DNA from: a virus
Lineage: Duplodnaviria > Caudoviricetes
DNA: 51,791 bases
Reading direction: 5' to 3' (one strand)
Virus record (IMG/VR): IMGVR_UViG_3300023218_000017
Location: 1-51,791 of that record
The translations under genes were made by a program, and so were the position numbers. This document shows, piece after piece, positions 1 through 51,791 of this stretch. The notes beneath the pieces are model-generated. The model saw nothing but the letters and a program-made list of their open reading frames with translations. It made no database searches and had not been told where the DNA came from. Within the stretch, counting starts at the first letter, position 1. Every line of letters begins with the position of its first letter.

Positions 1-2
1 TG

Positions 3-113
3 GCAAACTGGCTCGGCGTCGACGACGGTGACCGGCGGGTGATGTGGGAATGCGACCAAACTTTAACCCGGGGCGCTCCCGGCGTTTGTGTGGTGATCCG
101 TGATGCAAGTTGA
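3..113 (+). CDS. C-terminal fragment of a gene entering the window, possibly a RusA-like Holliday junction resolvase
   Basis: Frame 3 reads ANWLGVDDGDRRVMWECDQ...GVCVVIRDAS*; the LGxDD...W..Q...V.V.I pattern resembles RusA-family C-termini. Partial. Confidence 0.4.
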   Translation, partial: ANWLGVDDGDRRVMWECDQTLTRGAPGVCVVIRDAS

Positions 114-561
114 TTCCGAAGAACTGAAAGCTGCGATTCTTGCCTCTCGAGCCGCCGGAAAGATGACCAACCGGCTCGGCCGGCTGGGGCTGGAGATCGC
201 CCGGGGGTACCTGAGCCGCGATCAATTCGGGGGGTATTCGGTTCAGGAGAAAGAAGACATTCTGGGGGCCTGGTCGGTCCAGTTCGTGAAAAACTGGAGC
301 AACCTGGATCCCGAAGCGAATCCGCACAGCTACATCACCACCATCGTCCGGAACTGCTGGAGGATGTACGAACGGTCGACGCAGCGGCGTCTTCGGCGGG
401 AACACGCGAAGGCCGAAGAGGCGTATTTTGAGCAAATGAACTCGATCAGCCGTTTTGTGCGATACCACGCCAACTTGTTGGGAAATTTCGAGGACGTGCT
501 TTCAGCCGAAGAATTCCACCAAAAGATCTCCGGAGGCATAGATAAAGGTAATCATGAGTAA
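100..561 (+). CDS. T4 gp55-like late-transcription sigma factor
   Basis: VDSEELKAAI...TNRLG...IARGYLSRDQFGGYS..KEDI...NWSNLDPEANPHSYITTIVRNCW parallels the gp55-family pattern (VNNKE...IA..LS...NF..Y...E.MI...NFDP...NP.AY.TQI); lies directly upstream of terS. Confidence 0.7.
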   Translation: MMQVDSEELKAAILASRAAGKMTNRLGRLGLEIARGYLSRDQFGGYSVQEKEDILGAWSVQFVKNWSNLDPEANPHSYITTIVRNCWRMYERSTQRRLRREHAKAEEAYFEQMNSISRFVRYHANLLGNFEDVLSAEEFHQKISGGIDKGNHE

Positions 562-1057
562 GAAACTGACACCGAAACAGGACCGCTTTTGCCGGGAATA
601 CGTGATCGACCTGAACGGGACACAGGCGGCGATTCGGGCGGGATACTCGCCGAGGACGGCTGATCGGCTGGCTTATGAGAACTTGAGGAAACCTGAGATT
701 CAGTCTCGTGTTTCGGAGTTGGCTAAGAAAGTTGATGAAAAAGCGGAGGTGAATGGCGAGCGCATCCTGCGGGAACTACTCTTGATGGCTCATTTTGATC
801 CTTCCGATGTGGCCAACAAGTGTTCGAGTCCGGCGGAGATCGCCCTGCTTCCGGAGCATGTGCGACGCGCAATTGCGGGATGGTCCTGGGACAAGCACGG
901 CAACTTCATCCTGAAGTTCCACGACAAGCTCCGCGCGCTCGAACTCCTCGGCAAGCACCGCGCCCTGTGGACCGAGCGGCATGAGCACAAGCATTCCGGC
1001 GATATGACATTCAACATGGTCTTGCAGACCGAACCTCCAACCAAAGAAACAAAATGA
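554..1057 (+). CDS. terS: Terminase small subunit
   Basis: N-terminal LTPKQDRFCREYVIDLNGTQAAIRAGYS HTH motif and C-terminal K.HDKLRALELLGKH, typical of TerS. Confidence 0.92.
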   Translation: MSKKLTPKQDRFCREYVIDLNGTQAAIRAGYSPRTADRLAYENLRKPEIQSRVSELAKKVDEKAEVNGERILRELLLMAHFDPSDVANKCSSPAEIALLPEHVRRAIAGWSWDKHGNFILKFHDKLRALELLGKHRALWTERHEHKHSGDMTFNMVLQTEPPTKETK

Positions 1058-1305
1058 TACTCGACCACGAAGGGAACACGGTCGGCTTTGCGGCCGACAA
1101 GCAACAGGCACTTGCCAAAATCAACGACCGGATCGAAGAGCGCATTCGCTGGGTGCTGGGCGGCCGCGAACCAGCCGAGGGCGAAGTGGAGCAAAAAGGA
1201 AAGCTTGAAGTCCAGCCGAACGGGAACTGGGCGTTCACCTGGGAGGACGGCGTTTTGCTCCGTGTGCTTTTCGAGAGAGGAAAGATAAGGATGCTCAATG
1301 AGTGA
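1054..1305 (+). CDS. Hypothetical protein, 83 aa
   Basis: ATGA overlap with the terS stop codon. Confidence 0.6.
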   Translation: MILDHEGNTVGFAADKQQALAKINDRIEERIRWVLGGREPAEGEVEQKGKLEVQPNGNWAFTWEDGVLLRVLFERGKIRMLNE

Positions 1306-1435
1306 TATTTGCATCATCTGCGCAAATCCCGTGGGACCCGGCCGGACGCACTCAGATGGCGAATGGCCATCGAAACCCTGCGGCTATCCTTACTTTGTTG
1401 TCGGATATTACCCGCGCGGCTTGTTATGCTTTTAG
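1298..1435 (+). CDS. Small hypothetical protein, 45 aa, with CxxC
   Basis: MSDICIICANPVG...LLCF*; the ATG overlaps the previous stop (ATGAGTGA). Not in the ORF track. Confidence 0.4.
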   Translation: MSDICIICANPVGPGRTHSDGEWPSKPCGYPYFVVGYYPRGLLCF

Positions 1436-1457
1436 ACAAACAACAAAAGGATGTTAT

Positions 1458-1652
1458 ATGAACATAAACACACTACTAACTATTATTTGGACGCTGATAC
1501 TTATTAAAATGCTTAAAACAAGAAAAATAGACAAGGAGTTCTGGTATGAAAAGGGCCGAAATGATGGATGGACTCAAGGGTGGGACGATTATCGTGTAGC
1601 TAAAAATACTCATTCCCAAAGTAAACATGATGAACACCGAGATGTGACATGA
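1458..1652 (+). CDS. Small AT-rich membrane-anchored hypothetical protein
   Basis: AAAGGA RBS before ATG 1458; hydrophobic N-terminus; YEKGRNDGWTQGW repeat-like tail; markedly AT-rich. Confidence 0.55.
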   Translation: MNINTLLTIIWTLILIKMLKTRKIDKEFWYEKGRNDGWTQGWDDYRVAKNTHSQSKHDEHRDVT

Positions 1653-1725
1653 CTGCCCGCTCTCCAGCTTCCACCTCGCCAATGACTCCCGCCGGGCAGT
1701 CATTGTCACCAGCGTCTAGTTCTGC
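1629..1725 (-). mobile_element. attC-like site L1
   Basis: Minus strand: GCAGAAC-tagac-GCTGGTGA-ca-A-tgactgccc...gggcagtca-tg-TCACATC-tcggt-GTTCATC, i.e. 7-5-8...7-5-7 geometry with two unpaired bases. Confidence 0.8.
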
Positions 1726-2413
1726 TTTGCCGCCGGTGCTCGATGCGTGCTGCGGATCTCGGATGTTCTGGTTCGACAAGCGCGATCCTCGCGGCCTGTT
1801 CGTTGACAAACGCCGCGAATCCCACACGCTGACTGACATCTCAAGCAAAGGCGGAATCCGGGAACTGGTGGTCGATCCTGACCTGCAATGCGACTTCACC
1901 GCGCTGCCCTTCCCTGATGCGTCGTTCCCTCTGGTGGTGTTCGATCCTCCACACTTGGAGCGCAACGGATCAAGCGGATGGGTAGGGCTGAAATACGGAA
2001 CGCTGAAAGGCGACTGGCGGGAAACGATCCGCTCCGGATTCTCGGAATGCTTTCGGGTGCTCAAGCCCGATGGAACGCTCGTCTTCAAGTGGTGCGCCGA
2101 CGAAATCCCGGTATCGCAAATCCTCGCGCTGACTCCAGAGCGGCCGCTCTTCGGACACAAAAGCGGCAAGCGGCAGCAAACGCACTGGATCACTTTTCTT
2201 AAGCAGAACGATAAAGTGGAGCTACCGCCGCCATCGACTCCCCAAAACGACCATGAAACCGAAAGACAAAAAAGAGTTCCAGGCTCTCACAAACCTCCAA
2301 GATCGCGCCAAGTGGCTCCTGAAAAAAGGCGTCACGGCGAAAGTGACAATCAACACCGAAAGCCTCGAAGTGGTGGTGACCGCCTGCTCGGCTGGTGTGG
2401 CGCTTCCTGGTGA
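1649..2413 (+). CDS. Class I SAM-dependent (probable DNA adenine) methyltransferase cassette gene
   Basis: VLDACCGSRMFW SAM-binding motif, VVFDPPH catalytic motif, FRVLKPDGTLVFKW. The core is about 1730-2200; the C-terminal tail is read-through past a truncated attC. Confidence 0.88.
   Translation: MTARSPASTSPMTPAGQSLSPASSSALPPVLDACCGSRMFWFDKRDPRGLFVDKRRESHTLTDISSKGGIRELVVDPDLQCDFTALPFPDASFPLVVFDPPHLERNGSSGWVGLKYGTLKGDWRETIRSGFSECFRVLKPDGTLVFKWCADEIPVSQILALTPERPLFGHKSGKRQQTHWITFLKQNDKVELPPPSTPQNDHETERQKRVPGSHKPPRSRQVAPEKRRHGESDNQHRKPRSGGDRLLGWCGASW
2203..2232 (-). mobile_element. Truncated (half) attC-like site L2
   Basis: GCAGAAC is the exact complement of GTTCTGC at the start of the MTase cassette. 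It is followed by one arm only (gataaagtggagctaccgccgcc); no partner arm found. Confidence 0.5.
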
Positions 2414-2483
2414 ATGGCAGTCCGAAGAGGAGGCTGTCGTCGGTGGCACCACATGGCTCGCGCAGAAAGCAGGTCTGGCATAA
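2253..2483 (+). CDS. Hypothetical protein, 76 aa
   Basis: Its TAA stop lies inside the GCATAAC core of the next attC-like site. Confidence 0.65.
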   Translation: MKPKDKKEFQALTNLQDRAKWLLKKGVTAKVTINTESLEVVVTACSAGVALPGEWQSEEEAVVGGTTWLAQKAGLA

Positions 2484-2541
2484 CAATGAGCACTAGCATG
2501 AGTGAGGAACGAACGAATTGTCTAGCTGCGTCTGGTTCTCC
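2478..2541 (-). mobile_element. attC-like site L3
   Basis: Minus strand: GGAGAAC-cagac-GCAGCTAG-a-ca...tg-CTAGTGC-tcatt-GTTATGC; extra base at position 4 of L''. Confidence 0.85.
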
Positions 2542-2821
2542 ACGAGCAAGGATGCTCGCTCTCACTGCTGCGGGATGTTCTTTTCAGTGGGAACCGGGGT
2601 TGAGTCACGGCGGTGACGGGACATATAACGACTCGGCCTATATTCATTGGCTTCGAGCGGAAAAAATCTGTGAAACTTGGGGATTTTCCTACGACGAATG
2701 CAAGCAAGCATGGCAAGACTTTCGGGATCGCCATAAAGACCGATACCCGAGCGGTAATTGGCAACCCGTAGAACAAGCTTATTTGGATTCATTGGAGAAC
2801 GGAAAGGTCGAGCATGAGTGA
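2498..2821 (+). CDS. Hypothetical cassette protein (start inside attC L3; ATG 2486 is an alternative)
   Basis: Starts MSEERTNCL; its 3' part is duplicated, inverted, at 51666-51791. Confidence 0.7.
   Translation: MSEERTNCLAASGSPRARMLALTAAGCSFQWEPGLSHGGDGTYNDSAYIHWLRAEKICETWGFSYDECKQAWQDFRDRHKDRYPSGNWQPVEQAYLDSLENGKVEHE
2675..2800. repeat. 126-bp perfect inverted repeat, copy 1 (partner 51666-51791)
   Basis: Base-by-base match of acttggggattttcc...attggagaac to the reverse complement of the window end. Confidence 0.95.
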
Positions 2822-2857
2822 GGAACGAACGAATTGTCTCGAACCGTCTGGTTCTGT
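2794..2857 (-). mobile_element. attC-like site L4
   Basis: Minus strand: ACAGAAC-cagac-GGTTCGAG-a-ca...tg-CTCGACC-tttcc-GTTCTCC; same loop as L3, with compensatory stem changes. Confidence 0.85.
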
Positions 2858-3089
2858 GTCGCGGGCAGTCGATAACTGCCGCAAGGCTAAAGTAACAAGG
2901 GTTAAGCCTGCGATTCATCACGGTTGCATTCGATTCCTGATTTGCGTCGAAGGTGTTGAGGAAAACGTAGGGGGGATCGTTTACAGTTTTGACGATTCGG
3001 TTTCTTTGTCAGAAATGCAAAGTATCGCCAATGAGGTGAATGAGATTATTTCACAGAACGGGGATTATACGACAGCTGTCCGATATTAA
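2814..3089 (+). CDS. Hypothetical cassette protein, 91 aa
   Basis: Starts inside attC L4 (MSEERTNCLEPSGS); bounded by GTTCTGT and ACAGAAC. Confidence 0.7.
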   Translation: MSEERTNCLEPSGSVSRAVDNCRKAKVTRVKPAIHHGCIRFLICVEGVEENVGGIVYSFDDSVSLSEMQSIANEVNEIISQNGDYTTAVRY

Positions 3090-3096
3090 AAACCAG

Positions 3097-4371
3097 ATGC
3101 CTGATATTCCCGTAACCAAAAATTACGTCAGCCTAAAAAAAGCGGACGCGGCGGGGAACTTTTACAAGGTCCTTGAAGGGTCTTCCGGCTCGGGCAAGAC
3201 CTTTTCGATCATCCAATATCTGATCGAGAAAGCGATGAGCGGCAAGCGGCGTATCACGGCCTATCGAAACGATCAGGCAACGTGCCGGGATTCGATTATC
3301 CTGGATTTTCAAATTGTGATGGCCGAACAGTTCGGGCTCTGGAAGCAGGCGAATTGGAATGGATCGAACATGGAATATAAATTCCCGAATGGATCGATCT
3401 GGCAATTTCGGGGCACGAACACGCCGGCCAAATTGCACGGGCCCCGGCGCGAAATCTCCTGGGGAAACGAGGTGATGGAGATCAGTTGGGAAGCGCACCG
3501 GCAAATCTCCCTGCGGACGAGTGAGGAGATGATCTATGACTTCAATCCGTCGCTGAATTACCACTGGATTTTCGACCGAATCATGCCCCGGACGGACTGC
3601 GCGCATATCCACTCGACATTCCGGGACAATCCGATGCTCCCGGAGAAAGCCCGGCTGGAGATCGAGGGCATGGAGCCGACGCCGGAGAACATAGCCGCGG
3701 GCACGGCGGACGAATGGGGCTGGTCCGTCTATGGTCTGGGCCGACGCGGCCGGCGCGAAGGGGCGATTTTCAAGCTGTGGGACATCACTGACGATTGGCC
3801 GGACCCGATGCTGTGCCAGCGGTGGGGGTTCGGGATCGACTATGGTTTTTCGCTGGATCCCACGGCCGTCGCGGAGTGTGCGCTGTTTCAGGACCGGCTT
3901 TATCTTCGGGAAAGACTCTACGAAAAAGAGCTGGTCGCCCAGGCGAACGCGCTCGACCCGGAAACACCCAGCATTGAGGGCGCGTTGCGGGAAATGGGGA
4001 TCCCGGAGCACGCGCGAATCCATGCGGAAAGCGCACGGCCGGAGATCAACCGGGCACTCCAGAAGTCGGGATTCAAGATTGTGCCTACGATCAAACGTTC
4101 GGATTCAATCCTCGCGGGGATCGACCGCCTGCGCACCTACCCGATAATGATCCACCGAAATAGCCAGAACATGCAGCGGGAGTTCGAGAGCTACACCTGG
4201 GACAAGAACGCGGCGGGCGAGTATCTGGATCGTCCGATTGACCGGGACAACCACCTGGTTGACGCGGCCCGGTATTGGGCGCTCGGAGAAATGGCTCCGC
4301 AGCGAAGCATAATGGCAGGGAAACGGCCGAAGTCACGCCGGGCGAAAAGCAACTTGCGGACATGGCGGTGA
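3097..4371 (+). CDS. terL: Terminase large subunit, PBSX-like
   Basis: Walker A EGSSGSGKT, Walker B ISWGNEV, DFNP motif, HSTFRDNP, nuclease motifs GIDYGF and NHLVDAARY. Confidence 0.93.
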   Translation: MPDIPVTKNYVSLKKADAAGNFYKVLEGSSGSGKTFSIIQYLIEKAMSGKRRITAYRNDQATCRDSIILDFQIVMAEQFGLWKQANWNGSNMEYKFPNGSIWQFRGTNTPAKLHGPRREISWGNEVMEISWEAHRQISLRTSEEMIYDFNPSLNYHWIFDRIMPRTDCAHIHSTFRDNPMLPEKARLEIEGMEPTPENIAAGTADEWGWSVYGLGRRGRREGAIFKLWDITDDWPDPMLCQRWGFGIDYGFSLDPTAVAECALFQDRLYLRERLYEKELVAQANALDPETPSIEGALREMGIPEHARIHAESARPEINRALQKSGFKIVPTIKRSDSILAGIDRLRTYPIMIHRNSQNMQREFESYTWDKNAAGEYLDRPIDRDNHLVDAARYWALGEMAPQRSIMAGKRPKSRRAKSNLRTWR

Positions 4372-4850
4372 AGCTGCATCAGTCCGGGGATTCGCGCGTG
4401 ATTCTTTGGGCGCTGGAGCAGATGCAACAGGAATGGCCGGAACTGGATTTGTTTCGGTGGGCGAAAGGTGAAAGCCTGCAAAGCAAGTCCGAGTGGATCG
4501 CAGCCAACGCTCGGTTCTGGCTGGTCTGGCACGGTGAACGCCTTGTCGGCTATCTCGCCGCAACCGATCAGGGCAGAGGCCGATGGGTGTTTCACTTCGG
4601 AGGCCGGCGGGTGCTACCGCCAAACATTTTCCTTTCGGGATGGCGTGAATTTCTCGAAATCGCGGAGCGTGAAGGGGTCCGGTTGGTGGCGGCATATATA
4701 CCACCGGAGCGGCCCGCAGTCCGGCGGATGGCTCGACTTTTTCAATTCCGACGATTTTCGAAAATATTATGGGCATGGGAGGCAGTGTACCGAAACTCAA
4801 ACCGCCGCCAAAGGCTGCGCCAAAAACGACCCCGGAAGACGAGGACGTAA
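4362..4850 (+). CDS. Hypothetical protein, possible GNAT/acetyltransferase fold
   Basis: Overlaps the terL stop; FWLVWHGERLVGY...VRRMARLFQFRR pattern. Confidence 0.45.
   Translation: MAVKLHQSGDSRVILWALEQMQQEWPELDLFRWAKGESLQSKSEWIAANARFWLVWHGERLVGYLAATDQGRGRWVFHFGGRRVLPPNIFLSGWREFLEIAEREGVRLVAAYIPPERPAVRRMARLFQFRRFSKILWAWEAVYRNSNRRQRLRQKRPRKTRT
4690..4700 (+). promoter_or_regulatory. Candidate late promoter CGGCATATATA, copy 1
   Basis: Exact 11-mer seen four times; this copy is about 70 bp upstream of the small gene/portal pair. Confidence 0.55.
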
Positions 4851-4960
4851 AGCAGGCGGGAGACGCGGAGCGCCGGAGGCTGGCCGCAATGCAGGGGCGT
4901 AACCAGACCGTGCGGAGTTCGCGCAACGCCGCCGGGTATAAAACCGTTCTCGGAGTCTGA
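4769..4960 (+). CDS. Small virion/assembly protein preceding the portal
   Basis: MGMGGSVPK.KPPP...RRRL...KTVLG pattern and position typical of T7 gp7.3-like/BPP-1-type genes. Confidence 0.65.
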   Translation: MGMGGSVPKLKPPPKAAPKTTPEDEDVKQAGDAERRRLAAMQGRNQTVRSSRNAAGYKTVLGV

Positions 4961-6609
4961 TGGACGAACTAGGCGATAAAGTTGTCTCGGGCTATGATGC
5001 GCTTAAATCCGCGAGGGGGACCTTTGATTCCCGGCTGGATGACATCACGTTCTATGTCCTTCCCGAGTATGAGAATCAGAATGAGCGGACCAGAGGCGAC
5101 GAAACCCCGGACCGTCCTGCGTCTTCGGCTCCGACGGATGCGGCGATTCTGCTGGGCGGACATTTGTTCTCGCACCTGGTGCAGACCGGGGACCAGTGGT
5201 TCACGATCCGGGCGCGTAGCGATTCGGACGCGGATACGGACCGCGAGACGAAGGAATGGCTGGACAAAGCCGGGAAAAAAGCACTCAAGGCGATTCAGAA
5301 CAGCAATTTCGCGGAAGCGTTTGGCGAGATGTGCACGCTTTACGGAACCTACGGGACCGGATCGATTTCGACCGATTGGGACCAAGAACGGGGCGAACTT
5401 ATGTTTCGCAATCATCCGATTTGCGGAAACATTTACCTGACCGAAGACGCGCGCGGCCGCGTGAACGGCGTGACAAGGCTAATCCGATACACGGCGGAAC
5501 AAGCCGTCGAGCGATACGGGCGGGACAAGTTGCCAAAATCTGTGATCGATTGCTACGGCGACCCGGCCAAGCAGGGCGAGAAGCACGATTTTATCCATCA
5601 GGTCTCGCCGAATCCGAATTACAACCCGGAACGCCGGGACAGCGGATCGATGAAATACCGTTCGCTGCACGTTCATCGGAAAGACAAGAAGGTGATCGAG
5701 CAGGGCGGGTTCCGCACTTTCCCGTTTGCCTGCCCTCGCTTTATCAAGGTTCGTGACTTCCCATATGGCTATGGCTCCGGGCATCTGGCATTGCCCGCGA
5801 TTCGCGAGCTGAACAAAGCGGAAGCGGATTTCATGGACGCTTACGAGATGGAGGCATGGCCACCCGTCTGGTTCCCGGACGAAGAGGCGGTGGAAACCTC
5901 TGAAATGGCTCCCCGAGCGATGAATTACTTCGATCCGCAACTAGGCGTACCCTTTCAACTCAAGACCAACGGCAACCCGGGCGCGCTTTTCAACCGGATC
6001 ACACAACTGGAACAACGGGTCAACCGGCAGTTCTTTATTGATGTGTTTCTTGCGGTCTCCGCCCGCTACGATCAGGAAAAGACCGCCCGGGAAGTCGATG
6101 AACTCTCCGAGGAAAAGCTCTCGAGTATCGGGCCTATGGTGTCCCGCCTGCAAAGCGAGTGCTTCGCTCCGATGATCGAGCGGGTCGTGGATCTTCTGAT
6201 CGAATCCGAGGTGATCGATCCCCCTCCCCCGAATTTGGCCGGCGAAGGCTTCCGGATCGTTTACACGTCCCGAGTGGATTCGAAGCTGGCGGCAATCGAG
6301 GTCAACCAAATGCTCCGGGCCGCCCAGGAAGCTTCCACGCTTCTGGCGATGGATGCCGAGAATCCGCAATTTTCCCGAGTCTTCAAGGCCGAGGAAGGGG
6401 CGATCAATATTCTCGAGCGCCGGAACGTGAACATGGATTTGATTCCGACGAAAAACGACCGCCGAAAAATGGACCAGGCGGATGCCGAGGCTATGGCGCA
6501 GGCCAAGCAGCAAGAGGCAATCGCCCAGCACGTCGGCAAGATCGACCCCGGCAAGCGCCCAGAGGACGGTTCGCCCATCGATGAGCTGGCGAAAGGAGGA
6601 GGGCTCTAA
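4960..6609 (+). CDS. Portal (head-tail connector), T7 gp8/BPP-1 type
   Basis: 549 aa; YGTG, GGFRTFPFACPRF, YGYG.G, KTAREV...EEKL..IGPMVSRLQSE...P.IER motifs. Confidence 0.9.
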   Translation: MDELGDKVVSGYDALKSARGTFDSRLDDITFYVLPEYENQNERTRGDETPDRPASSAPTDAAILLGGHLFSHLVQTGDQWFTIRARSDSDADTDRETKEWLDKAGKKALKAIQNSNFAEAFGEMCTLYGTYGTGSISTDWDQERGELMFRNHPICGNIYLTEDARGRVNGVTRLIRYTAEQAVERYGRDKLPKSVIDCYGDPAKQGEKHDFIHQVSPNPNYNPERRDSGSMKYRSLHVHRKDKKVIEQGGFRTFPFACPRFIKVRDFPYGYGSGHLALPAIRELNKAEADFMDAYEMEAWPPVWFPDEEAVETSEMAPRAMNYFDPQLGVPFQLKTNGNPGALFNRITQLEQRVNRQFFIDVFLAVSARYDQEKTAREVDELSEEKLSSIGPMVSRLQSECFAPMIERVVDLLIESEVIDPPPPNLAGEGFRIVYTSRVDSKLAAIEVNQMLRAAQEASTLLAMDAENPQFSRVFKAEEGAINILERRNVNMDLIPTKNDRRKMDQADAEAMAQAKQQEAIAQHVGKIDPGKRPEDGSPIDELAKGGGL

Positions 6610-6857
6610 TGCCCGAGCAAACCAGAACCGGGCTGCGCTCCGCGAATCTCGGTCGCCTGGTCGAGCAAGTCAGCCGACTGCCCGAAGGCAAGGAACTGCT
6701 GGAGGCCATCGACCGGGAATGCGGCTATCGGCGAACGGTATTCGCTCCGGGTTGCGAGCGGCAGAATAATTTCAACCAAGGAAAACAGCACGTGGCCAAT
6801 TGGCTGCACGAAAAACACGACAAATACCTAATCCAAGGATCAGAAGATGAAAAATAA
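6609..6857 (+). CDS. Small protein between portal and scaffold (Bbp19-like)
   Basis: EGKELLEAI...FNQGKQ.V pattern and synteny. Confidence 0.65.
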   Translation: MPEQTRTGLRSANLGRLVEQVSRLPEGKELLEAIDRECGYRRTVFAPGCERQNNFNQGKQHVANWLHEKHDKYLIQGSEDEK

Positions 6858-7713
6858 GTGGATACGAGTCTTTTTGCGCGAACAAGCCGGCGACGGCGCT
6901 GACGGCGGAGGCGGTGATGGCGGACCTAATGACGGCGCTGACGGTTCCGACGGCGGCGATGGCGGCGGCGATGGCGGAGCCAACCCCTGGTATGTCGACG
7001 CCGGATTCTCCGAAGACGTGGTGAATACGGATGGGATGTCCGATTACCTCAGCCGATTCAAGAGCGCCGAAGAAGCGGTGAAAAGCGGCTATGAAGCCCG
7101 CAAGAAGCTCGGCAACGCGACCGAGGGCATGGTCAAAGTGCCCGGCGAAGATGCGAGCGAAGAAGAAAAGGCCGCGTTCCGCGAAGCTGTCGGCGTCCCG
7201 GAAAGTCCGGACAAATATTCCTGGAAGCCTCCGGAAGGCATGGAGGTCGATCAAGAAATCTTTCAGGATCGTCTCGGTAAGCTGCATGAGGCCGGACTGA
7301 GCGATGCTCAGGTCTCGCAGGCGATGGACCTGTATGCGGAGGAAATCACCCGCATGAACGAGGATTTTCAAAACCACCAGGCCGAGATCGCCAAGGAGAC
7401 GGAGGATTCGCTCCGGAAAGAATGGGGCGAGAAGTATGATGACAACATCAAGGAAGCCCGGGCCGTCGCCGAGAAATACGGCGTGATCGAAGCGATGAAG
7501 GAGACCGGGATGATCAACCAGCTCGGGGTCATCAAGATGCTGCACGAAGTGTCCCGGTCGACGCGAGAGGACGGGATCGACAGCGGAGGCGGAAACATGA
7601 GCGCTTCGGACGAACTTGCGTCGCTGAAGGAAAACCCCGCATGGACGGACAAGACGCATCCTGAGCACCGGAAGTTGGTCGAACGGGCCGTCGAGCTACG
7701 CAAGCGACTTTGA
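6847..7713 (+). CDS. Capsid scaffolding/assembly protein
   Basis: Acidic Gly/Asp-rich N-terminus; G.PESPDKY, LRKEWG..YD and DKTHPEH motifs; lies between portal and capsid. Confidence 0.8.
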   Translation: MKNKWIRVFLREQAGDGADGGGGDGGPNDGADGSDGGDGGGDGGANPWYVDAGFSEDVVNTDGMSDYLSRFKSAEEAVKSGYEARKKLGNATEGMVKVPGEDASEEEKAAFREAVGVPESPDKYSWKPPEGMEVDQEIFQDRLGKLHEAGLSDAQVSQAMDLYAEEITRMNEDFQNHQAEIAKETEDSLRKEWGEKYDDNIKEARAVAEKYGVIEAMKETGMINQLGVIKMLHEVSRSTREDGIDSGGGNMSASDELASLKENPAWTDKTHPEHRKLVERAVELRKRL

Positions 7714-7743
7714 GACTTTTCCACCGGTTCCACGGGTTCACGT

Positions 7744-7781
7744 AAGCGCCCCTGTCACTTCCAGGCAGGGGCGCTTTTTTT
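7744..7781 (+). terminator. Intrinsic terminator
   Basis: aagcgcccctg...caggggcgctt stem followed by a T tract. Confidence 0.85.
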
Positions 7782-7784
7782 GGG

Positions 7785-7795
7785 CGGCATATATA
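7785..7795 (+). promoter_or_regulatory. Candidate late promoter CGGCATATATA, copy 2
   Basis: Immediately after the terminator and upstream of the major capsid gene. Confidence 0.7.
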
Positions 7796-7938
7796 CCCGC
7801 AGAGAGGACAACCGGATTATCTCCGCCCCGCTCGACCAAAGGGTGGCGACCTACGCAAGGCGAGCCCCGCGAAATGCGGACAACCGAGCCGGATGATTCA
7901 ACCCACGTTTCAATCCACAACAAAAGGAGATATTTACC

Positions 7939-8895
7939 ATGCCGAATCCGGACATGACCCACTATTACCAGCAGTTCTGTGACAACGTCAATGATCTGGC
8001 TGGTGCCCCCAACCGCTCCGTCCTCCGGGAACTTTGCGAGCGCGACAACAAGCAAGGTTCCGTCGTCTATCTCGATTCCGCAGGCGCGGGCGAGGATCTG
8101 ACGATTCAGGACCTCAAAGCCGACAAGAAGACTCGCAAGACGTATGAGGCGGAAGCCACGAAGACGCTTGAGAAGTTCAATCAAATCTTCACGCCGCACA
8201 ACGACATCAACCGCCAGCGGACGCTCGCGCAGCCCAAGCTCATCGAGTGGGGCCACAGCTTCGACCGCAGCGAGAAAATCCTAGAGATCGTCGATCCGCA
8301 AAATAAGACCGTACGCAACGGAATGCGCGGAATCTTCAAGCAGCAGGACCAGCTGGTTTTGAACGGGATTTCCGCCTCCTCGGTCACTCGCGTGGACGGC
8401 GACACTTCGGAAATCACTCCGCAGACGGACAACATGCCCGCAGGGCAGGTTATCGACTCGGCTCAAAACGACTACATGGGCCGCAAGGACATGACTCATA
8501 TCGTGAAGCTGTTCGAGGACCAGTATGTCACCGATCAGATCTTCTGCCTCATCTCGCCCACGGCGAAGCGCGGCATCATCGACAACGATGACAAGATCAC
8601 CGATGCGGACTTCCTCGCCCACAGACAGGCGTTCGATGAGGAAGGCAAATTTGTCCCGGGCAAATTCCCGGACATTTACGGCATCAGCTTCATCGTTCAT
8701 CCGTTGGTTCCGGCCGACAAGTTCTTCGCCTTCACTCGCGAAGCGCTTGTTCTCAATGAGTTCGAAGCGCTCAACTCTCACATGGACGAGGCGCCGACTC
8801 AGCGGTTCAGCTACATCGCATATATTTGCGAGAGTTGCGACTGCAAGCGGGTCGACGACCTGCAAGTGGTTCACGGCACGATCACCACGGCGTAA
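7939..8895 (+). CDS. Major capsid protein (BPP-1/T7-supergroup-like)
   Basis: 318 aa; strong AAGGAG RBS; QQFCDNV start and C-terminal KRVDD..VV; follows the scaffold and is followed by a terminator. Confidence 0.78.
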   Translation: MPNPDMTHYYQQFCDNVNDLAGAPNRSVLRELCERDNKQGSVVYLDSAGAGEDLTIQDLKADKKTRKTYEAEATKTLEKFNQIFTPHNDINRQRTLAQPKLIEWGHSFDRSEKILEIVDPQNKTVRNGMRGIFKQQDQLVLNGISASSVTRVDGDTSEITPQTDNMPAGQVIDSAQNDYMGRKDMTHIVKLFEDQYVTDQIFCLISPTAKRGIIDNDDKITDADFLAHRQAFDEEGKFVPGKFPDIYGISFIVHPLVPADKFFAFTREALVLNEFEALNSHMDEAPTQRFSYIAYICESCDCKRVDDLQVVHGTITTA

Positions 8896-8917
8896 ACCCT
8901 TTGGTTTATCGGTTCCA

Positions 8918-8958
8918 GGGGCGGGCGGCTAAGTTCGCCCGTCCCTTTTTTTTTCTTT
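8918..8958 (+). terminator. Intrinsic terminator after the capsid gene
   Basis: ggggcgggcg...cgcccgtccc stem plus a long T tract. Confidence 0.85.
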
Positions 8959-8994
8959 CACGATTTCTTGATGAACAATTTCCCACTTTTTTAG

Positions 8995-9630
8995 ATGCAA
9001 GGCAGAGCCGAAACCCTCATCGATGTGGCGAATCTTTCCCTGGGTTTGCTCGGGCAACCGCCCATCACGACGCTCACCCCTTCGGCGGACACGGCGGCCG
9101 GCCGCAAGCTGGCCGTTTTTCTTTATGTCGCGATCGACGAAGTGCAGCGGTCCTTTTACTGGCATGAGCTGATCGCCTCCGAAGCGATTGCCGCGGAAGC
9201 GACGGACCATTTCGACGGCCGTAAGCGCTACCCGCTCCCGGAAAACTGCCTCCGTCCTCTCGGGGTCCGGCTGGAAGGCGATGCGCCCCTGCCGGAAAGC
9301 GCCTACACGAAGATTGTCGCTCAAGATTCGGAGTATGATTACCAGGTCGAGGGCGACACGTTAATCAGTCACGCCACGGACGTGCATGTCGTTTACATCA
9401 AACGAAGCGACGATCCGACTGAATGGACGAGTGAACTGCTGGACTGTATCTACCACGCGGCGGCCGTAAAAGCGGCGCAGAATATCACGCAGGACCCCGG
9501 CATCGTGCGCAATGTCCTCGAAGCCTACGAGATCATGGTCAAACCGCACGCGCGCCGCCTGCAGAGCAAATACAAGACAACCCGAACTTTCCTGCCGCGC
9601 GGTTTCTCCGCATGGCGAACCCACCGGTAA
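8995..9630 (+). CDS. Tail tubular protein A / head-tail adaptor
   Basis: IDVANLSLGLLGQPPITTL, YPLPENCLR, YQVEGDTL motifs. Confidence 0.8.
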   Translation: MQGRAETLIDVANLSLGLLGQPPITTLTPSADTAAGRKLAVFLYVAIDEVQRSFYWHELIASEAIAAEATDHFDGRKRYPLPENCLRPLGVRLEGDAPLPESAYTKIVAQDSEYDYQVEGDTLISHATDVHVVYIKRSDDPTEWTSELLDCIYHAAAVKAAQNITQDPGIVRNVLEAYEIMVKPHARRLQSKYKTTRTFLPRGFSAWRTHR

Positions 9631-9634
9631 CGCG

Positions 9635-12469
9635 ATGGCAACCTCCCGGATCATACGTAAGAACTTCAATGGCGGCGAGATCGCGCCGGAGCTCCATTTT
9701 CGCAGCGACCTTGAGACCTATCACAATAGCTGTAAGTCGCTCAAGAACATGTTGGTGACGCCCTGGGGGGCCGTGACCCGGCGACCGCCCACGGAGCTGT
9801 TGGCACAAATCGATACGGACGTTTACGGGGTGCCGGTCAAGTATTTGCCCTTCCGCTTCTCACTGTCCGAAGTCTTCCATATCATCTTCACGGACGGCAG
9901 CGGATCGGCCGGCACGGATGCGACCACGGCGGATATTATCGTTTTCGACGCGGGGGGGGCATTGCAAACGCTGGACGGTGCAAGCACGAAGATCCTTGAT
10001 ACGGTTTATGATCCGGGCGACCTGCTGGCCCTGCACCATATTCAGGTCAACGATTTCATCTACATGACCTGCGGCGGGGATTATCCGGTGCAGACGCTGA
10101 ATCGGTTTTTTGATGATGCTCAGGCTGCTAATCGATGGAGAATCGACGAATGGAATCTGTTTGGAGGTCCTTTTGCTGAGGAGAATTTGAATGTCGATTA
10201 TTCTATTACTGCAGTTACTTCGAGCTTCTACTCAGGATCAACTACATACGCAAAAGGGGATGTTGTTTTAGAGCTTCAGCTTGCACAGACAATCATAGCT
10301 GCTGAATGGGTGCTGGCAGGTTCTATTCAAGCGTCTACCGGACACGGTCAGACAGCTTGGTTCAACCAGTATCAACTGGAGATTACAACCATCGGATCCA
10401 TGGCTCCGATTGAAGCGGGTGACTTGATCTGGATCATTGGAATGACTGGATCAGGCGGCACAACCAGTGCACGAACGGGAGAATTTCATACCGAAAGCGA
10501 TACGAACGGTGATCTTTTTGGAATGTATCGAGTTGAGGAGCGAAAAAGCGCGACCAACTTCGTCTTAAGCAAGACGATCTACAACTATAAGGGCGCCGAA
10601 ACGGATGCGGAGACTGAAACAAATCCAACACTCTCGATTGATTCAGCCGTTGCAATCGATTCCAAGAAGACCGAATTTCACACCTCACTTCAAGACGGCA
10701 ATACAGGCAACGATTTAACGAGTGAAAACTTTTGGAGGTCGGACGGAGTCTACACCAAAGAGCTTCTATTATACACTCCAGTTCCATTTCTTGATTCGAG
10801 TTACGAAGGTAAGATCATGAAGATGGTCATCGACCAGAAAGATGATCTCAAAGGATTCTGGACATCAAACCAAGAGAGCAAGCCAGTGAATGGTCAAGGA
10901 ACTGTGGAACTCATCACGGAAGGCTCTGCATGGAGTGGCCTGCTTGAACTCCGCGCCTCTTATGACGCGGGAGCAAACTGGGGGACGATTGGGTTTATCC
11001 GTTCGGATAACGGAGCCAGTAACGGTAGCATTGAGCGAGAAATCAGCAACCCCAATGCTATATTGAAAGTTGTTCTGACAAATTGGTCTTTCCCGACAGG
11101 AAACTACGAGACTGAGGGGTGCTCATGGCGCCTGATCTTTAAAAATGATGTATTTCAGCTTTTTGAAATCACCGATGTAATTTCCGGAACGAATGCTACA
11201 GCGCGGCCAATCACTCCTATCACAGGTGTTTATGCTACCCATCGCTGGGCTCTTGAGCAGTTTACCGATGAAGACGGCTATCCGAATACGCTTTCCATCC
11301 ACGATGAACGCATGGTGTTCGGCGGCACAAAGCGCAAGCCGAACACGGTATGGGCCAGCCGGGTGAACGACTGGAACAACTTTCTGGAGGGCGATACGGA
11401 GGTCAGCCCTTACACGTTCACCATTAAAAGCGACAGTTTCGACTCGATCCGCTGGATGCGCTCGGCCCGGCAACTGATGATCGGTACGGACAATAGCGAG
11501 TCCACGATGGGGACCCGGGACACCTCGCAAGTCATCAGCCCGACGAATATCGACGTGCGGACGCATACCTATTTCGGGAGCGCGAACCTTCAGGCGGTCG
11601 TCACGGCGGACCTTGTGTTCTTCGTGCAGGGGCAGGCCGAGCGGGTCCGGTCCAGCCAATACGATTTCGGGACGGATCAATACCTCTCCTCGGAAATGTC
11701 GATCCTGGCCCATCACATCACGAAGCCGGGCATTAAGGAGATGAGCTTTCGTCGCCACCCTTATAGCAACATTTTTTGTGTGAAGAACGACGGCACGGCG
11801 GTTTCGTTTACCTACGAGCGGGAAAACCGAGTGAAGGGTTGGAGCCGTATCGAGATCGGAGGTGCGACCATCGTGAGCGCGGCGGCAAATTACTCGGAGG
11901 CCGGAGATATTGTGGCCGGGGTTGTTAAGCGCGGCAGCGAATACTTCCTCGAGTTCTTCGGCAATACGGACGCGGATACGGTTTATCTGGACGGGCAAAA
12001 GCAGTTCGAGGGTGAAGATTATAGTGCGGGCGTTGCTGTGCCCTGGGCGGATGCTACGGGCTTGACCGTTGTTCGCGACGATGTGGAACTCGACCCGACC
12101 GAGTTCACGATGTCAGGGGGCACTCTGACGATTCCCGGGGCGACGGACGGCACGGTGACGGTCGGCTACAAATTCGCTTGGAATGTGGAGCCGACTGACT
12201 TGATTGCCCTCGGCGACTTCGGGGCGTTCAAGCGAATCTCGGCGCTTTCGCTGTATCTGTTGCAAAGCGGAGGCTGCGAGGTGGCGATCAACGGGGTCGA
12301 AAGCCCGTTTCAGGCAGCCCTCCAGCTTTCTCCGGCGGAACGGCTGCACGGAGAATATTCGTTAAGCGTCGACGGTGGCTCGGAGAGCTCGATTTCGATC
12401 CGCCTGTCCGGCGACGGGCACCGCCCTTTCAACCTGTCCGCCCTCGGCATACATGGAGGTGCGTCATGA
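9635..12469 (+). CDS. Tail tubular protein B / nozzle
   Basis: NFNGGEIAPEL..RSD...Y, PWGAVTRRP, GYP....HDERMVFGG, VWASR, YERENRVKGWSR motifs. Confidence 0.85.
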   Translation: MATSRIIRKNFNGGEIAPELHFRSDLETYHNSCKSLKNMLVTPWGAVTRRPPTELLAQIDTDVYGVPVKYLPFRFSLSEVFHIIFTDGSGSAGTDATTADIIVFDAGGALQTLDGASTKILDTVYDPGDLLALHHIQVNDFIYMTCGGDYPVQTLNRFFDDAQAANRWRIDEWNLFGGPFAEENLNVDYSITAVTSSFYSGSTTYAKGDVVLELQLAQTIIAAEWVLAGSIQASTGHGQTAWFNQYQLEITTIGSMAPIEAGDLIWIIGMTGSGGTTSARTGEFHTESDTNGDLFGMYRVEERKSATNFVLSKTIYNYKGAETDAETETNPTLSIDSAVAIDSKKTEFHTSLQDGNTGNDLTSENFWRSDGVYTKELLLYTPVPFLDSSYEGKIMKMVIDQKDDLKGFWTSNQESKPVNGQGTVELITEGSAWSGLLELRASYDAGANWGTIGFIRSDNGASNGSIEREISNPNAILKVVLTNWSFPTGNYETEGCSWRLIFKNDVFQLFEITDVISGTNATARPITPITGVYATHRWALEQFTDEDGYPNTLSIHDERMVFGGTKRKPNTVWASRVNDWNNFLEGDTEVSPYTFTIKSDSFDSIRWMRSARQLMIGTDNSESTMGTRDTSQVISPTNIDVRTHTYFGSANLQAVVTADLVFFVQGQAERVRSSQYDFGTDQYLSSEMSILAHHITKPGIKEMSFRRHPYSNIFCVKNDGTAVSFTYERENRVKGWSRIEIGGATIVSAAANYSEAGDIVAGVVKRGSEYFLEFFGNTDADTVYLDGQKQFEGEDYSAGVAVPWADATGLTVVRDDVELDPTEFTMSGGTLTIPGATDGTVTVGYKFAWNVEPTDLIALGDFGAFKRISALSLYLLQSGGCEVAINGVESPFQAALQLSPAERLHGEYSLSVDGGSESSISIRLSGDGHRPFNLSALGIHGGAS

Positions 12470-13029
12470 AACATCTTGCCTTTAATTTTTTCTTGATCCT
12501 TGCCTTCATCCCCGTGAAAAACGAAGAGGCGAGTCTGGCTTTCCTCCCCGTCTTGGCGGCGGCCTTCACTGCGGCGACCGGGTTATTCGGAGCGGTATCG
12601 TCTTACCGGGCCGGGCAACAGCAAGCGGACCTGGCCGAACAGCAGGCTGAAATCAACGCGGAGATGGCGCGGCGCGAAGCGGAAGCGGATGCCCGGGAGG
12701 AATCCGAAGAGATGCGCCGCCTGCGCGATCAACAGCGCCGCCGCCGGGCGCAAATCGAGGCGGCCTACGCGAAAAGCGGCGTGCTTCTCGAAGGCACCCC
12801 CGCCGAAATGTTGACCCGTCAGCGCGAGACGGACGAATTCAACGTGCAGTCCCGCCACTACGAAGGCAACGAACGCCGAAAAACCATGCTCTGGTCTGCG
12901 GACCAAGGGAAGCGGATGGGAGGGGCGCAAGCTTCGGCCATGCGCCGCCGGGCGAACAGCAGTTTCATTTCCGGGATCGGCAACACGGCTGCGTCCTCTT
13001 ACGGCAATTACAAAATGTGGAGCCAGTAA
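12466..13029 (+). CDS. Internal virion/ejection protein (gp14-like)
   Basis: Ala/Gly-rich N-terminus, coiled coil, AAYAKSGVLLEGTP motif; follows the nozzle. Confidence 0.7.
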   Translation: MKHLAFNFFLILAFIPVKNEEASLAFLPVLAAAFTAATGLFGAVSSYRAGQQQADLAEQQAEINAEMARREAEADAREESEEMRRLRDQQRRRRAQIEAAYAKSGVLLEGTPAEMLTRQRETDEFNVQSRHYEGNERRKTMLWSADQGKRMGGAQASAMRRRANSSFISGIGNTAASSYGNYKMWSQ

Positions 13030-13032
13030 ACC

Positions 13033-14766
13033 ATGCCAAGAATCCCATACGACCCCACGAAATACGGACCACGCGCCCAACGTCAGGGCCGCGTCGATGC
13101 CTCCGGCGCGATCCGCGCGATCGGTCAGGAGGCCGCGGCCAACCGTGAACTGGCCGGGGCGGCTCAGAATGCCGTCAACCTCGGCATGGCGCTCCGGCAA
13201 GACAAGATCGAGGAAGACACGTTTGCGGATCAGCAACGCTTTGAATCGGTGGCGACCGAGGCCGAACTCGACTTGAACAAGCGGCTTGAATCGATCCAGG
13301 TTGCCGACGGCGTGAACTACCGGGCGGAAGCGGAATCGGCCACCGAAAACTATCTCGGCCAGCTTCGCGATTGGGTGGATGCGGGCAACATTACGCACAA
13401 ACAGAAGGAAGACCTGTTTCGTCGGCGGATCGCGGAGATGGAGACGAAGCTCAAGGAGCGTGTCGGCGAGGGCGAAATGCAGTTTCAGCGGCAACGGAAT
13501 ATCGGCGCGGGCAAGCGCGGTATCGAGACGGGCATCCGGCTGAACGACCCGGAGGCCATCGAGCGCGGAGTGATGAGCCTGCACCTGGCGATGGCCCGGG
13601 GGTATGTCAGCGAGGACGAGGCGGACATGATGTATGAGAAGCACGTTCGCAGTGCGAAGGGCGAAGCCGATAAGCGGACGATGACTACCGCCGAGAATTT
13701 ACTGGCCGAAGGGGACGTGAAAGGGTTCCGCGAGAAAGTCGACGCCCTGGAACTGCCGACTCAGGACGAAAAGAAGAAGATCAAGCGGGAGCACCTTTCG
13801 AGCCACGCCTACAACTCCGCCGCGCTTGCCGTGCAGGAAGCGGAAGGACTGGAGGACCTGGACTCGGTCGAATCGATGATCGAAAACAGCAAGGATTTAA
13901 CGGCCGGCAATCGCCCCGTCCTGATGCGGTCGGTCAACGCCCAGAGACGACGTATCGAGCGGGCGCAAATCGCCAACGAGCGGGACCTTCTAAGCGCGTT
14001 TGCCGACGGCGAGGGTGATTGGTCGGAGTTTCAGCGCCGTGCCTCACTGGATACCGCTGAAGGGCTCACGGCGGACGCAGAGCAAGTGCTTCGACCTGTT
14101 CTTGAGTCTTTGGAAGACGAATATCAAGCCAGTCGTCAGTTGGAGCGTGACCAGGACAAGGTGGCTTATCGGTCGATGCTCGACACGCTGGCGGCGGAAC
14201 GCTTTGGCGAGACTTCGACGGGGAGGATCGACAAGAACACGCCGGAGGGCGAAGAGATCACGAAAAAACGCCGGGCGAAATACGATGAACTTTTGGAGCA
14301 AATTGACAATCTGGCAGTCGGCACTCGGGCGAAAGCTAAGCTTCTTGACGAATGGTTGCAGGTCCGGGCAACGGACTTGATCGAGCCGGGTAAGGAAGAC
14401 CCGTCTGCGGCGTGGTTCAATGCCCGCGAATTATCCTCCCCGGAAAAGCGCATTCGCGGGGAAGTCGTAAATTCATACCGGAGACTCTTGGAATCGGGCG
14501 ACGTGCCGGAAGGGTTTGGCCAAGCGGTAGAGGCCGATGACATGCGGATTGCAGAATTTTTCGAGCAGAACGAGAACCCGACCTTGGAGCAGTTAAAAAA
14601 GCTCCGTCAGGACGTTCTCGGGCCGCGTGAAGCGGAAACCAGACGGCGCAAGGCGCGGGGCGAGACTCGCGAAAACGGATTGCCCTTGCCCGGCGACGTG
14701 GTGGAAGGCTACCGCTACCGGGGCGGCGATCCGGCCAACCCCGAATCGTGGGAGGTGGCGGAATGA
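13033..14766 (+). CDS. Internal virion/ejection protein (gp15-like)
   Basis: MPRIPY start, helical composition, C-terminal GYRYRGGDPA.PESWE motif. Confidence 0.65.
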   Translation: MPRIPYDPTKYGPRAQRQGRVDASGAIRAIGQEAAANRELAGAAQNAVNLGMALRQDKIEEDTFADQQRFESVATEAELDLNKRLESIQVADGVNYRAEAESATENYLGQLRDWVDAGNITHKQKEDLFRRRIAEMETKLKERVGEGEMQFQRQRNIGAGKRGIETGIRLNDPEAIERGVMSLHLAMARGYVSEDEADMMYEKHVRSAKGEADKRTMTTAENLLAEGDVKGFREKVDALELPTQDEKKKIKREHLSSHAYNSAALAVQEAEGLEDLDSVESMIENSKDLTAGNRPVLMRSVNAQRRRIERAQIANERDLLSAFADGEGDWSEFQRRASLDTAEGLTADAEQVLRPVLESLEDEYQASRQLERDQDKVAYRSMLDTLAAERFGETSTGRIDKNTPEGEEITKKRRAKYDELLEQIDNLAVGTRAKAKLLDEWLQVRATDLIEPGKEDPSAAWFNARELSSPEKRIRGEVVNSYRRLLESGDVPEGFGQAVEADDMRIAEFFEQNENPTLEQLKKLRQDVLGPREAETRRRKARGETRENGLPLPGDVVEGYRYRGGDPANPESWEVAE

Positions 14767-17700
14767 AGCCCTGGGAGAGATACCAGAAATCCGAAAAGTC
14801 CGGTCCCTGGGAGCGGTTTCAGAAGGCGGACACGGCTACCGTGCTCGATACCAGGCCAAAACGCGGCGAAGAGGGCTTTCAGAATTACTGGGAGCCCGAA
14901 CAGGCTTCGGTGGCGGACTGGCTGGAACGTCAGCACGATCAGCCTTTCGAGGATGCCGTCAGAGACTACGAGAAAAAGGCGAAGGCATTCGGCCTATCCG
15001 GCGATCCGAAAAGCGATCTCGCGACGCTCAAGCACCGGGAGAGCACGCTGAAGGCCCGTCGCAAGTCTTCCCTCGGAGGAGCCGCGGGCGGACAAGGATG
15101 GTCGCCGCAATTGCGGAGCAATTTGAAAGCCGAGGGCCGGTCGATGGCTCGTTTCGGGGAGAACGTCGCCCGCAATACGCCTGCCGTCGTGTCGAAAGCC
15201 CTTTGGGATTCTCTGGCCGGCACGATTGACCTTGCCGCCTTCGCGGCGGATTTCGCGATGATGGGCGATCCCCGGGGCGCTCCTCCGCAGATGCGCCGTG
15301 CCGTCGAAACGCCGACGGAGTGGATGCGCGAGGTCGCCGATTTGACGGGAGAAGCCTACGGCGTGGACGAGGACTTCGAGTCCACCATCAGCGGGATGGT
15401 CATGGAGGGGGCGGGCACGGTCGCCACCGGTGTCGCCACGAGGGGGCGCTCGATCTGGGGGCAGATGTTCACCGAGGGGCTTCGCGACAGTGAGGCCGAA
15501 CGCGGGAAAAAATTCTCCGAATTCACCGACTCGGAAAAGGACTTGGCGCTGTTTAAAAGCATGGTCTATTCCGCGATTGGCGGGAAGTTCGAAAGGGCCG
15601 GCTTGGGGAAGATCGCCCCGAAGTGGTTCAAGTCCGATGCGGTGCTTCCGAAGTCCCGCGTTGCCCGGATGCTCCGGGCCGGAACCTACGAGTCAGGCAC
15701 GGAGGGCGCGCAAAACGTTTTGCTGAACATGATCGGCGCGGCGGTCGAAGGTGACCGCGAATTGCTGACCGGTCAGCGGTTCAAGGATCTGGCCATCGAC
15801 ATGGCGATGGGCTTCGCGCTTGGAACGAGTGCGAATGTCACCCTGGAAGCGGGCGCCGCGGCAGTCGAGCGGTTGGACCGGAAGGGTGAGATCGCCCGGA
15901 CCATCGACCGGCAAATGCCCTACCGGGAGGACGGAAGCTTCAACCCGGCTTATAAGCCAATGCCCCTGTTCAATGCGGACGGTTCCTGGAACATGCCCCT
16001 CGTCGATGCCGCCCGCGAGCTGGAGAAGGCGCGGGAGGAAGAGGAAGCGTTGACGGATACGGAAAGCGAGCAGGCTGAGACAGTTCGAGAGCGTGTCGCG
16101 AAGGCGGAGCAGACATTCGAAGGGCTGATGGCTGATGCGGAACCCCGCGACATGGGCGAGGCCGCATGGAATATCCGGCGCTACAATGCGAAGCTGGCTT
16201 CCGGCCTGAATCCGATGGAAGGGGCGACGCCCACCGATTGGAAATTCATCGACGAATACTACTCTGACGAGGAAGTCGGCGCGCATGTGGTGCAATCCAC
16301 CGGCTCCGAGGACTTGGTCCCGGTCGCGTTGCAGGCCAAGCACGGCGACGAGGAAGCGCAAATGGAGTTCGTAAACCGGACGCTGGTCCCGGCCGATTCG
16401 GAAATCATGGTCGAGGCCGGGGTGACCCCGGAAGAGGCGGAAGCGATGCGCGAGGTTGAAGTCCGGGAGTCGGAGGATTTTTACCGCGAGTTGTATCCGG
16501 AAATGTTCGAAGCCGAGACTCCGCAACAGGTGCGGGCCGAAGCCATGCGGGACATGATCGATTTCATCGGCACCCGGCAACTGGAGGGCTCCACCATCGA
16601 AGAGGTCGACGAGGTGCGAGGCTTCGATGCGGAGTTGAACGACCTGCGCGACCGGGGCATGACCGAGGCGGAAATCGAACGGTTCGCATTCAACCGGGTG
16701 CAGGCCGCGGGGCTCGACCCGACGGATCAGGCGAATCGGCCGGAGATGCTGGCCGTCTACGGCCGCAACGAAAGCGAGTACCGCCGGGGCGTCTGGCGGG
16801 ACGTATCGAAGCTCTACCGAGGTGCGGACCCGCTGACGGTCGTCGAGGAAACGACGGAGGGTTTTCTCAAGAGGATGATCGCCGAAGGAGAAATGACCTG
16901 GCAGGACGTGGCGGCATGGCGGGAGATGATGGGCGACCGGGGTGGCGAGACGGAAGCGGAGCTTACCGAGTGGGTCAGCGAACAAACGAAAGCCTGGATG
17001 GTCGGCAAGTCGGCTCTCCTGGAACGCGAGGGGAACATGCCGAATGCATTCCGCCGTTTTCTGGCCCAGATGTTCGAGCATTTCCGCCATGTCTTCCGCC
17101 GGGCCGCTCAACTGCGGGGCATGGATCGCCGGGGCGAGCTGGATGCGGACTTCAGGCACTTCCTCGACCGCGCGAACGGGATGGACGAGGCCTTTCTCCG
17201 GGAACGCTTGGAGCGAGAAGAATCCGCCGAGGCTGCCATTGCTGACCAGGGCCCGGAACTGATGGAAGCTCTCGGCGGCCTGAAGGGCATTCCCCGCCCG
17301 GACATGGAACCTGAATACAGGGGCGAACTGGAACTTGTCTTCGAGTCGTTCGGCAAGAACTGGAAGAGCTACCCGAAGGAAAAGCGGACGCTGGACGGGG
17401 TGGCCGAGGGGCTGCGCGAGAAGGGATTCAACACACCGGGGGCCGACGAAGTCGTCGAACTGCTGACCCGGGCGTCCCGGGGCGAGAAGATTTACGGCTC
17501 GGATGCTTTTGAAGGGCAGGCATCGTTTGCGATGGCTCCCATGGAGCAGGTGTTGGTCCGGGCTGATGAGTTGGTCCCCATCGTCAAAAGCACTGGAGGG
17601 CTGGTTGAGCCGAACAATTCCGGAAAAATCATTGGAGAATCGAAACGAGAGATTTTGGGCGATTATCCGAATTCGGATAGCGGGATTATTTGGAATGTTT

Positions 17701-20700
17701 CAGGGCGGTCGTTGAATAAAATGTTCAAGCAAGGGAGGAAAGCCGGAGAGCCGCCGGAAGGGCACAGGGTGCGGTTGACCGCAATGGCGGATATCGGTGA
17801 GATCATTCGGGTCGCAAAAGCATTCGAGGTTCTGAATGAAAGGGATTCCCACAATACCGGGAAAGCGTTCGATCTTTATGCGCCTTATTCAATTGATGGT
17901 GCGTTGTATCGATTGCGCATCAAAGGGAAAGTCCTGAAGCGGCAAGGGAACAAGGCGCATTCGATGCGTGTGGAAGATGTCCTTATTGCAGATGAGCCCG
18001 TTGCTCAAACTAGACGCTTCGAGGCCGAAGGCCAAGAACGTCCCATCGCAACGGGCTCGACCATGACGATTCGCGAAATGTTCTCGGGAGTCAACCCTTA
18101 CTCGGGGATTTCGTTTTCCCTCGGCCGCATGGACGATCTCGGCGGCGATCCAGAGCAAACCTCTTCGGCCCGCGAACGCACGCCGGAAGAGCGTATCTTT
18201 GCAGAGAAACAGCGCGAATTCCGGCAGACCGACAGCCCGACGAAGGCGCAACGGGACGAACTGAAAAAGCTCCAAATCCGGGCCGTCGAGTCTCGGAAGC
18301 GTCAACGGCTGCAGCAGTCCGCCGAACGCAAGATCGCGGCGGCCGAAGAACGGCGGCTGCGTGAGATCAAAGAACTCCACGATCAGGGCGAAGACGTGAC
18401 GGCCAAGCTGGAGCGTCTCGACGAACTGCGTAAAAACTTGCCGACTGCGGTTCGTCATCGTCTGGGGGGCGACGTGCAAATTTCCCGGCGCAAGACCACC
18501 ATGGGCCGGCAAAACGAGCTCAACCGCCGGATCGCGCGGGCGGAAGAGCTGGCCCGGGGGCACGAAGCCATGAAGCGCAAGGCATGGCTGCGCAGGACGC
18601 TGCATCGCTTCGGCCAACGCGGAAAGAAAGCGCAGAAGCAGGCCGATGAAATGACGGCTTACGTTCGCGACCTGCTTCAAGTCGCCGCTTTCGCCGCAAA
18701 CTCAGATGACGTGCAGCGGGTCAGGGAGAATGTCTCGAAGCCGAAAACGCTGACGGATGCCGAATATGAGCAAACCATTGTCGACTTCCTCGGCATCCTT
18801 CAACCGCACAGACGCGACGTGGGCCGGATTGAGGCGGCATACTTCGCCACTCAAGAGCTTATCCGAAGCGGCAAGTATGAGAGAGCGCAGTTCCGGGAAG
18901 CGAAACTCAAGGAGGTCAACGACCGCATTGAAAAGGGCATTGATGTTCTCACCAGAGGGGAAGGCGCTCCGAGTCCGAATGAACTGACTTCCGAAATGCT
19001 CAAGCGAAGCAAGATGGATCGCAGTATGAACAGTATCCGTTTTTTCCTGTTCGACGCGCTGAACGGAATGCAAGAGCATATGCAAGTGCTGGACGGAGAG
19101 CGCGGGGGCTTCTTCGAAAAAAATATCTTCCGGCCAGCTTTCGAGGCGAAAGAGCGGGAATTGACGCTTGAGCGAGAACAGTTGGCAACAACTTGGGATG
19201 ATATCGCCGGGATATTCGGAGGCGATTACAAGAAAGCCTCCATCTGGATCGAACGTGCAATGAACGATGTTGTGCCGACTGATATTCAATTCATCGACGG
19301 CAAGGACAAGGAAATGAAGACGCGCGAACTGTCGAAGATGCAGGCTATTGACTTGCTAAATCAGTGGGGCGATCCGTCCCTGCAGCCCACTTTCGTGGAA
19401 ATGGGCGTGACCGAAGAAACGATTCAACAGGTCAGGGCCTTTGTCGGCAAGGAGGGCGTGGAGCTTTCAGAATACTTGCGGGAACGGTATGCTTCGGTCG
19501 GTCAGGCGATCAGCGAAGCGCACGAAATCGCCGAAGGTTATCCGCTCGATCTTGTTGATGGCTACGGAGGCAAGGCGGTCCGGGCCGGGGCAAGTAAGGA
19601 AGTCGATCTTGAATCTATTTTCGAGTATGACGGTACTTCGGGGAGAGCGACAGTGAAGACTGGCTCGTTCAAGGCCCGGACCGAAAACACGCTGCCCCTG
19701 GTCTTTGGCGATGCGCTGACAAAGTTCCGGCAGCACATGCAGGAAGCGAATCACTATATTTCCCATGCGGAGATTGCCAAGACCCTGACCAAGACTTTCG
19801 GCAAGGACAGTCCGGAAAGTCAGGAGATGCGCCGGGCGATCATCAGCCAGCACGGGCAGGCGCTGATGGATGCGATTGACGAAAATATCGGCCGCGTAAT
19901 CGGGGGTAGTTTTGAGCAATCCCGGAAGATGTGGGGCATGCTGGATAAACTCAGGAGCGATCTGACGAAGGGCACTCTGGCCGCAAAGCCCGATATCATG
20001 GTCAAGCAGTTGACTTCGGCTCCCGCGTTTATCGATGAACTTGGTCCGGTCGAATACTCAAAGGCGTGGGCGGCCACGATGCGCGACCCGCTCAAGTGGG
20101 CGGCTCTGGCGTATCGCACGAATTACACGAAAAACAGGCTGAATAATTCACAGTTCGCCGACATTCAGGATCAAATCAACATGCGCCGGGGCATGGGTCG
20201 CAAGATGCGGTGGGATGATCTGCTAATGATAAATGTGAAAGCTGGCGACCTGGGCGCGATTTTCATGGGCGGAACTCCGGTCTATGTTCACTACTACCAG
20301 AAAGCGAAATCCGAGGGCATGACCGACCGGGAGGCCGAAAAGTTTGCAGGCTCGCGCTTCGGGGCGGCGGCAGACCGGGCGCAGCAAGCTTCCTCGGAAC
20401 TCAGCAAGGGCTTTTACCTCGGGTCCAATAACGCCGGGATTGGCCGGACGTTCTTCATGTATCTGACTTCCCCGCTCCAATATACCCGGATTCTGAACGT
20501 CAGCGGGTATAACCTTTACCGCGGCTTGCAGGCCGCCCATAAGAAGAATCCGGCGAGCGTGGGCAAGGTTGGCAAGGAGTTGGCGTCTGCTTTTTTCGTA
20601 TTCCACCTTCTTCTGCCTCAAATCTTCCAAGCGGTAGCAAGTGGCCTGACCGCGTTTTCGGACGACGACGAAACCCGGGAGTTGTTTTGGCAACGACAGT

Positions 20701-21047
20701 TCAGGGCTTTGATTGCTGGTCCGGGGACCGCGCTGCCTGTCGCCGGTCAAATAATCGACAGCCTCGGAAACACACTCTCCGGGGCAGATGAGACGTTCTT
20801 CGGCTCGACCGGATCACCTTTGATTGATTCGACAAAAAAACTAGGAAGAAACGCGGTTAAGGCCGCTACCGATCCGAGTCCGGGAGCGTTCTTTGATGTG
20901 CTGCAAGATGCGGCCCAATTCAAGGGCATACCACTCAAGCAAGGCGTCGAGCAATACGAAGCGATTGAAGACGTGATTAACGATGATACCGAATTTCCCC
21001 TTCAACGCCTGGGCGGATGGTCCGAATGGGCTCTTGGAGAAAAGTAG
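14763..21047 (+). CDS. Large internal virion/polyvalent ejection protein, about 2094 aa
   Basis: PWERY repeats at the N-terminus, ESGTEGAQ motif, degenerate metallopeptidase-like segment, inserted domain, helical C-terminus with hydrophobic segments. Confidence 0.75.
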   Translation: MKPWERYQKSEKSGPWERFQKADTATVLDTRPKRGEEGFQNYWEPEQASVADWLERQHDQPFEDAVRDYEKKAKAFGLSGDPKSDLATLKHRESTLKARRKSSLGGAAGGQGWSPQLRSNLKAEGRSMARFGENVARNTPAVVSKALWDSLAGTIDLAAFAADFAMMGDPRGAPPQMRRAVETPTEWMREVADLTGEAYGVDEDFESTISGMVMEGAGTVATGVATRGRSIWGQMFTEGLRDSEAERGKKFSEFTDSEKDLALFKSMVYSAIGGKFERAGLGKIAPKWFKSDAVLPKSRVARMLRAGTYESGTEGAQNVLLNMIGAAVEGDRELLTGQRFKDLAIDMAMGFALGTSANVTLEAGAAAVERLDRKGEIARTIDRQMPYREDGSFNPAYKPMPLFNADGSWNMPLVDAARELEKAREEEEALTDTESEQAETVRERVAKAEQTFEGLMADAEPRDMGEAAWNIRRYNAKLASGLNPMEGATPTDWKFIDEYYSDEEVGAHVVQSTGSEDLVPVALQAKHGDEEAQMEFVNRTLVPADSEIMVEAGVTPEEAEAMREVEVRESEDFYRELYPEMFEAETPQQVRAEAMRDMIDFIGTRQLEGSTIEEVDEVRGFDAELNDLRDRGMTEAEIERFAFNRVQAAGLDPTDQANRPEMLAVYGRNESEYRRGVWRDVSKLYRGADPLTVVEETTEGFLKRMIAEGEMTWQDVAAWREMMGDRGGETEAELTEWVSEQTKAWMVGKSALLEREGNMPNAFRRFLAQMFEHFRHVFRRAAQLRGMDRRGELDADFRHFLDRANGMDEAFLRERLEREESAEAAIADQGPELMEALGGLKGIPRPDMEPEYRGELELVFESFGKNWKSYPKEKRTLDGVAEGLREKGFNTPGADEVVELLTRASRGEKIYGSDAFEGQASFAMAPMEQVLVRADELVPIVKSTGGLVEPNNSGKIIGESKREILGDYPNSDSGIIWNVSGRSLNKMFKQGRKAGEPPEGHRVRLTAMADIGEIIRVAKAFEVLNERDSHNTGKAFDLYAPYSIDGALYRLRIKGKVLKRQGNKAHSMRVEDVLIADEPVAQTRRFEAEGQERPIATGSTMTIREMFSGVNPYSGISFSLGRMDDLGGDPEQTSSARERTPEERIFAEKQREFRQTDSPTKAQRDELKKLQIRAVESRKRQRLQQSAERKIAAAEERRLREIKELHDQGEDVTAKLERLDELRKNLPTAVRHRLGGDVQISRRKTTMGRQNELNRRIARAEELARGHEAMKRKAWLRRTLHRFGQRGKKAQKQADEMTAYVRDLLQVAAFAANSDDVQRVRENVSKPKTLTDAEYEQTIVDFLGILQPHRRDVGRIEAAYFATQELIRSGKYERAQFREAKLKEVNDRIEKGIDVLTRGEGAPSPNELTSEMLKRSKMDRSMNSIRFFLFDALNGMQEHMQVLDGERGGFFEKNIFRPAFEAKERELTLEREQLATTWDDIAGIFGGDYKKASIWIERAMNDVVPTDIQFIDGKDKEMKTRELSKMQAIDLLNQWGDPSLQPTFVEMGVTEETIQQVRAFVGKEGVELSEYLRERYASVGQAISEAHEIAEGYPLDLVDGYGGKAVRAGASKEVDLESIFEYDGTSGRATVKTGSFKARTENTLPLVFGDALTKFRQHMQEANHYISHAEIAKTLTKTFGKDSPESQEMRRAIISQHGQALMDAIDENIGRVIGGSFEQSRKMWGMLDKLRSDLTKGTLAAKPDIMVKQLTSAPAFIDELGPVEYSKAWAATMRDPLKWAALAYRTNYTKNRLNNSQFADIQDQINMRRGMGRKMRWDDLLMINVKAGDLGAIFMGGTPVYVHYYQKAKSEGMTDREAEKFAGSRFGAAADRAQQASSELSKGFYLGSNNAGIGRTFFMYLTSPLQYTRILNVSGYNLYRGLQAAHKKNPASVGKVGKELASAFFVFHLLLPQIFQAVASGLTAFSDDDETRELFWQRQFRALIAGPGTALPVAGQIIDSLGNTLSGADETFFGSTGSPLIDSTKKLGRNAVKAATDPSPGAFFDVLQDAAQFKGIPLKQGVEQYEAIEDVINDDTEFPLQRLGGWSEWALGEK

Positions 21048-21060
21048 CCGCGACTGAGGG

Positions 21061-21071
21061 CGGCATATATA
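21061..21071 (+). promoter_or_regulatory. Candidate late promoter CGGCATATATA, copy 3
   Basis: Intergenic, 23 bp upstream of ATG 21095. Confidence 0.7.
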
Positions 21072-21094
21072 GCAACAGCAAAACCCCGAACATT

Positions 21095-21361
21095 ATGGAT
21101 ATTTCAAACATCACGGCAAACGGCGCTTCCGCCTCCGGCAGTTGGGGCGGCGGAAAAGGCAATCTCACGCTCGGCGGCGACTTCGGCGGCGGCCATGCCC
21201 GCGTCGAGTTTTCCAAGGATAGCGGCACGACCTGGTTCCCTCTGGAGTTCAGCTTCCGGCGCAATCAGGCGTTCACGGTCGAGCTTCCCGCATGTGATGT
21301 TCGCGTGTTCGTCGTCGACGCCATTACGCCGATCTTGGACTTGAATCTGGAAAGCATCTGA
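21095..21361 (+). CDS. Small beta-rich virion protein, 88 aa
   Basis: GDFGGG...VEFSKDSGTTW pattern; its stop overlaps the next ATG. Confidence 0.65.
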   Translation: MDISNITANGASASGSWGGGKGNLTLGGDFGGGHARVEFSKDSGTTWFPLEFSFRRNQAFTVELPACDVRVFVVDAITPILDLNLESI

Positions 21362-23052
21362 TGCTCGGCAATCCACTCCAGCCGATCTTGCAGCCGGTCC
21401 ACTCGGACCCCTCGGACCCGCGCTTTTCTTCCGGCGGGCTCACCTACGTCAAGGCCAACCGCGCCTTCGACGGCGGCAATCTGCTGCCCTTCAACCAGCC
21501 GGACCTCAGCGGCAACGACCTGACCGCCACCCTGCAAAGCGGCGGCTACGCGAACGTGGTCGGCGGCTCCGGCCACCGTATCGATTTTGGCGACATCGCG
21601 GCGGCGTATCCAACTTGCACGCAGATTCGCGCTTACCTTCGCAGCTCCACAGAAACGCAAGCTTTTTTCGATTTAAATGTGGATGACTCAATTTTTGCTA
21701 CAATCGTTGCCGACGGCACATGGCAGCAAAAAAGCATTGAGCTTACAGCAACTGCATCTGCACTCAAGTTTGTGCCCAACGGCACGATTGACATTGCCTA
21801 CCTAGAACTCCTCGACGCATCCGGCAACGTGCTGGACGTGTTCCCGCTCTTCGAGGGCCTTGCAGGTGACGCGATGGGCGGCAAGCCAGTCATCTCACGC
21901 GGCGGGCTGGTCGGCAGCTACACGGGCTGTCTCGGCGGGCAGGGCGAGGGTGCGCCGATTCCGCAGGTTGCGGGGGTGGATTATAATGACCGCATGTGGT
22001 TCGATAGGAGTGATGATTATGTAAATATGGGAGATGTCCCTGCTTTTGAAATAGATGACTTTAACATTTCATTATCAACAATTATTGATAAGATTGGGAT
22101 TTTTAGATATTTGTATAGTAATCAATTTGATGCTAGTAGTGCGGGTGGAATATCAGGATGGGCTGTTAGATTTAACAATGATAATACTTTATCACTTATT
22201 ATAGCAATAGGGGACTCTTTTGATTTTGTTACAACAGCTACTACATATACTTCAGGAAAATTAGATATTGAAGTAGAAAAATCAGGAACTTCAGTTACCA
22301 TTAAGGTAAATGGTTCAACAGTTAAGACGGCAACAGTTTCATCATCAACTGTTGATTATGCAACAGGAGACCTTAAAAGAACAGCTATAGGTGCAGGGTT
22401 TGATGGTAGTAGTTTTACATTACTGAATTCAGGGTCTATTTATGATGTCGTATTAAAAAATGGTTCAGGGGCAACTTTAAGTTCTTGGAACGGATACGGT
22501 AACACAAACGCCGACTGGACTGACCAAATAGGAAGTAACGACGGCACCGTCAACGGCTCCCCCACCACCCTCACCATCCCAGCAGCATCCGCAACCCTCG
22601 ATGCCCTCGGCAACCCCATCAACGCCGCCACCAAACGCCCGAACGCCCGCGCCACGAACCTTCGCTCGGGCGAGCACGTAGCCATCACGGACGATGCCGC
22701 GCTGGACGGGCTCAACACCTTTTGGGGCTGGTATTACCACGACGGGGAAGACCGCGACATCTGGGATTTGGACGACGGGGCAGGCAGTATCAAGCTGTTT
22801 TCTACCTCTGGCGACATCGCGGCGACGGGGCTCACCTCGCCCTCCTATTTCGTCGGCAACACGACCACCGAAGTCGCAAGCGGAGCAACGCTCAGTGACG
22901 GCTGGAATTTCATCGCCGTGACGTTCAGCGACATCTCACCCGGCGCCGATCCCCGCTACTACGGGCATCAAGGGCACAAGCTTTTCTACGACGAAACGCT
23001 GACGCTCGCCCAATTCGAACAGGCCCGCAAGGCCACGAAAGGAACTTACTAA
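21361..23052 (+). CDS. Fibre/receptor-binding protein with a LamG (concanavalin A-like) domain
   Basis: FDRSDDYVNMG...GWAVRF...IKVNG...AIGA...GSIYDV...WTDQIGSNDGTVNG pattern. Confidence 0.7.
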   Translation: MLGNPLQPILQPVHSDPSDPRFSSGGLTYVKANRAFDGGNLLPFNQPDLSGNDLTATLQSGGYANVVGGSGHRIDFGDIAAAYPTCTQIRAYLRSSTETQAFFDLNVDDSIFATIVADGTWQQKSIELTATASALKFVPNGTIDIAYLELLDASGNVLDVFPLFEGLAGDAMGGKPVISRGGLVGSYTGCLGGQGEGAPIPQVAGVDYNDRMWFDRSDDYVNMGDVPAFEIDDFNISLSTIIDKIGIFRYLYSNQFDASSAGGISGWAVRFNNDNTLSLIIAIGDSFDFVTTATTYTSGKLDIEVEKSGTSVTIKVNGSTVKTATVSSSTVDYATGDLKRTAIGAGFDGSSFTLLNSGSIYDVVLKNGSGATLSSWNGYGNTNADWTDQIGSNDGTVNGSPTTLTIPAASATLDALGNPINAATKRPNARATNLRSGEHVAITDDAALDGLNTFWGWYYHDGEDRDIWDLDDGAGSIKLFSTSGDIAATGLTSPSYFVGNTTTEVASGATLSDGWNFIAVTFSDISPGADPRYYGHQGHKLFYDETLTLAQFEQARKATKGTY

Positions 23053-23053
23053 T

Positions 23054-23491
23054 ATGCCACACGCTAACTCACAGCTCGTTATCTTCCTCCGCAAAGCGAC
23101 CGCTTCCACTGAGACGGTTCCGCCTGCTTTTCTCGAATTTTACCCGCTCGTCAAAACGCCCTCGACCGAAGAAACCCCCGCCGTTTATTACGACGAGACG
23201 GACGCGCTCAGCATCGTTGACGCGGCCAAGATCGCGGCGGAGCAGCACGCCAACCTGTTCGCGAACTTTTGGCAATACGATGGAGAGGGAAAGCCCGAGC
23301 GGGCGGAAGAAGATCAGTCGGATTATCTAGCCGTCACCCTGCCGGACGTGAGCGGTGCCCTGATTGTCGCGTTCGTGGCCCAATTCTCCGCAGTAGCCGC
23401 CGCCGAACCGGGCGAGCTCAACGTCAACCTCGCGATCCAGTCCCTCGACACGTGGAGCCGGTTCACGTCCACCGGAGAACTACCCGCTTAA
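23054..23491 (+). CDS. Hypothetical protein, 145 aa
   Basis: Tightly packed after the fibre gene, on the operon strand. Confidence 0.65.
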   Translation: MPHANSQLVIFLRKATASTETVPPAFLEFYPLVKTPSTEETPAVYYDETDALSIVDAAKIAAEQHANLFANFWQYDGEGKPERAEEDQSDYLAVTLPDVSGALIVAFVAQFSAVAAAEPGELNVNLAIQSLDTWSRFTSTGELPA

Positions 23492-23496
23492 CCCTT

Positions 23497-23778
23497 ATGC
23501 CAAACGCCAAAAAAGACTGGACCGCAATCGTTATAATTACGCTTCAATCCGCCATCCTCGGCATCGGGGGGTGGACGCTCTGGTCCGTGCACCGTCACGA
23601 GGCACGCATTATGGCGCTGGAGGAGTGGCGCGGCGGCGAGCGGGCCTACACGCCCAGCGACGCCAAGGATGACATGAGGCGACTCGCCAACGAAATCGAG
23701 AACAGTAACTCGGTCCTCAAAGGCCACGACCGCCGCATCCGAGAGCTGGAGCTGATGCTGGCCCGGATGAAGCAGTGA
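23497..23778 (+). CDS. Single-TM coiled-coil protein (holin/lysis accessory candidate), paralog of 40539-40820
   Basis: MPNAKKDW, then a TM helix, then ...GHDRRIRELELMLARM. Confidence 0.65.
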   Translation: MPNAKKDWTAIVIITLQSAILGIGGWTLWSVHRHEARIMALEEWRGGERAYTPSDAKDDMRRLANEIENSNSVLKGHDRRIRELELMLARMKQ

Positions 23779-23816
23779 AGAATCTATGAACCCACACACC
23801 AATCGCAAAGCTGTGA

Positions 23817-23827
23817 CGGCATATATA
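23817..23827 (+). promoter_or_regulatory. Candidate late promoter CGGCATATATA, copy 4
   Basis: 5 bp upstream of ATG 23833, which would give a leaderless or near-leaderless mRNA. Confidence 0.6.
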
Positions 23828-23832
23828 AGCCG

Positions 23833-24486
23833 ATGAAACACGCAAAACATATCCTATTCATGGCAACGGTCACCTTCGGCGCACTGTTTATTTCGGGCTG
23901 CCTTCCGGACGGCGGCGAAATCGGCGATTTTTTTTATGACGAAGTCGGAGGCGAATACGTCGTTACCGATCAGTTCGAAAACTCGCTCAGCTTTGACCGC
24001 GATCAGGCCGAACAGATCGCCGAACTCGGAGACGCCAAGGCCACGGCCTATTTGACGGCGAAGTTCCGATCCGAGTATCCGGAAAGCTACCAAGACCCGG
24101 ACACGCAAACGCAGGTAAGCGAAGAGGTGGATGTGCCCGGCGAAGTGCAGGTATCGAAAACCGCCTCCTCGGCCGCGGACTCGCTGAGCTATATCCCCGG
24201 CGTCGGCCCGATTCTTTCCATTGTCGGCAACGGAGTTCTCGGCATTGGCGCTCTGTGGTATAGGCGCAAGAAGAAACGTGCGGAGCTTGTCGGCGAGTCT
24301 CTGGTGAAGGGCATCGATACTTTTCGAGACGTGCTCGACCAAACGCCCCAGGGCGAAAAAATCGACGAGGAGCTGAAAGAGCGGCTCAAAGAGCATCGAG
24401 ACAAGCTCGGCGTGGCGAAAGAGATGGTCGCGCTCCTGGAGCGATGGGCGACGCCCACCAAGAAACCGATCAACCTCGACCAATAG
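23833..24486 (+). CDS. Lipoprotein with a second TM segment (spanin/lysis candidate)
   Basis: Signal peptide with lipobox-like ISGC; hydrophobic GPILSIVGNGVLGIGALWY followed by RRKKKR. Confidence 0.6.
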   Translation: MKHAKHILFMATVTFGALFISGCLPDGGEIGDFFYDEVGGEYVVTDQFENSLSFDRDQAEQIAELGDAKATAYLTAKFRSEYPESYQDPDTQTQVSEEVDVPGEVQVSKTASSAADSLSYIPGVGPILSIVGNGVLGIGALWYRRKKKRAELVGESLVKGIDTFRDVLDQTPQGEKIDEELKERLKEHRDKLGVAKEMVALLERWATPTKKPINLDQ

Positions 24487-24494
24487 GTTCGACG

Positions 24495-24698
24495 ATGGAA
24501 GCGGGCGGACCGGAATACCACGCACAGCTCGCCCGCTTCTACGCCGCGAAAGAGCGCTACGACCGCGACCTGAAGAAATACCATCTGGCCAAAGCCAAAA
24601 AGCCACTCCGCGAACTGGCGCTCCCCTTTAAGCCCGAAATTCTCCGCAACCCTCCGGTCGCGGTCTACCTCACCCTTTCCCGCGAACGGGCGGACTGA
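24495..24698 (+). CDS. Hypothetical protein, 67 aa
   Basis: Last + strand ORF before the junction. Confidence 0.45.
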   Translation: MEAGGPEYHAQLARFYAAKERYDRDLKKYHLAKAKKPLRELALPFKPEILRNPPVAVYLTLSRERAD

Positions 24699-24740
24699 TG
24701 GCGAAGAACGCTTTCGCCTGCTGCGCCGTGCAGAGTCCGC

Positions 24741-24790
24741 GGTAGCGCTGGTGAAGGAGTCGAACCCTTTTTGTTTCGTTGATTATCAGC
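24741..24790 (-). other. Degenerate tRNA 3'-end fragment / candidate att core
   Basis: Minus strand gctgataatcaac...aagGGTTCGACTCCttcaccagcgctacc: a T-loop consensus with no D or anticodon arm. Confidence 0.5.
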
Positions 24791-24816
24791 TTTTTATAAA
24801 TCGTGTTTGCAGAATG

Positions 24817-27800
24817 TTAGCGGAGGGAGCGACCGAGAAGTTGTTCGGCGAAGGCTTTGCGCTGCTGATCGGTTTGGAGCATGGACTGGGTGAGGATGTT
24901 GACAAGCTCGGAGTATCGGGGCGTGAACTGGCGCTGTCCTTCTCTGGGGAACAGGATTTTCTCGCTGCCTTTGCTCTGCGCGATGCGGCTGTAGTAGCGC
25001 ATGGCGAGTTCGACTTGCTGACGCTCGTGGTCGGTCAGGGTGGCATACCAAGCGCGGCGGTCGTCTTTGCTGAGACCGCTGAGGGGGTCTTGCGCGCGCA
25101 CGCTGGACTGGAATCGCTCGGCCGTGTAGCCGTAGTCCAGCAAGAGGTTATAGAACTTGATGGCCGCTCCGATGTCGGCGTTGTAGATCGCTTTACGGAA
25201 GTTGCGGATCGCCTGCTGGTCGGGACTGTTGTAGTCGAATCCGCCTCTGGCTTTGCCCTGGGTCTCTTCCAGCCATTCGGCGGTTTTGTCGCGTATTTCG
25301 TAGTAGGCCCATTGCTCGGGATCGCGGCGGCGAATTTGGAGGATAGCCTGTTGCGCCCACTCCGGGAATGATTTCGGGCTGTAATATTCCTCGTCTAGAA
25401 GACTGCGCAACGCAAGCGATGCGCTGCGGTCGGTTGTCGTACTCAAAATATTCCACCAGAGGTCATGCTCGCTTATGGTGCGCTGGTCGAAAATATCGGG
25501 GAACGGGTTTTTACGAGACACCCCCATATAAGCACCTTTCAGGTCAGGCCGGAATCCTTGAACCACTTTATTCATTAGATCTGGAACCAGCGTTTTCCCA
25601 TAATCGCTGACCATCTGATCGAACGAAATACGCTGGGCAGCGTAATCCGTGAACAAATTCCCAAGGCGATTGCCTCCGAACCACTCCATAATGTCGGACA
25701 GAGCGGTGGGTGTATGGACGACTCGAATTTTACCGTTGGCGTCGCGGCCTAGAATGATGTGCAGGCGGCGGCGATCATGCTCGGACAACTGGCTTTCGAG
25801 GTCGTCGTCTTCGTCCCACAGGCCTACCATTTGCCCTCCGAAATTGTTCCATAGCTGAATAGCCAGATACGGCATCATAAGACGCACCCAGACACCCATC
25901 ACCGTAGCGGCGGCGGCCTTACCCTGCATTTCTGCGTGTGTCATAGCTTCGCTCCACCGTGTGGCACGAAGCATGTCAAAAGTGTTCCTCAGCAAGTTTG
26001 CATGATATCGGAAGTTGATCTCCATCCAGGAGTAGAACGGTATCATTTGCTCGCGGAGCGTTTGCCCCGTCAGCGAAAGATTCGAGTAATCGCCAAAGGT
26101 TCGTTGACTGATGTAGGCGGCTTTCGCGTATATACCCTCACGCGCTTCCACGTCTTTGTGATAAGCTCCGCCATAGACCGGGGCGGCCCCGCCTCGCATG
26201 CGATCTACATCGGCCTGGAATTTGGCATATCGAAAGGTTGATTCGCGGAGCCGGGCGACATCCGTCGTTCGCGTGGCCCATTTCCGAACGTTGTTCCGCG
26301 TCAGCTCACCAGAGGTCAAAAACTCCGCGAACTCGTCGAACTGCTTGAGCTGTCCTGATTCCTGCACGGTCACCGAATCGATGACTCCTCGCTTAAACGC
26401 TTCGCGCAGCTCGACACTGGGTTCAGCTTTGCCGTTCCAGAAGGCACGCAATTCTTGTGCGGCCGGTTGCAGAGTCTTAAAAAGACCTGGTTCTAAGGCT
26501 AACACTTTCTCGAGGTCTGCCAAGGTGTTGTTGAACTCATAGCGGATGTAGTTCCACGGGGCGAAAAGGATGTTGTATTTCCACATTCTCAGAGGAAACC
26601 CCAAAATCCCTGATCCCATTCGAAATATCGCGCTGTTGCGAATTTTCTGACGTTCCTTGATTGCCTGTAGTGCTTCGGCGACTGGCTCGGGAACAAGCCA
26701 TTGCTTTTTTTCTCCGGCGGTCAGGGCGGTGCGCAGCATTTCCGGAGTGATGTCCGCCTCCACTCCGAGTTCTTTCATGCGTTTCCGCAGGTCGCCGTCT
26801 CCGAAGGCGACCCCCAATTGTTCGGCGAGCATGTCCCGATCAATCATGTATTCCATGCGAAGTGGAAGCGTGTCGTCGACGGTATAAAGCCTGTAGCCGG
26901 CCGGGTGATTATTCGGGTTTTTCCATTCGTCGGCGTGCGCGCGGCGGCCTTCTTCCGCCGCTTCCGCTTCGAGTTCGGCCTGCACCTTTTCGCTGATATC
27001 GTAAGGCTTCCAGTATTCCTCCACCAGGTCTTGCTGGGCATTGTGCGCTCTTACCTGCACGACGTGGTGGTAGATTGCCTTCAGGTAGTCGGCCTCGATG
27101 GATTTGCTACTGCCCACGGGATCGATCAAATAGCCTCGAAAAGGTTCGCTGGGAAGGGGCTGAACCCGCCCGAGTTTCCCGCTGAAATTCTCGATCACAT
27201 GGTGGGGGTAATAAAGCGGATTGCGCAGGTCTTCCGGGATAATCTGGCCGTGATCGAGAAGATCCTGTTGCAGTTCTTCGACGAGTTTGTAGTGCCGTTT
27301 GAGCGCTAGCCCGATTTCCGCGCTGTGCTTGTTCTCCGCGATCAGACCGTGGATATCGCCCAGGCGGCGGCGAACATCCTCCGGCTGGAGACCGCCCGGC
27401 AATTTAAGAGGCTTGCCGTCGCTGTTCGTCATCAGCGATCGATACCAAAGGTCCCGGTAGATGATTGCCGTTTGGAACAAGTAAAATGGATTGTCCGCCA
27501 GTTTCTCTTCGAGTGCTTCGATCCTGGCATTTAACGAGGCGGGCACCTTGGCACCGGCTTCGCGGCGCTTGCTGCGCCTTTTCACCAGCGTTTGCAATTC
27601 GCGCATGTCGTTACTACCCACCACTTCGCGGCCGAGGGCTCGGATCGGCTCGACAATATGCGCCAAATCTTCCTGCGCTTGTTTACGAACCTCATCGGTG
27701 GACGCGATAAGATACCGGTGGCCTTCCCGGAACTTAATGAAAAATTGCGGCATCTTCCCCTGCCACTGTCGATACTTCGGGAGTTCCGGGATGGCGTCTT

Positions 27801-30800
27801 TGAATCCGGTTACAATCGCTTTGAATTGCCTCCACCACATGTGAATGTCCGTCTCCGGCGCGTGGGTGGCGGCTTCCAGCTCGCTGTTGGCACGGTTGCG
27901 TCGCGGGGTCGCTTCGTCGCGGGCGGGCTGCGGATCGGCGACGGGCTCCCCGTCGGAGAGGTTCGGCACGGAGGCTTCGGCTTCGGCCATCATGTCGGCG
28001 ATACGGGCGCGGAGTTCGGCGCGTTCGCCCAGCATGCCCGCCGGCGGCTTCCGGCCTTCGCGCTTGTAGCGATCGATCTGCTCGGTATATTCTGCCTCGC
28101 GGCGGCGGAGCCGGTGGAGGTCGGCGGTGAAGCGCTTGCGGGAGAAGTTGACATTTCCGCCTTCTTGTGCGTTCTTTTCGTCTGAGCCCGCCCCCAAATC
28201 GGAACGACTAAACGTAGGTTCGGTTTGCGTAGCGTCGGATTGAGCACCAACCTCGCCGACCGCATCGGGCTCTCCTTTTTTCCAGCCGGTGAGAAGCCAT
28301 GTCTTGCTTTCGCCGCTTTCGTCGAGAGAAAGGACGGCTTCCACATCGCCTTTGCGCAGGGTGACGGTTTTCTTTGCGGCGGTGTATCGGTCGATCTCGC
28401 CATCCACGACCGTATCGAGCACGGCGCGGACGGTATCCGCCCCACGCTTCGCGCCGATATGGTAAAGGCCCATTTTCTCGTTTCCCCAGGGAATCGTTAC
28501 GTCAGCCGTCCCGCCGAGCGCCACCACATCGGGACGTAGATTTTTGACTGTGGCCGAATCGGCACCGTCGACGATTTCTCGAACGGCTGATTCCATCCGG
28601 GCCTTCGGAGAATCCTCCGCTTGTCGCCTGCTCATTGCCACCGGCTCGGGCGCACTGCTTGGCTCGCGGCGGGGCCCCTCCTTCCGCGGCCGTTCCAATT
28701 CGCGGCGGGCGCGGGCCAGGGCGTCACGGATATCCTGCTCGGAGATTTCGGCGTCGGCCCAGCCCATGCGGCGGAGCCAGTCGCGCACTGCGGCGAGGAT
28801 GCGCCGCCAGAGGGCGGGGTCGGTGGCCTCGCCCTCGGCGATGCGCGCCACGTATTCCTCGGCGGCCTCGATCCGGTCGACCGGATCGGCGGGGTCGAGC
28901 ATGTAGTCCTCGACGATTTCGGACATTTCCGGGCGATCGCGCGCCCGCCGCCAGACGGAACGCATGAAGTCCTGGTAGCGCTCGCCCAGGATTTCGCGCA
29001 TGCCGTGGTGGCCGACTACTTCGTGGAACAGCACGCTCCGCGCCTGCGCGGTGCCGTCGAGGTTATCGGCGATCAGGTAGCTGGTGCGCCCGCGCTTGTC
29101 GTAGAAGCCCTCGATACTGCCCTCCGGCTCGCCTTCCACCATGCGGCGGAAAACCGGCGGCAGGTCCCTCGCGCTCTGCACGATCTCCACACGCACCCCG
29201 GCCTCGCGCCAAGCTTCGCGCAGGTCGGCGGTGGCCTCGGTGACTTCGGCGGCGGTGGTGCGTGGCGGAGTTTCCCCCGGTTGGAAAGGCTCGGTTGGCG
29301 TATCGGAGGGATCGGACTGATCAGTCTCATTGGACCGATCAGTCCGAAAGAACGCTACTTCGCCCCGCCGCGAAAAGCGCACATCCCCTTCCCGCTCGCC
29401 GCGCATGCCCATGGCCCAGTCGGGGAAGATTTTCTTGCCTTCGCGCACGCGCTCGTCGACGGCTTGCAGCACGTCGTCGGGCTCCAGCATCCAGGAAAAG
29501 CCATAGTCGGCCTGGAGCACTTCGCGGATGCGGTCGAGGCTCTGCGGGTTTTTCCGATTCCACAGGCCCCTGGGCTGCACGCGGCGCTCGTAGATTTTGC
29601 CCTTTTTGCTTTTTTGCTTCCGCACGTCGGCCGTGCTTTCGAAGAGCGATTCCAGCTCGCCGAGCATGGGTTCGCGCCGGCCGGAGCGCTTGGCCTTGTC
29701 CTTCAGCGCCTCGGGGTGTGGCAGGCCGCCGACGGAGCGGATGGCCTCCAGTAACTCTTCTTTGGGGTCGAACTGGTTCTCGTATTCCTCGCGGCGGATG
29801 CGCTGCTCGATTTCGCTCATGGCGGCCTCGTCGCCCCGGTCGGCGAGAAATTCCAGGTCGGGCATTTCCAGCTGGGTGAAGGGCCGGCGGCTGAGGCGGC
29901 GCTGCCGCTCGGCGGCGGCGGAAGCTTCCATACGCCGGGCGTAGTCGTCGCGGTCGCGGCGCACCTGCTCGCGCCGGGCGCGGACGTAGCCCAGGCCGGC
30001 GAGTTCGCCGACCTCCTCGTCGGTCCACTTGTAGATCGGCTTGTCGCCCATCTGGCGGACCCGCTTGCGCCGGTCGATCCGGCGCTGTTCCAGGTCGGTG
30101 GGCGTGATGGCACCGCGTGAGACGGCTTCTTCGTCCGTCTGGTCTTCCGCACGCTGTTCCAACTGGGTGCGCAGTTTTTCGCGCCCGGCCTCGGTGAGGT
30201 CGCCGCCCAGTTGATCGGCGATGTCGCGGTCGGTGGGCGCGGGGGGCTGGTCCTCGATCACGTTCGGGTCGGCCGCCCCCGGGCTCCGCAGCTCGGTGCG
30301 CAGGTCTTCCTGCATCTGCCGGGCGATCTTGTAGCGGTTGTATTCCTGGTCGCTCAGACCGTCGAGAAGGTCGCCGCCTTTTTTGCGCAGTCCTTCGATC
30401 TCGGTTTCCAGAGCAGTCAGCTCGCGCATCTTGCGTTGGCGCTCCGGATCTTCCTCGCGTTCCACGCGGCGCTCTCGCTGCTCGCTCCGTGCCTGGGAAA
30501 GCGGCACGGTGGGGCCCTGTTCTTTCGGCGGCTGCTCGCGCTCCGTACCGGCTTTCCTTTCACGGTCGAGTGCTCGGTCTTCAGGCGGTTTTGGACGTGG
30601 CGGGCGAAGCGCCCGATCGGCCGCGTAGGCCCCTGCGGCGGGCACGCTGAATGCAAGCAACTCAGCCGCCAGTTGTTTGCGGCTCGGCCATTCGAATTCC
30701 TCCAGCCCGACGGCGGCGCGCATGGCATCGCCCGCCCGTTCCTCGAACATTTCTCCGAGCACGCCGTTCCAGCCCACGGTGTCGACCAGAGTGCGCAGCT

Positions 30801-31959
30801 GCGAGGTCTGGAGCTTCGGGTTGAGCCGGAGGATGGCGCGTCCTGCGGCGTTTTTCAGCGCGCGGTCGCGCAGCGGCTTGACCATGCGGCCGAGCCAGGG
30901 CACGGCCCCGCCGGTGCGCTCGCTGAGCAATTCGATGTAGCTGTCCGCGATAGCGCGGCGGGCGGCCTGCCCGCTGTCCGGCGATTCGCCCACGGCGATG
31001 CGAAAGTCTTCCACCGTCTCGCCCCGCATTTCCATTTCCGGGCGCATCTCCTGCCAAAACCGCTCCATGGCCAGACCGGGGCCGGCGACGGGCGCGGAGG
31101 CCGTCGCGCCGCCCGTGGCACCGGCCGCGCCGATCAGGCCCTTGGTCAACAGGCGCTTTTTCAACTTCCGGTCGGCGCTTTTCCCGAGCAGGCTTCGTAG
31201 ACTGCTATTGATTCCGGCCTGCGTGCCGGCACGTCCGAGGCGGAAGAGCCCTGCGCCAGCGCCTAGGTCGGTCATAAACTGCGGCATCTGTCCGAGGATT
31301 TCGACGGCCATACCGCCGACGGTGCGCTCGCGCCCCTCCTCGACTAGACGTTCGTAAAGGGCCAGCTCTTCGGCGTCACTTGCCGATCCTTCGCGCACGC
31401 GCTCGGCAATGGCTACCATATCGTAGGCGCGGTTCACGGAATCGAGATTGCCCGCCAGCGGCACGGGCAGACCGTTGTCGGAGAGTTCCCCCAGCGCCTC
31501 TAAAAAGCCTTTTGGCGTTTCCGCCCGCTCTGCGATGCGGCGGACTTGCTCCCCCCGTGCTTGCCGTTTGAGTTGCGCGTAGCTTTCGGCGACGGCGCGG
31601 CGCTCGTCCTCGTTTAGTGGCGTAAAGGGCGGCGGACCGGAATCTTCGCCGCCTGAATCGAAATTTGGGAAATCCGAACTGTGCCGCCCGGACTGCCAGT
31701 CCGGCTGCTCTTTTGCGACGATGGTTCCGTCCGCCGTAACTTTGAACGGCTGATCGGGATCGGTCGCCGTGGCCATGCCGGGATCTGGGGCAGGCTGTTT
31801 TTCGCGCCGCGGCAGGACGCGGGCGAGCGCGCGGTCCTCGCCTTCGAGGAAGCTGTCCAGCGGGTCGGGCGGGTCGGGCGCGTCTGCCCCGGCGGTGGGA
31901 TTCTCCGGCAGGCCCAGGGCTGTGTCGTCGCCCTCTAGAAATGCGTCGAGCTTATCCAC
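24817..31959 (-). CDS. Large polyvalent ejection protein, 2380 aa, with a zincin-like metallopeptidase motif and a candidate PBECR-type nuclease domain
   Basis: IEGFYD...YLIADNL...LFHEVVGHHGMR...AAEEYVA; GLYHI...KTWLLTGW; C-terminal FGDYS...PFYSW; FSR-type linkers. Confidence 0.8.
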   Translation of the reverse strand: MDKLDAFLEGDDTALGLPENPTAGADAPDPPDPLDSFLEGEDRALARVLPRREKQPAPDPGMATATDPDQPFKVTADGTIVAKEQPDWQSGRHSSDFPNFDSGGEDSGPPPFTPLNEDERRAVAESYAQLKRQARGEQVRRIAERAETPKGFLEALGELSDNGLPVPLAGNLDSVNRAYDMVAIAERVREGSASDAEELALYERLVEEGRERTVGGMAVEILGQMPQFMTDLGAGAGLFRLGRAGTQAGINSSLRSLLGKSADRKLKKRLLTKGLIGAAGATGGATASAPVAGPGLAMERFWQEMRPEMEMRGETVEDFRIAVGESPDSGQAARRAIADSYIELLSERTGGAVPWLGRMVKPLRDRALKNAAGRAILRLNPKLQTSQLRTLVDTVGWNGVLGEMFEERAGDAMRAAVGLEEFEWPSRKQLAAELLAFSVPAAGAYAADRALRPPRPKPPEDRALDRERKAGTEREQPPKEQGPTVPLSQARSEQRERRVEREEDPERQRKMRELTALETEIEGLRKKGGDLLDGLSDQEYNRYKIARQMQEDLRTELRSPGAADPNVIEDQPPAPTDRDIADQLGGDLTEAGREKLRTQLEQRAEDQTDEEAVSRGAITPTDLEQRRIDRRKRVRQMGDKPIYKWTDEEVGELAGLGYVRARREQVRRDRDDYARRMEASAAAERQRRLSRRPFTQLEMPDLEFLADRGDEAAMSEIEQRIRREEYENQFDPKEELLEAIRSVGGLPHPEALKDKAKRSGRREPMLGELESLFESTADVRKQKSKKGKIYERRVQPRGLWNRKNPQSLDRIREVLQADYGFSWMLEPDDVLQAVDERVREGKKIFPDWAMGMRGEREGDVRFSRRGEVAFFRTDRSNETDQSDPSDTPTEPFQPGETPPRTTAAEVTEATADLREAWREAGVRVEIVQSARDLPPVFRRMVEGEPEGSIEGFYDKRGRTSYLIADNLDGTAQARSVLFHEVVGHHGMREILGERYQDFMRSVWRRARDRPEMSEIVEDYMLDPADPVDRIEAAEEYVARIAEGEATDPALWRRILAAVRDWLRRMGWADAEISEQDIRDALARARRELERPRKEGPRREPSSAPEPVAMSRRQAEDSPKARMESAVREIVDGADSATVKNLRPDVVALGGTADVTIPWGNEKMGLYHIGAKRGADTVRAVLDTVVDGEIDRYTAAKKTVTLRKGDVEAVLSLDESGESKTWLLTGWKKGEPDAVGEVGAQSDATQTEPTFSRSDLGAGSDEKNAQEGGNVNFSRKRFTADLHRLRRREAEYTEQIDRYKREGRKPPAGMLGERAELRARIADMMAEAEASVPNLSDGEPVADPQPARDEATPRRNRANSELEAATHAPETDIHMWWRQFKAIVTGFKDAIPELPKYRQWQGKMPQFFIKFREGHRYLIASTDEVRKQAQEDLAHIVEPIRALGREVVGSNDMRELQTLVKRRSKRREAGAKVPASLNARIEALEEKLADNPFYLFQTAIIYRDLWYRSLMTNSDGKPLKLPGGLQPEDVRRRLGDIHGLIAENKHSAEIGLALKRHYKLVEELQQDLLDHGQIIPEDLRNPLYYPHHVIENFSGKLGRVQPLPSEPFRGYLIDPVGSSKSIEADYLKAIYHHVVQVRAHNAQQDLVEEYWKPYDISEKVQAELEAEAAEEGRRAHADEWKNPNNHPAGYRLYTVDDTLPLRMEYMIDRDMLAEQLGVAFGDGDLRKRMKELGVEADITPEMLRTALTAGEKKQWLVPEPVAEALQAIKERQKIRNSAIFRMGSGILGFPLRMWKYNILFAPWNYIRYEFNNTLADLEKVLALEPGLFKTLQPAAQELRAFWNGKAEPSVELREAFKRGVIDSVTVQESGQLKQFDEFAEFLTSGELTRNNVRKWATRTTDVARLRESTFRYAKFQADVDRMRGGAAPVYGGAYHKDVEAREGIYAKAAYISQRTFGDYSNLSLTGQTLREQMIPFYSWMEINFRYHANLLRNTFDMLRATRWSEAMTHAEMQGKAAAATVMGVWVRLMMPYLAIQLWNNFGGQMVGLWDEDDDLESQLSEHDRRRLHIILGRDANGKIRVVHTPTALSDIMEWFGGNRLGNLFTDYAAQRISFDQMVSDYGKTLVPDLMNKVVQGFRPDLKGAYMGVSRKNPFPDIFDQRTISEHDLWWNILSTTTDRSASLALRSLLDEEYYSPKSFPEWAQQAILQIRRRDPEQWAYYEIRDKTAEWLEETQGKARGGFDYNSPDQQAIRNFRKAIYNADIGAAIKFYNLLLDYGYTAERFQSSVRAQDPLSGLSKDDRRAWYATLTDHERQQVELAMRYYSRIAQSKGSEKILFPREGQRQFTPRYSELVNILTQSMLQTDQQRKAFAEQLLGRSLR

Positions 31960-31962
31960 GGG

Positions 31963-32766
31963 CTACTTCACCCCCAGGGCTTGGAGTTGCTGCTTGGCCT
32001 GCTCTTTGGTGATTCGGCCCTGCTGGTAGCGCTCGCGGATCTTCTTCGCTTCCATTTCGCTGACCTGTGCGCGGATCTCTTCCAAGCGTTCGTTGTAGCC
32101 TTCCATTTTTTCTTTGTCGCTGTCGACCACGCCGCCGAAGGGCAGGAAGTCCGCACTGAACACGTCGCGCATGTTGAAGCTGCCGATATCGCCCTGCTTC
32201 TCCGCGCGCTTCTGCGCGAGCTTTGCCATCTCTTCCTGGAGCTTGGCTTTGACCAGCGAATCCGGGTCGAAGGCTTGCGCCCCGCCGGGGCCGCCGGCGT
32301 CCGGCAAAGTAAACCCGTAGTCGCCCATGCGGCTGTAGGGCACCTCCGTCTTCACTCGGGTTCCGTCGGTGCCCTCTTTGGTAATTTCCATCATCGGCTC
32401 GGTAAAGCCCTCCGGCTCGCCGCCGCCTCCGGCGCTTCGCTCGCCCAGTCCGGCCATGCCCTGCATGCGGGAAAAGGCCCGGTCCATCTGTTGGTCGAGG
32501 AACCGCCGCTTTGCCAGATCCAGCCGCTGGTCCTGCCGCCGGTCGTCTTTCGCCGAGCGGATGGCGCGGTCGATAATTTGGCGCTCGACTTGCTTGTATC
32601 GGCGGTCCGATTCCATGCGTTCGCGTTTTGCGGCCGCCTCGCGCATTTGTCGCTCGATTTCGTAGCGATCCTGCTTCTTTCGGTTCGCGAAGGCTTGCGC
32701 CTGATTGCGTTTAAAGCCTGCCATGGCGTCCATGAGCATGGCCACGTCTGCGCGTCTGAGTGCCAT
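31963..32766 (-). CDS. Probable ejection/internal virion protein
   Basis: Charged helical protein between two ejection genes. Confidence 0.55.
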   Translation of the reverse strand: MALRRADVAMLMDAMAGFKRNQAQAFANRKKQDRYEIERQMREAAAKRERMESDRRYKQVERQIIDRAIRSAKDDRRQDQRLDLAKRRFLDQQMDRAFSRMQGMAGLGERSAGGGGEPEGFTEPMMEITKEGTDGTRVKTEVPYSRMGDYGFTLPDAGGPGGAQAFDPDSLVKAKLQEEMAKLAQKRAEKQGDIGSFNMRDVFSADFLPFGGVVDSDKEKMEGYNERLEEIRAQVSEMEAKKIRERYQQGRITKEQAKQQLQALGVK

Positions 32767-32802
32767 TGGTATGCGTCCTTTCCGTGTGGGGTTTAGAAAT
32801 GC

Positions 32803-34191
32803 TTATCCGAAGAGAGAACCGGCGACGGTTTGCGTGCTGGACAGCGGCGTGCCCAGAGCGGATATCCCCAGCCCGAGTCCGGCCATCCAGGGATTGCTTT
32901 GCTGGCCCCAGGCCTGGAGTTGGCCCTGGTAGTTTTGCTGGGCGAACTGCGTGCCCTTGGCCCCGGCATTCGGGTCGAGCACCTGCGGCGCGTTTTGCGG
33001 GGCGTAGGGGGCCGCGCCCTGCTGCGCCCCGCGCAGCTCGCCGAACTGGGCGGTGGGCGTCTGCCCGCTCATGAAGCTGCCCACGTTGGCCATTGCCTGC
33101 TGGCGCTTCCGGTAGGCGATGTCCTCGGGAGTGACGCCGCTGGAGAGAAATCCGAGCGCCTGCTGGCGGCGCTGATTCTGCCGTTGCTCGCCGGCCTGCC
33201 CCAGCTCCATCGCTTCCTCGTAGATCGCCGAGTTGCCCAGGATGTTGCCTCGCGCGGCCTGTCCGCCCCGCACGCCCTGGCTTACTTCGCGGCGGACGCT
33301 GTCATTTAGCTCCGCTCCGAGGCCGAGGTCTCCGAAAATCTGGTCGAAGAGGGATTCGGCCATACGGGTGCTCTCGTAGTCCTCGCCCGCGTAAAGTCGT
33401 TCGTTCGGCGTATATTCGCCGGGCGTGCGGATTTCGCGGACTTCGGGCATGCCGCGTTGGCCGCCGACTCCGGATTCGAGCTGTTCACGCAGACGCGCGG
33501 CGCGCTGGTCCCACTCGTCGGCGGTGAGTTCGGGCGCTTGGCCCAGGCGGCGCTCGCCGGCGGCGGGTGCGTCGCCTTTCCCCTTGTCTTTCCCCTTGCC
33601 TTTCGCGCCGCTCAGAGGTTCCAGTCCGAGTTCTTGGCGCAGTGCATTGGATCGTTGGGCACGGCCGCGCGGAATACCCCGTTCGGCGAACAAGGGCGGA
33701 TAGATGGCTCTCACGATTGCTTCGAGCTGATCCTCGGCGAGACCTTTGGTGCCCGGGCGAGGCCCCAGAATGTCCTCGATCCGGGCGTCTATGTCGATGT
33801 TCGCGCCTCCTCCGACCACGCCGTCGTCCACTACTTCCGGGTAGATCACTTCGTAGTCCACCTGCTCGGGCACTTCGCCGGTGAGGTCATACATCACCTG
33901 GTTGTAAAGCGCATCTCGAGCGGCCCGGCCCTGCGGGTCGGACATGTCCAGCTCCCGGTTGCGCGCCTCTATAAACCCGGGGCCGTAGCGGTCCTGCACG
34001 TCGAGCATGCGGTCGGCCGTGTAGTCGGCTGCATTCGCCTGCCCTTCGAGCATCAGCTGAAGCAGCAGGGGCTCCCACTCCGCGCGCGCCGCATAGCGGT
34101 CGGGCAGCGTTTCGATATCGGCGTAGATCGCTTCGCGATTCGCCTTAGCGTAGTTCGGTGGATCCGGTGCGTCTCCTTTACCTCCGCCCAT
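32803..34191 (-). CDS. DNA transfer/ejection protein
   Basis: MGGGKGDAPDPPNYAKA start, QAARGNILGN motif, Gly-rich hydrophobic C-terminus. Confidence 0.7.
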   Translation of the reverse strand: MGGGKGDAPDPPNYAKANREAIYADIETLPDRYAARAEWEPLLLQLMLEGQANAADYTADRMLDVQDRYGPGFIEARNRELDMSDPQGRAARDALYNQVMYDLTGEVPEQVDYEVIYPEVVDDGVVGGGANIDIDARIEDILGPRPGTKGLAEDQLEAIVRAIYPPLFAERGIPRGRAQRSNALRQELGLEPLSGAKGKGKDKGKGDAPAAGERRLGQAPELTADEWDQRAARLREQLESGVGGQRGMPEVREIRTPGEYTPNERLYAGEDYESTRMAESLFDQIFGDLGLGAELNDSVRREVSQGVRGGQAARGNILGNSAIYEEAMELGQAGEQRQNQRRQQALGFLSSGVTPEDIAYRKRQQAMANVGSFMSGQTPTAQFGELRGAQQGAAPYAPQNAPQVLDPNAGAKGTQFAQQNYQGQLQAWGQQSNPWMAGLGLGISALGTPLSSTQTVAGSLFG

Positions 34192-34735
34192 GGTGTGCGT
34201 CCTCTCTAAGTTTTAGGATTTTATTGAACAGTCTCGGAGTGTATTCCACTCGCTCGGGGCCGCGGTTGCGCTTGTACCGCACACCGATCAGGCGCTTGGT
34301 CAGCACATCGGGTTCCTGCCAGATCAGCGAGATTACCAGCCGCTTGAAGGCGGCCGTATCCGCCGCGAAAAGAAAAGCCATGAAGATGCTGTCGCCCTCC
34401 GGCCGGTCGGGGTGCCAGTGCTGGACGAAGCTCCAATCGTCTTCCCAATCGCAGCGATACCACATGAGCACCGCCGTCACCTCGCCGGCGGGATCGAGGC
34501 CGTAGTAGAGCGTGCGCTTGGCCGCATGGTAGGCGATCATGCGGCGGATCGTATCGACCGGCCAGTCGCCGAACACCTTGCCGTTTTCATGCGCCATGCA
34601 GAAGCCCGCGATCCGGTGCACCAGCGTGCCCGCATTCAGGCGCAGCATCTCGTCGGCCGCGTCGAGCGCGGGGTTTTCGCGCCCGGCCTCGGCCTGCGGT
34701 TCGGCGATGCCGGAATCTGTGGTGGCGGTGCTCAT
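34178..34735 (-). CDS. Hypothetical protein (possible acyltransferase-like fold)
   Basis: ATG overlaps the upstream stop; occupies the slot between nozzle and ejection genes. Confidence 0.55.
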   Translation of the reverse strand: MSTATTDSGIAEPQAEAGRENPALDAADEMLRLNAGTLVHRIAGFCMAHENGKVFGDWPVDTIRRMIAYHAAKRTLYYGLDPAGEVTAVLMWYRCDWEDDWSFVQHWHPDRPEGDSIFMAFLFAADTAAFKRLVISLIWQEPDVLTKRLIGVRYKRNRGPERVEYTPRLFNKILKLREDAHHGRR

Positions 34736-36258
34736 CGGTAGGTGTCGAGGAAAGCGCTGAAGGTGAGCGATTCGAGGGAGAGGCGGCCCGTCTGCGCCTT
34801 CACGCACAGCTGGGCTTCGTTGAATTTTTTCTTCCCCATACCCTTGCGCCATTTGACCGGGCGCGTGGTTGCCAGGTCGAAGGGCAGATCCACGGGGAGC
34901 TGGTTTTGTCCTACCTCGGTAGACACCGTCCAGCTGGCGGTGGGATCGCCGTCCAGCACCAACTCCACGGTGGCGGCGGCGGCGCTGTCGATAAAACGCA
35001 ATTCGGCTTTCCAGGTCTCTTTATGGCTTATTGCGTCGCCGAAATCCCAGGCCTTGCTCAGCAGTTCGGTCTTGTAGCCGGCCCCGTCGTCTTGGTAAGT
35101 GGCATCGAGCGCTCGGTCGTCGTCGAACTTCCAGGCCGGAACCTTGCCGGCGGCGTTGCCGTAAATCAGTTGCAAAACATCGCCGAAACGCGTGACTTCG
35201 AAGACGGAAGCATCCCAGCCCCACAGACCCATCCACGCGCCCAGCCGTCCGTTCCACACCAGAGTGTGACTGGGCTCGGTCGCGGCATCCAGAGGGAGCG
35301 CGAAAAAGACAAACTGGTCGAAGGTTCCGGCGGCCGCTCGGTCGGCATAGCTCCAGTTGATCCGGTCGATCACGTCCTGCACCGGCTGGCTGAGCGGCGG
35401 GGCGACTTCGTATTGGCCGTCGACCGCGCTCATGCGGCGGAGCGTGCGTATACCGTCGCGCGCGAGAAAGAACATGTCGTTGCCATAGCGCACGGCCGCG
35501 CGCGGCCCCACACACCCCACTCCTCCGGTGACTTTGCTGTAGGCCCATTGGCTGGCTTGGGTCGCCGTCGGGTCGGCGTTGATCATCCATATGGAGTTCT
35601 CCTTGAAGAGCGTCAGCCAGTAGCCTTGCAGGCTTTTCACGGCGGTGATTTTCTCGCCCTCGCCCTCGCCCACGCGCGTGACGAATTGCGGGTCCTGCAC
35701 GGTGGCCGGATCGGCCACGTCCGAGACCATTAGAGTATCCTGAGCGTCGGAGAAACCCGCGTAGAAGGCCCGGTAGGTGTGCCACTCCACGATCGAGGCC
35801 TTGGCCGCCACGGCCAGGTCGGCGAATCCGCCGGAGGGCTCCCACTTGTAGGCGTTTTGCGTGCCGTCGACGATGATCAGCTCGTTGATTCCCTGGGCGA
35901 TCTCTGGATTGGTTGCAGCGGGCGCGGTGTAGCCGGTCAGCGCGGCGCTCCAGCTAGTCCCGTCCCACTTGTAGAAGCTGTTTCCCACGCAGGCCAGCAG
36001 CGCCTCGGCGGTCGGGATGTCGTAGTAGGCCAGCGCCTGCACCATGCTTGCCGCACCGGGGGCCGCGCCGCCCAGGCTGTCCGCTCCGGGTCGCGTTTGC
36101 GCCCGAAGGCTCTGGTCGACCAGCAGGTTGAGCGCACGGGCATACTGCGCATCGCCGATACGGCTGCTGCGCTGGTAGCTGTTCAGCCCGCCGCCGAAGC
36201 TCTCCTGCCGGACAAAGGCCGGAGCGTCATCGAGAGCGTTGCTGTTGTGCACGGGCAT
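34732..36258 (-). CDS. Nozzle / packaged-DNA stabilization protein (P22 gp10-like role)
   Basis: SFGGGLN, TRPG, LFKENSIW, VGCVGPR, MFFLARDGI, LSQPV beta-propeller motifs. Confidence 0.78.
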   Translation of the reverse strand: MPVHNSNALDDAPAFVRQESFGGGLNSYQRSSRIGDAQYARALNLLVDQSLRAQTRPGADSLGGAAPGAASMVQALAYYDIPTAEALLACVGNSFYKWDGTSWSAALTGYTAPAATNPEIAQGINELIIVDGTQNAYKWEPSGGFADLAVAAKASIVEWHTYRAFYAGFSDAQDTLMVSDVADPATVQDPQFVTRVGEGEGEKITAVKSLQGYWLTLFKENSIWMINADPTATQASQWAYSKVTGGVGCVGPRAAVRYGNDMFFLARDGIRTLRRMSAVDGQYEVAPPLSQPVQDVIDRINWSYADRAAAGTFDQFVFFALPLDAATEPSHTLVWNGRLGAWMGLWGWDASVFEVTRFGDVLQLIYGNAAGKVPAWKFDDDRALDATYQDDGAGYKTELLSKAWDFGDAISHKETWKAELRFIDSAAAATVELVLDGDPTASWTVSTEVGQNQLPVDLPFDLATTRPVKWRKGMGKKKFNEAQLCVKAQTGRLSLESLTFSAFLDTYR

Positions 36259-36264
36259 GGTAGT

Positions 36265-37227
36265 TCAGCCTTTGGAAAGGAAATCGTAGTCGTCGTAGAA
36301 GAGGCCCCCGCCCATCGGCTCGGGGATCAGGCGCTGCGTGTCCTGCGTTTGCTCGGCCTCGACCGCGGCCAGCTGCTCCAGCAGGCCCGCCCCCTCGCCG
36401 AAGTATTCCTTCGCTTTTCCGAATTGGCGGTGGCGCTGCTCCATGTCGCCCAGGGCGTAGGCGATCAGGCAGTCCACGCTGTTGCGCAGCGGCGGCGGCT
36501 CGTCATCGCGCCATTCGGGGGCGGCGACTTTGCCGAGAAATCGCAGGGTGTCGTCCTTGCTCGGCCGCTCGGCGATTTGGATCCAGAGCGGGCGCACGCT
36601 TTCGAGCTGGCTGCCGGATAAGGTTTCGACCGTGACCGGAGTCACATCGTAGAGCGCCACCAGGCGCACGGGGTTGTTGGTCTCCTGCTTCAGCATCTGC
36701 TCCACCTGCACCGCCGTGTAAGAGAGCGTGTAGGTATCGCTGGTCACCATGCTCCAGGTTTCCTCCCGGCGGATGCCTTCGGCGTCGATGTAGCGAATGA
36801 AGGCGGTCTTATCCTGGTCGCTTTCGTCGTCGTTTCCCTTTAGCTGGAGCTGCACGGGGGTGTGGTAGCGCCAAACCGCGCGGCCCAGCTCGCTGCTTTT
36901 GCAGGGCGTGCCCGTCTCGGTAAACGCGTCGACGCCGACCCGGTAGCGCTGCTCGATACGGTGGCCGGGTAGCGGGTGGTCGTCCAGCCGCGTGCCCAGG
37001 ATACGCTCGTAGATCGGCGGCAACTTGATCAGGCCGGCGGCGTGCAGCGTGTCCGAGGCGTCCAGCGTCATGCTCAGCTGGCAAAGGGAATCCAGCCAGA
37101 GGGCCTTATTCCAGACCATGCGCAGGCGGCCCTGCAGGAAATTGCCGGCGGCGGCTTTTTCTTCGTTTTCCTCCTGGCCGCTTTTGTCGGCGATCCAGTC
37201 GATCATTTGAGTTTTGGTCAGGCTCAT
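36265..37227 (-). CDS. Head-tail adaptor-like protein
   Basis: ETGTP motif and C-terminal LIAYALGD...Q..KA..YF; lies upstream of the nozzle. Confidence 0.6.
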   Translation of the reverse strand: MSLTKTQMIDWIADKSGQEENEEKAAAGNFLQGRLRMVWNKALWLDSLCQLSMTLDASDTLHAAGLIKLPPIYERILGTRLDDHPLPGHRIEQRYRVGVDAFTETGTPCKSSELGRAVWRYHTPVQLQLKGNDDESDQDKTAFIRYIDAEGIRREETWSMVTSDTYTLSYTAVQVEQMLKQETNNPVRLVALYDVTPVTVETLSGSQLESVRPLWIQIAERPSKDDTLRFLGKVAAPEWRDDEPPPLRNSVDCLIAYALGDMEQRHRQFGKAKEYFGEGAGLLEQLAAVEAEQTQDTQRLIPEPMGGGLFYDDYDFLSKG

Positions 37228-38252
37228 ACGCGTTGCATCGCCCCGTAGATTGTCGTTTCGATCACGCCATTTCCTCCGTCGTGGAGGTGGAGATCGAAGG
37301 TGATTTGCTCTGCGCTCACTGGCAGCCGGATCAGCATGCCATGCCCCGCTCCGTTAGAGTCGCCGGTGAAATTCCCGTAAAAGACGGTTTGGAAGGTTCC
37401 ACTTCCGAAATCGTATTCGACTCGGAAAGTGGCACCGTTGTCGCCGTTGGTATAGCAGTAGACCAAAATTTCCCGGATGTCGGACGGAGTCAGTCCGGGT
37501 CCGGTAAAATCGGCGACATTGTAGGAAAACGTTCCGGTTCCGGATTGTGCAAGAGCGACGGTCCCGCCGGTGAGTGCCACAAACTCACGGTCGGTCTTCA
37601 TGGCATCGACGTATGCCTTGATCGCCTGCTGCGTGCTCACGGCATCGCCGCGGTCGCTCGCCATGTCGTCCTCGTCGAGGATGTCGACCTCCGCCGGCGC
37701 GGCGGCCGCGCCGCTGACGTTGCCCAGGAGTTTCATGTCCGACACGTCCTCGATTTTGGCCGTGGCGATCGAGCCGTCGGGGATGGCCGTCAGGTCGCTT
37801 TTTTTGACTTTATACCACTGCGTCCCGCTCACGTCGTAGAAGATGAGCCAATCCGCGTCGTCGGGATCGGTCTTTTCCGTATACATGGCCGGGTCGTGGA
37901 TCTCCGGCAGGTCGTGGTAGAGGTCGCCGCGTGCGACCTTGATGAATCCGCTCACGTTCGGGTCGAAAAGAAGCAGGTAGGTATCCTCCGCCGGCGTGGT
38001 TTCGACCGCTCGGCCGTCGATGAGCTTGGCGTGCTCGAAGCACGCCTGATCGAGCGTAGCCTTGCGAAGCTCGCCGCTGCTCGGATCGTAGAGCAGCACG
38101 ACACAGTTGGCCGCCGGGGTGGTATCGGCCGTCTTACCGGTGATGGCCTCCGGCTTCAGCCGCAGCCCCTCGACCAGGGCGTGCAGCTCTGCTCGGCCCA
38201 CGTTTTTCTGGCCGCTGGTCAAGCCGCCGGTGTTGATCTCGGTATCGCTCAT
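37224..38252 (-). CDS. Tail fibre-like protein with three internal repeats
   Basis: Repeats TTPAANCVVLLYDPSSGELRKA / TTPAEDTYLLLFDPNVSGFIKV / TDPDDADWLIFYDVSGTQWYKV; IPDGSIATAKI; STQQAIKAYVD. Confidence 0.7.
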   Translation of the reverse strand: MSDTEINTGGLTSGQKNVGRAELHALVEGLRLKPEAITGKTADTTPAANCVVLLYDPSSGELRKATLDQACFEHAKLIDGRAVETTPAEDTYLLLFDPNVSGFIKVARGDLYHDLPEIHDPAMYTEKTDPDDADWLIFYDVSGTQWYKVKKSDLTAIPDGSIATAKIEDVSDMKLLGNVSGAAAAPAEVDILDEDDMASDRGDAVSTQQAIKAYVDAMKTDREFVALTGGTVALAQSGTGTFSYNVADFTGPGLTPSDIREILVYCYTNGDNGATFRVEYDFGSGTFQTVFYGNFTGDSNGAGHGMLIRLPVSAEQITFDLHLHDGGNGVIETTIYGAMQRV

Positions 38253-38554
38253 GCTGCGCTCTCGTCCTCCTTTACGGGTTCGTTATTGTGCGGGGCGGTC
38301 CATACCTTTTTCAGCTCGTCCGCGCTGAATCCGGTCTGCCGCTCGATTTCTTGGCGGCCGACGCTGTCTTCGTATTTCGAGAGCGCCTTGATCGTGCTCT
38401 CGCCGTCCGTCGGCAGGGGCGTAAACCCGTAAACCAGCCCCGGCATGCTGGGGATGCGCTTCAGGTGCTTCGGCACGTCGTCTCGCTCGGAGTAGTTGCG
38501 AAACAGTTCCACAACTTCGCCGGTGCGTCGGTCCTCGTATTCGTAGATTGGCAT
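38249..38554 (-). CDS. FmdB-like small protein lacking the Cys ligands
   Basis: MPIYEYED..TGEVVE...LKRIPS pattern. Confidence 0.55.
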   Translation of the reverse strand: MPIYEYEDRRTGEVVELFRNYSERDDVPKHLKRIPSMPGLVYGFTPLPTDGESTIKALSKYEDSVGRQEIERQTGFSADELKKVWTAPHNNEPVKEDESAA

Positions 38555-38556
38555 GG

Positions 38557-39078
38557 CTAGATGACTGGTTCGGGTCGAGTCTTGCGCCTCGCGCGAAACT
38601 TCGGGCCGAGCCAGCGCACGGCAAAAAACATGCGCCGCGCGATGGTCGGGTCCACGTGCTCGGCCAGCATCAGCTGGCGAAACTCTTTTGCCGCCTCCAC
38701 GTGCGAGAGCGGGCTTATTTCCTCTTTGCCTAACCGGCACCAATGGTCGTGCGCCCCGGCCGCATGCACGTAGTCGTTGCCGTCCACGCCGAAGGGCGGG
38801 TAGCGGTCCCACAGGAACTGCGGCACGCTTGCCCCGTCGCTGATCGTGCCGACGGGCAGCGTCACAAACCGGCCCAGCAACGGGGACCACCAGCAAAGCT
38901 CGCCCAGGTAGCGCACGGCCCGCACCTTCTTTTCCCGCTTCCAGAACAGCCAGTGGCGCACGGTGATCGTGGTCCACGTCAACTGATACCGCGGCTTGCG
39001 CACGAAGTAGGCGCGCTTCGCGGGCTTCGGCGAACGCTCGCGCTTGCGGCAGATGCTGATGGGGGAGGGTTCTAGCAT
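38557..39078 (-). CDS. DUF1353-like protein
   Basis: P.GTISDGASVPQFLW...AAGAHDHWC...MFFAVRWLG signature. Confidence 0.75.
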   Translation of the reverse strand: MLEPSPISICRKRERSPKPAKRAYFVRKPRYQLTWTTITVRHWLFWKREKKVRAVRYLGELCWWSPLLGRFVTLPVGTISDGASVPQFLWDRYPPFGVDGNDYVHAAGAHDHWCRLGKEEISPLSHVEAAKEFRQLMLAEHVDPTIARRMFFAVRWLGPKFRARRKTRPEPVI

Positions 39079-39079
39079 G

Positions 39080-39775
39080 TCAGTTGCCCAGCCCGTGGGT
39101 GATGCCCTGCACGTTCGGCCAGGCGAGTAGGTTTTGGGCGACGAGATCGAGCCCCTGCGGCTCGAATACGAACACGCCCCGGTCGGTCCACGCGACGCAC
39201 AGAGCATGATAGCCGTCCGTCACGCCCGCGAACGGCTCGTCCATCCGCGCATAGATCACCCAGACGCCCGCAGCCTCCTCGATGGGGCGGGCGTGGAACA
39301 TGGACGGATAGACCTGCACCCGGCTCGCGAAGTCCTCGCAGTCGTTCAGCTCGGCCTCGTAATCGACCCCCGCGTCGTGGAGAAACCGCTTAAGCCAAAA
39401 GATCGCCCGTACGGCCGACTCGTGCTCCATCTGCGCGTAGGTCGAGTCGGGCAGCGTAAACGCAATCCTGAGTCCATTGGCGGCGGCCCACTCACGGATC
39501 TGCGTGGCCGTAGCCGTCACACCGGTAAACTCCACCTCCGGCGGCGACTGTACCCGCCATGCACCCGCGCCAGCACGCTCCACGACCGGCCCGCGATAGG
39601 GATTTTGTAGCGTCACGGAACTTTCGCCCAAACGGCCGGAGGACGCCACCCGCGTAGTCGCGCACCCGGTCGCCAGCCAGAGCACGGCGCACACGGCCAG
39701 CACCATGAGCGCCGCGCGAACGCACTCGCGGAGGATCGCTGACTCGCGGATGATTTGTTGTGGTGTGGTGCTCAT
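39080..39775 (-). CDS. Lipoprotein with a transglutaminase/papain-like Cys-His-acid triad
   Basis: Lipobox-like LATGC; NDCEDFA...YHALC...VFEPQ. Confidence 0.6.
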   Translation of the reverse strand: MSTTPQQIIRESAILRECVRAALMVLAVCAVLWLATGCATTRVASSGRLGESSVTLQNPYRGPVVERAGAGAWRVQSPPEVEFTGVTATATQIREWAAANGLRIAFTLPDSTYAQMEHESAVRAIFWLKRFLHDAGVDYEAELNDCEDFASRVQVYPSMFHARPIEEAAGVWVIYARMDEPFAGVTDGYHALCVAWTDRGVFVFEPQGLDLVAQNLLAWPNVQGITHGLGN

Positions 39776-39781
39776 AAGGGA

Positions 39782-40528
39782 TCAGAGGTCGAGGTTGTCG
39801 CCGCGCCCGCCGCGCAAGCGCCAGTAGGTGTCGCCGTCCACCTCGCCCGTCTCCGGGTCGGTGGCCTCGGCGAGGGCGTGGAGGGCGCGGGCGCGCTCCC
39901 GGTCCTCGGCGGTCATGCGCTCCGCCGCGTAGTGTGCCCGCACGGCTTCGCGGTTGCGCCGGTCCGTGAGGTAGCCCCATAGGGACATGTCGACCGGCTC
40001 GGCGTCTCTCGCCGGTGCGCCCACGGTCGATTGCGGTGCGGCGGGCACGCTCAGCGCCTCCGGCGTCGGTGTCCGGCTGTCGAGGTATTGCTGCGCGGCT
40101 TCGGCGGCCCATGCGCTGACCTGTCTGACGGTCGTGAGCGCCTCGGGGTCGAGTTGCCCGGCGTCGATCCGGCTCTCGATATGGGCGGCCAGCACGGAGA
40201 CGAGGAGGTTGGCCTGCGCCCTGCGGGTGGGGCTCAGGTCGAGGTCCACCAGCTCGGCGTCCACGAGGGTCGCCACGGCGGCGAGGGTGACGGTGCCGTC
40301 CTCGTCGACGGACGATTGCAGGGCTTCGTCGACGGCGATGATGTTTTCGGCGGTCTCGATGGAGTCGCCGGAGCGCTCGATGGCCTCGTATGTCGCGATC
40401 TGGACGACGCCCTGCGCGATGACAGGATTGTCGCGGATGGTCTGGCAGCCGGCAGCAAACAGCCCGAGGGCCGTGATTAGGGTGGCGACCAGCAGGCCGC
40501 CGAGGGTGTATTTGGTGTGTGGGTTCAT
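39782..40528 (-). CDS. Lipoprotein (lysis-region)
   Basis: Signal peptide ending FAAGC. Confidence 0.65.
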   Translation of the reverse strand: MNPHTKYTLGGLLVATLITALGLFAAGCQTIRDNPVIAQGVVQIATYEAIERSGDSIETAENIIAVDEALQSSVDEDGTVTLAAVATLVDAELVDLDLSPTRRAQANLLVSVLAAHIESRIDAGQLDPEALTTVRQVSAWAAEAAQQYLDSRTPTPEALSVPAAPQSTVGAPARDAEPVDMSLWGYLTDRRNREAVRAHYAAERMTAEDRERARALHALAEATDPETGEVDGDTYWRLRGGRGDNLDL

Positions 40529-40538
40529 GATGTGTAAA

Positions 40539-40820
40539 TTATTGCTCCATCCGGGCCACCATCAGCTCCAGCTCTCGGAGGCGGCGGTCGTGGCCCCGTA
40601 AAGCGGTGTTCATCGCCTCCAGTTCGCGTTCCACACTCGACATGTCGGCACGCGCATCCTCCGGCGTGTAAGCCCGCTGGCCTCCGCGCCATTGCTCGAG
40701 CACCGACAGCCGGACCTCAAGTTTGTGGGTCGTATAAATGTTCCACCCTCCAAGGCCGAGTAGCATACTTTGTAGCGTCATGATGATTAGTGCGTTCCAG
40801 TCTTTTTTGGCGTTTGGCAT
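40539..40820 (-). CDS. Single-TM coiled-coil protein (holin/lysis accessory candidate), paralog of 23497-23778
   Basis: MPNAKKDW...GHDRRLRELELMVARM. Confidence 0.65.
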   Translation of the reverse strand: MPNAKKDWNALIIMTLQSMLLGLGGWNIYTTHKLEVRLSVLEQWRGGQRAYTPEDARADMSSVERELEAMNTALRGHDRRLRELELMVARMEQ

Positions 40821-40863
40821 AAAGGCGTCTGGCTCGGGCGGAGAGGGCCGAGAATCTCGATTT

Positions 40864-43509
40864 TCAGAAGGTCATCCACTCCCAGTGGTCATCCAGATCC
40901 GTCTCAGTCGGGATGCTGGTGTTGTCGCTGACCGTCGAGTTGCCGCCGGTGTTGTCCTCAATCGCGGTGCCAATCAGGTTTCCCGTCACGACGGCGTTAT
41001 GCGTATGTCCGCTCTTGCCGATACGGATGGAACCAAACACCGGAGCCGCCACGGCCCGGACCGTGTTACCGATAGCTATGCCGCCACTACGGTTAGACTG
41101 GAAACCTGTCTCCGTATCATCAACACACGCGACCTCGATACCGGCCCGACAGCTCGAAGACAACAGGATGACCTCGTTATTCCGGGCGATCCATCCCGCC
41201 GGGAGCTGAATGCCGTATGCGTTGGCTACATCGGTCGCGATCCAGTTGCCGTGGATTTGGCCCGATTTCTGATAATTGTTTGTCGCGACCGGGTTCGAAA
41301 TACGTCCCAATATTCCGATTTCCAAACGCTCGATACGATTGTCTTTGATCTCGATAATGTGGTTATACCGGTATTCCGCCCCGTCCGCGCCGGAGCTGTA
41401 TTCGATCCCCGTATCCGCGTCTCCGTCTAATGTAGCGGAGCCGTATATCCTGTTTCCGCTGATACGGGTCCGGTCTCCATTACTGTGTAGGATGTAGGCT
41501 GACGAACCGACCTCGCTGGCCGGAAAATCGTAACCGGACCCGTAAAATACGTTGTCGTCGATCACCACATCACGCCCCCCCTGAATTTGGACGCGGCCCC
41601 CGAAAAACGTATTTCCGCGCACCACCACGTTGCGGTGTTCGGCGGTCGTATCCACCCCCTGCGACGACATCAGTATGTCGCCCACCCGGTCAAACGTGTT
41701 GCCGGTGATTTCGTAGTTATAGCGATACGAGTCGACCGGGGTAAATGGCGCTCCTGAGAAAAATATGGCGCCGGTAGTCTCCCCGCCCGCAGGGGCGGTC
41801 TTGTTACGCGCTATGTTGTCGCGGAACTTGAGATCATGATCGCCGCCCTCGCTGCCGTTGGTATGCGAAATCGGCCCGATCAGCGCACCATGACTCTCCA
41901 GGAAAACGTTGTCATGGACCAGCACGTTGTTGCTCTGCGCGGAATACGTCACAACCGCCTCGCCGTGCTGCATACCTATCACCTCCTCATTCATGTTGTA
42001 GGTATGGTTATGCGCGAACACGATGCCGCGTGATTCGTCGTAATCCCCGTCCCCAATCAACCCGGTGCTAACGTGGATCGCACTGCCGTTGCAGTTGCGC
42101 CACTGATTGCCGGTGATGATGGCCGGCGAGTCTGTGCCAACGCTCTCGCCCGGAGAATTTTCGAAAAAACAGTCAACCAACCGTAACGGCTGCGTGTGAA
42201 ATTTGCTCATCACCCCCCAATTAACCAACCAGTCCTTTGATGGGTTTTCGGCGCGGTTGCCATCGAACGAAACACCGTAGATGTTGATCCCGCCGCCTGC
42301 CGTGGCGCGAATCAAATCGCATGACTGTGCGACCACGGTGCCATCCGGGTATTCTCCGGCACCGTCCAGGCTGCCGTCTTCGGGCAACCCCACGGGCTGA
42401 GTGAGCGTGATGGTGTTGCCGTTGATCGAATCGATAGTGAGCGTGGTAGCGTCCGTGTCTATGTGGCCGTTTTCGTCGTGGGTGCGGTCTCCGCGAGCAA
42501 AATACAGGGCTGTCCCCGCCCGCCAATGGGAGGGGACGGACGTGACATCAAACGAGGTTGCCCCATCGGCCACCGTGCCATCGGTAGCGGTCTCAGGCAG
42601 GTCCGCGCGGCGCAATGTCGCACCATATCCGGTTAGCGTTAGGGCGGAGGGCGGAGACAGGGTGTTATTGATCGTATAGACTATCGGCTCAAGGCTGACG
42701 ACTCCGCCCGGCCCCGCCTCGTCCATGGCTGCCTGTATAGCCTCGTCGTCGGTGCCGTCCGGGACGACTCCACTGATCCTAAGCGCAGCCCGCGCGGCGG
42801 CCTCGGACTCGGACTGGAGCACGGCGGTCCCGGCGGTCCCGGCGTCGGTGATGTCGGCGGCGGCGACGGAAGTGGGATCGATCCACTGATCGTTATCGGC
42901 CGGCGCGGAAAAACCCTCCGGCAAAAACACCGGCACGCCGTCGGTCGTCGCCCCCCACGCCGGCCCCGTGACCTCGACCGTGTTGGCGGCGAGGTCCGTG
43001 CTGGGGGCGTCGATTAGAAAAATACCCTTGTTGGATCTCCAGTCCGAGCTTTCGCTCACTATATCGCTGCGCACTAAAGTAAACGCACCGGGATTAGCGG
43101 ATGCGTCGGGACCCGGATTCCAGTTATTGGCATTCCACGGGTAGGTTACATTATCGGGACTGGTCCAGTAAACTTCGCCGCCAATGTAGTTTCCGGATTT
43201 CCAGAGGCGCTCCGAGTCGGCCCACCACACCGCTCCGGTTTGGCTGCTGCTGTCGAGCGTCTCATTCGGGTCGAGCCGGTAGGCCGGTTTTCCGTTTTGC
43301 CGCTCGGTGTAGGTGTAGCCTCCGCCAATGCCGTAACCGTTGCGATCAAAGATATAGGGCACGTCCGCGCCCTCGATCCCAAGTTTCGGAGGAGTCCCGA
43401 CAAAGGTCTCGACGTTGCCATCGGGGTTGATCACGCGGTATCCCTTTTCGATCGGGTAAAGCGTGAGTTTCTCGCCCGTGTCGGCGATATTTTGGAGTTC
43501 GTTGCTCAT
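40864..43509 (-). CDS. Tailspike/depolymerase with a right-handed beta-helix (pectin lyase-like)
   Basis: DGTDDEAIQAAMD...GGVV, LTLTGYGATL, many I.GN/V..N repeats, AAARAAL fibre linker. Confidence 0.78.
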   Translation of the reverse strand: MSNELQNIADTGEKLTLYPIEKGYRVINPDGNVETFVGTPPKLGIEGADVPYIFDRNGYGIGGGYTYTERQNGKPAYRLDPNETLDSSSQTGAVWWADSERLWKSGNYIGGEVYWTSPDNVTYPWNANNWNPGPDASANPGAFTLVRSDIVSESSDWRSNKGIFLIDAPSTDLAANTVEVTGPAWGATTDGVPVFLPEGFSAPADNDQWIDPTSVAAADITDAGTAGTAVLQSESEAAARAALRISGVVPDGTDDEAIQAAMDEAGPGGVVSLEPIVYTINNTLSPPSALTLTGYGATLRRADLPETATDGTVADGATSFDVTSVPSHWRAGTALYFARGDRTHDENGHIDTDATTLTIDSINGNTITLTQPVGLPEDGSLDGAGEYPDGTVVAQSCDLIRATAGGGINIYGVSFDGNRAENPSKDWLVNWGVMSKFHTQPLRLVDCFFENSPGESVGTDSPAIITGNQWRNCNGSAIHVSTGLIGDGDYDESRGIVFAHNHTYNMNEEVIGMQHGEAVVTYSAQSNNVLVHDNVFLESHGALIGPISHTNGSEGGDHDLKFRDNIARNKTAPAGGETTGAIFFSGAPFTPVDSYRYNYEITGNTFDRVGDILMSSQGVDTTAEHRNVVVRGNTFFGGRVQIQGGRDVVIDDNVFYGSGYDFPASEVGSSAYILHSNGDRTRISGNRIYGSATLDGDADTGIEYSSGADGAEYRYNHIIEIKDNRIERLEIGILGRISNPVATNNYQKSGQIHGNWIATDVANAYGIQLPAGWIARNNEVILLSSSCRAGIEVACVDDTETGFQSNRSGGIAIGNTVRAVAAPVFGSIRIGKSGHTHNAVVTGNLIGTAIEDNTGGNSTVSDNTSIPTETDLDDHWEWMTF

Positions 43510-43530
43510 GCTATCGGTTTTGGGTAAAAA

Positions 43531-43812
43531 TCAGTAGGCGCTTCCGCCGGCGCTCTCGTCATCGAGTTCGCGGCGCAGGGCGGCTTCCTCGTCTTCGAGT
43601 TGCTGGTCGGGCGTCTTCGGCTCTTCCATGTCGGGGAAGGGCTCGCCGTTGCCGCTCTCGCCGACGACGGTTGCTATGCCGTCGCGGACTTCGGTCACCT
43701 GGCCTTCGACCATGATCTGCACACGGTCGCCGGCGGCGGGGGGAATCATCTCGTTTTCCGTCTCGCCGGGGGCGGCGATGGCGTCGAGGTTTACGTGGAA
43801 TTTCGGCTTCAT
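43531..43812 (-). CDS. Acidic hypothetical protein, 93 aa
   Basis: Follows the capsid terminator; P..GDRV...VEG.V pattern. Confidence 0.65.
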   Translation of the reverse strand: MKPKFHVNLDAIAAPGETENEMIPPAAGDRVQIMVEGQVTEVRDGIATVVGESGNGEPFPDMEEPKTPDQQLEDEEAALRRELDDESAGGSAY

Positions 43813-43848
43813 GGTCGGTGTGATTTTCGGTGAAAATTCGTGGTGTGA

Positions 43849-43886
43849 TAAAAGGCGCCGGCGGGGGATCGGCCCCGCCGGGCCTT
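43849..43886 (-). terminator. Intrinsic terminator after the right capsid gene
   Basis: Minus strand aaggcccggcgggg...ccccgccggcgccTTTTAT. Confidence 0.7.
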
Positions 43887-43919
43887 GGGTTGGTCGTTTA
43901 TGGCAGAACGATTACGAGC

Positions 43920-44930
43920 TTAGGAGAACGTCGACTTGCTGCGCAGCAGGACCAGGAACTTCGGGTTCAGGGTCTTGGCATTCCAGTAGCTCTTCCACCC
44001 TGCGGTGATGAACTGGTTCAGCGGGTCGCTCTTGTCGGCCTTGTCGTTGACGATGATCTGCGGCTTTTTCGGGCTCTTGGACCCGGCGAGCTTCGGGCAA
44101 CCGAAGGCTCCGCGGCCGAGGAACATCGTGGTGTAGTTGTCCCCGGCGGCGTCGAAGGTGCCGTAGGTGTCGTCCTCGACGAACGGGTTGTCGTGCTCGA
44201 TGTATTTCACGCCGTCCAGCTCGCCGATCTCGCCCTTGTAGAGCTTGTCCGGGCGGCTGTATTTGGCGGCTTCGAGCCAATCGTCGTCCTGGGTGAGGTC
44301 GTGCACGTTGGTGGCCGTGATCAGGGCGACGTATTTGCCGTTGATCTTCGGCGCGCGCACCGTGTGGTGGGCCAGCTGCGTCTTCGCTCCCAGGGCGGCC
44401 AGCCGGGTGAACTTCGCGTTTGCGGCGCTCAGGGCGTCGAAGGTGCCGAAGTCCGCGCTGCTGTTTCCGGTGGGCGTTACGCCGGCGAAGCGCTCGTGCC
44501 CGTTGTCGCTGTTGAGCATGTCCGCGATGATCACGTTGCGTATGGTCTTGTCGGCGTGCAGGGCGCAGTCCTCGGCCATCCCCTCGATGCTTTGCTGGAG
44601 CATGTTGAAGAGGTCCGTGTAGGTCACGATGTCCGTGATCTTCGCGGCCTCGCCGTATTGCTTCAGGCTCACATCGACATACTCCATGTCGACTTCGGTG
44701 AAGGTGCTGATCGGCACGCCTTCCGAGAGTTCCACAACGTCGTCGGACTTGGCGACGCGGCGGCGGAAGTAGCGCACGGAATTGGCACCGGCGTTTCTCG
44801 GCAGCTCGCTTTCGACCGCAAACTGCGATAACTGCAGTTTGAAAATCGCGTGCTGCAGAAGCTTCTTCGAGAAGTGCTTCTGGATTTTATCCGCCTGGGA
44901 AGACGGATTGGAAGTGGTGGTCATTGCCAT
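43920..44930 (-). CDS. Major capsid protein, N4-gp56 family-like
   Basis: LSEGVP, LKQYG...ITD, LYKGEIGELDGVKYIE, SDPLNQF.TAGWK motifs. Confidence 0.9.
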   Translation of the reverse strand: MAMTTTSNPSSQADKIQKHFSKKLLQHAIFKLQLSQFAVESELPRNAGANSVRYFRRRVAKSDDVVELSEGVPISTFTEVDMEYVDVSLKQYGEAAKITDIVTYTDLFNMLQQSIEGMAEDCALHADKTIRNVIIADMLNSDNGHERFAGVTPTGNSSADFGTFDALSAANAKFTRLAALGAKTQLAHHTVRAPKINGKYVALITATNVHDLTQDDDWLEAAKYSRPDKLYKGEIGELDGVKYIEHDNPFVEDDTYGTFDAAGDNYTTMFLGRGAFGCPKLAGSKSPKKPQIIVNDKADKSDPLNQFITAGWKSYWNAKTLNPKFLVLLRSKSTFS

Positions 44931-44989
44931 GGTAATGTTTCCTTATGGATTGGTGTGTGAAGAAATGCGCATAACCGCCACCGGGGCCG

Positions 44990-46069
44990 CTAGACGTTCA
45001 GCTCCTTCCGTAGCTCCGCTTCCTGTTCCTCCAGGGAAAGTTCGTCGAAGTCCCGTGTGGGTTGATGAGCAGGCCCGTTGCCTCCGGCTCCGGGTGTCGT
45101 CGCGGCCTCGAGTTCGGCGTTGCGCTTTTCGAGTTCGCCTATCTTCTTCTCCAAATCCGGCACTCGTGCCGCCGTGTGTTCGGCTTTCACCAGGCGCGCG
45201 ACAGCGGCCGGGCCCTTCGGCAGATACATGGCGCCGGCCATCTCGCCGCGCAGAAGTTCACCCACCTTTTTGGCGACCGGGCTGTCCCTCTTTGTCAACT
45301 CGGGGATGTCCTTCTTAGCCTGTTCCCAAGCCTGGCGCTGCTCCTGGTTGAAGCGTGCCTGCTGCTCGGAGGTCAGTTGCTGGGTGGGGGAGGCTTGCGC
45401 CTGCCCTGGTGTTTCATCGGCGGGCTTTTCCGGCGCTTCCTTGGCCAGTTCTTCCGCGCTGGTGGCGAGTGCCCGCTTTTGGTCGGCTTCCTCGAACTTG
45501 CCCTCCTTTTCCAGCTGTTCGGCCTCGGCTTTCCAGTTCTTCGCCGCCGTCTCGTAGTCGGCTTTGGAGTACTGCTTGTCCTGCGCCTGCTGCTGTCCCT
45601 GCTCAGGCTTCTGGCGGCCCATGGAGGCCTCGCGCTGGTCAAGGATGCGCTGGCGCTCGGCGATCTGAGCCTTTTCCTGCTCGATCTTTTGCCATGCCCG
45701 CGCTTCGCGTTCTTTTCCCTCGCGCTTCGCCCGCTGATAGGGGGTTTCGTTCTCGGGCGGCTTATTGTCGCCGCCTTTGCCGTCGTCGGTCTCGGATCCG
45801 GATTTCGTTTCCGGTTCCTCGCCGCCCTTGGTTTCGGTTTTCGCACCGGCTTCGCTTTCGGAAGCACGAGTGCCGGATTCGGATTGTGATTGGCTGTCGG
45901 TTGTCGAGCCGTCTTCGGTTTTTCCGGCGGGGGCCTGATCTCCCGCTCCATGGCTTTCCAGGCCTTGTTCGGACTCGGCGGCTTCGTCGGCGGCGATTAG
46001 CGCGTCGATGTCATCCACGGTGTCGGATTCTTGCGGTGCCGTTTCCGGCTCTATGGTTGCGTTGATCAT
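44990..46069 (-). CDS. Capsid scaffolding protein
   Basis: Acidic low-complexity N-terminus, coiled coils, FDELSLEEQEAEL C-terminus; upstream of the capsid. Confidence 0.75.
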   Translation of the reverse strand: MINATIEPETAPQESDTVDDIDALIAADEAAESEQGLESHGAGDQAPAGKTEDGSTTDSQSQSESGTRASESEAGAKTETKGGEEPETKSGSETDDGKGGDNKPPENETPYQRAKREGKEREARAWQKIEQEKAQIAERQRILDQREASMGRQKPEQGQQQAQDKQYSKADYETAAKNWKAEAEQLEKEGKFEEADQKRALATSAEELAKEAPEKPADETPGQAQASPTQQLTSEQQARFNQEQRQAWEQAKKDIPELTKRDSPVAKKVGELLRGEMAGAMYLPKGPAAVARLVKAEHTAARVPDLEKKIGELEKRNAELEAATTPGAGGNGPAHQPTRDFDELSLEEQEAELRKELNV

Positions 46070-46075
46070 ACTGGG

Positions 46076-46429
46076 TTACGGGGTATGGCGTTGCGCGAAG
46101 TCTTCGGCCCCGTCCGAAGGCTTCCCGTTGTCGTCGGATTCGATCCCGACATGCGAGAGTTGGTAGAACCAGGCGAACGCGCCGCGCTGGCCGGCCGCGA
46201 AGCCGCAGGTAAAAGTGCGTCGCTTGCCCGGTGCCAGCACCGCGCCGCTGTTGCTGCCCTGCTCCCGGTGGCGCATGATCTCCATCAGCTTACGTCCGCT
46301 CGGCGTGTGGAAGTAGCGCCGCAGGACCTCCGCGTCTGCTTCGGTCCATTCCGGCTCCAGGCGGCTGCACAGTGGCCACTGGCGCGAGAATAGCAGCATC
46401 AGGCGGATGCGGTGGAATAAGCGTTTCAT
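46076..46429 (-). CDS. Small protein between portal and scaffold
   Basis: WT..DA..L..YF.TPSGRKL pattern; overlaps the portal stop. Confidence 0.65.
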   Translation of the reverse strand: MKRLFHRIRLMLLFSRQWPLCSRLEPEWTEADAEVLRRYFHTPSGRKLMEIMRHREQGSNSGAVLAPGKRRTFTCGFAAGQRGAFAWFYQLSHVGIESDDNGKPSDGAEDFAQRHTP

Positions 46430-48285
46430 CCGGCGGCGGTCTCCTGGGATTGGGATTGCGGTTGTTGAGACTGGGGTTGCTGCGATTGCTGGGGTTGCAT
46501 CATCTGCTCCAGCACACGCTCGACTTCCTTCGCCGCGCTGGCGTCCTGCTCGCGGAGGAATTGCAAATGCATCTGTATGTGCTCGAAGATCCGCTGTTGG
46601 GCGATCGGGTCGACCGGCTGGCCCGTCGCGCCCAGCTGCTGGAGCTTACCGATAATGATCTTCAGCCGCAGCAGGTGGTTCTCGTTCGGCATGGCCTGTG
46701 CCGGGTAGCCGTGCATGAGTAGGCTGGTGATTTCCATGGCCTCGTCTTCGGCCTCGCGCGCTTCGGTCAAGCCGCTCGGGATAAACAGGCGCTTCACCAG
46801 GCTGGCGTCTTCGGCTTCCAGCTCCATCTTCACCAACTCCTCTTGGTTCACGTTCGGATGGTTGGCGTAGGCGGTGCGCCGCTGCCGGGCCTGCTGGATC
46901 CGCCGCTCGCGGTTCCACATGTCGGGCGATCCGCTGGGGCGGATCAAATAGGCCTGGTGGAGCGCGTCCGGTTTCAGCTCCTTCGGTTCGTCGCCGACCA
47001 TGTAGGCCAGCGGCCCGTCCTTCTTCGTGTAGGCCACCAGCAGCGCCCAGCAAAGCGTGTAGAAATGCGCCATGCGATTGCGGAAGATCCCGCCACGCAT
47101 CTCGATTCCCTGCCCCATCAGCGCCCGGAGCGTGTTGACCTCGGTCGCGGTCTTGCTGTCGTCCGTGTTCAGCGGGCTGCCGATACCCACGTCCGGCATG
47201 GTGATCAATTGCTCCGCGGTCAGGCGCGTATTGATCATTTCCTGGTCCAGAGAAGCCGGCGGATTACCCATGTCGACCTTCTGCAGCCCGTCCGGCAACA
47301 CTTCGCCCGGCTGGATACGGCTCTTGCCGAGATTCGTCCCGTCGCGCAGACCGGTGAAGAGCGGCTTGCTGGAGTAGTCCAGGTGGTCGTTCTTCGCGTT
47401 CCAGGTCTTGCACAGCGCCGCCTCGAACGGAGCGAGCCGTTCCGCCACACCGCGCGGGCTATACCAGCCCTTGTCCTTCACTTCGAAAGGGAAGTCGACG
47501 AACGGGGCCAGCACCTTGTCCTGCCACTTCGTGGTCAGCGCATAGGCCGCCCGGATCTGCTCGCGCGGATGCTCCGGCGCGTATTCGTATACCGTGTAGC
47601 CGGTGGCCGTTTTGTAGTAAGCTTCCCAAAGGATGATCTGGTTCTTGTCTCGGGTGTAGGTTAGGCCCTCCCGGCGCTTTTTCTCGTCGTCCAGCGTGTC
47701 GCCCGCCATGTCGGTCCCGCCCTGGATCTTCTTCACCAGTGTCGGGTCCTGGTTGTAACGGCGCTCGCGCTTGTATTGCGCGACGGTCAGGTGCTTCACG
47801 TGCACGAACCAGTCCGCGTCGTCGATGCCGTTCGCGCTCGACGGCACAACGAAATAGAGCGGATCGACCGCCTCGATTTTCAGCTTCCTTTCAATCGGGC
47901 AGTAGCGCGCCTTCAGGATGCCGCGGAACCGCTGGAGCATGTAGTCGATCATGCTCGGCAATTCCTCGATGAAGTCCGTTTCCTCGGTCAGCGTGTAGTC
48001 GAACCACTCGCCCGCCTCCATCGCGCTAGGTCCGCCCGCGTCCTTCGCCTTGCTTACAAAGCTGGCCAGATTGTGCCCCTGGAAGACCTGATTGTAGTAG
48101 AACGGCTTCAGCTTCTCGATGCTCGTGTCGATCAACGGAAAGTGCAGGTCGGCCGCTCCCGAATACGGCTTGTTCTTCCGGCGCAGGCCGTCGTGCCGCA
48201 TGGTGTAGAAGATTTCCTGCTTCTTCTCCCAGCTGTCGCGGTCCGTCAGCGCGTCGAGGATTTCGTCATGTATCGGGCAGGCCAT
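46426..48285 (-). CDS. Portal protein (unrelated in sequence to the left portal; P22/N4-like)
   Basis: 619 aa after terL; KPYSGAADLH.P, WYSPRGV.E, KTATEV motifs; Gln-rich tail. Confidence 0.8.
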   Translation of the reverse strand: MACPIHDEILDALTDRDSWEKKQEIFYTMRHDGLRRKNKPYSGAADLHFPLIDTSIEKLKPFYYNQVFQGHNLASFVSKAKDAGGPSAMEAGEWFDYTLTEETDFIEELPSMIDYMLQRFRGILKARYCPIERKLKIEAVDPLYFVVPSSANGIDDADWFVHVKHLTVAQYKRERRYNQDPTLVKKIQGGTDMAGDTLDDEKKRREGLTYTRDKNQIILWEAYYKTATGYTVYEYAPEHPREQIRAAYALTTKWQDKVLAPFVDFPFEVKDKGWYSPRGVAERLAPFEAALCKTWNAKNDHLDYSSKPLFTGLRDGTNLGKSRIQPGEVLPDGLQKVDMGNPPASLDQEMINTRLTAEQLITMPDVGIGSPLNTDDSKTATEVNTLRALMGQGIEMRGGIFRNRMAHFYTLCWALLVAYTKKDGPLAYMVGDEPKELKPDALHQAYLIRPSGSPDMWNRERRIQQARQRRTAYANHPNVNQEELVKMELEAEDASLVKRLFIPSGLTEAREAEDEAMEITSLLMHGYPAQAMPNENHLLRLKIIIGKLQQLGATGQPVDPIAQQRIFEHIQMHLQFLREQDASAAKEVERVLEQMMQPQQSQQPQSQQPQSQSQETAAG

Positions 48286-48292
48286 CGGTCGA

Positions 48293-49723
48293 TCAGCCGG
48301 CGTAGAAGCCGGCGCAAAGTTCCTGTTCGTCTTGCTCTTCCTTCCACTCGGTCACCGGGCGGATGGATTTGCTGTTCTCGGTGAGGTTCACGCGCTCGGG
48401 CGTGGGAGCCATGAGGCTGCCCAGCACCGCGTCCGCTCGGTCCGGGCTCGGCAGGCCGTCGGCCTTCATCTTTTTTTTGCTCTGCACCTTGAGCGCCCCG
48501 TCGCTGGTCCGGTCATCCCACAGCCGCGTGGTCAACTGCCCGATCAGGTCGTCATCGTTCGGCAGGATGATTTCTCGATCGGCGATTACCTTCGCACCGC
48601 GGCCCCACAGCTCACTGATCAAATCCTTGTAGGCGCGCGGGTCGCTGGCTTTCGCTCCGTTCTCGATCCGGCGGATCGGCCATCCCAGCTCATGCAGCCG
48701 GTCGATAATCGGCTTACCCAGCCCGCTGTTGTCCCCGCTGATCTCGTCCGCATCAAGGCCCAGCTTGCGGAATTGCCGGATCAGCTCACCGCACGCCGCC
48801 ATCGTATTGCGCTCGCGCCAGCATTTGACGAGATGCACCTGATTACCATCACGGAATGCCAACACATTTTCGTCCCCACCTGCGGCGAAGTCGACAAACG
48901 CGTGCCGGTCGCCCGGCTGGAATTGCGGCGGATGCGCCAGGCACAGTTCGAGCGACGCGCTGTCGATGACGTTCCCCGCGTCCGGATCCGGCGCAAACTC
49001 GCCATACACGGAGCTACGCACGAACGGATGATCCTCGCCCCACTTTTTGATGATATTGCCGATCTTCTCCCGGTCCAGGTGCGGACAGTCTTCCAGCCCC
49101 ACCGCATGGGTACGGTAGAGCGCCCGGTTCTTGTTGAAGCTCCAGTAAAAATCCCCCGTGGATCCGCCGGGGCTGCTCATCAGCAGCGTACGCGTCGGAC
49201 GGCAACGGTCGATTGCGCTGTAGATCGCCTGCTTCACGCTCTTCGCTTCGTCCACCAGCACAAACAGAGGCGGCGTTTCCATAATCGCCTTACCCTGCTC
49301 GTCCTCTCCGATCTTGATCTGAGGCAGATCGTGGAAGCCCTCGAATCGGCCCGGATCGTCCGTCGAAAACGCCACGAACATGCTACCGTTCGGAGCCTGG
49401 ATGCTCGTCTCGCGAAACTCCCATCCCCGGAACGCCGGGTTGTTGCTCTGCCGGCGAAGCGCCGGCATCAGCTGGTATTTCACCTGGCGAAACGATCCCG
49501 ACGTGGCCACCGTTACGCTGCCCGGATACACCATCATGTGCCACAGGATCGCCACCACCGCGACGTGCGTCGTTTTCCCCGCCTCATTCGGGCATCTCAG
49601 CGAAACCTGTCCCGGTCCCTCCAGGTCGAACAGCACGGCCGCTTGCCAGTTGTAGGTCGGGATTCCCAACACCAGATCGGCAAAGCCCACGGGCGATGCG
49701 GCTATCGGATCAATTTCGACCAT
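48293..49723 (-). CDS. terL: Terminase large subunit
   Basis: Walker A RCPNEAGKTT, Walker B VLVDEA, MSSP, FVDFAAGGDE, SPDRADA; GGAGG RBS before ATG 49723. Confidence 0.9.
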   Translation of the reverse strand: MVEIDPIAASPVGFADLVLGIPTYNWQAAVLFDLEGPGQVSLRCPNEAGKTTHVAVVAILWHMMVYPGSVTVATSGSFRQVKYQLMPALRRQSNNPAFRGWEFRETSIQAPNGSMFVAFSTDDPGRFEGFHDLPQIKIGEDEQGKAIMETPPLFVLVDEAKSVKQAIYSAIDRCRPTRTLLMSSPGGSTGDFYWSFNKNRALYRTHAVGLEDCPHLDREKIGNIIKKWGEDHPFVRSSVYGEFAPDPDAGNVIDSASLELCLAHPPQFQPGDRHAFVDFAAGGDENVLAFRDGNQVHLVKCWRERNTMAACGELIRQFRKLGLDADEISGDNSGLGKPIIDRLHELGWPIRRIENGAKASDPRAYKDLISELWGRGAKVIADREIILPNDDDLIGQLTTRLWDDRTSDGALKVQSKKKMKADGLPSPDRADAVLGSLMAPTPERVNLTENSKSIRPVTEWKEEQDEQELCAGFYAG

Positions 49724-50501
49724 GCTGCGCCTCCCATTCCCGCCGTTTGACCGCAAAGGCCTCCGTGACTTCGTTTCCGGCGGTGTAGTGCACCACTTCG
49801 CCGCTCAGGTTCACGTTCAAGTTCAGCTTGCCCAGCAAACTGCCGAGTAAAGTATCCTCCTTCGTGGCAAGCGCGGCATACCGTCGCTCATCGGTTTGGG
49901 CCGCCGCCAGATCGCGCTCCGCCGTCTTGATCGCCTCCCGGTGCAGTTTACTGTCCTGCACGCCCTCGGCCATGCGCTCCTGCCGCTCCCGCTCCAAAAA
50001 TTCCACTTTCGCCTGCGCCTGCTCGATGGCTTCATGCGCCGACTTCGCCCGCTCGTGCCACATCACGCTGCGCTCGTAGACCCGGCCCACCAGCTTGTCC
50101 GCATCCTGGCTGACTTGTGACAGCGCCGCCTGGTAAATCCGAAATACCTTAGCCTTCCTTAGCGTTTTCGAGGCCCAGACGCCCGCCCCGTCCTTCTCGC
50201 CCTGGTACCCCGCCTCCAGCGCCGCCCGCGCCATCTGCCCGTGCTTCAGCAGATTGTTGACGAACTTCAGTTCCTTCGCACTCACGTCCGCAATGCCCGA
50301 TGGTAGGGATTCCGTTTTCACTCCCAGATTCGCGAACCCATCCAGCGCCAACTGCTGGCTCTGCTTCAATGCTGCGGTGGCGGTGCTCACACCACCTATA
50401 CGGGCAGGCCTGCGCCGTCCGTAAAAGTCTGTTTTTCTCCCCAGTTCTTCCCAGATCGTGCCAAACCGTGCCAAGGATCCACTTTTCATCCCGCCGCCCA
50501 T
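49710..50501 (-). CDS. terS: Terminase small subunit (start uncertain)
   Basis: SAKELKFV...RAALEAGY...ASKTLR HTH; overlaps terL. Confidence 0.72.
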   Translation of the reverse strand: MGGGMKSGSLARFGTIWEELGRKTDFYGRRRPARIGGVSTATAALKQSQQLALDGFANLGVKTESLPSGIADVSAKELKFVNNLLKHGQMARAALEAGYQGEKDGAGVWASKTLRKAKVFRIYQAALSQVSQDADKLVGRVYERSVMWHERAKSAHEAIEQAQAKVEFLERERQERMAEGVQDSKLHREAIKTAERDLAAAQTDERRYAALATKEDTLLGSLLGKLNLNVNLSGEVVHYTAGNEVTEAFAVKRREWEAQHGRN

Positions 50502-50524
50502 CGATCAGATATCCCTGAGTCGTC

Positions 50525-51337
50525 TCAATACTCATAGAAAAAATCGAAATCCCTGATAGCTGTCTCGTAAGCTTCAGATCTTCCGCGCACGTATGCGTCA
50601 TGTCTATCTCCCATCCGAAGCGACTCATCAGAACGAAGCTCTTTTTGGTAGCGCTTTACAGTGTCTAGTCGATCAACCAGTTGCTGCCTATAACCAGCCG
50701 GGTCAGGGCAATCCCTTGCCGCTCCGCCGTTCGTTACTTCGTCGTGCTTGTTTTCTTTTTGGTTTTGATAGTTCTCCTTTGGTTGTTTCGGGATTCCTGC
50801 TCTCCACGTCAGCTTCATGAAGACCATCCAGTGCGTCTTCGCGGTTTTCCCGCAGCGTTGGCCGAACAGCGGCCGCTCCGGTGTGAGCGCCAGGATCTGC
50901 GAGACCGGGATGTCCGATTCGTTCCACTTGAAGACGAGCGTCCCTTCGGGTTTCAGCACTCGGAAGCATTCCGCGAATCCCTTGCGAAGCTCCTCCTTCC
51001 AGTCGCCTTTTAGCGTCCCGTACTTGAGCCCGACCCACCCTTTTGCACCGTTACGGACGAAGTGCGGGGGATCGAAGCAGACGAGAGCGAAGCTCTCATC
51101 CTCGAATGGAAGCGCCGTGAAGTCGGCCACGATGTCCGGATTCACGATAAGCGTGCGCTTCCCGCCCTTGCTCGACTTGTCCTTCAGTTCGTGGGTCTCG
51201 CACCGCTTATCCAAGAAGATTGCCCGGTCATCGGACCGGTCGAACCAAAACATTCGAGACCCGCAGCATACATCGATCACCGGAGCTGAACCAGACGGAT
51301 CAGCCAATTCATTTCGTTCGTTCCTCACTTCATTCAT
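50525..51337 (-). CDS. SAM-dependent methyltransferase cassette gene, read through into the next cassette
   Basis: VIDVCCGSRMFW and FDPPH motifs; homolog of 1649-2413; starts inside attC R2. Confidence 0.85.
   Translation of the reverse strand: MNEVRNERNELADPSGSAPVIDVCCGSRMFWFDRSDDRAIFLDKRCETHELKDKSSKGGKRTLIVNPDIVADFTALPFEDESFALVCFDPPHFVRNGAKGWVGLKYGTLKGDWKEELRKGFAECFRVLKPEGTLVFKWNESDIPVSQILALTPERPLFGQRCGKTAKTHWMVFMKLTWRAGIPKQPKENYQNQKENKHDEVTNGGAARDCPDPAGYRQQLVDRLDTVKRYQKELRSDESLRMGDRHDAYVRGRSEAYETAIRDFDFFYEY
50688..50813 (+). mobile_element. attC-like site R1 (degenerate R' core)
   Basis: CTATAAC-cagcc-GGGTCAGG-gc-aatccc...gggatt-CCTGCTC-tccac-GTCAGC; paralog of R3. Confidence 0.7.
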
Positions 51338-51357
51338 GGCTGTCCTCGTTGTTATCA
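51285..51357 (+). mobile_element. attC-like site R2
   Basis: GCTGAAC-cagac-GGATCAGC-ca-a...tg-GCTGTCC-tcgtt-GTTATCA; loop related to L3 and L4. Confidence 0.85.
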
Positions 51358-51627
51358 AAATTTTCCTCCCATTGCCTTGTAGGTTTTTTTAACCTCGTTG
51401 GTCCACGGGAGATAGCAGCCGGAAAAATCTCCTGTGTGCTTGTGTGCAAACCTCTTCCCGCACCGCTCGCACCGCACCAAGTCAGCGTTCCGTGAAAGCT
51501 CCTGCTCAATTCTGAAGTCACAACCCCCGAGTCGACACCTTGACCAGATAACCAGCCGAGTCAGGAAATCCCTTACCTCGCCGCCGTTTGTTGCTTCGTC
51601 GTGTTTGTTTTCTTCGTTGGTCTTCAT
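51355..51627 (-). CDS. Small Cys-rich (Zn-ribbon-like) cassette protein
   Basis: AAAGGAG RBS and ATG inside attC R3; CRLGGC...CERCGK. Confidence 0.7.
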   Translation of the reverse strand: MKTNEENKHDEATNGGEVRDFLTRLVIWSRCRLGGCDFRIEQELSRNADLVRCERCGKRFAHKHTGDFSGCYLPWTNEVKKTYKAMGGKF

Positions 51628-51672
51628 AAGTCTCCTTTGGTTGCTTCGGGATTCCTGCTCTCATTGTTCTCC
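51546..51672 (+). mobile_element. attC-like site R3
   Basis: AGATAAC-cagcc-GAGTCAGG-a-aatccc...gggatt-CCTGCTC-tcatt-GTTCTCC. Confidence 0.85.
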
Positions 51673-51791
51673 AATGAATCCAAATAAGCTTGTTCTACGG
51701 GTTGCCAATTACCGCTCGGGTATCGGTCTTTATGGCGATCCCGAAAGTCTTGCCATGCTTGCTTGCATTCGTCGTAGGAAAATCCCCAAGT
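51666..51791. repeat. 126-bp perfect inverted repeat, copy 2 (runs to the window end); 3' part of the shared cassette gene on the - strand
   Basis: Reverse complement is identical to 2675-2800. Confidence 0.95.

Follow-up and report, generated by a model that had tools for sequence, protein, structure and literature searches.

Two phage arrays of attC-type hairpins with genes on the bottom strand

Integrons are treated as bacterial platforms, and their strand rules are said to point promoterless genes away from the Pc promoter. In the parts of the literature considered here, the polarity of an attC site is given by an extra base near L'', cleavage takes place on the bottom strand, in the R' AAC, and intI, which encodes the integrase, is on this strand past attI (Nivina et al. 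2016, PMC5027507). Clusters of attC sites have already been published for phages, often together with DNA methyltransferases, and five of six such sites were recombined by IntI1, according to the parts of that report considered here (Qi et al. 2023, PMC9892861). The window analyzed here is a whole virus record of 51,791 bases, and it holds two arrays in which the cassette genes lie on the bottom strand of their attC-type sites. The observation is real and general, and, provisionally, no description of reversed phage cassettes has turned up in print in a search that covered mostly openly accessible papers and parts of the text of Qi et al.

The arrays share with the canonical cassettes of class 1 and sedentary chromosomal integrons the AAC and GTT cores, spacers of 5–6 nt, the extra base near L'' and the R' crossover (PMC5027507, in part). 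Unlike in canonical integrons, genes of the window type are on the bottom strand, co-directional with intI and with the phage operon, the hairpin of each unit is translated and holds start and stop codons, and new cassettes would join at the end far from the promoter. The same direction of intI and cassette genes is found in inverted-integrase integrons such as those of Treponema, but in the description considered here (Cury et al. 2016, PMC4889954) it is intI that is flipped there relative to attC, whereas here the genes are turned round and intI has its usual polarity. A translational likeness exists with ORF-11 at attI1 and with short ORFs in attC, where, in the passages considered here, the frame also crosses the crossover point, the stop is provided by the incoming cassette and translation is coupled (PMC8876359). 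ORF-11 is a short leader at the first position, whereas in the window the cargo gene itself lies at every junction. Cassette translation is reported, in the portion considered, to set downstream expression (PMC11511950). In the T4-type PeSL cassettes, repeated stem-loops between small phage genes mediate shuffling, as here, but PeSLs are promoter–terminator units in the portion of that paper considered, while the sites of the window have attC geometry, no above-chance promoter and recombination at a 3–4 nt core (Arbiol et al. 2010, PMC2839356). A strong sigma-70 promoter plus a terminator stem-loop per element, the mark of a PeSL, was not found in positions 1–3300 of the window.

Within the phage clusters of Qi et al., P12002L shares the layout of the window (the listed bottom strand of its attC1 is the gene strand), ctTUS972 carries the methyltransferase family of the window in an inverted array, and TJE1, unlike the window, has canonical polarity. 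The portions of that paper's text considered here mention just "divergent directions", with nothing on an antisense arrangement or on a start codon, and they do not contain the inversion rule, the frame lock, the attI-like terminus or the phage IntI clades described below.

The window contains no replication genes and may be partial. Two different tailed-phage head-and-virion modules (1–24700 and 24817–51791) face each other within the record, module A on the plus strand and module B on the minus strand, and the data fit both a single molecule and a mis-join of the two. Array A is located between terS and terL, and array B before terS, where it is truncated by the contig end (Table 1). Relatives of the module A terL were limited to an identical copy in viral contigs, with zero in metagenomes, and this search therefore yields no independent empty-site genome. 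A relative of module B, at 68%, has no array before terS. An Rfam scan of the window gave nothing at E up to 1. Small genes near 23492–23802 and 40512–40825, one per module side, are related (85–87%), and the depth in one public run, X2, differs between the sides (29 vs 19). For the 83-aa ORF after terS (1144–1268), a second allele with seven differences coexists in all three runs compared.

Table 1. Features of the two arrays and of the flanking phage modules
Feature	Position	Strand	Basis or remark
Module A landmarks: terS, terL, portal, capsid	554, 3097, 4960, 7939	+	
Terminase small subunit, module A, upstream of array A	554..1057	+	Pfam Terminase_2, E 2.9e-34
64-aa ORF, stop overlaps first cassette start (ATGA)	1458..1652	+	no PHROG match
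Site E1, intact hairpin of attC type with start codon ATG 1649 and C as extra base; one end of the deletion joint falls at its left core	1633..1721	+	gene strand = bottom strand
DNA methyltransferase cassette gene	1649..2413	+	phrog_954, E 2.1e-69
Site E2, decayed, left arm only, ATG at 2253	2207..2255	+	
76-aa cassette gene, ends in TAA at E3 core	2253..2483	+	phrog_18825
Site E3, short hairpin of attC type with start codon ATG 2498 and C as extra base; begins duplicated unit	2482..2537	+	
107-aa cassette gene, MSEERT N-terminus; E4 core read through as Asn	2498..2821	+	
Site E4, short hairpin of attC type with start codon ATG 2814 and A as extra base; the other end of the deletion joint falls at its left core	2798..2853	+	
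91-aa last cassette gene of array A, stop 7 nt before terL start	2814..3089	+	no family match
Putative attI-like site closing array A	3057..3088	+	rank 1/1298 AAC sites; variant contig diverges after 3060
Terminase large subunit, module A	3097..4371	+	Pfam Terminase_3 and 3C
Second copy of 2498-gene 3' end, identical up to B1 left core	51666..51791	-	100% over 126 nt
Site B1, long hairpin of attC type with A as extra base; loop contains SD and ATG (51627)	51550..51668	-	
90-aa cassette gene	51355..51627	-	
Site B2, short hairpin of attC type with A as extra base; left arm contains SD and ATG (51337)	51289..51353	-	
Second DNA methyltransferase cassette gene, fused through decayed B3 to next frame	50525..51337	-	phrog_954, E 1.6e-71
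Site B3, decayed B1 relative (86% identical), core and start codon not intact	about 50690..50810	-	
Terminase small subunit, module B, downstream of array B	49710..50501	-	weak Pfam Terminase_2 match below cutoff; precedes terL-like ORF
Module B landmarks: terS, terL, then portal, capsid	50501, 49723	-	

An intact site runs from AAC through a spacer of 5–6 nt and a 7-nt box to the loop, beyond which come an 8-nt box that includes one extra base, a spacer of 5 nt and the GTT. The initial annotation had placed five start codons inside such hairpins, and all five ATGs (1649, 2498, 2814, 51337 and 51627) are confirmed there, each within an AAC...GTT element, 16 nt after the AAC in four cases and 41 nt after it in the fifth. 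Our scanner finds three sites in 1500–3100 and two in 50600–51791, all of the same polarity. None of 200 mononucleotide shuffles matched the real site count in either array region, and the remaining 47.5 kb of the window give eight weak matches, none scoring 11 or higher. With at least two same-strand attC sites within 4 kb and no integrase, array A (three intact sites by this scanner) and array B (two) are by definition CALIN, not canonical cassette arrays.

Pairing of the L box was compared for 19 sites, namely the five of the window and 14 from other contigs picked by their loop sequence. Placing the extra base on the right arm, relative to the gene strand, lets 124/133 positions pair, vs 71/133 with a left-arm placement and 103/133 with none, and several pair types are found in every column of the alignment. 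In the window this base is C or A, in the three class 1 sites scanned it is G, and in 201 of 248 bacterial sites it is C. As DNA, the short hairpins are no stabler than shuffles (z from -0.6 to +1.5), site 1633 alone reaching -2.2, and the minimum-energy fold of E3 (2482) differs from the attC fold; the RNA folds of the sites do display the stems. By eye, a possible decayed site can be made out at about 1373–1427 before the 1458 ORF, with an AT-rich stretch and a promoter-like match at 1459–1486 downstream of it.

By the published rule on the extra base, its position on the 3' arm of the gene strand places the genes of the window on the attC bottom strand. This holds for all cassette genes of both arrays, whereas canonical cassettes have the gene on the top strand with attC 3' of it. 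As a control whose polarity call is independent of the scanner, a single attC DNA pattern was run through viral contigs and bacterial genomes. Among the matches listed, the flanking genes are distributed over bottom and top strands as 130:2 around 73 viral sites, but as 14:130 around 99 bacterial sites, counts that do not represent independent trials because the sites are interrelated. The viral set derives from 101 distinct sites listed, of which 7 with short flanks and 21 with weak hairpins were dropped, and the bacterial set from 132, with 11 and 22 dropped on the same grounds. At least six bacterial loci with pattern sites also hold an IntI above the TIGR02249 cutoff. The inverted orientation of attC proposed initially is thus borne out by both the geometry and the contrast between viral and bacterial flanks.

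The explanation we favor, and consider probable, is that the arrays consist of integron-type cassettes with genes on the attC bottom strand, served by an IntI in trans and translated through stop–start coupling. The chemistry would be canonical, with the bottom strand folded and the crossover taking place in the AAC of its R' core. Because the gene is reversed, the R' core lies at the 5' end of the hairpin in the reading direction, making the unit a hairpin plus its downstream gene. A putative integrase of the IntI family, supplied by the host, by another phage or by an unassembled part of the genome, would excise and insert such units, and new ones would be added at an attI-like site just before terL; the sites are predicted to be recombined by IntI as folded bottom strands. 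The upstream gene, usually without a stop of its own, would enter the next hairpin in the frame that makes the AAC an Asn codon and come to a stop adjacent to the following ATG, and the passing ribosome would also open the stem that hides this ATG. Any cassette could thus follow any other within the phage operon. The same recombination geometry with reversed genes amounts to a different solution for expression, one that suits a phage operon. It would offer a mechanism, site-specific in nature, by which some of the mosaicism seen among small phage genes could arise, anti-restriction methyltransferases included, and would account for odd N- and C-terminal peptides shared by unrelated phage proteins and for misplaced start annotations (ctTUS972).

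The translational part was evaluated on 192 of 217 viral sites, for which the downstream frame was clearly sense in 105 cases, antisense in 13 and unclear in 74; the gene caller is a heuristic, which missed the 1649 gene and left many frames unclear. An in-hairpin ATG opens into the gene at 88 of the 105 sense sites (84%), compared to 39/210 (19%) off-frame. For upstream genes, 114 cases were clearly sense; in 83 of them the AAC is an Asn codon of the gene, and in 17 the gene terminates at the core with TAA. A stop codon is found within -11 to +10 nt of the in-frame ATG in the Asn frame at 75/88 sites, vs 16/88 and 23/88 in the other frames. All five window sites obey this rule, and the upstream stops described in the initial annotation are in place (ATGA at 1649–1652, TAA at 2481–2483 and TGA just before the core at 51353). 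The frame rule for upstream genes is thereby shown statistically. Judging by the frames, the two copies of the 2498 gene acquire different tails in the two arrays, with coupling predicted for both, and according to the frame table an ATGA overlap between the 1458 ORF and the start that follows it would persist in the form with the deletion between E1 and E4 (see below).

It had also been claimed that each hairpin supplies a ribosome binding site and each cassette is self-translating, in which case the upstream stops would be incidental. Clear Shine-Dalgarno sequences before 51627 and 51337, by reading the only ones among the five window starts, and the purine-rich loops (0.55–0.66 in four of the five sites) are in line with this, as is a strong Shine-Dalgarno sequence before 12 of the 88 in-hairpin ATGs of the viral sites. 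The other 76 lack one, the ATG is predicted to be paired in the mRNA in 60/88 (median 0.89; at 1649 it is fully in the stem), and the stop placement is strongly frame-specific, all of which makes independent translation from the hairpin unlikely. Supply of the ribosome binding site is accordingly not a rule, and the data fit a dependence on the upstream ribosome. The units look coupling-dependent rather than self-translating, and we infer stop–start coupling instead of independent initiation, with B1 and B2 as exceptions that bear a Shine-Dalgarno sequence. Such arrays may exert no polarity on terL. Inside array A, the decayed site at 2207 breaks the coupling. At 2411–2416, the stop of the extended methyltransferase is directly followed by an ATG in frame with the 2498 gene (ORF 2414–2821), a start that may constitute a second coupling route around the decayed E2.

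The natural junctions define the mobile unit. Among 208 viral sites, 22 pairs have the same downstream gene and a different upstream one, and their hairpins are 0.55–1.0 identical (median 0.83), the likeness starting at the left AAC. In the eight pairs sharing only the upstream gene, two of which involve the window, the identity is 0.35–0.69, with a background median of 0.54. Bacterial arrays display the same linkage in bottom-strand terms (36 pairs at 0.88–1.0 and 28 pairs at 0.65–0.93). The hairpin thus lies 5' of its gene and travels with it, as had been proposed initially, and the crossover occurs at the R' AAC, with exceptions. Four of the 22 same-downstream pairs have a hairpin identity below 0.70, and the methyltransferase of array A is homologous to locus L001 from the right core on, to about 9 nt past the next left core, with a different 5' hairpin. 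These cases indicate that hairpins are sometimes replaced.

Contigs of three public runs from one study (X1, X2 and X3, two of them possibly the source of the window) were compared over 900–3400. One X3 contig joins 1631 to 2797, skipping 1,165 bases that correspond to three cassettes of array A. Only four letters at this joint fit both sides, and they correspond to the left cores of hairpins E1 and E4, which are not related otherwise. The joint contig has a depth of 11.4, vs about 5 for the bases that it skips (the full form having 5.1), and a flanking X3 contig ends at 1635. The joint is seen in a single contig with 26 letters on the short side, below the caution line of the tool, and it is compatible with excision as well as with a strain that never had the cassettes. 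The unit at 2483/4–2800, consisting of hairpin E3 and its gene, has a second context in the three runs. Different letters precede 2483 in X1 and X2, the start of B1 follows 2800 in X1 and X3, and the depth of the unit in X2 (48.3) equals the sum of the two sides (19.2 + 29.1). In this second context the left core is TAC, not AAC, and it matches neither AAC nor GWT, the secondary-site consensus given in the part of a preprint considered here (10.1101/2022.09.11.507474). The run contigs show alternative forms of the arrays, not a direction or an enzyme.

Repeated intergenic elements like the T4 PeSL, shuffled by homologous or illegitimate recombination without an integrase, would agree with the identity of up to 91% between sister hairpins, with the replacement of hairpins, and with the lack of an integrase in the contig and in most near-complete array-bearing records. 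Such a process is difficult to reconcile with a natural joint that links unrelated hairpins via four letters only, with junctions at the left AAC rather than across the shared arms, with an attC geometry kept by compensatory pairs, and with the finding of no promoter or terminator signal above chance in 1–3300. We regard it as quite improbable. For the favored integron-type cassettes, the window supplies defined test substrates and a natural deletion joint.

Turning to the products, the initial annotation held that the hairpins endow unrelated proteins with shared N-termini, and the MSEERT peptide indeed heads different ORFs in 12 of 12 metagenome loci, two pairs of which are near-copies. A search with the 2498 protein gave no full-length relative besides an identical copy, and a homologue of the 2253 gene in locus L279 breaks off at the same core. 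The 1649 methyltransferase extends by about 70 C-terminal residues because the next site gives no stop, and the decay of B3 has fused the second methyltransferase to the next reading frame, resulting in a 270-aa protein. Methyltransferase relatives without a 5' hairpin make up 61 of 67 motif matches. If the hairpins were attC sites but the true starts lay past the GTT core, the shared N-terminal peptides would never be made. This would suit the 17 of 105 viral sites that lack an in-frame hairpin ATG, many with one just after it, the GTG or TTG that follows the right core in five of six methyltransferase cassettes, and the wider enzyme family, which usually begins a few residues before motif I. 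The excess of in-frame ATGs given above (84% vs 19%) argues against late starts, and the six methyltransferase cassettes have an ATG inside the hairpin in 6/6 and after the core in 0/6, one of them also being without GTG or TTG, so that late starts are highly improbable. In the methyltransferase of locus L616:2640–3186 (MW202573) the annotated start falls after motif I, and the real start is therefore probably upstream in the hairpin.

That the polarity is mis-assigned, and these are ordinary cassettes with each site 3' of its own gene, can practically be dismissed. In favor of it, the scanner did by our reading call the wrong side for four Virus Rctr41k sites, and the polarity of phage TJE1 is ordinary, but the contrast of 130:2 vs 14:130 among the matches listed was obtained without the scanner for polarity and the junctions tie each hairpin to its downstream gene.

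In locus L481 (740–1100), one reversed MSEERT cassette is located amid an array whose other four genes have ordinary polarity, and the reversed segment has a long open frame on the bottom strand only. Locus L008 (1131–5235) has six reversed cassettes in a row, mostly DNA methyltransferase-like, two of them of the window family. In locus L344 (3858–5541), the loop sequence that encodes EERT is also present in ordinary bacterial attC sites without the ATG, hinting that the phage sites derive from host-type templates. These arrays provide a handle on how cassettes originate, and the frame lock, if true, would constrain the making of new cassettes.

No tyrosine recombinase motif is found in any frame of the 51.8-kb contig. 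An intI gene beside the array, as in complete integrons, occurs in other phages and not in the window: in at least six viral loci from the pattern scan an IntI-like gene comes right after the array in the reading direction, four of them above the cutoff. Searches with two short exact patterns were discarded, as their matches were mostly due to chance. A scan with an alignment of those IntI-like genes gave 63 distinct proteins from the best 80 of 569 loci, 3 of the 63 being plain IntI1. Within these best 80 loci, 43 viral IntI-like genes have at least 1.5 kb upstream; 32 follow at least one site of the window polarity, 20 follow at least two, and 0/43 follow a site of the opposite polarity, the polarity here being the call of the scanner, which was judged wrong on the four Rctr41k sites. 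The genes after those sites run with intI in 58 cases and against it in 3, with 21 unclear, again for these best 80 loci. A quick tree built from 107 proteins does not unite the viral enzymes in one clade but places them among the bacterial IntIs in several phage-only groups, with 16 rows (support 100), 15 rows (96), and 7 and 8 rows (100 and 99).

An IntI above the cutoff is encoded in 5 of 40 array-bearing viral records, six of the 40 having been chosen for an IntI-like gene, and in 1 of 14 near-complete ones, the latter suggesting that supply in trans is likely the rule. In a sample of 151 genomes belonging to the same phylum as a Verrucomicrobiae genome, 39 encode IntI.

A conserved site precedes the phage intI genes. 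A profile built from 11 such sites, chosen by rule without reference to the window, scores 18.3 bits at 3057, vs 12.9 bits, and ranks this position first among the 1298 AAC sites, while nhmmer gives a non-significant E of 6.3. The AAC at 3057 is in frame with the last cassette gene, and an X3 variant diverges right after 3060, its following 30 letters starting like other left arms when read by eye. With an attI-like site just before terL, array A looks like the tail of an integron in which terL takes the place of intI. This site was absent from the initial annotation. An earlier profile, chosen partly by eye, had been used to consider the AAC at 3091 as the end of the array, which was rejected at rank 975/1298. 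As for a Pc promoter on the attI side, no minus-strand promoter-like match is present in 1–3300, and the genes point towards the attI-like site.

The broader proposal is that phages run an integron system of their own, comprising a number of IntI clades exclusive to phages, an attI family of their own and a common pool of cassettes, reversed and frame-locked, that fit into any operon, in which arrays without an integrase would be serviced in trans, would still be rearranging in the sampled population and would occasionally trade with bacterial integrons (L481). On this proposal we are evenly divided. In two further loci, L468 (G002) and L467 (G023), an attI-like site closes the array and the intI behind it is shortened or cut, which can be viewed as stages of integrase loss.

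Follow-up and report, generated by a model that had tools for sequence, protein, structure and literature searches.

An attC-bounded cassette of reversed layout duplicated between two facing phage modules, and the probable role of a host integron integrase

Introduction

Clusters of attC sites without an integron integrase gene (CALINs) have been described in phages, where they were published as rare and static sequence, the question of natural movement being left open in the text of that report (Qi et al., 2023; PMC9892861). In the same work, it was shown that the integrase IntI1 recombines attC1 and attC2 of PH101, with a bias for the bottom strand (Qi et al., 2023). The bottom-strand crossover has been placed between A and C (Escudero et al., 2016; PMC4792948), copy-and-paste duplication of a cassette has been described as what replicative excision should lead to (Souque et al., 2021; PMC8024014), and the consensus of attG sites has been given as GWT (bioRxiv 10.1101/2022.09.11.507474).

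A literature search, in which few subscription papers were covered, returned no description of phage cassettes with reversed genes or of their natural movement. In the locus described here, three natural traces are seen, namely an exact cassette duplicate in two phage modules, a strain difference of three whole units, and the occurrence of one cassette in a second context.

Materials and methods

The window, i.e. the whole stretch of DNA that was analysed, is one linear virus record taken over its complete length of 51,791 nt. The test material consisted of contigs from three runs (X1, X2 and X3) of one study, a possible source of the window, aligned to positions 1-6000. Support for boundaries comes from short-read contigs, in which the unitigs leave the flanks of the two cassette copies unphased. 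Sites were sought with the attC grammar R''-L''-loop-L'-R', with one unpaired L-box base and a score out of 7, which is the grammar used in HattCI; as a control, the scan recovered the published TJE1 sites with their published polarity. For the count of gene polarity in the bacterial genome G101, 23 rows were taken, minus one duplicate and two rows without an ORF.

Results

The window holds two phage late regions that face each other, modules A and B, each with its own terS, terL, portal and capsid genes; array A lies upstream of terL in phage A, and array B upstream of terS in phage B (Table 1). When the window was compared with itself, the strongest inverted repeat was the one joining the two arrays, whose arms are 100% complementary over 126 nt (E 9.6e-62), the runners-up being imperfect repeats of 53-56 nt. 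The original prediction, that positions 2675-2800 are the reverse complement of 51666-51791 and that the match ends at GGAGAAC before each copy enters a different attC, is borne out on both points, as the copies split downstream of the common GGAGAAC into two different attC-like sites, L4 and R3. Since the window is the entire record, the other end of the match, at 2675/51791, is a contig break and not a biological boundary. Beyond this break, cassette L3 forms a separate 306-nt unitig (2495-2800) in all three runs; a foreign flank is attached before 2483 in two of them (X1 and X2; not listed in X3), and the R3 flank follows 2800 in two (X1 and X3; not listed in X2). These junctions extend the identity by 192 nt past the record end, where about 190 bp had been foreseen, and they give a repeat at 2483-2800, made of a 316-bp unit (2484-2799) and the common core letters. 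The identity ceases at 2483, and the contigs contain each of the second copy's junctions. The predicted stop at AA|C holds for the place, which lies one base beyond the crossover that had been foreseen (2483|2484), and fails for the letters: the outer triplet flanking the second copy is TAC, not AAC, and reads TA|C, or G|TA on the other strand. This G|TA flank departs from both GTT and the GWT consensus of attG. A changed third core base is reportedly tolerated.

Further support for a second copy comes from a database protein (P0001, on a 1,493-nt contig) that consists of the complete cassette L3 ORF with an R3-derived tail. Cassette depth is about the sum of the two copies in X2 (48, as against 19-29) and in X3 (17, as against 5 upstream) and is non-additive in X1 (20, as against 16-18), depth not being the same as copy number. 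Exact searches of viral contigs returned only L004 and L011/L047, all of which stop within or ahead of the cassette, and gave no match for the foreign-flank motif; a metagenome scan gave two weak partial matches, neither of them similar to the window at the DNA level. One match to a genome contig (L046) was rejected as a chance match within a gene.

The record ends 126 nt into the repeat, near a common assembler word length of 127, and another viral contig (L004), which has the same sequence as 2700-9196, likewise starts within the repeat. Together with the unphased flanks, these breaks could be taken to mean that the repeat is an assembly artefact, a long inverted repeat, or a single copy beside a 49-kb segment inverting between L4 and R3. 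Such an origin is extremely unlikely: two distinct upstream and two distinct downstream flanks are observed, no joint places the foreign flank directly on L4, and a joint in X3 (described below), along with the gene order of G003, a relative of module A, ties the backbone of A to L4 and terL. The contigs give no support to an inversion between L4 and R3, which was discarded. The breaks at the record end and in L004 would instead fit assembly branching at a genuine repeat.

Table 1. Coordinates of the features discussed; for attC sites the strand given as (top strand) is that of the attC top strand.
Feature	Coordinates	Strand	Description
attC L1	1629..1725	- (top strand)	97 nt; 6/7 L-box pairing; z -2.2
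Cassette L1, DNA methyltransferase	1635..2208	+	574 bp; phrog_954 E 2e-69; R''/far-end 4/4
Segment absent in variant (cassettes L1+L2+L3)	1635..2799	.	1,165 nt; joined at shared GAAC core
Cassette L2	2209..2483	+	275 bp; attC reduced to first half, missed by grammar scan; 76-aa ORF, phrog_18825
attC L3	2478..2541	- (top strand)	64 nt; 7/7; z +1.1 in array
Cassette L3, duplicated unit	2484..2799	+	316 bp; attC in front, ORF on attC bottom strand; loose ends 2483/2800; R''/far-end 4/4
L3 cargo ORF	2486..2821	+	107-111 aa; starts inside attC L3; last 6 residues from attC L4
Arm 1 of 126-nt exact inverted repeat	2675..2800	+	
attC L4	2794..2857	- (top strand)	64 nt; 7/7; near-identical sites in phage contigs L006-L008
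Cassette L4	2800..3058	+	259 bp; 91-aa ORF; ends just ahead of terL; R''/far-end 4/4
Module A, late region of podovirus-like temperate phage	100..24698	+	sigma factor, terS, terL, portal, capsid, tail, internal virion proteins, putative lysis genes
tRNA-3'-end-like fragment, candidate att core	24745..24769	-	sole strict T-loop motif in window; not a full tRNA
Module B, late region of second phage	24817..50501	-	terS, terL, portal, capsid, tail, 2,380-aa protein
attC R1	50688..50814	+	R3-like (86-89% repeats with R3); core minus one base; missed by scan
Cassette R2, DNA methyltransferase	50809..51351	-	70% aa, 69% nt identity to L1 gene
attC R2	51285..51357	+ (top strand)	73 nt; 7/7
Cassette R3	51352..51666	-	315 bp; 90-aa ORF; R''/far-end 3/4
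attC R3	51546..51672	+ (top strand)	127 nt; 7/7; supplies its ORF with ribosome-binding site and start codon
Arm 2 of repeat	51666..51791	-	3' part of second L3 copy, cut by record end, plus C of R3 core

The scan finds five sites in the arrays (L1, L3, L4, R2 and R3), four of which score 7/7. There are two perfect matches in each array, as against shuffle means of at most 0.01 and none in the remaining 47 kb, where the lone match is an unrelated one at 6/7. The sites are clustered in groups of at least two and no intI was found near them, the record being incomplete in that array B runs off its end. The R'' box matches the core found at the opposite end of its own cassette at 4/4 in three of the five window cassettes and at 3/4 in a fourth, the fifth giving 0/4 by the shift of a lost base, as compared with at most 2/4 for the neighbouring core taken as a control; in three other phages, the same comparison gives 4/4 in five of six cases and 3/4 in the sixth. 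The unit of movement is delimited on both sides at the bottom-strand AA|C crossover, with TA|C at one flank instead. L3 and L4 have 29 identical nt in common.

Folding of the bottom strand within the arrays has a z of -2.2 for L1 and lies between -0.5 and +1.1 for five others, no better than shuffles. The computed probability of the recombinogenic fold is 0.015-0.28 in the arrays and 0.20-0.73 when the cassettes are taken as circles, with attC L3 rising from 0.015 in the array to 0.73 as an excised circle, so that in this model insertion of L3 would be favoured over re-excision. The unpaired L-box base on the bottom strand, usually G, is C or A here. At R1 (50808-50814), where a core base is lost, and at L2 (2209-2250), where half of the attC is deleted, the frame of the preceding methyltransferase runs on, giving ORFs of 277 aa and 254 aa, respectively; these defects look like cassettes becoming fixed in place.

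While the usual integron layout has the gene on the top strand with its attC behind it, this arrangement is not found here. The genes of both modules run against the top strand of their attC sites and begin within their own attC, and the observed boundaries show a mobile unit with the order 'attC then gene' on the bottom strand, bounded by a core on either side. The same polarity is seen more widely, as the longer ORF lies on the opposite strand at 11 of the 12 perfect sites in six phage sequences, as against one of 20 callable sites in G101. Among homologues of the L3 cargo, agreement is confined to the stretch between the R'' position and the core-encoded 'LEN', which indicates that the next attC supplies the tail of the protein. 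With every gene beginning in its own attC and finishing in the following one, each move would also give the protein a new tail. The L3 cargo belongs to a small conserved family, with 10 full-length-type matches among 14 and invariant Trp, Tyr, Arg and Pro positions. It has no match in Pfam, PHROG or the Atlas; its structural model (pLDDT 65) matches no viral fold at E up to 0.001, and its best Z against the PDB, 5.8, is at the background level for helical proteins. In distant homologues (P0132-P0134), the conserved part ends at 'PN', maybe another core, which hints at cassettes there also. The related methyltransferase genes of L1 and R2 reflect an older sharing event. In run X1, the match of one contig is limited to 1742-1777, i.e. 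36 nt of the methyltransferase gene, and is loose at either end.

Near-identical strains have arrays that differ by whole cassettes. In one of the three runs (X3), one contig of depth 11.4 joins 1631 directly to 2797; the shorter side of this joint measures 26 nt with a likeness of 90, which places it in the weaker class of support. A unitig break at 1635 and a fall in depth to about 5 over the cassettes, both confined to X3, speak for it. The joint equals the product of excision between attC L4 and attC L1, or the state that preceded three insertions at L4. Upstream of it, the contig differs from the window by three bases, which points to another strain and makes gain and loss of the cassettes indistinguishable. 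Also in X3, a contig past cassette L4 (behind 3060) enters a different attC-like start, so that L4 is seen in a second context. Where the original prediction had taken the duplicate as the best evidence of an active system, this variant, which lacks exactly three cassettes, is the more direct evidence, and cassette swapping on the phage side looks active. Relatives also differ in where the array is found, as it lies between the sigma factor and terS genes in G003 and ahead of a putative helicase-like gene in L006/L007, and is lacking in G002. A variant of 1144-1268 with seven changes occurs in all three runs, and in all three the first six bases of the record differ, which indicates that more than one strain is present. 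In G003 (L057 9100-10381), two larger genes that do not look phage-like, the second apparently truncated, lie between the array and terS.

The modules themselves are, on balance, probably two prophages that share one tRNA gene of a Verrucomicrobiota-like host as their tandem integration site. For A, a syntenic relative of 36 kb, G003, stands alone and has a putative tRNA-like piece after its lysis genes, and G002 is a relative of B with upstream genes of its own and no attC array; as relatives of each module thus stand alone, a single phage with two capsid modules was rejected as unlikely. Exactly between the facing late regions, positions 24745-24815 hold a tRNA-like fragment and an arm-site-like stretch. 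A tRNA matching this fragment was not found in 301 Verrucomicrobiota genomes, a tRNA search found none in the window or in six relative loci, Rfam gave three matches at E 1-4.3, all under the gathering score, and the best match of the junction DNA in G101 has an E of 0.9. None of the contigs tested spans the A/B junction, and searches gave no longer contig that would take in the outer att sites, integrases or host flanks. Both modules end in giant probable injection proteins, at 14748-21047 (2,099 aa, with an LPD3 domain) and 24817-31959 (2,380 aa).

If A and B had resided in separate cells, each could have taken the cassette from a shared pool, with the record being chimeric or the modules having been joined later. 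This account, which we regard as unlikely, draws on the stand-alone relatives of each module and on the junction motif, which has no match in other viral contigs. It is opposed by several observations. The 16-mers of the junction region each occur once in the window, which leaves no internal repeat of the record to account for a mis-join, and the tRNA-like att motif sits exactly at the junction. The contig depths of A and B in X2 are alike (19.2 and 19.3), and one other viral set contains both modules at 100%. Lastly, the holin-like genes of the two modules (23492-23774 and 40543-40825) share end patches of 94% and 84% on an overall identity of 68%, a pattern that suggests recent exchange between the modules.

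These holin patches could equally be cited for homology-driven exchange of the cassette by RecT-type annealing or gene conversion, with the attC-like repeats as mere anchors, since they suggest that such exchange takes place here; a relative of module A encodes RecT, and there are the 29 nt common to L3 and L4. Even so, this route is very improbable for the cassette, as the flanks of its two copies have only 2 nt in common at one end and the core at the other, while the deletion in X3 falls at the 4 shared core nt and not at the 29-nt shared stretch.

As for the enzyme, a search of the record for a tyrosine recombinase gave no match to PF00589 at E up to 1, and no intI was found beside the array. 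Three near-complete phages with reversed arrays (G003, G004 and G005) likewise gave no match to TIGR02249 and none to PF00589 at first look. It could be proposed that the same cassettes, with the same boundaries, are moved by a phage tyrosine recombinase encoded in the early region of A or B, since both early regions lie outside the record and G003 does carry a divergent tyrosine integrase. This is improbable in light of the three phages just mentioned, whose reversed arrays come without a detectable integron-type enzyme, and of the position of the G003 integrase, which adjoins a tRNA-like att core in the manner of a prophage integrase. Sites of a reversed array have, in addition, been recombined by IntI1: the top strand of PH101 attC1 and attC2 lies on the + strand, while the four neighbouring deposited genes lie on the - strand, so that the experiments described for these two sites already show reversed-array sites to be substrates of IntI (Qi et al., 2023). 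The PH101 sites are found at L085 30536-32987 (record 75536-77987), and two of the four are nearly identical. Upstream of array A, there is one sigma-70-like site, at chance level.

A bacterial counterpart was found in one of 401 Verrucomicrobiota genomes (G101), the only one with the L3-type attC pattern, which has an integron integrase (IntI) over the cut-off and arrays of the same attC family. In G101, 19 of the 20 callable sites are in normal orientation and one is reversed, and the reversed site is identical to L3 at 51 of 56 nt. The reversed L3-like cassette (L069 88-360, G101:C136) has a Cys-rich ORF of 81 aa and lies among normally oriented cassettes. Many G101 sites (L069-L078) have ATC/GAT cores instead of AAC/GTT. 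From these similarities, G101 may be described as a bearer of the same attC family, and is not assigned as the host of phages A and B; a host search by terL matched one of the 401 genomes at 36% identity, which is uninformative.

Discussion

The repeat is quite probably one integron-type cassette that is present in two attC arrays and was moved in a copy-and-paste manner by a host integrase. Under this explanation, an ordinary integron integrase that the host supplies in trans would excise the cassette's bottom strand as a circle by recombination between two attC sites; replication would retain the donor copy, and the circle would insert into a different array within the same cell, at the core. 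A third array would be an equally possible source for both. The transfer that had been proposed, between the two modules or from a common pool, is accordingly supported as an event, with its alternative routes being indistinguishable; the enzyme, the direction of transfer and the physical linkage of the modules are what we infer. The reversed layout would keep inserted genes co-directional with late transcription of the phage, with the attC bringing a start codon and a ribosome-binding site, and the following attC providing the tail. More tentatively, and with slightly less than even confidence, phages may keep a mirror-image pool of cassettes that is traded by the host integrase among co-resident prophages and the chromosomal integron of the host, on short timescales.

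The locus connects the reversed cassettes of phages to an IntI-bearing array of this attC family in a bacterium. If confirmed, this would make integron integrases a source of mosaicism in the accessory genes of phages, DNA methyltransferases included, and the limits of these reversed cassettes would be set wrongly by tools in which a gene is assigned to the attC behind it.

Among described systems, the closest are the phage CALINs, which likewise consist of attC clusters without intI, include Methyltransf_11 cargo and, as described for them, serve as IntI1 substrates with a bottom-strand bias (Qi et al., 2023; PMC9892861). The PH101 array, in which the scan finds four of four sites, and two sites of MW202573 are also opposite to the annotated genes, while TJE1 (L082) has the normal orientation, unlike here. 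The text of that report makes no remark on the polarity of genes relative to attC, although its figures or annotation may show reversed genes, and it reports no natural movement; what differs here is that two phage modules share a duplicated cassette and that arrays vary by whole cassettes.

For the joined phages, a parallel is described in the tandem prophages prophiT36-2a/2b (PMC9934374), which also lie end to end, with an att-like piece of tRNA between them and shared patches, as opposed to the late regions facing each other here, where outer att sites and integrases would lie outside the record. The insertion at attG sites that has been reported (bioRxiv 10.1101/2022.09.11.507474) would explain how arrays are founded at different positions in phages, but the G|TA flank seen here is outside the GWT consensus.

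Canonical cassettes of class 1 and chromosomal integrons have, according to the work cited above, the same R and L box grammar, A/C crossover on the bottom strand, duplication and loss of several cassettes at once (PMC4792948; PMC8024014), and an R'' complementary to the cassette's own start is common to them and to the cassettes here. They differ in that here the gene is on the bottom strand and begins in its own attC, no intI or attI was found in the record, and one flank is G|TA. Since the CALIN features tested are present and the canonical gene orientation is not, the system is classed as a variant of integron cassette shuffling.

Follow-up and report, generated by a model that had tools for sequence, protein, structure and literature searches.

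Putative back-to-front integron cassettes in an integrase-less array of a phage contig

Clusters of attC sites without intI, termed CALINs, have been described in phages, where DNA methyltransferases are among the cargo and five of six tested phage attC sites were recombined by IntI1, according to the portions of that report available to us (Qi et al. 2023, PMC9892861). In the attC site as outlined in the accessible sections of Nivina et al. (PMC5027507), extra-helical bases lie near L'', the crossover falls at AA|C of the bottom-strand R' and the bottom strand is purine-rich; cassettes inserted facing the promoter are said there never to have been observed. IntI can also insert cassettes outside attI, at attG, as stated in the available text of Loot et al. 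(bioRxiv 10.1101/2022.09.11.507474). Here, we analyzed a window of 51,791 nucleotides of phage DNA. Judging from its sequence, the array near the right end of this window is quite probably an integrase-less phage array of back-to-front integron cassettes, whose genes would start inside their own attC sites and which would likely be moved by an external IntI. We regard the reversed array as real, namely as a phage CALIN with reversed cassettes.

The window and its two phage modules

The window is a complete virus record, and the array-side end of the contig falls within the array. It contains two complete, unrelated morphogenesis modules (head and tail) which face each other and meet at about 24700-24820 (~24.75 kb), with no integrase between them. 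Their terminase genes are as follows.

554-1057, + strand: terS of the left module
3040-4371, + strand: terL of the left module
48293-49756, - strand: terL of the right module
49710-50501, - strand: terS of the right module, immediately downstream of the right array (Terminase_2, E 1.7e-4, below the Pfam cut-off)

The first-pass annotation had described two unrelated phage backbones, and this description holds: blastp gave no match at E<0.01 between the terS, terL, portal, capsid, tail and large proteins of the modules. The only proteins matched across modules were a small membrane-like protein (60%) and the methyltransferases (61% identity between left and right). The former, of 93 residues, is encoded at 23497-23778 and 40539-40820, with DNA stretches 84-94% identical, and another one occurs in locus L002; its sharing suggests, at the sequence level, gene exchange in a common host.

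No replication genes were found in the contig, and a PF00589 search for tyrosine recombinases gave no match within it. Because G003, a 36-kb, 96%-complete phage, has the left module by itself, the window probably joins two phage genomes, and their meeting at ~24.75 kb reflects either tandem prophages or a chimeric contig. This junction was found in none of the other viral contigs in which it was sought. A tRNA-derived att core at the junction (~24750) was considered and rejected, as ARAGORN found 0 tRNAs at the 10 genome loci carrying the 21-mer in question and none in the window. Unitig depth ratios between the modules vary by run (19.3:32.8; 10.7:6) and are too noisy as proof of separate replicons.

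Sites, cassettes and polarity of the arrays

The right array comprises three sites, R1 to R3, and the cassettes that they delimit.

50525-50687, - strand: cargo of cassette A, ~54 codons, GC 0.46
50688-50813/50814, + strand: R1, a decayed paralogue of R3; begins CTATAAC, R' core GTC, L-box mismatch, competing hairpin
50525-51337, - strand: 270-aa ORF, phage DNA methyltransferase (phrog_954, E 1.6e-71), start within R2
51285-51357, + strand (top strand): R2, an intact short attC of the L3/L4 family; R'' GCTGAAC, R' GTTATCA
51355-51627, - strand: 90-aa ORF, cargo of the R3 cassette, start within R3
51546-51672, + strand (top strand, antisense to the ORFs): R3, an intact long attC; R'' AGATAAC, 5-nt spacer, L box with two extra-helical bases, R' GTTCTCC
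51666-51791, - strand: 3' end of cassette X, exact reverse complement of 2675-2800, at which the contig terminates

Its counterpart in the left module has the following features.

1629-1725, - strand: attC L1, preceding the left methyltransferase
2478-2857, - strand (top strand, antisense to the ORFs): left array, with attC L3 (2478-2541), cassette X and attC L4 (2794-2857)
3053-3059, + strand: ACAGAAC core closing the last left cassette, 7/7 complementary to the L4 core; a probable insertion point just ahead of the left terL

At the end of the left methyltransferase itself there is a GCAGAAC core and, after it, an attC-like arm (2206-2253); neither of our two scanners found a GTT partner for it, and this is possibly a half site.

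The final 126 bases of the contig are identical to the left cassette X, and this identity stops just past GGAGAAC (AAC core), which is the predicted integrase crossover. The two arrays therefore have cargo in common and, being letter-identical over the 126 bases of cassette X in view, are not independent examples, a point that the first-pass annotation missed. No homologue of cassette X was found, and its protein has a different end in each of its two contexts.

A contig that ends in an exact left copy, that carries two complete modules without replication genes and whose left module also exists as the stand-alone G003 might owe its second array to assembly, the end having come from the left phage or a variant and been stitched on via shared repeats; the joining in run X3 of R3-ORF-R2 also to a left cassette would agree with this. 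We nevertheless hold such an origin to be very improbable. A single X1 unitig spans 48500-51695, with terL, terS and the three sites, without a difference, an X2 unitig spans 48500-51534, and L001, from another assembly, ties R2 and R1 to terS, terL and portal at 100%. What is in doubt is the module join at ~24.75 kb; the connection of the array to terS is not.

On the + strand, R2 and R3 read AAC, 5 bases, 3 pairs, an unpaired base, 4-5 pairs and an unpaired A, with 5 bases and GTT at the other end. Both possess the boxes and spacers of attC (AAC/GTT cores, 5-nt spacers, extra-helical bases on the R'' arm), whereas R1 does not. With 188 bases between them, on the same strand and without intI as far as the contig reaches, R2 and R3 qualify as a CALIN. 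A strict attC-geometry scan gave four matches in the window (L3, L4, R2 and R3), whereas 40 dinucleotide shuffles yielded 0.48 on average and never more than 2. A looser scan, which added L1, gave seven; two of these stand alone and are probably spurious, and 30 shuffles yielded 2.2 on average and at most 5. As both scanner versions were designed after the sites had been seen, these shuffle controls tilt in their favour. R1 was missed by the strict and the loose scanner alike.

The predicted probability of the attC fold was 0.28 for R3, 0.049 for R2 and 2.4e-8 for R1; 44 chromosomal sites have a median of 0.065 and go no lower than 3e-4, a range that includes R2 and R3 but not R1. These values come from constrained folds, which were used because the unconstrained folds of R1 and R2 lack the attC fold. 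Between bottom and top strand, the values were 0.049 vs 0.052 for R2, where neither strand is preferred, and 0.28 vs 0.18 for R3, where the preference is slight; 36 of the 44 chromosomal sites favour the bottom strand. Three sites of the same geometry had been annotated: their coordinates stand, as does the geometry of R2 and R3, and that of R1, with its low fold probability and its absence from both scans, does not. The assignment of R1 and R3 to one long paralogous type was correct, their segments being alike at 86% and 89%, and the decay of R1 had gone unnoticed; an alignment of R1, R3 and an L011 site has 86% mean column identity. The loop of R2 is indeed common to L3 and L4.

R1 is likely a dead site that has turned into a protein linker. 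Its ATG is now ATC and it is read through in frame, so that the methyltransferase is fused via R1 to the ORF of cassette A. The sequence of R1 is no assembly slip of the window, since it is identical in L001 and the three runs (X1-X3, possibly the window's own source) show no letter or indel difference. That the GTT to GTC change alone disabled R1 was dropped, because such a change in one partner only left recombination at the wild-type level, according to the available text of Frumerie et al. (PMC2811028); the fold remains the case against R1.

The cassettes of the right array pair at their ends largely as had been annotated. The 90-aa ORF cassette is bounded by GTTATCT and TGATAAC, complementary at 6/7 positions, and that of the methyltransferase by GTTCAGC and GCTGAC, the latter one base short of a complement; homologous methyltransferase cassettes end in GCAGAAC (left array) and GCCGAAC (L105). 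Judged by the match of a cassette start to its own R'', X is complementary at 7/7 in its left copy and A has no clear match: the terS-proximal end of cassette A shows no clear core matching R1'' and no recognisable attI.

No homologue of cassette A was found, also among shorter proteins. The 90-aa ORF had no Pfam, PHROG or NCBIfam match, a homologue search returned only the ORF itself, and its cassette was not found at any other locus; its predicted structure resembles DUF1660 clusters (TM 0.59), which is a lead only. Among GenBank phages, matches were to the methyltransferase only (13 records), and this enzyme, by analogy, probably protects against restriction.

The sites also carry translation signals on the ORF strand. 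R3 contains a GGAG ribosome site, the ATG (51627) with which the 90-aa ORF begins and, overlapping this ATG, the stop of the cassette X ORF; R2 contains a GAGG ribosome site and the methyltransferase ATG (51337). The classical cassette layout, with the ORF on the top strand and ending near R'', is absent, as the ORFs lie on the bottom strand and start inside attC.

This polarity, with sites antisense to the ORFs, had been annotated from the outset, and the sites are borne out as members of the attC family by an arm profile and by L-box covariation. The profile, built from 37 chromosomal attC with cores masked, favours the antisense strand as top over the flipped arrangement by 16-27 bits for R1-R3 (R1, -2.4 vs -19.0; R2, 9.4 vs -17.8; R3, 5.1 vs -18.0). 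In 19 short-type sites, placing the bulge on the 3' arm of the ORF strand leaves the L box 95.5% paired, with compensatory change in 7/7 pairs, as compared to 56.4% paired in the mirror register; 0/500 shuffles reached this compensatory change, the 19 sites being related and the shuffle counts not probabilities. The extra-helical bases, the crossover and the purine excess (top-strand purine fraction 0.32-0.34 in R1-R3) all fit, and the bottom strand is therefore the ORF strand here. As a positive control, the published TJE1 CALIN was scanned and gave three sites, with sense ORFs; at the published CALIN MW202573 the scanner gave isolated matches only and no polarity call.

Related arrays, host and position in the phage genome

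A covariance model was built from sites of the short (R2) type, as had been proposed in the first-pass annotation; it recovers L4, L3 and R2 by construction and L1 weakly. Run on the family of Thalassobacterium sedimentorum (Coraliomargaritaceae), it found clustered sites in 55 of 101 genomes, and it also matched attC near chromosomal intI. In 18 stretches from Coraliomargaritaceae genomes, three of them with intI, 28 of 34 cassettes look sense, and five of the other six belong to one reversed array (L173). Long-type patterns sought in genomes gave four loci, none with an array. Of 121 genomes of the order, 27 have an IntI scoring above the TIGR02249 cut-off; the best chromosomal relatives of the right terL (47-48%) also belong to this order. 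Since site family, IntI and terL relatives all point to this order, the host is probably an Opitutia bacterium.

Matching cores (3-4 of 4 variable positions) were present in 45/51 adjacent-site intervals near chromosomal intI and in 28/38 elsewhere. The top strand was purine-rich, a proxy for sense genes, in 37/45 near chromosomal intI vs 3/28 in other loci; this proxy is indirect, the cassettes are not independent, and nine duplicate loci were dropped. Of 75 cassettes outside the window, 40 gave an ambiguous result in a direct test of ORF orientation.

These data bear on whether the elements are dispersed REP-like repeats or RNA regulatory hairpins, such as terminators or translation signals, that play no part in recombination. 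Ribosome sites and start codons within the sites, and related sequences in many genomes of one family, are what such elements might show, yet this explanation is largely refuted and we give it hardly any weight. The loop 16-mer has three matches in a 4.6-Mb genome and one in a 5.5-Mb genome, a scarcity on which the REP reading fails. Matches to the model cluster on one strand, some of them beside intI, and the flanking cores pair in most intervals. The sites have no Rfam match, and neither a terminator-like site at R1-R3 nor, by consensus scan, a promoter was found. Genome-wide repeats without complementary cores, which the earlier reader had named as the finding that would overturn the proposal, are thus not what was observed.

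The claim that the two backbones draw on common attC families and that the system is not a one-off is upheld. Nine other loci contain this methyltransferase, two of them in reversed arrays. The closest methyltransferase found, 77% identical, lies in L105 (G126), where 2747-6888 holds seven reversed attC and a divergent intI (346.8 bits, cut-off 265), and, upstream, a second integrase, of the phage type. A phrog_2 terminase match is lacking in G126, whose phage nature rests on its virus listing and the integrase-like gene. In the AT-rich phage G127 (L111:6921-13004), 13 reversed attC of another sequence family surround a homologous methyltransferase, and no IntI was found in its 30.7-kb fragment. 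L011:671-2085 has four reversed sites, one of which is 77% identical to R3 but comes with an N6/N4 methyltransferase from a different family. L173 (G775:C48), a fully reversed 7-site array in a host-family genome, is possibly part of a prophage. L025 and L028 have single reversed cassettes that share the polarity of their otherwise normal arrays; these two loci and L065 (G068) contain small antisense phage-like ORFs among normal cassettes, two of them in the stretch around a chromosomal intI.

With regard to position, the arrays adjoin terminase genes in both modules of the window, from which the first-pass annotation had concluded that phage backbones keep them there. As a rule, this fails: none of 28 loci with relatives of the right terL has an array (identities 26-68%, including L002 at 68%; four loci, L123, L124, L132 and L140, are short), and the array was rejected as a trait of the right backbone on this count. 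The strict scanner found no site in L004-L007. In L011 the array also adjoins a terminase gene, lying between the end of a gpA-like gene and a lambda portal; in G003 it lies ~2 kb ahead of terS, and in G127 and G004 at ~8.5 kb and ~10 kb from terL, respectively. The arrays most plausibly mark the end of an accessory-gene operon rather than a terminase-linked system.

Cassette movement and comparison with known systems

Evidence for movement comes from cassette X. In 3/3 runs, a 306-base unitig forks at 51666, one path leading into R3 and the other into L4, and its depths (48.3, 20.3 and 16.8) are close to the sum of the branches. Cassette X thus has two different neighbours, L4 and R3, the junction with each falling exactly at the AAC core, past which the two are non-homologous. 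The window thereby adds a recent-looking event, with one cassette, two neighbours and a core-exact junction in one community. If it follows the left copy, the 306-base unitig begins inside L3 (2495), and the L4 unitig ends in a 29-base loop common to L3 and L4 (2810-2839); one hybrid L4/L3 site would explain both ends, going by the lengths.

A 233-bp cassette of the R2 family, 93-99.6% identical in L012, L014, L015, L024 and L026, has five different downstream neighbours after its attC, and its similarity begins at or near the first GTT. The site therefore travels with the gene that starts in it.

A third arrangement, in X3, is of another kind. Here the R2 body (51286) is joined to the left cassette Y (2857-2886), at a depth of 5.5 vs 5.4 for the methyltransferase path, and the switch falls at base 5-7 of the R'' core and not at the IntI crossover, which counts against a pure IntI account. 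It could be that the sites merely descend from attC, that they now serve as linkers carrying ribosome site and start codon, and that arrays are shuffled mainly by homologous recombination of the RecT type. The R2/Y hybrid switches within an 11-base shared stretch plus the core, the left relative G003 (96% complete) encodes RecT and no IntI was found in it, R1 is kept as coding sequence despite its lost fold, and one L4 body precedes unrelated ORFs in several loci, all of which would suit such shuffling. It accounts poorly, however, for the switch of X right after AAC between neighbours unlike beyond the core, for the five neighbours of the 233-bp cassette that begin at GTT, and for the retention of compensatory pairing and core complementarity, needless for homology-driven exchange. 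We therefore judge it unlikely, if the most serious of the alternatives.

We favour integron-type movement of reversed cassettes. The ORF strand would fold as single-stranded DNA and be cut at AA|C by an IntI supplied in trans, either by the host, probably an Opitutia bacterium, or by a co-resident element like G126. The unit moved would be the site plus the gene starting in it. Transcription would start at a phage promoter located upstream of the array and proceed towards terS. Each site would provide a ribosome site, a start and often the stop of its neighbour, so that a newly arrived cassette could be translated at once as part of the operon. Entry of cassettes would take place at the terS-proximal end, here eroded. 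The arrays are likely also shuffled by homologous recombination between near-identical site bodies.

A broader proposal, which we find slightly easier to doubt than to believe, is that phages of Opitutia hosts keep their own class of reversed cassettes made from phage accessory genes, in which attC doubles as ribosome site, start and stop. These would be traded between unrelated phages via the host integrase, some reaching chromosomal integrons, and the shared attC bodies and the R2/Y hybrid would then represent cassette formation in progress.

If integron-type movement is right, integron recombination would be a site-specific route for accessory-gene exchange between unrelated phages, beyond bacterial gene capture, and a cassette of reversed layout could enter a phage operon bringing its own translation signals. 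Identical attC bodies ahead of unrelated phage genes would also bear on how cassettes originate. R2 and R3 are short sites suited to the standard recombination assay, and R1 provides a natural negative.

The literature searched, which included few subscription papers, yielded no description of phage or prophage attC cassettes with antisense genes. The accessible parts of PMC4889954, PMC8618304 and PMC13323075 do not describe the reversed layout, and the available main text of Qi et al. (PMC9892861) makes no mention of antisense, opposite or reverse orientation. The phage CALINs of that study, as far as its available text goes, resemble the window in being attC clusters without intI that carry DNA methyltransferases. 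TJE1 and PH101 are called typical there and P12002L has divergent attC, whereas the genes of the window are antisense and start inside the site. Textbook attC sites, as presented in the accessible sections of Nivina et al. (PMC5027507), share with the window the R and L boxes, the AAC triplet, the extra-helical bases near L'' and the purine-rich bottom strand. In textbook cassettes, again following those sections, the cargo is read from Pc on the top strand; in the window, in contrast, the gene is flipped within the cassette while attC polarity is uniform. Insertion outside attI, at attG, would explain arrays at varied places in phage genomes, going by the available text of Loot et al. (bioRxiv 10.1101/2022.09.11.507474), but the first junction of the right array is eroded. 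The chromosomal integrons of Coraliomargaritaceae and of the order share the site family, by covariance model and arm profile, but possess intI and have mostly sense cargo. Phage CALINs with methyltransferases and some active sites are thus already known from the published texts available, and the reversed-gene layout, as read from sequence, appears to be the new part.
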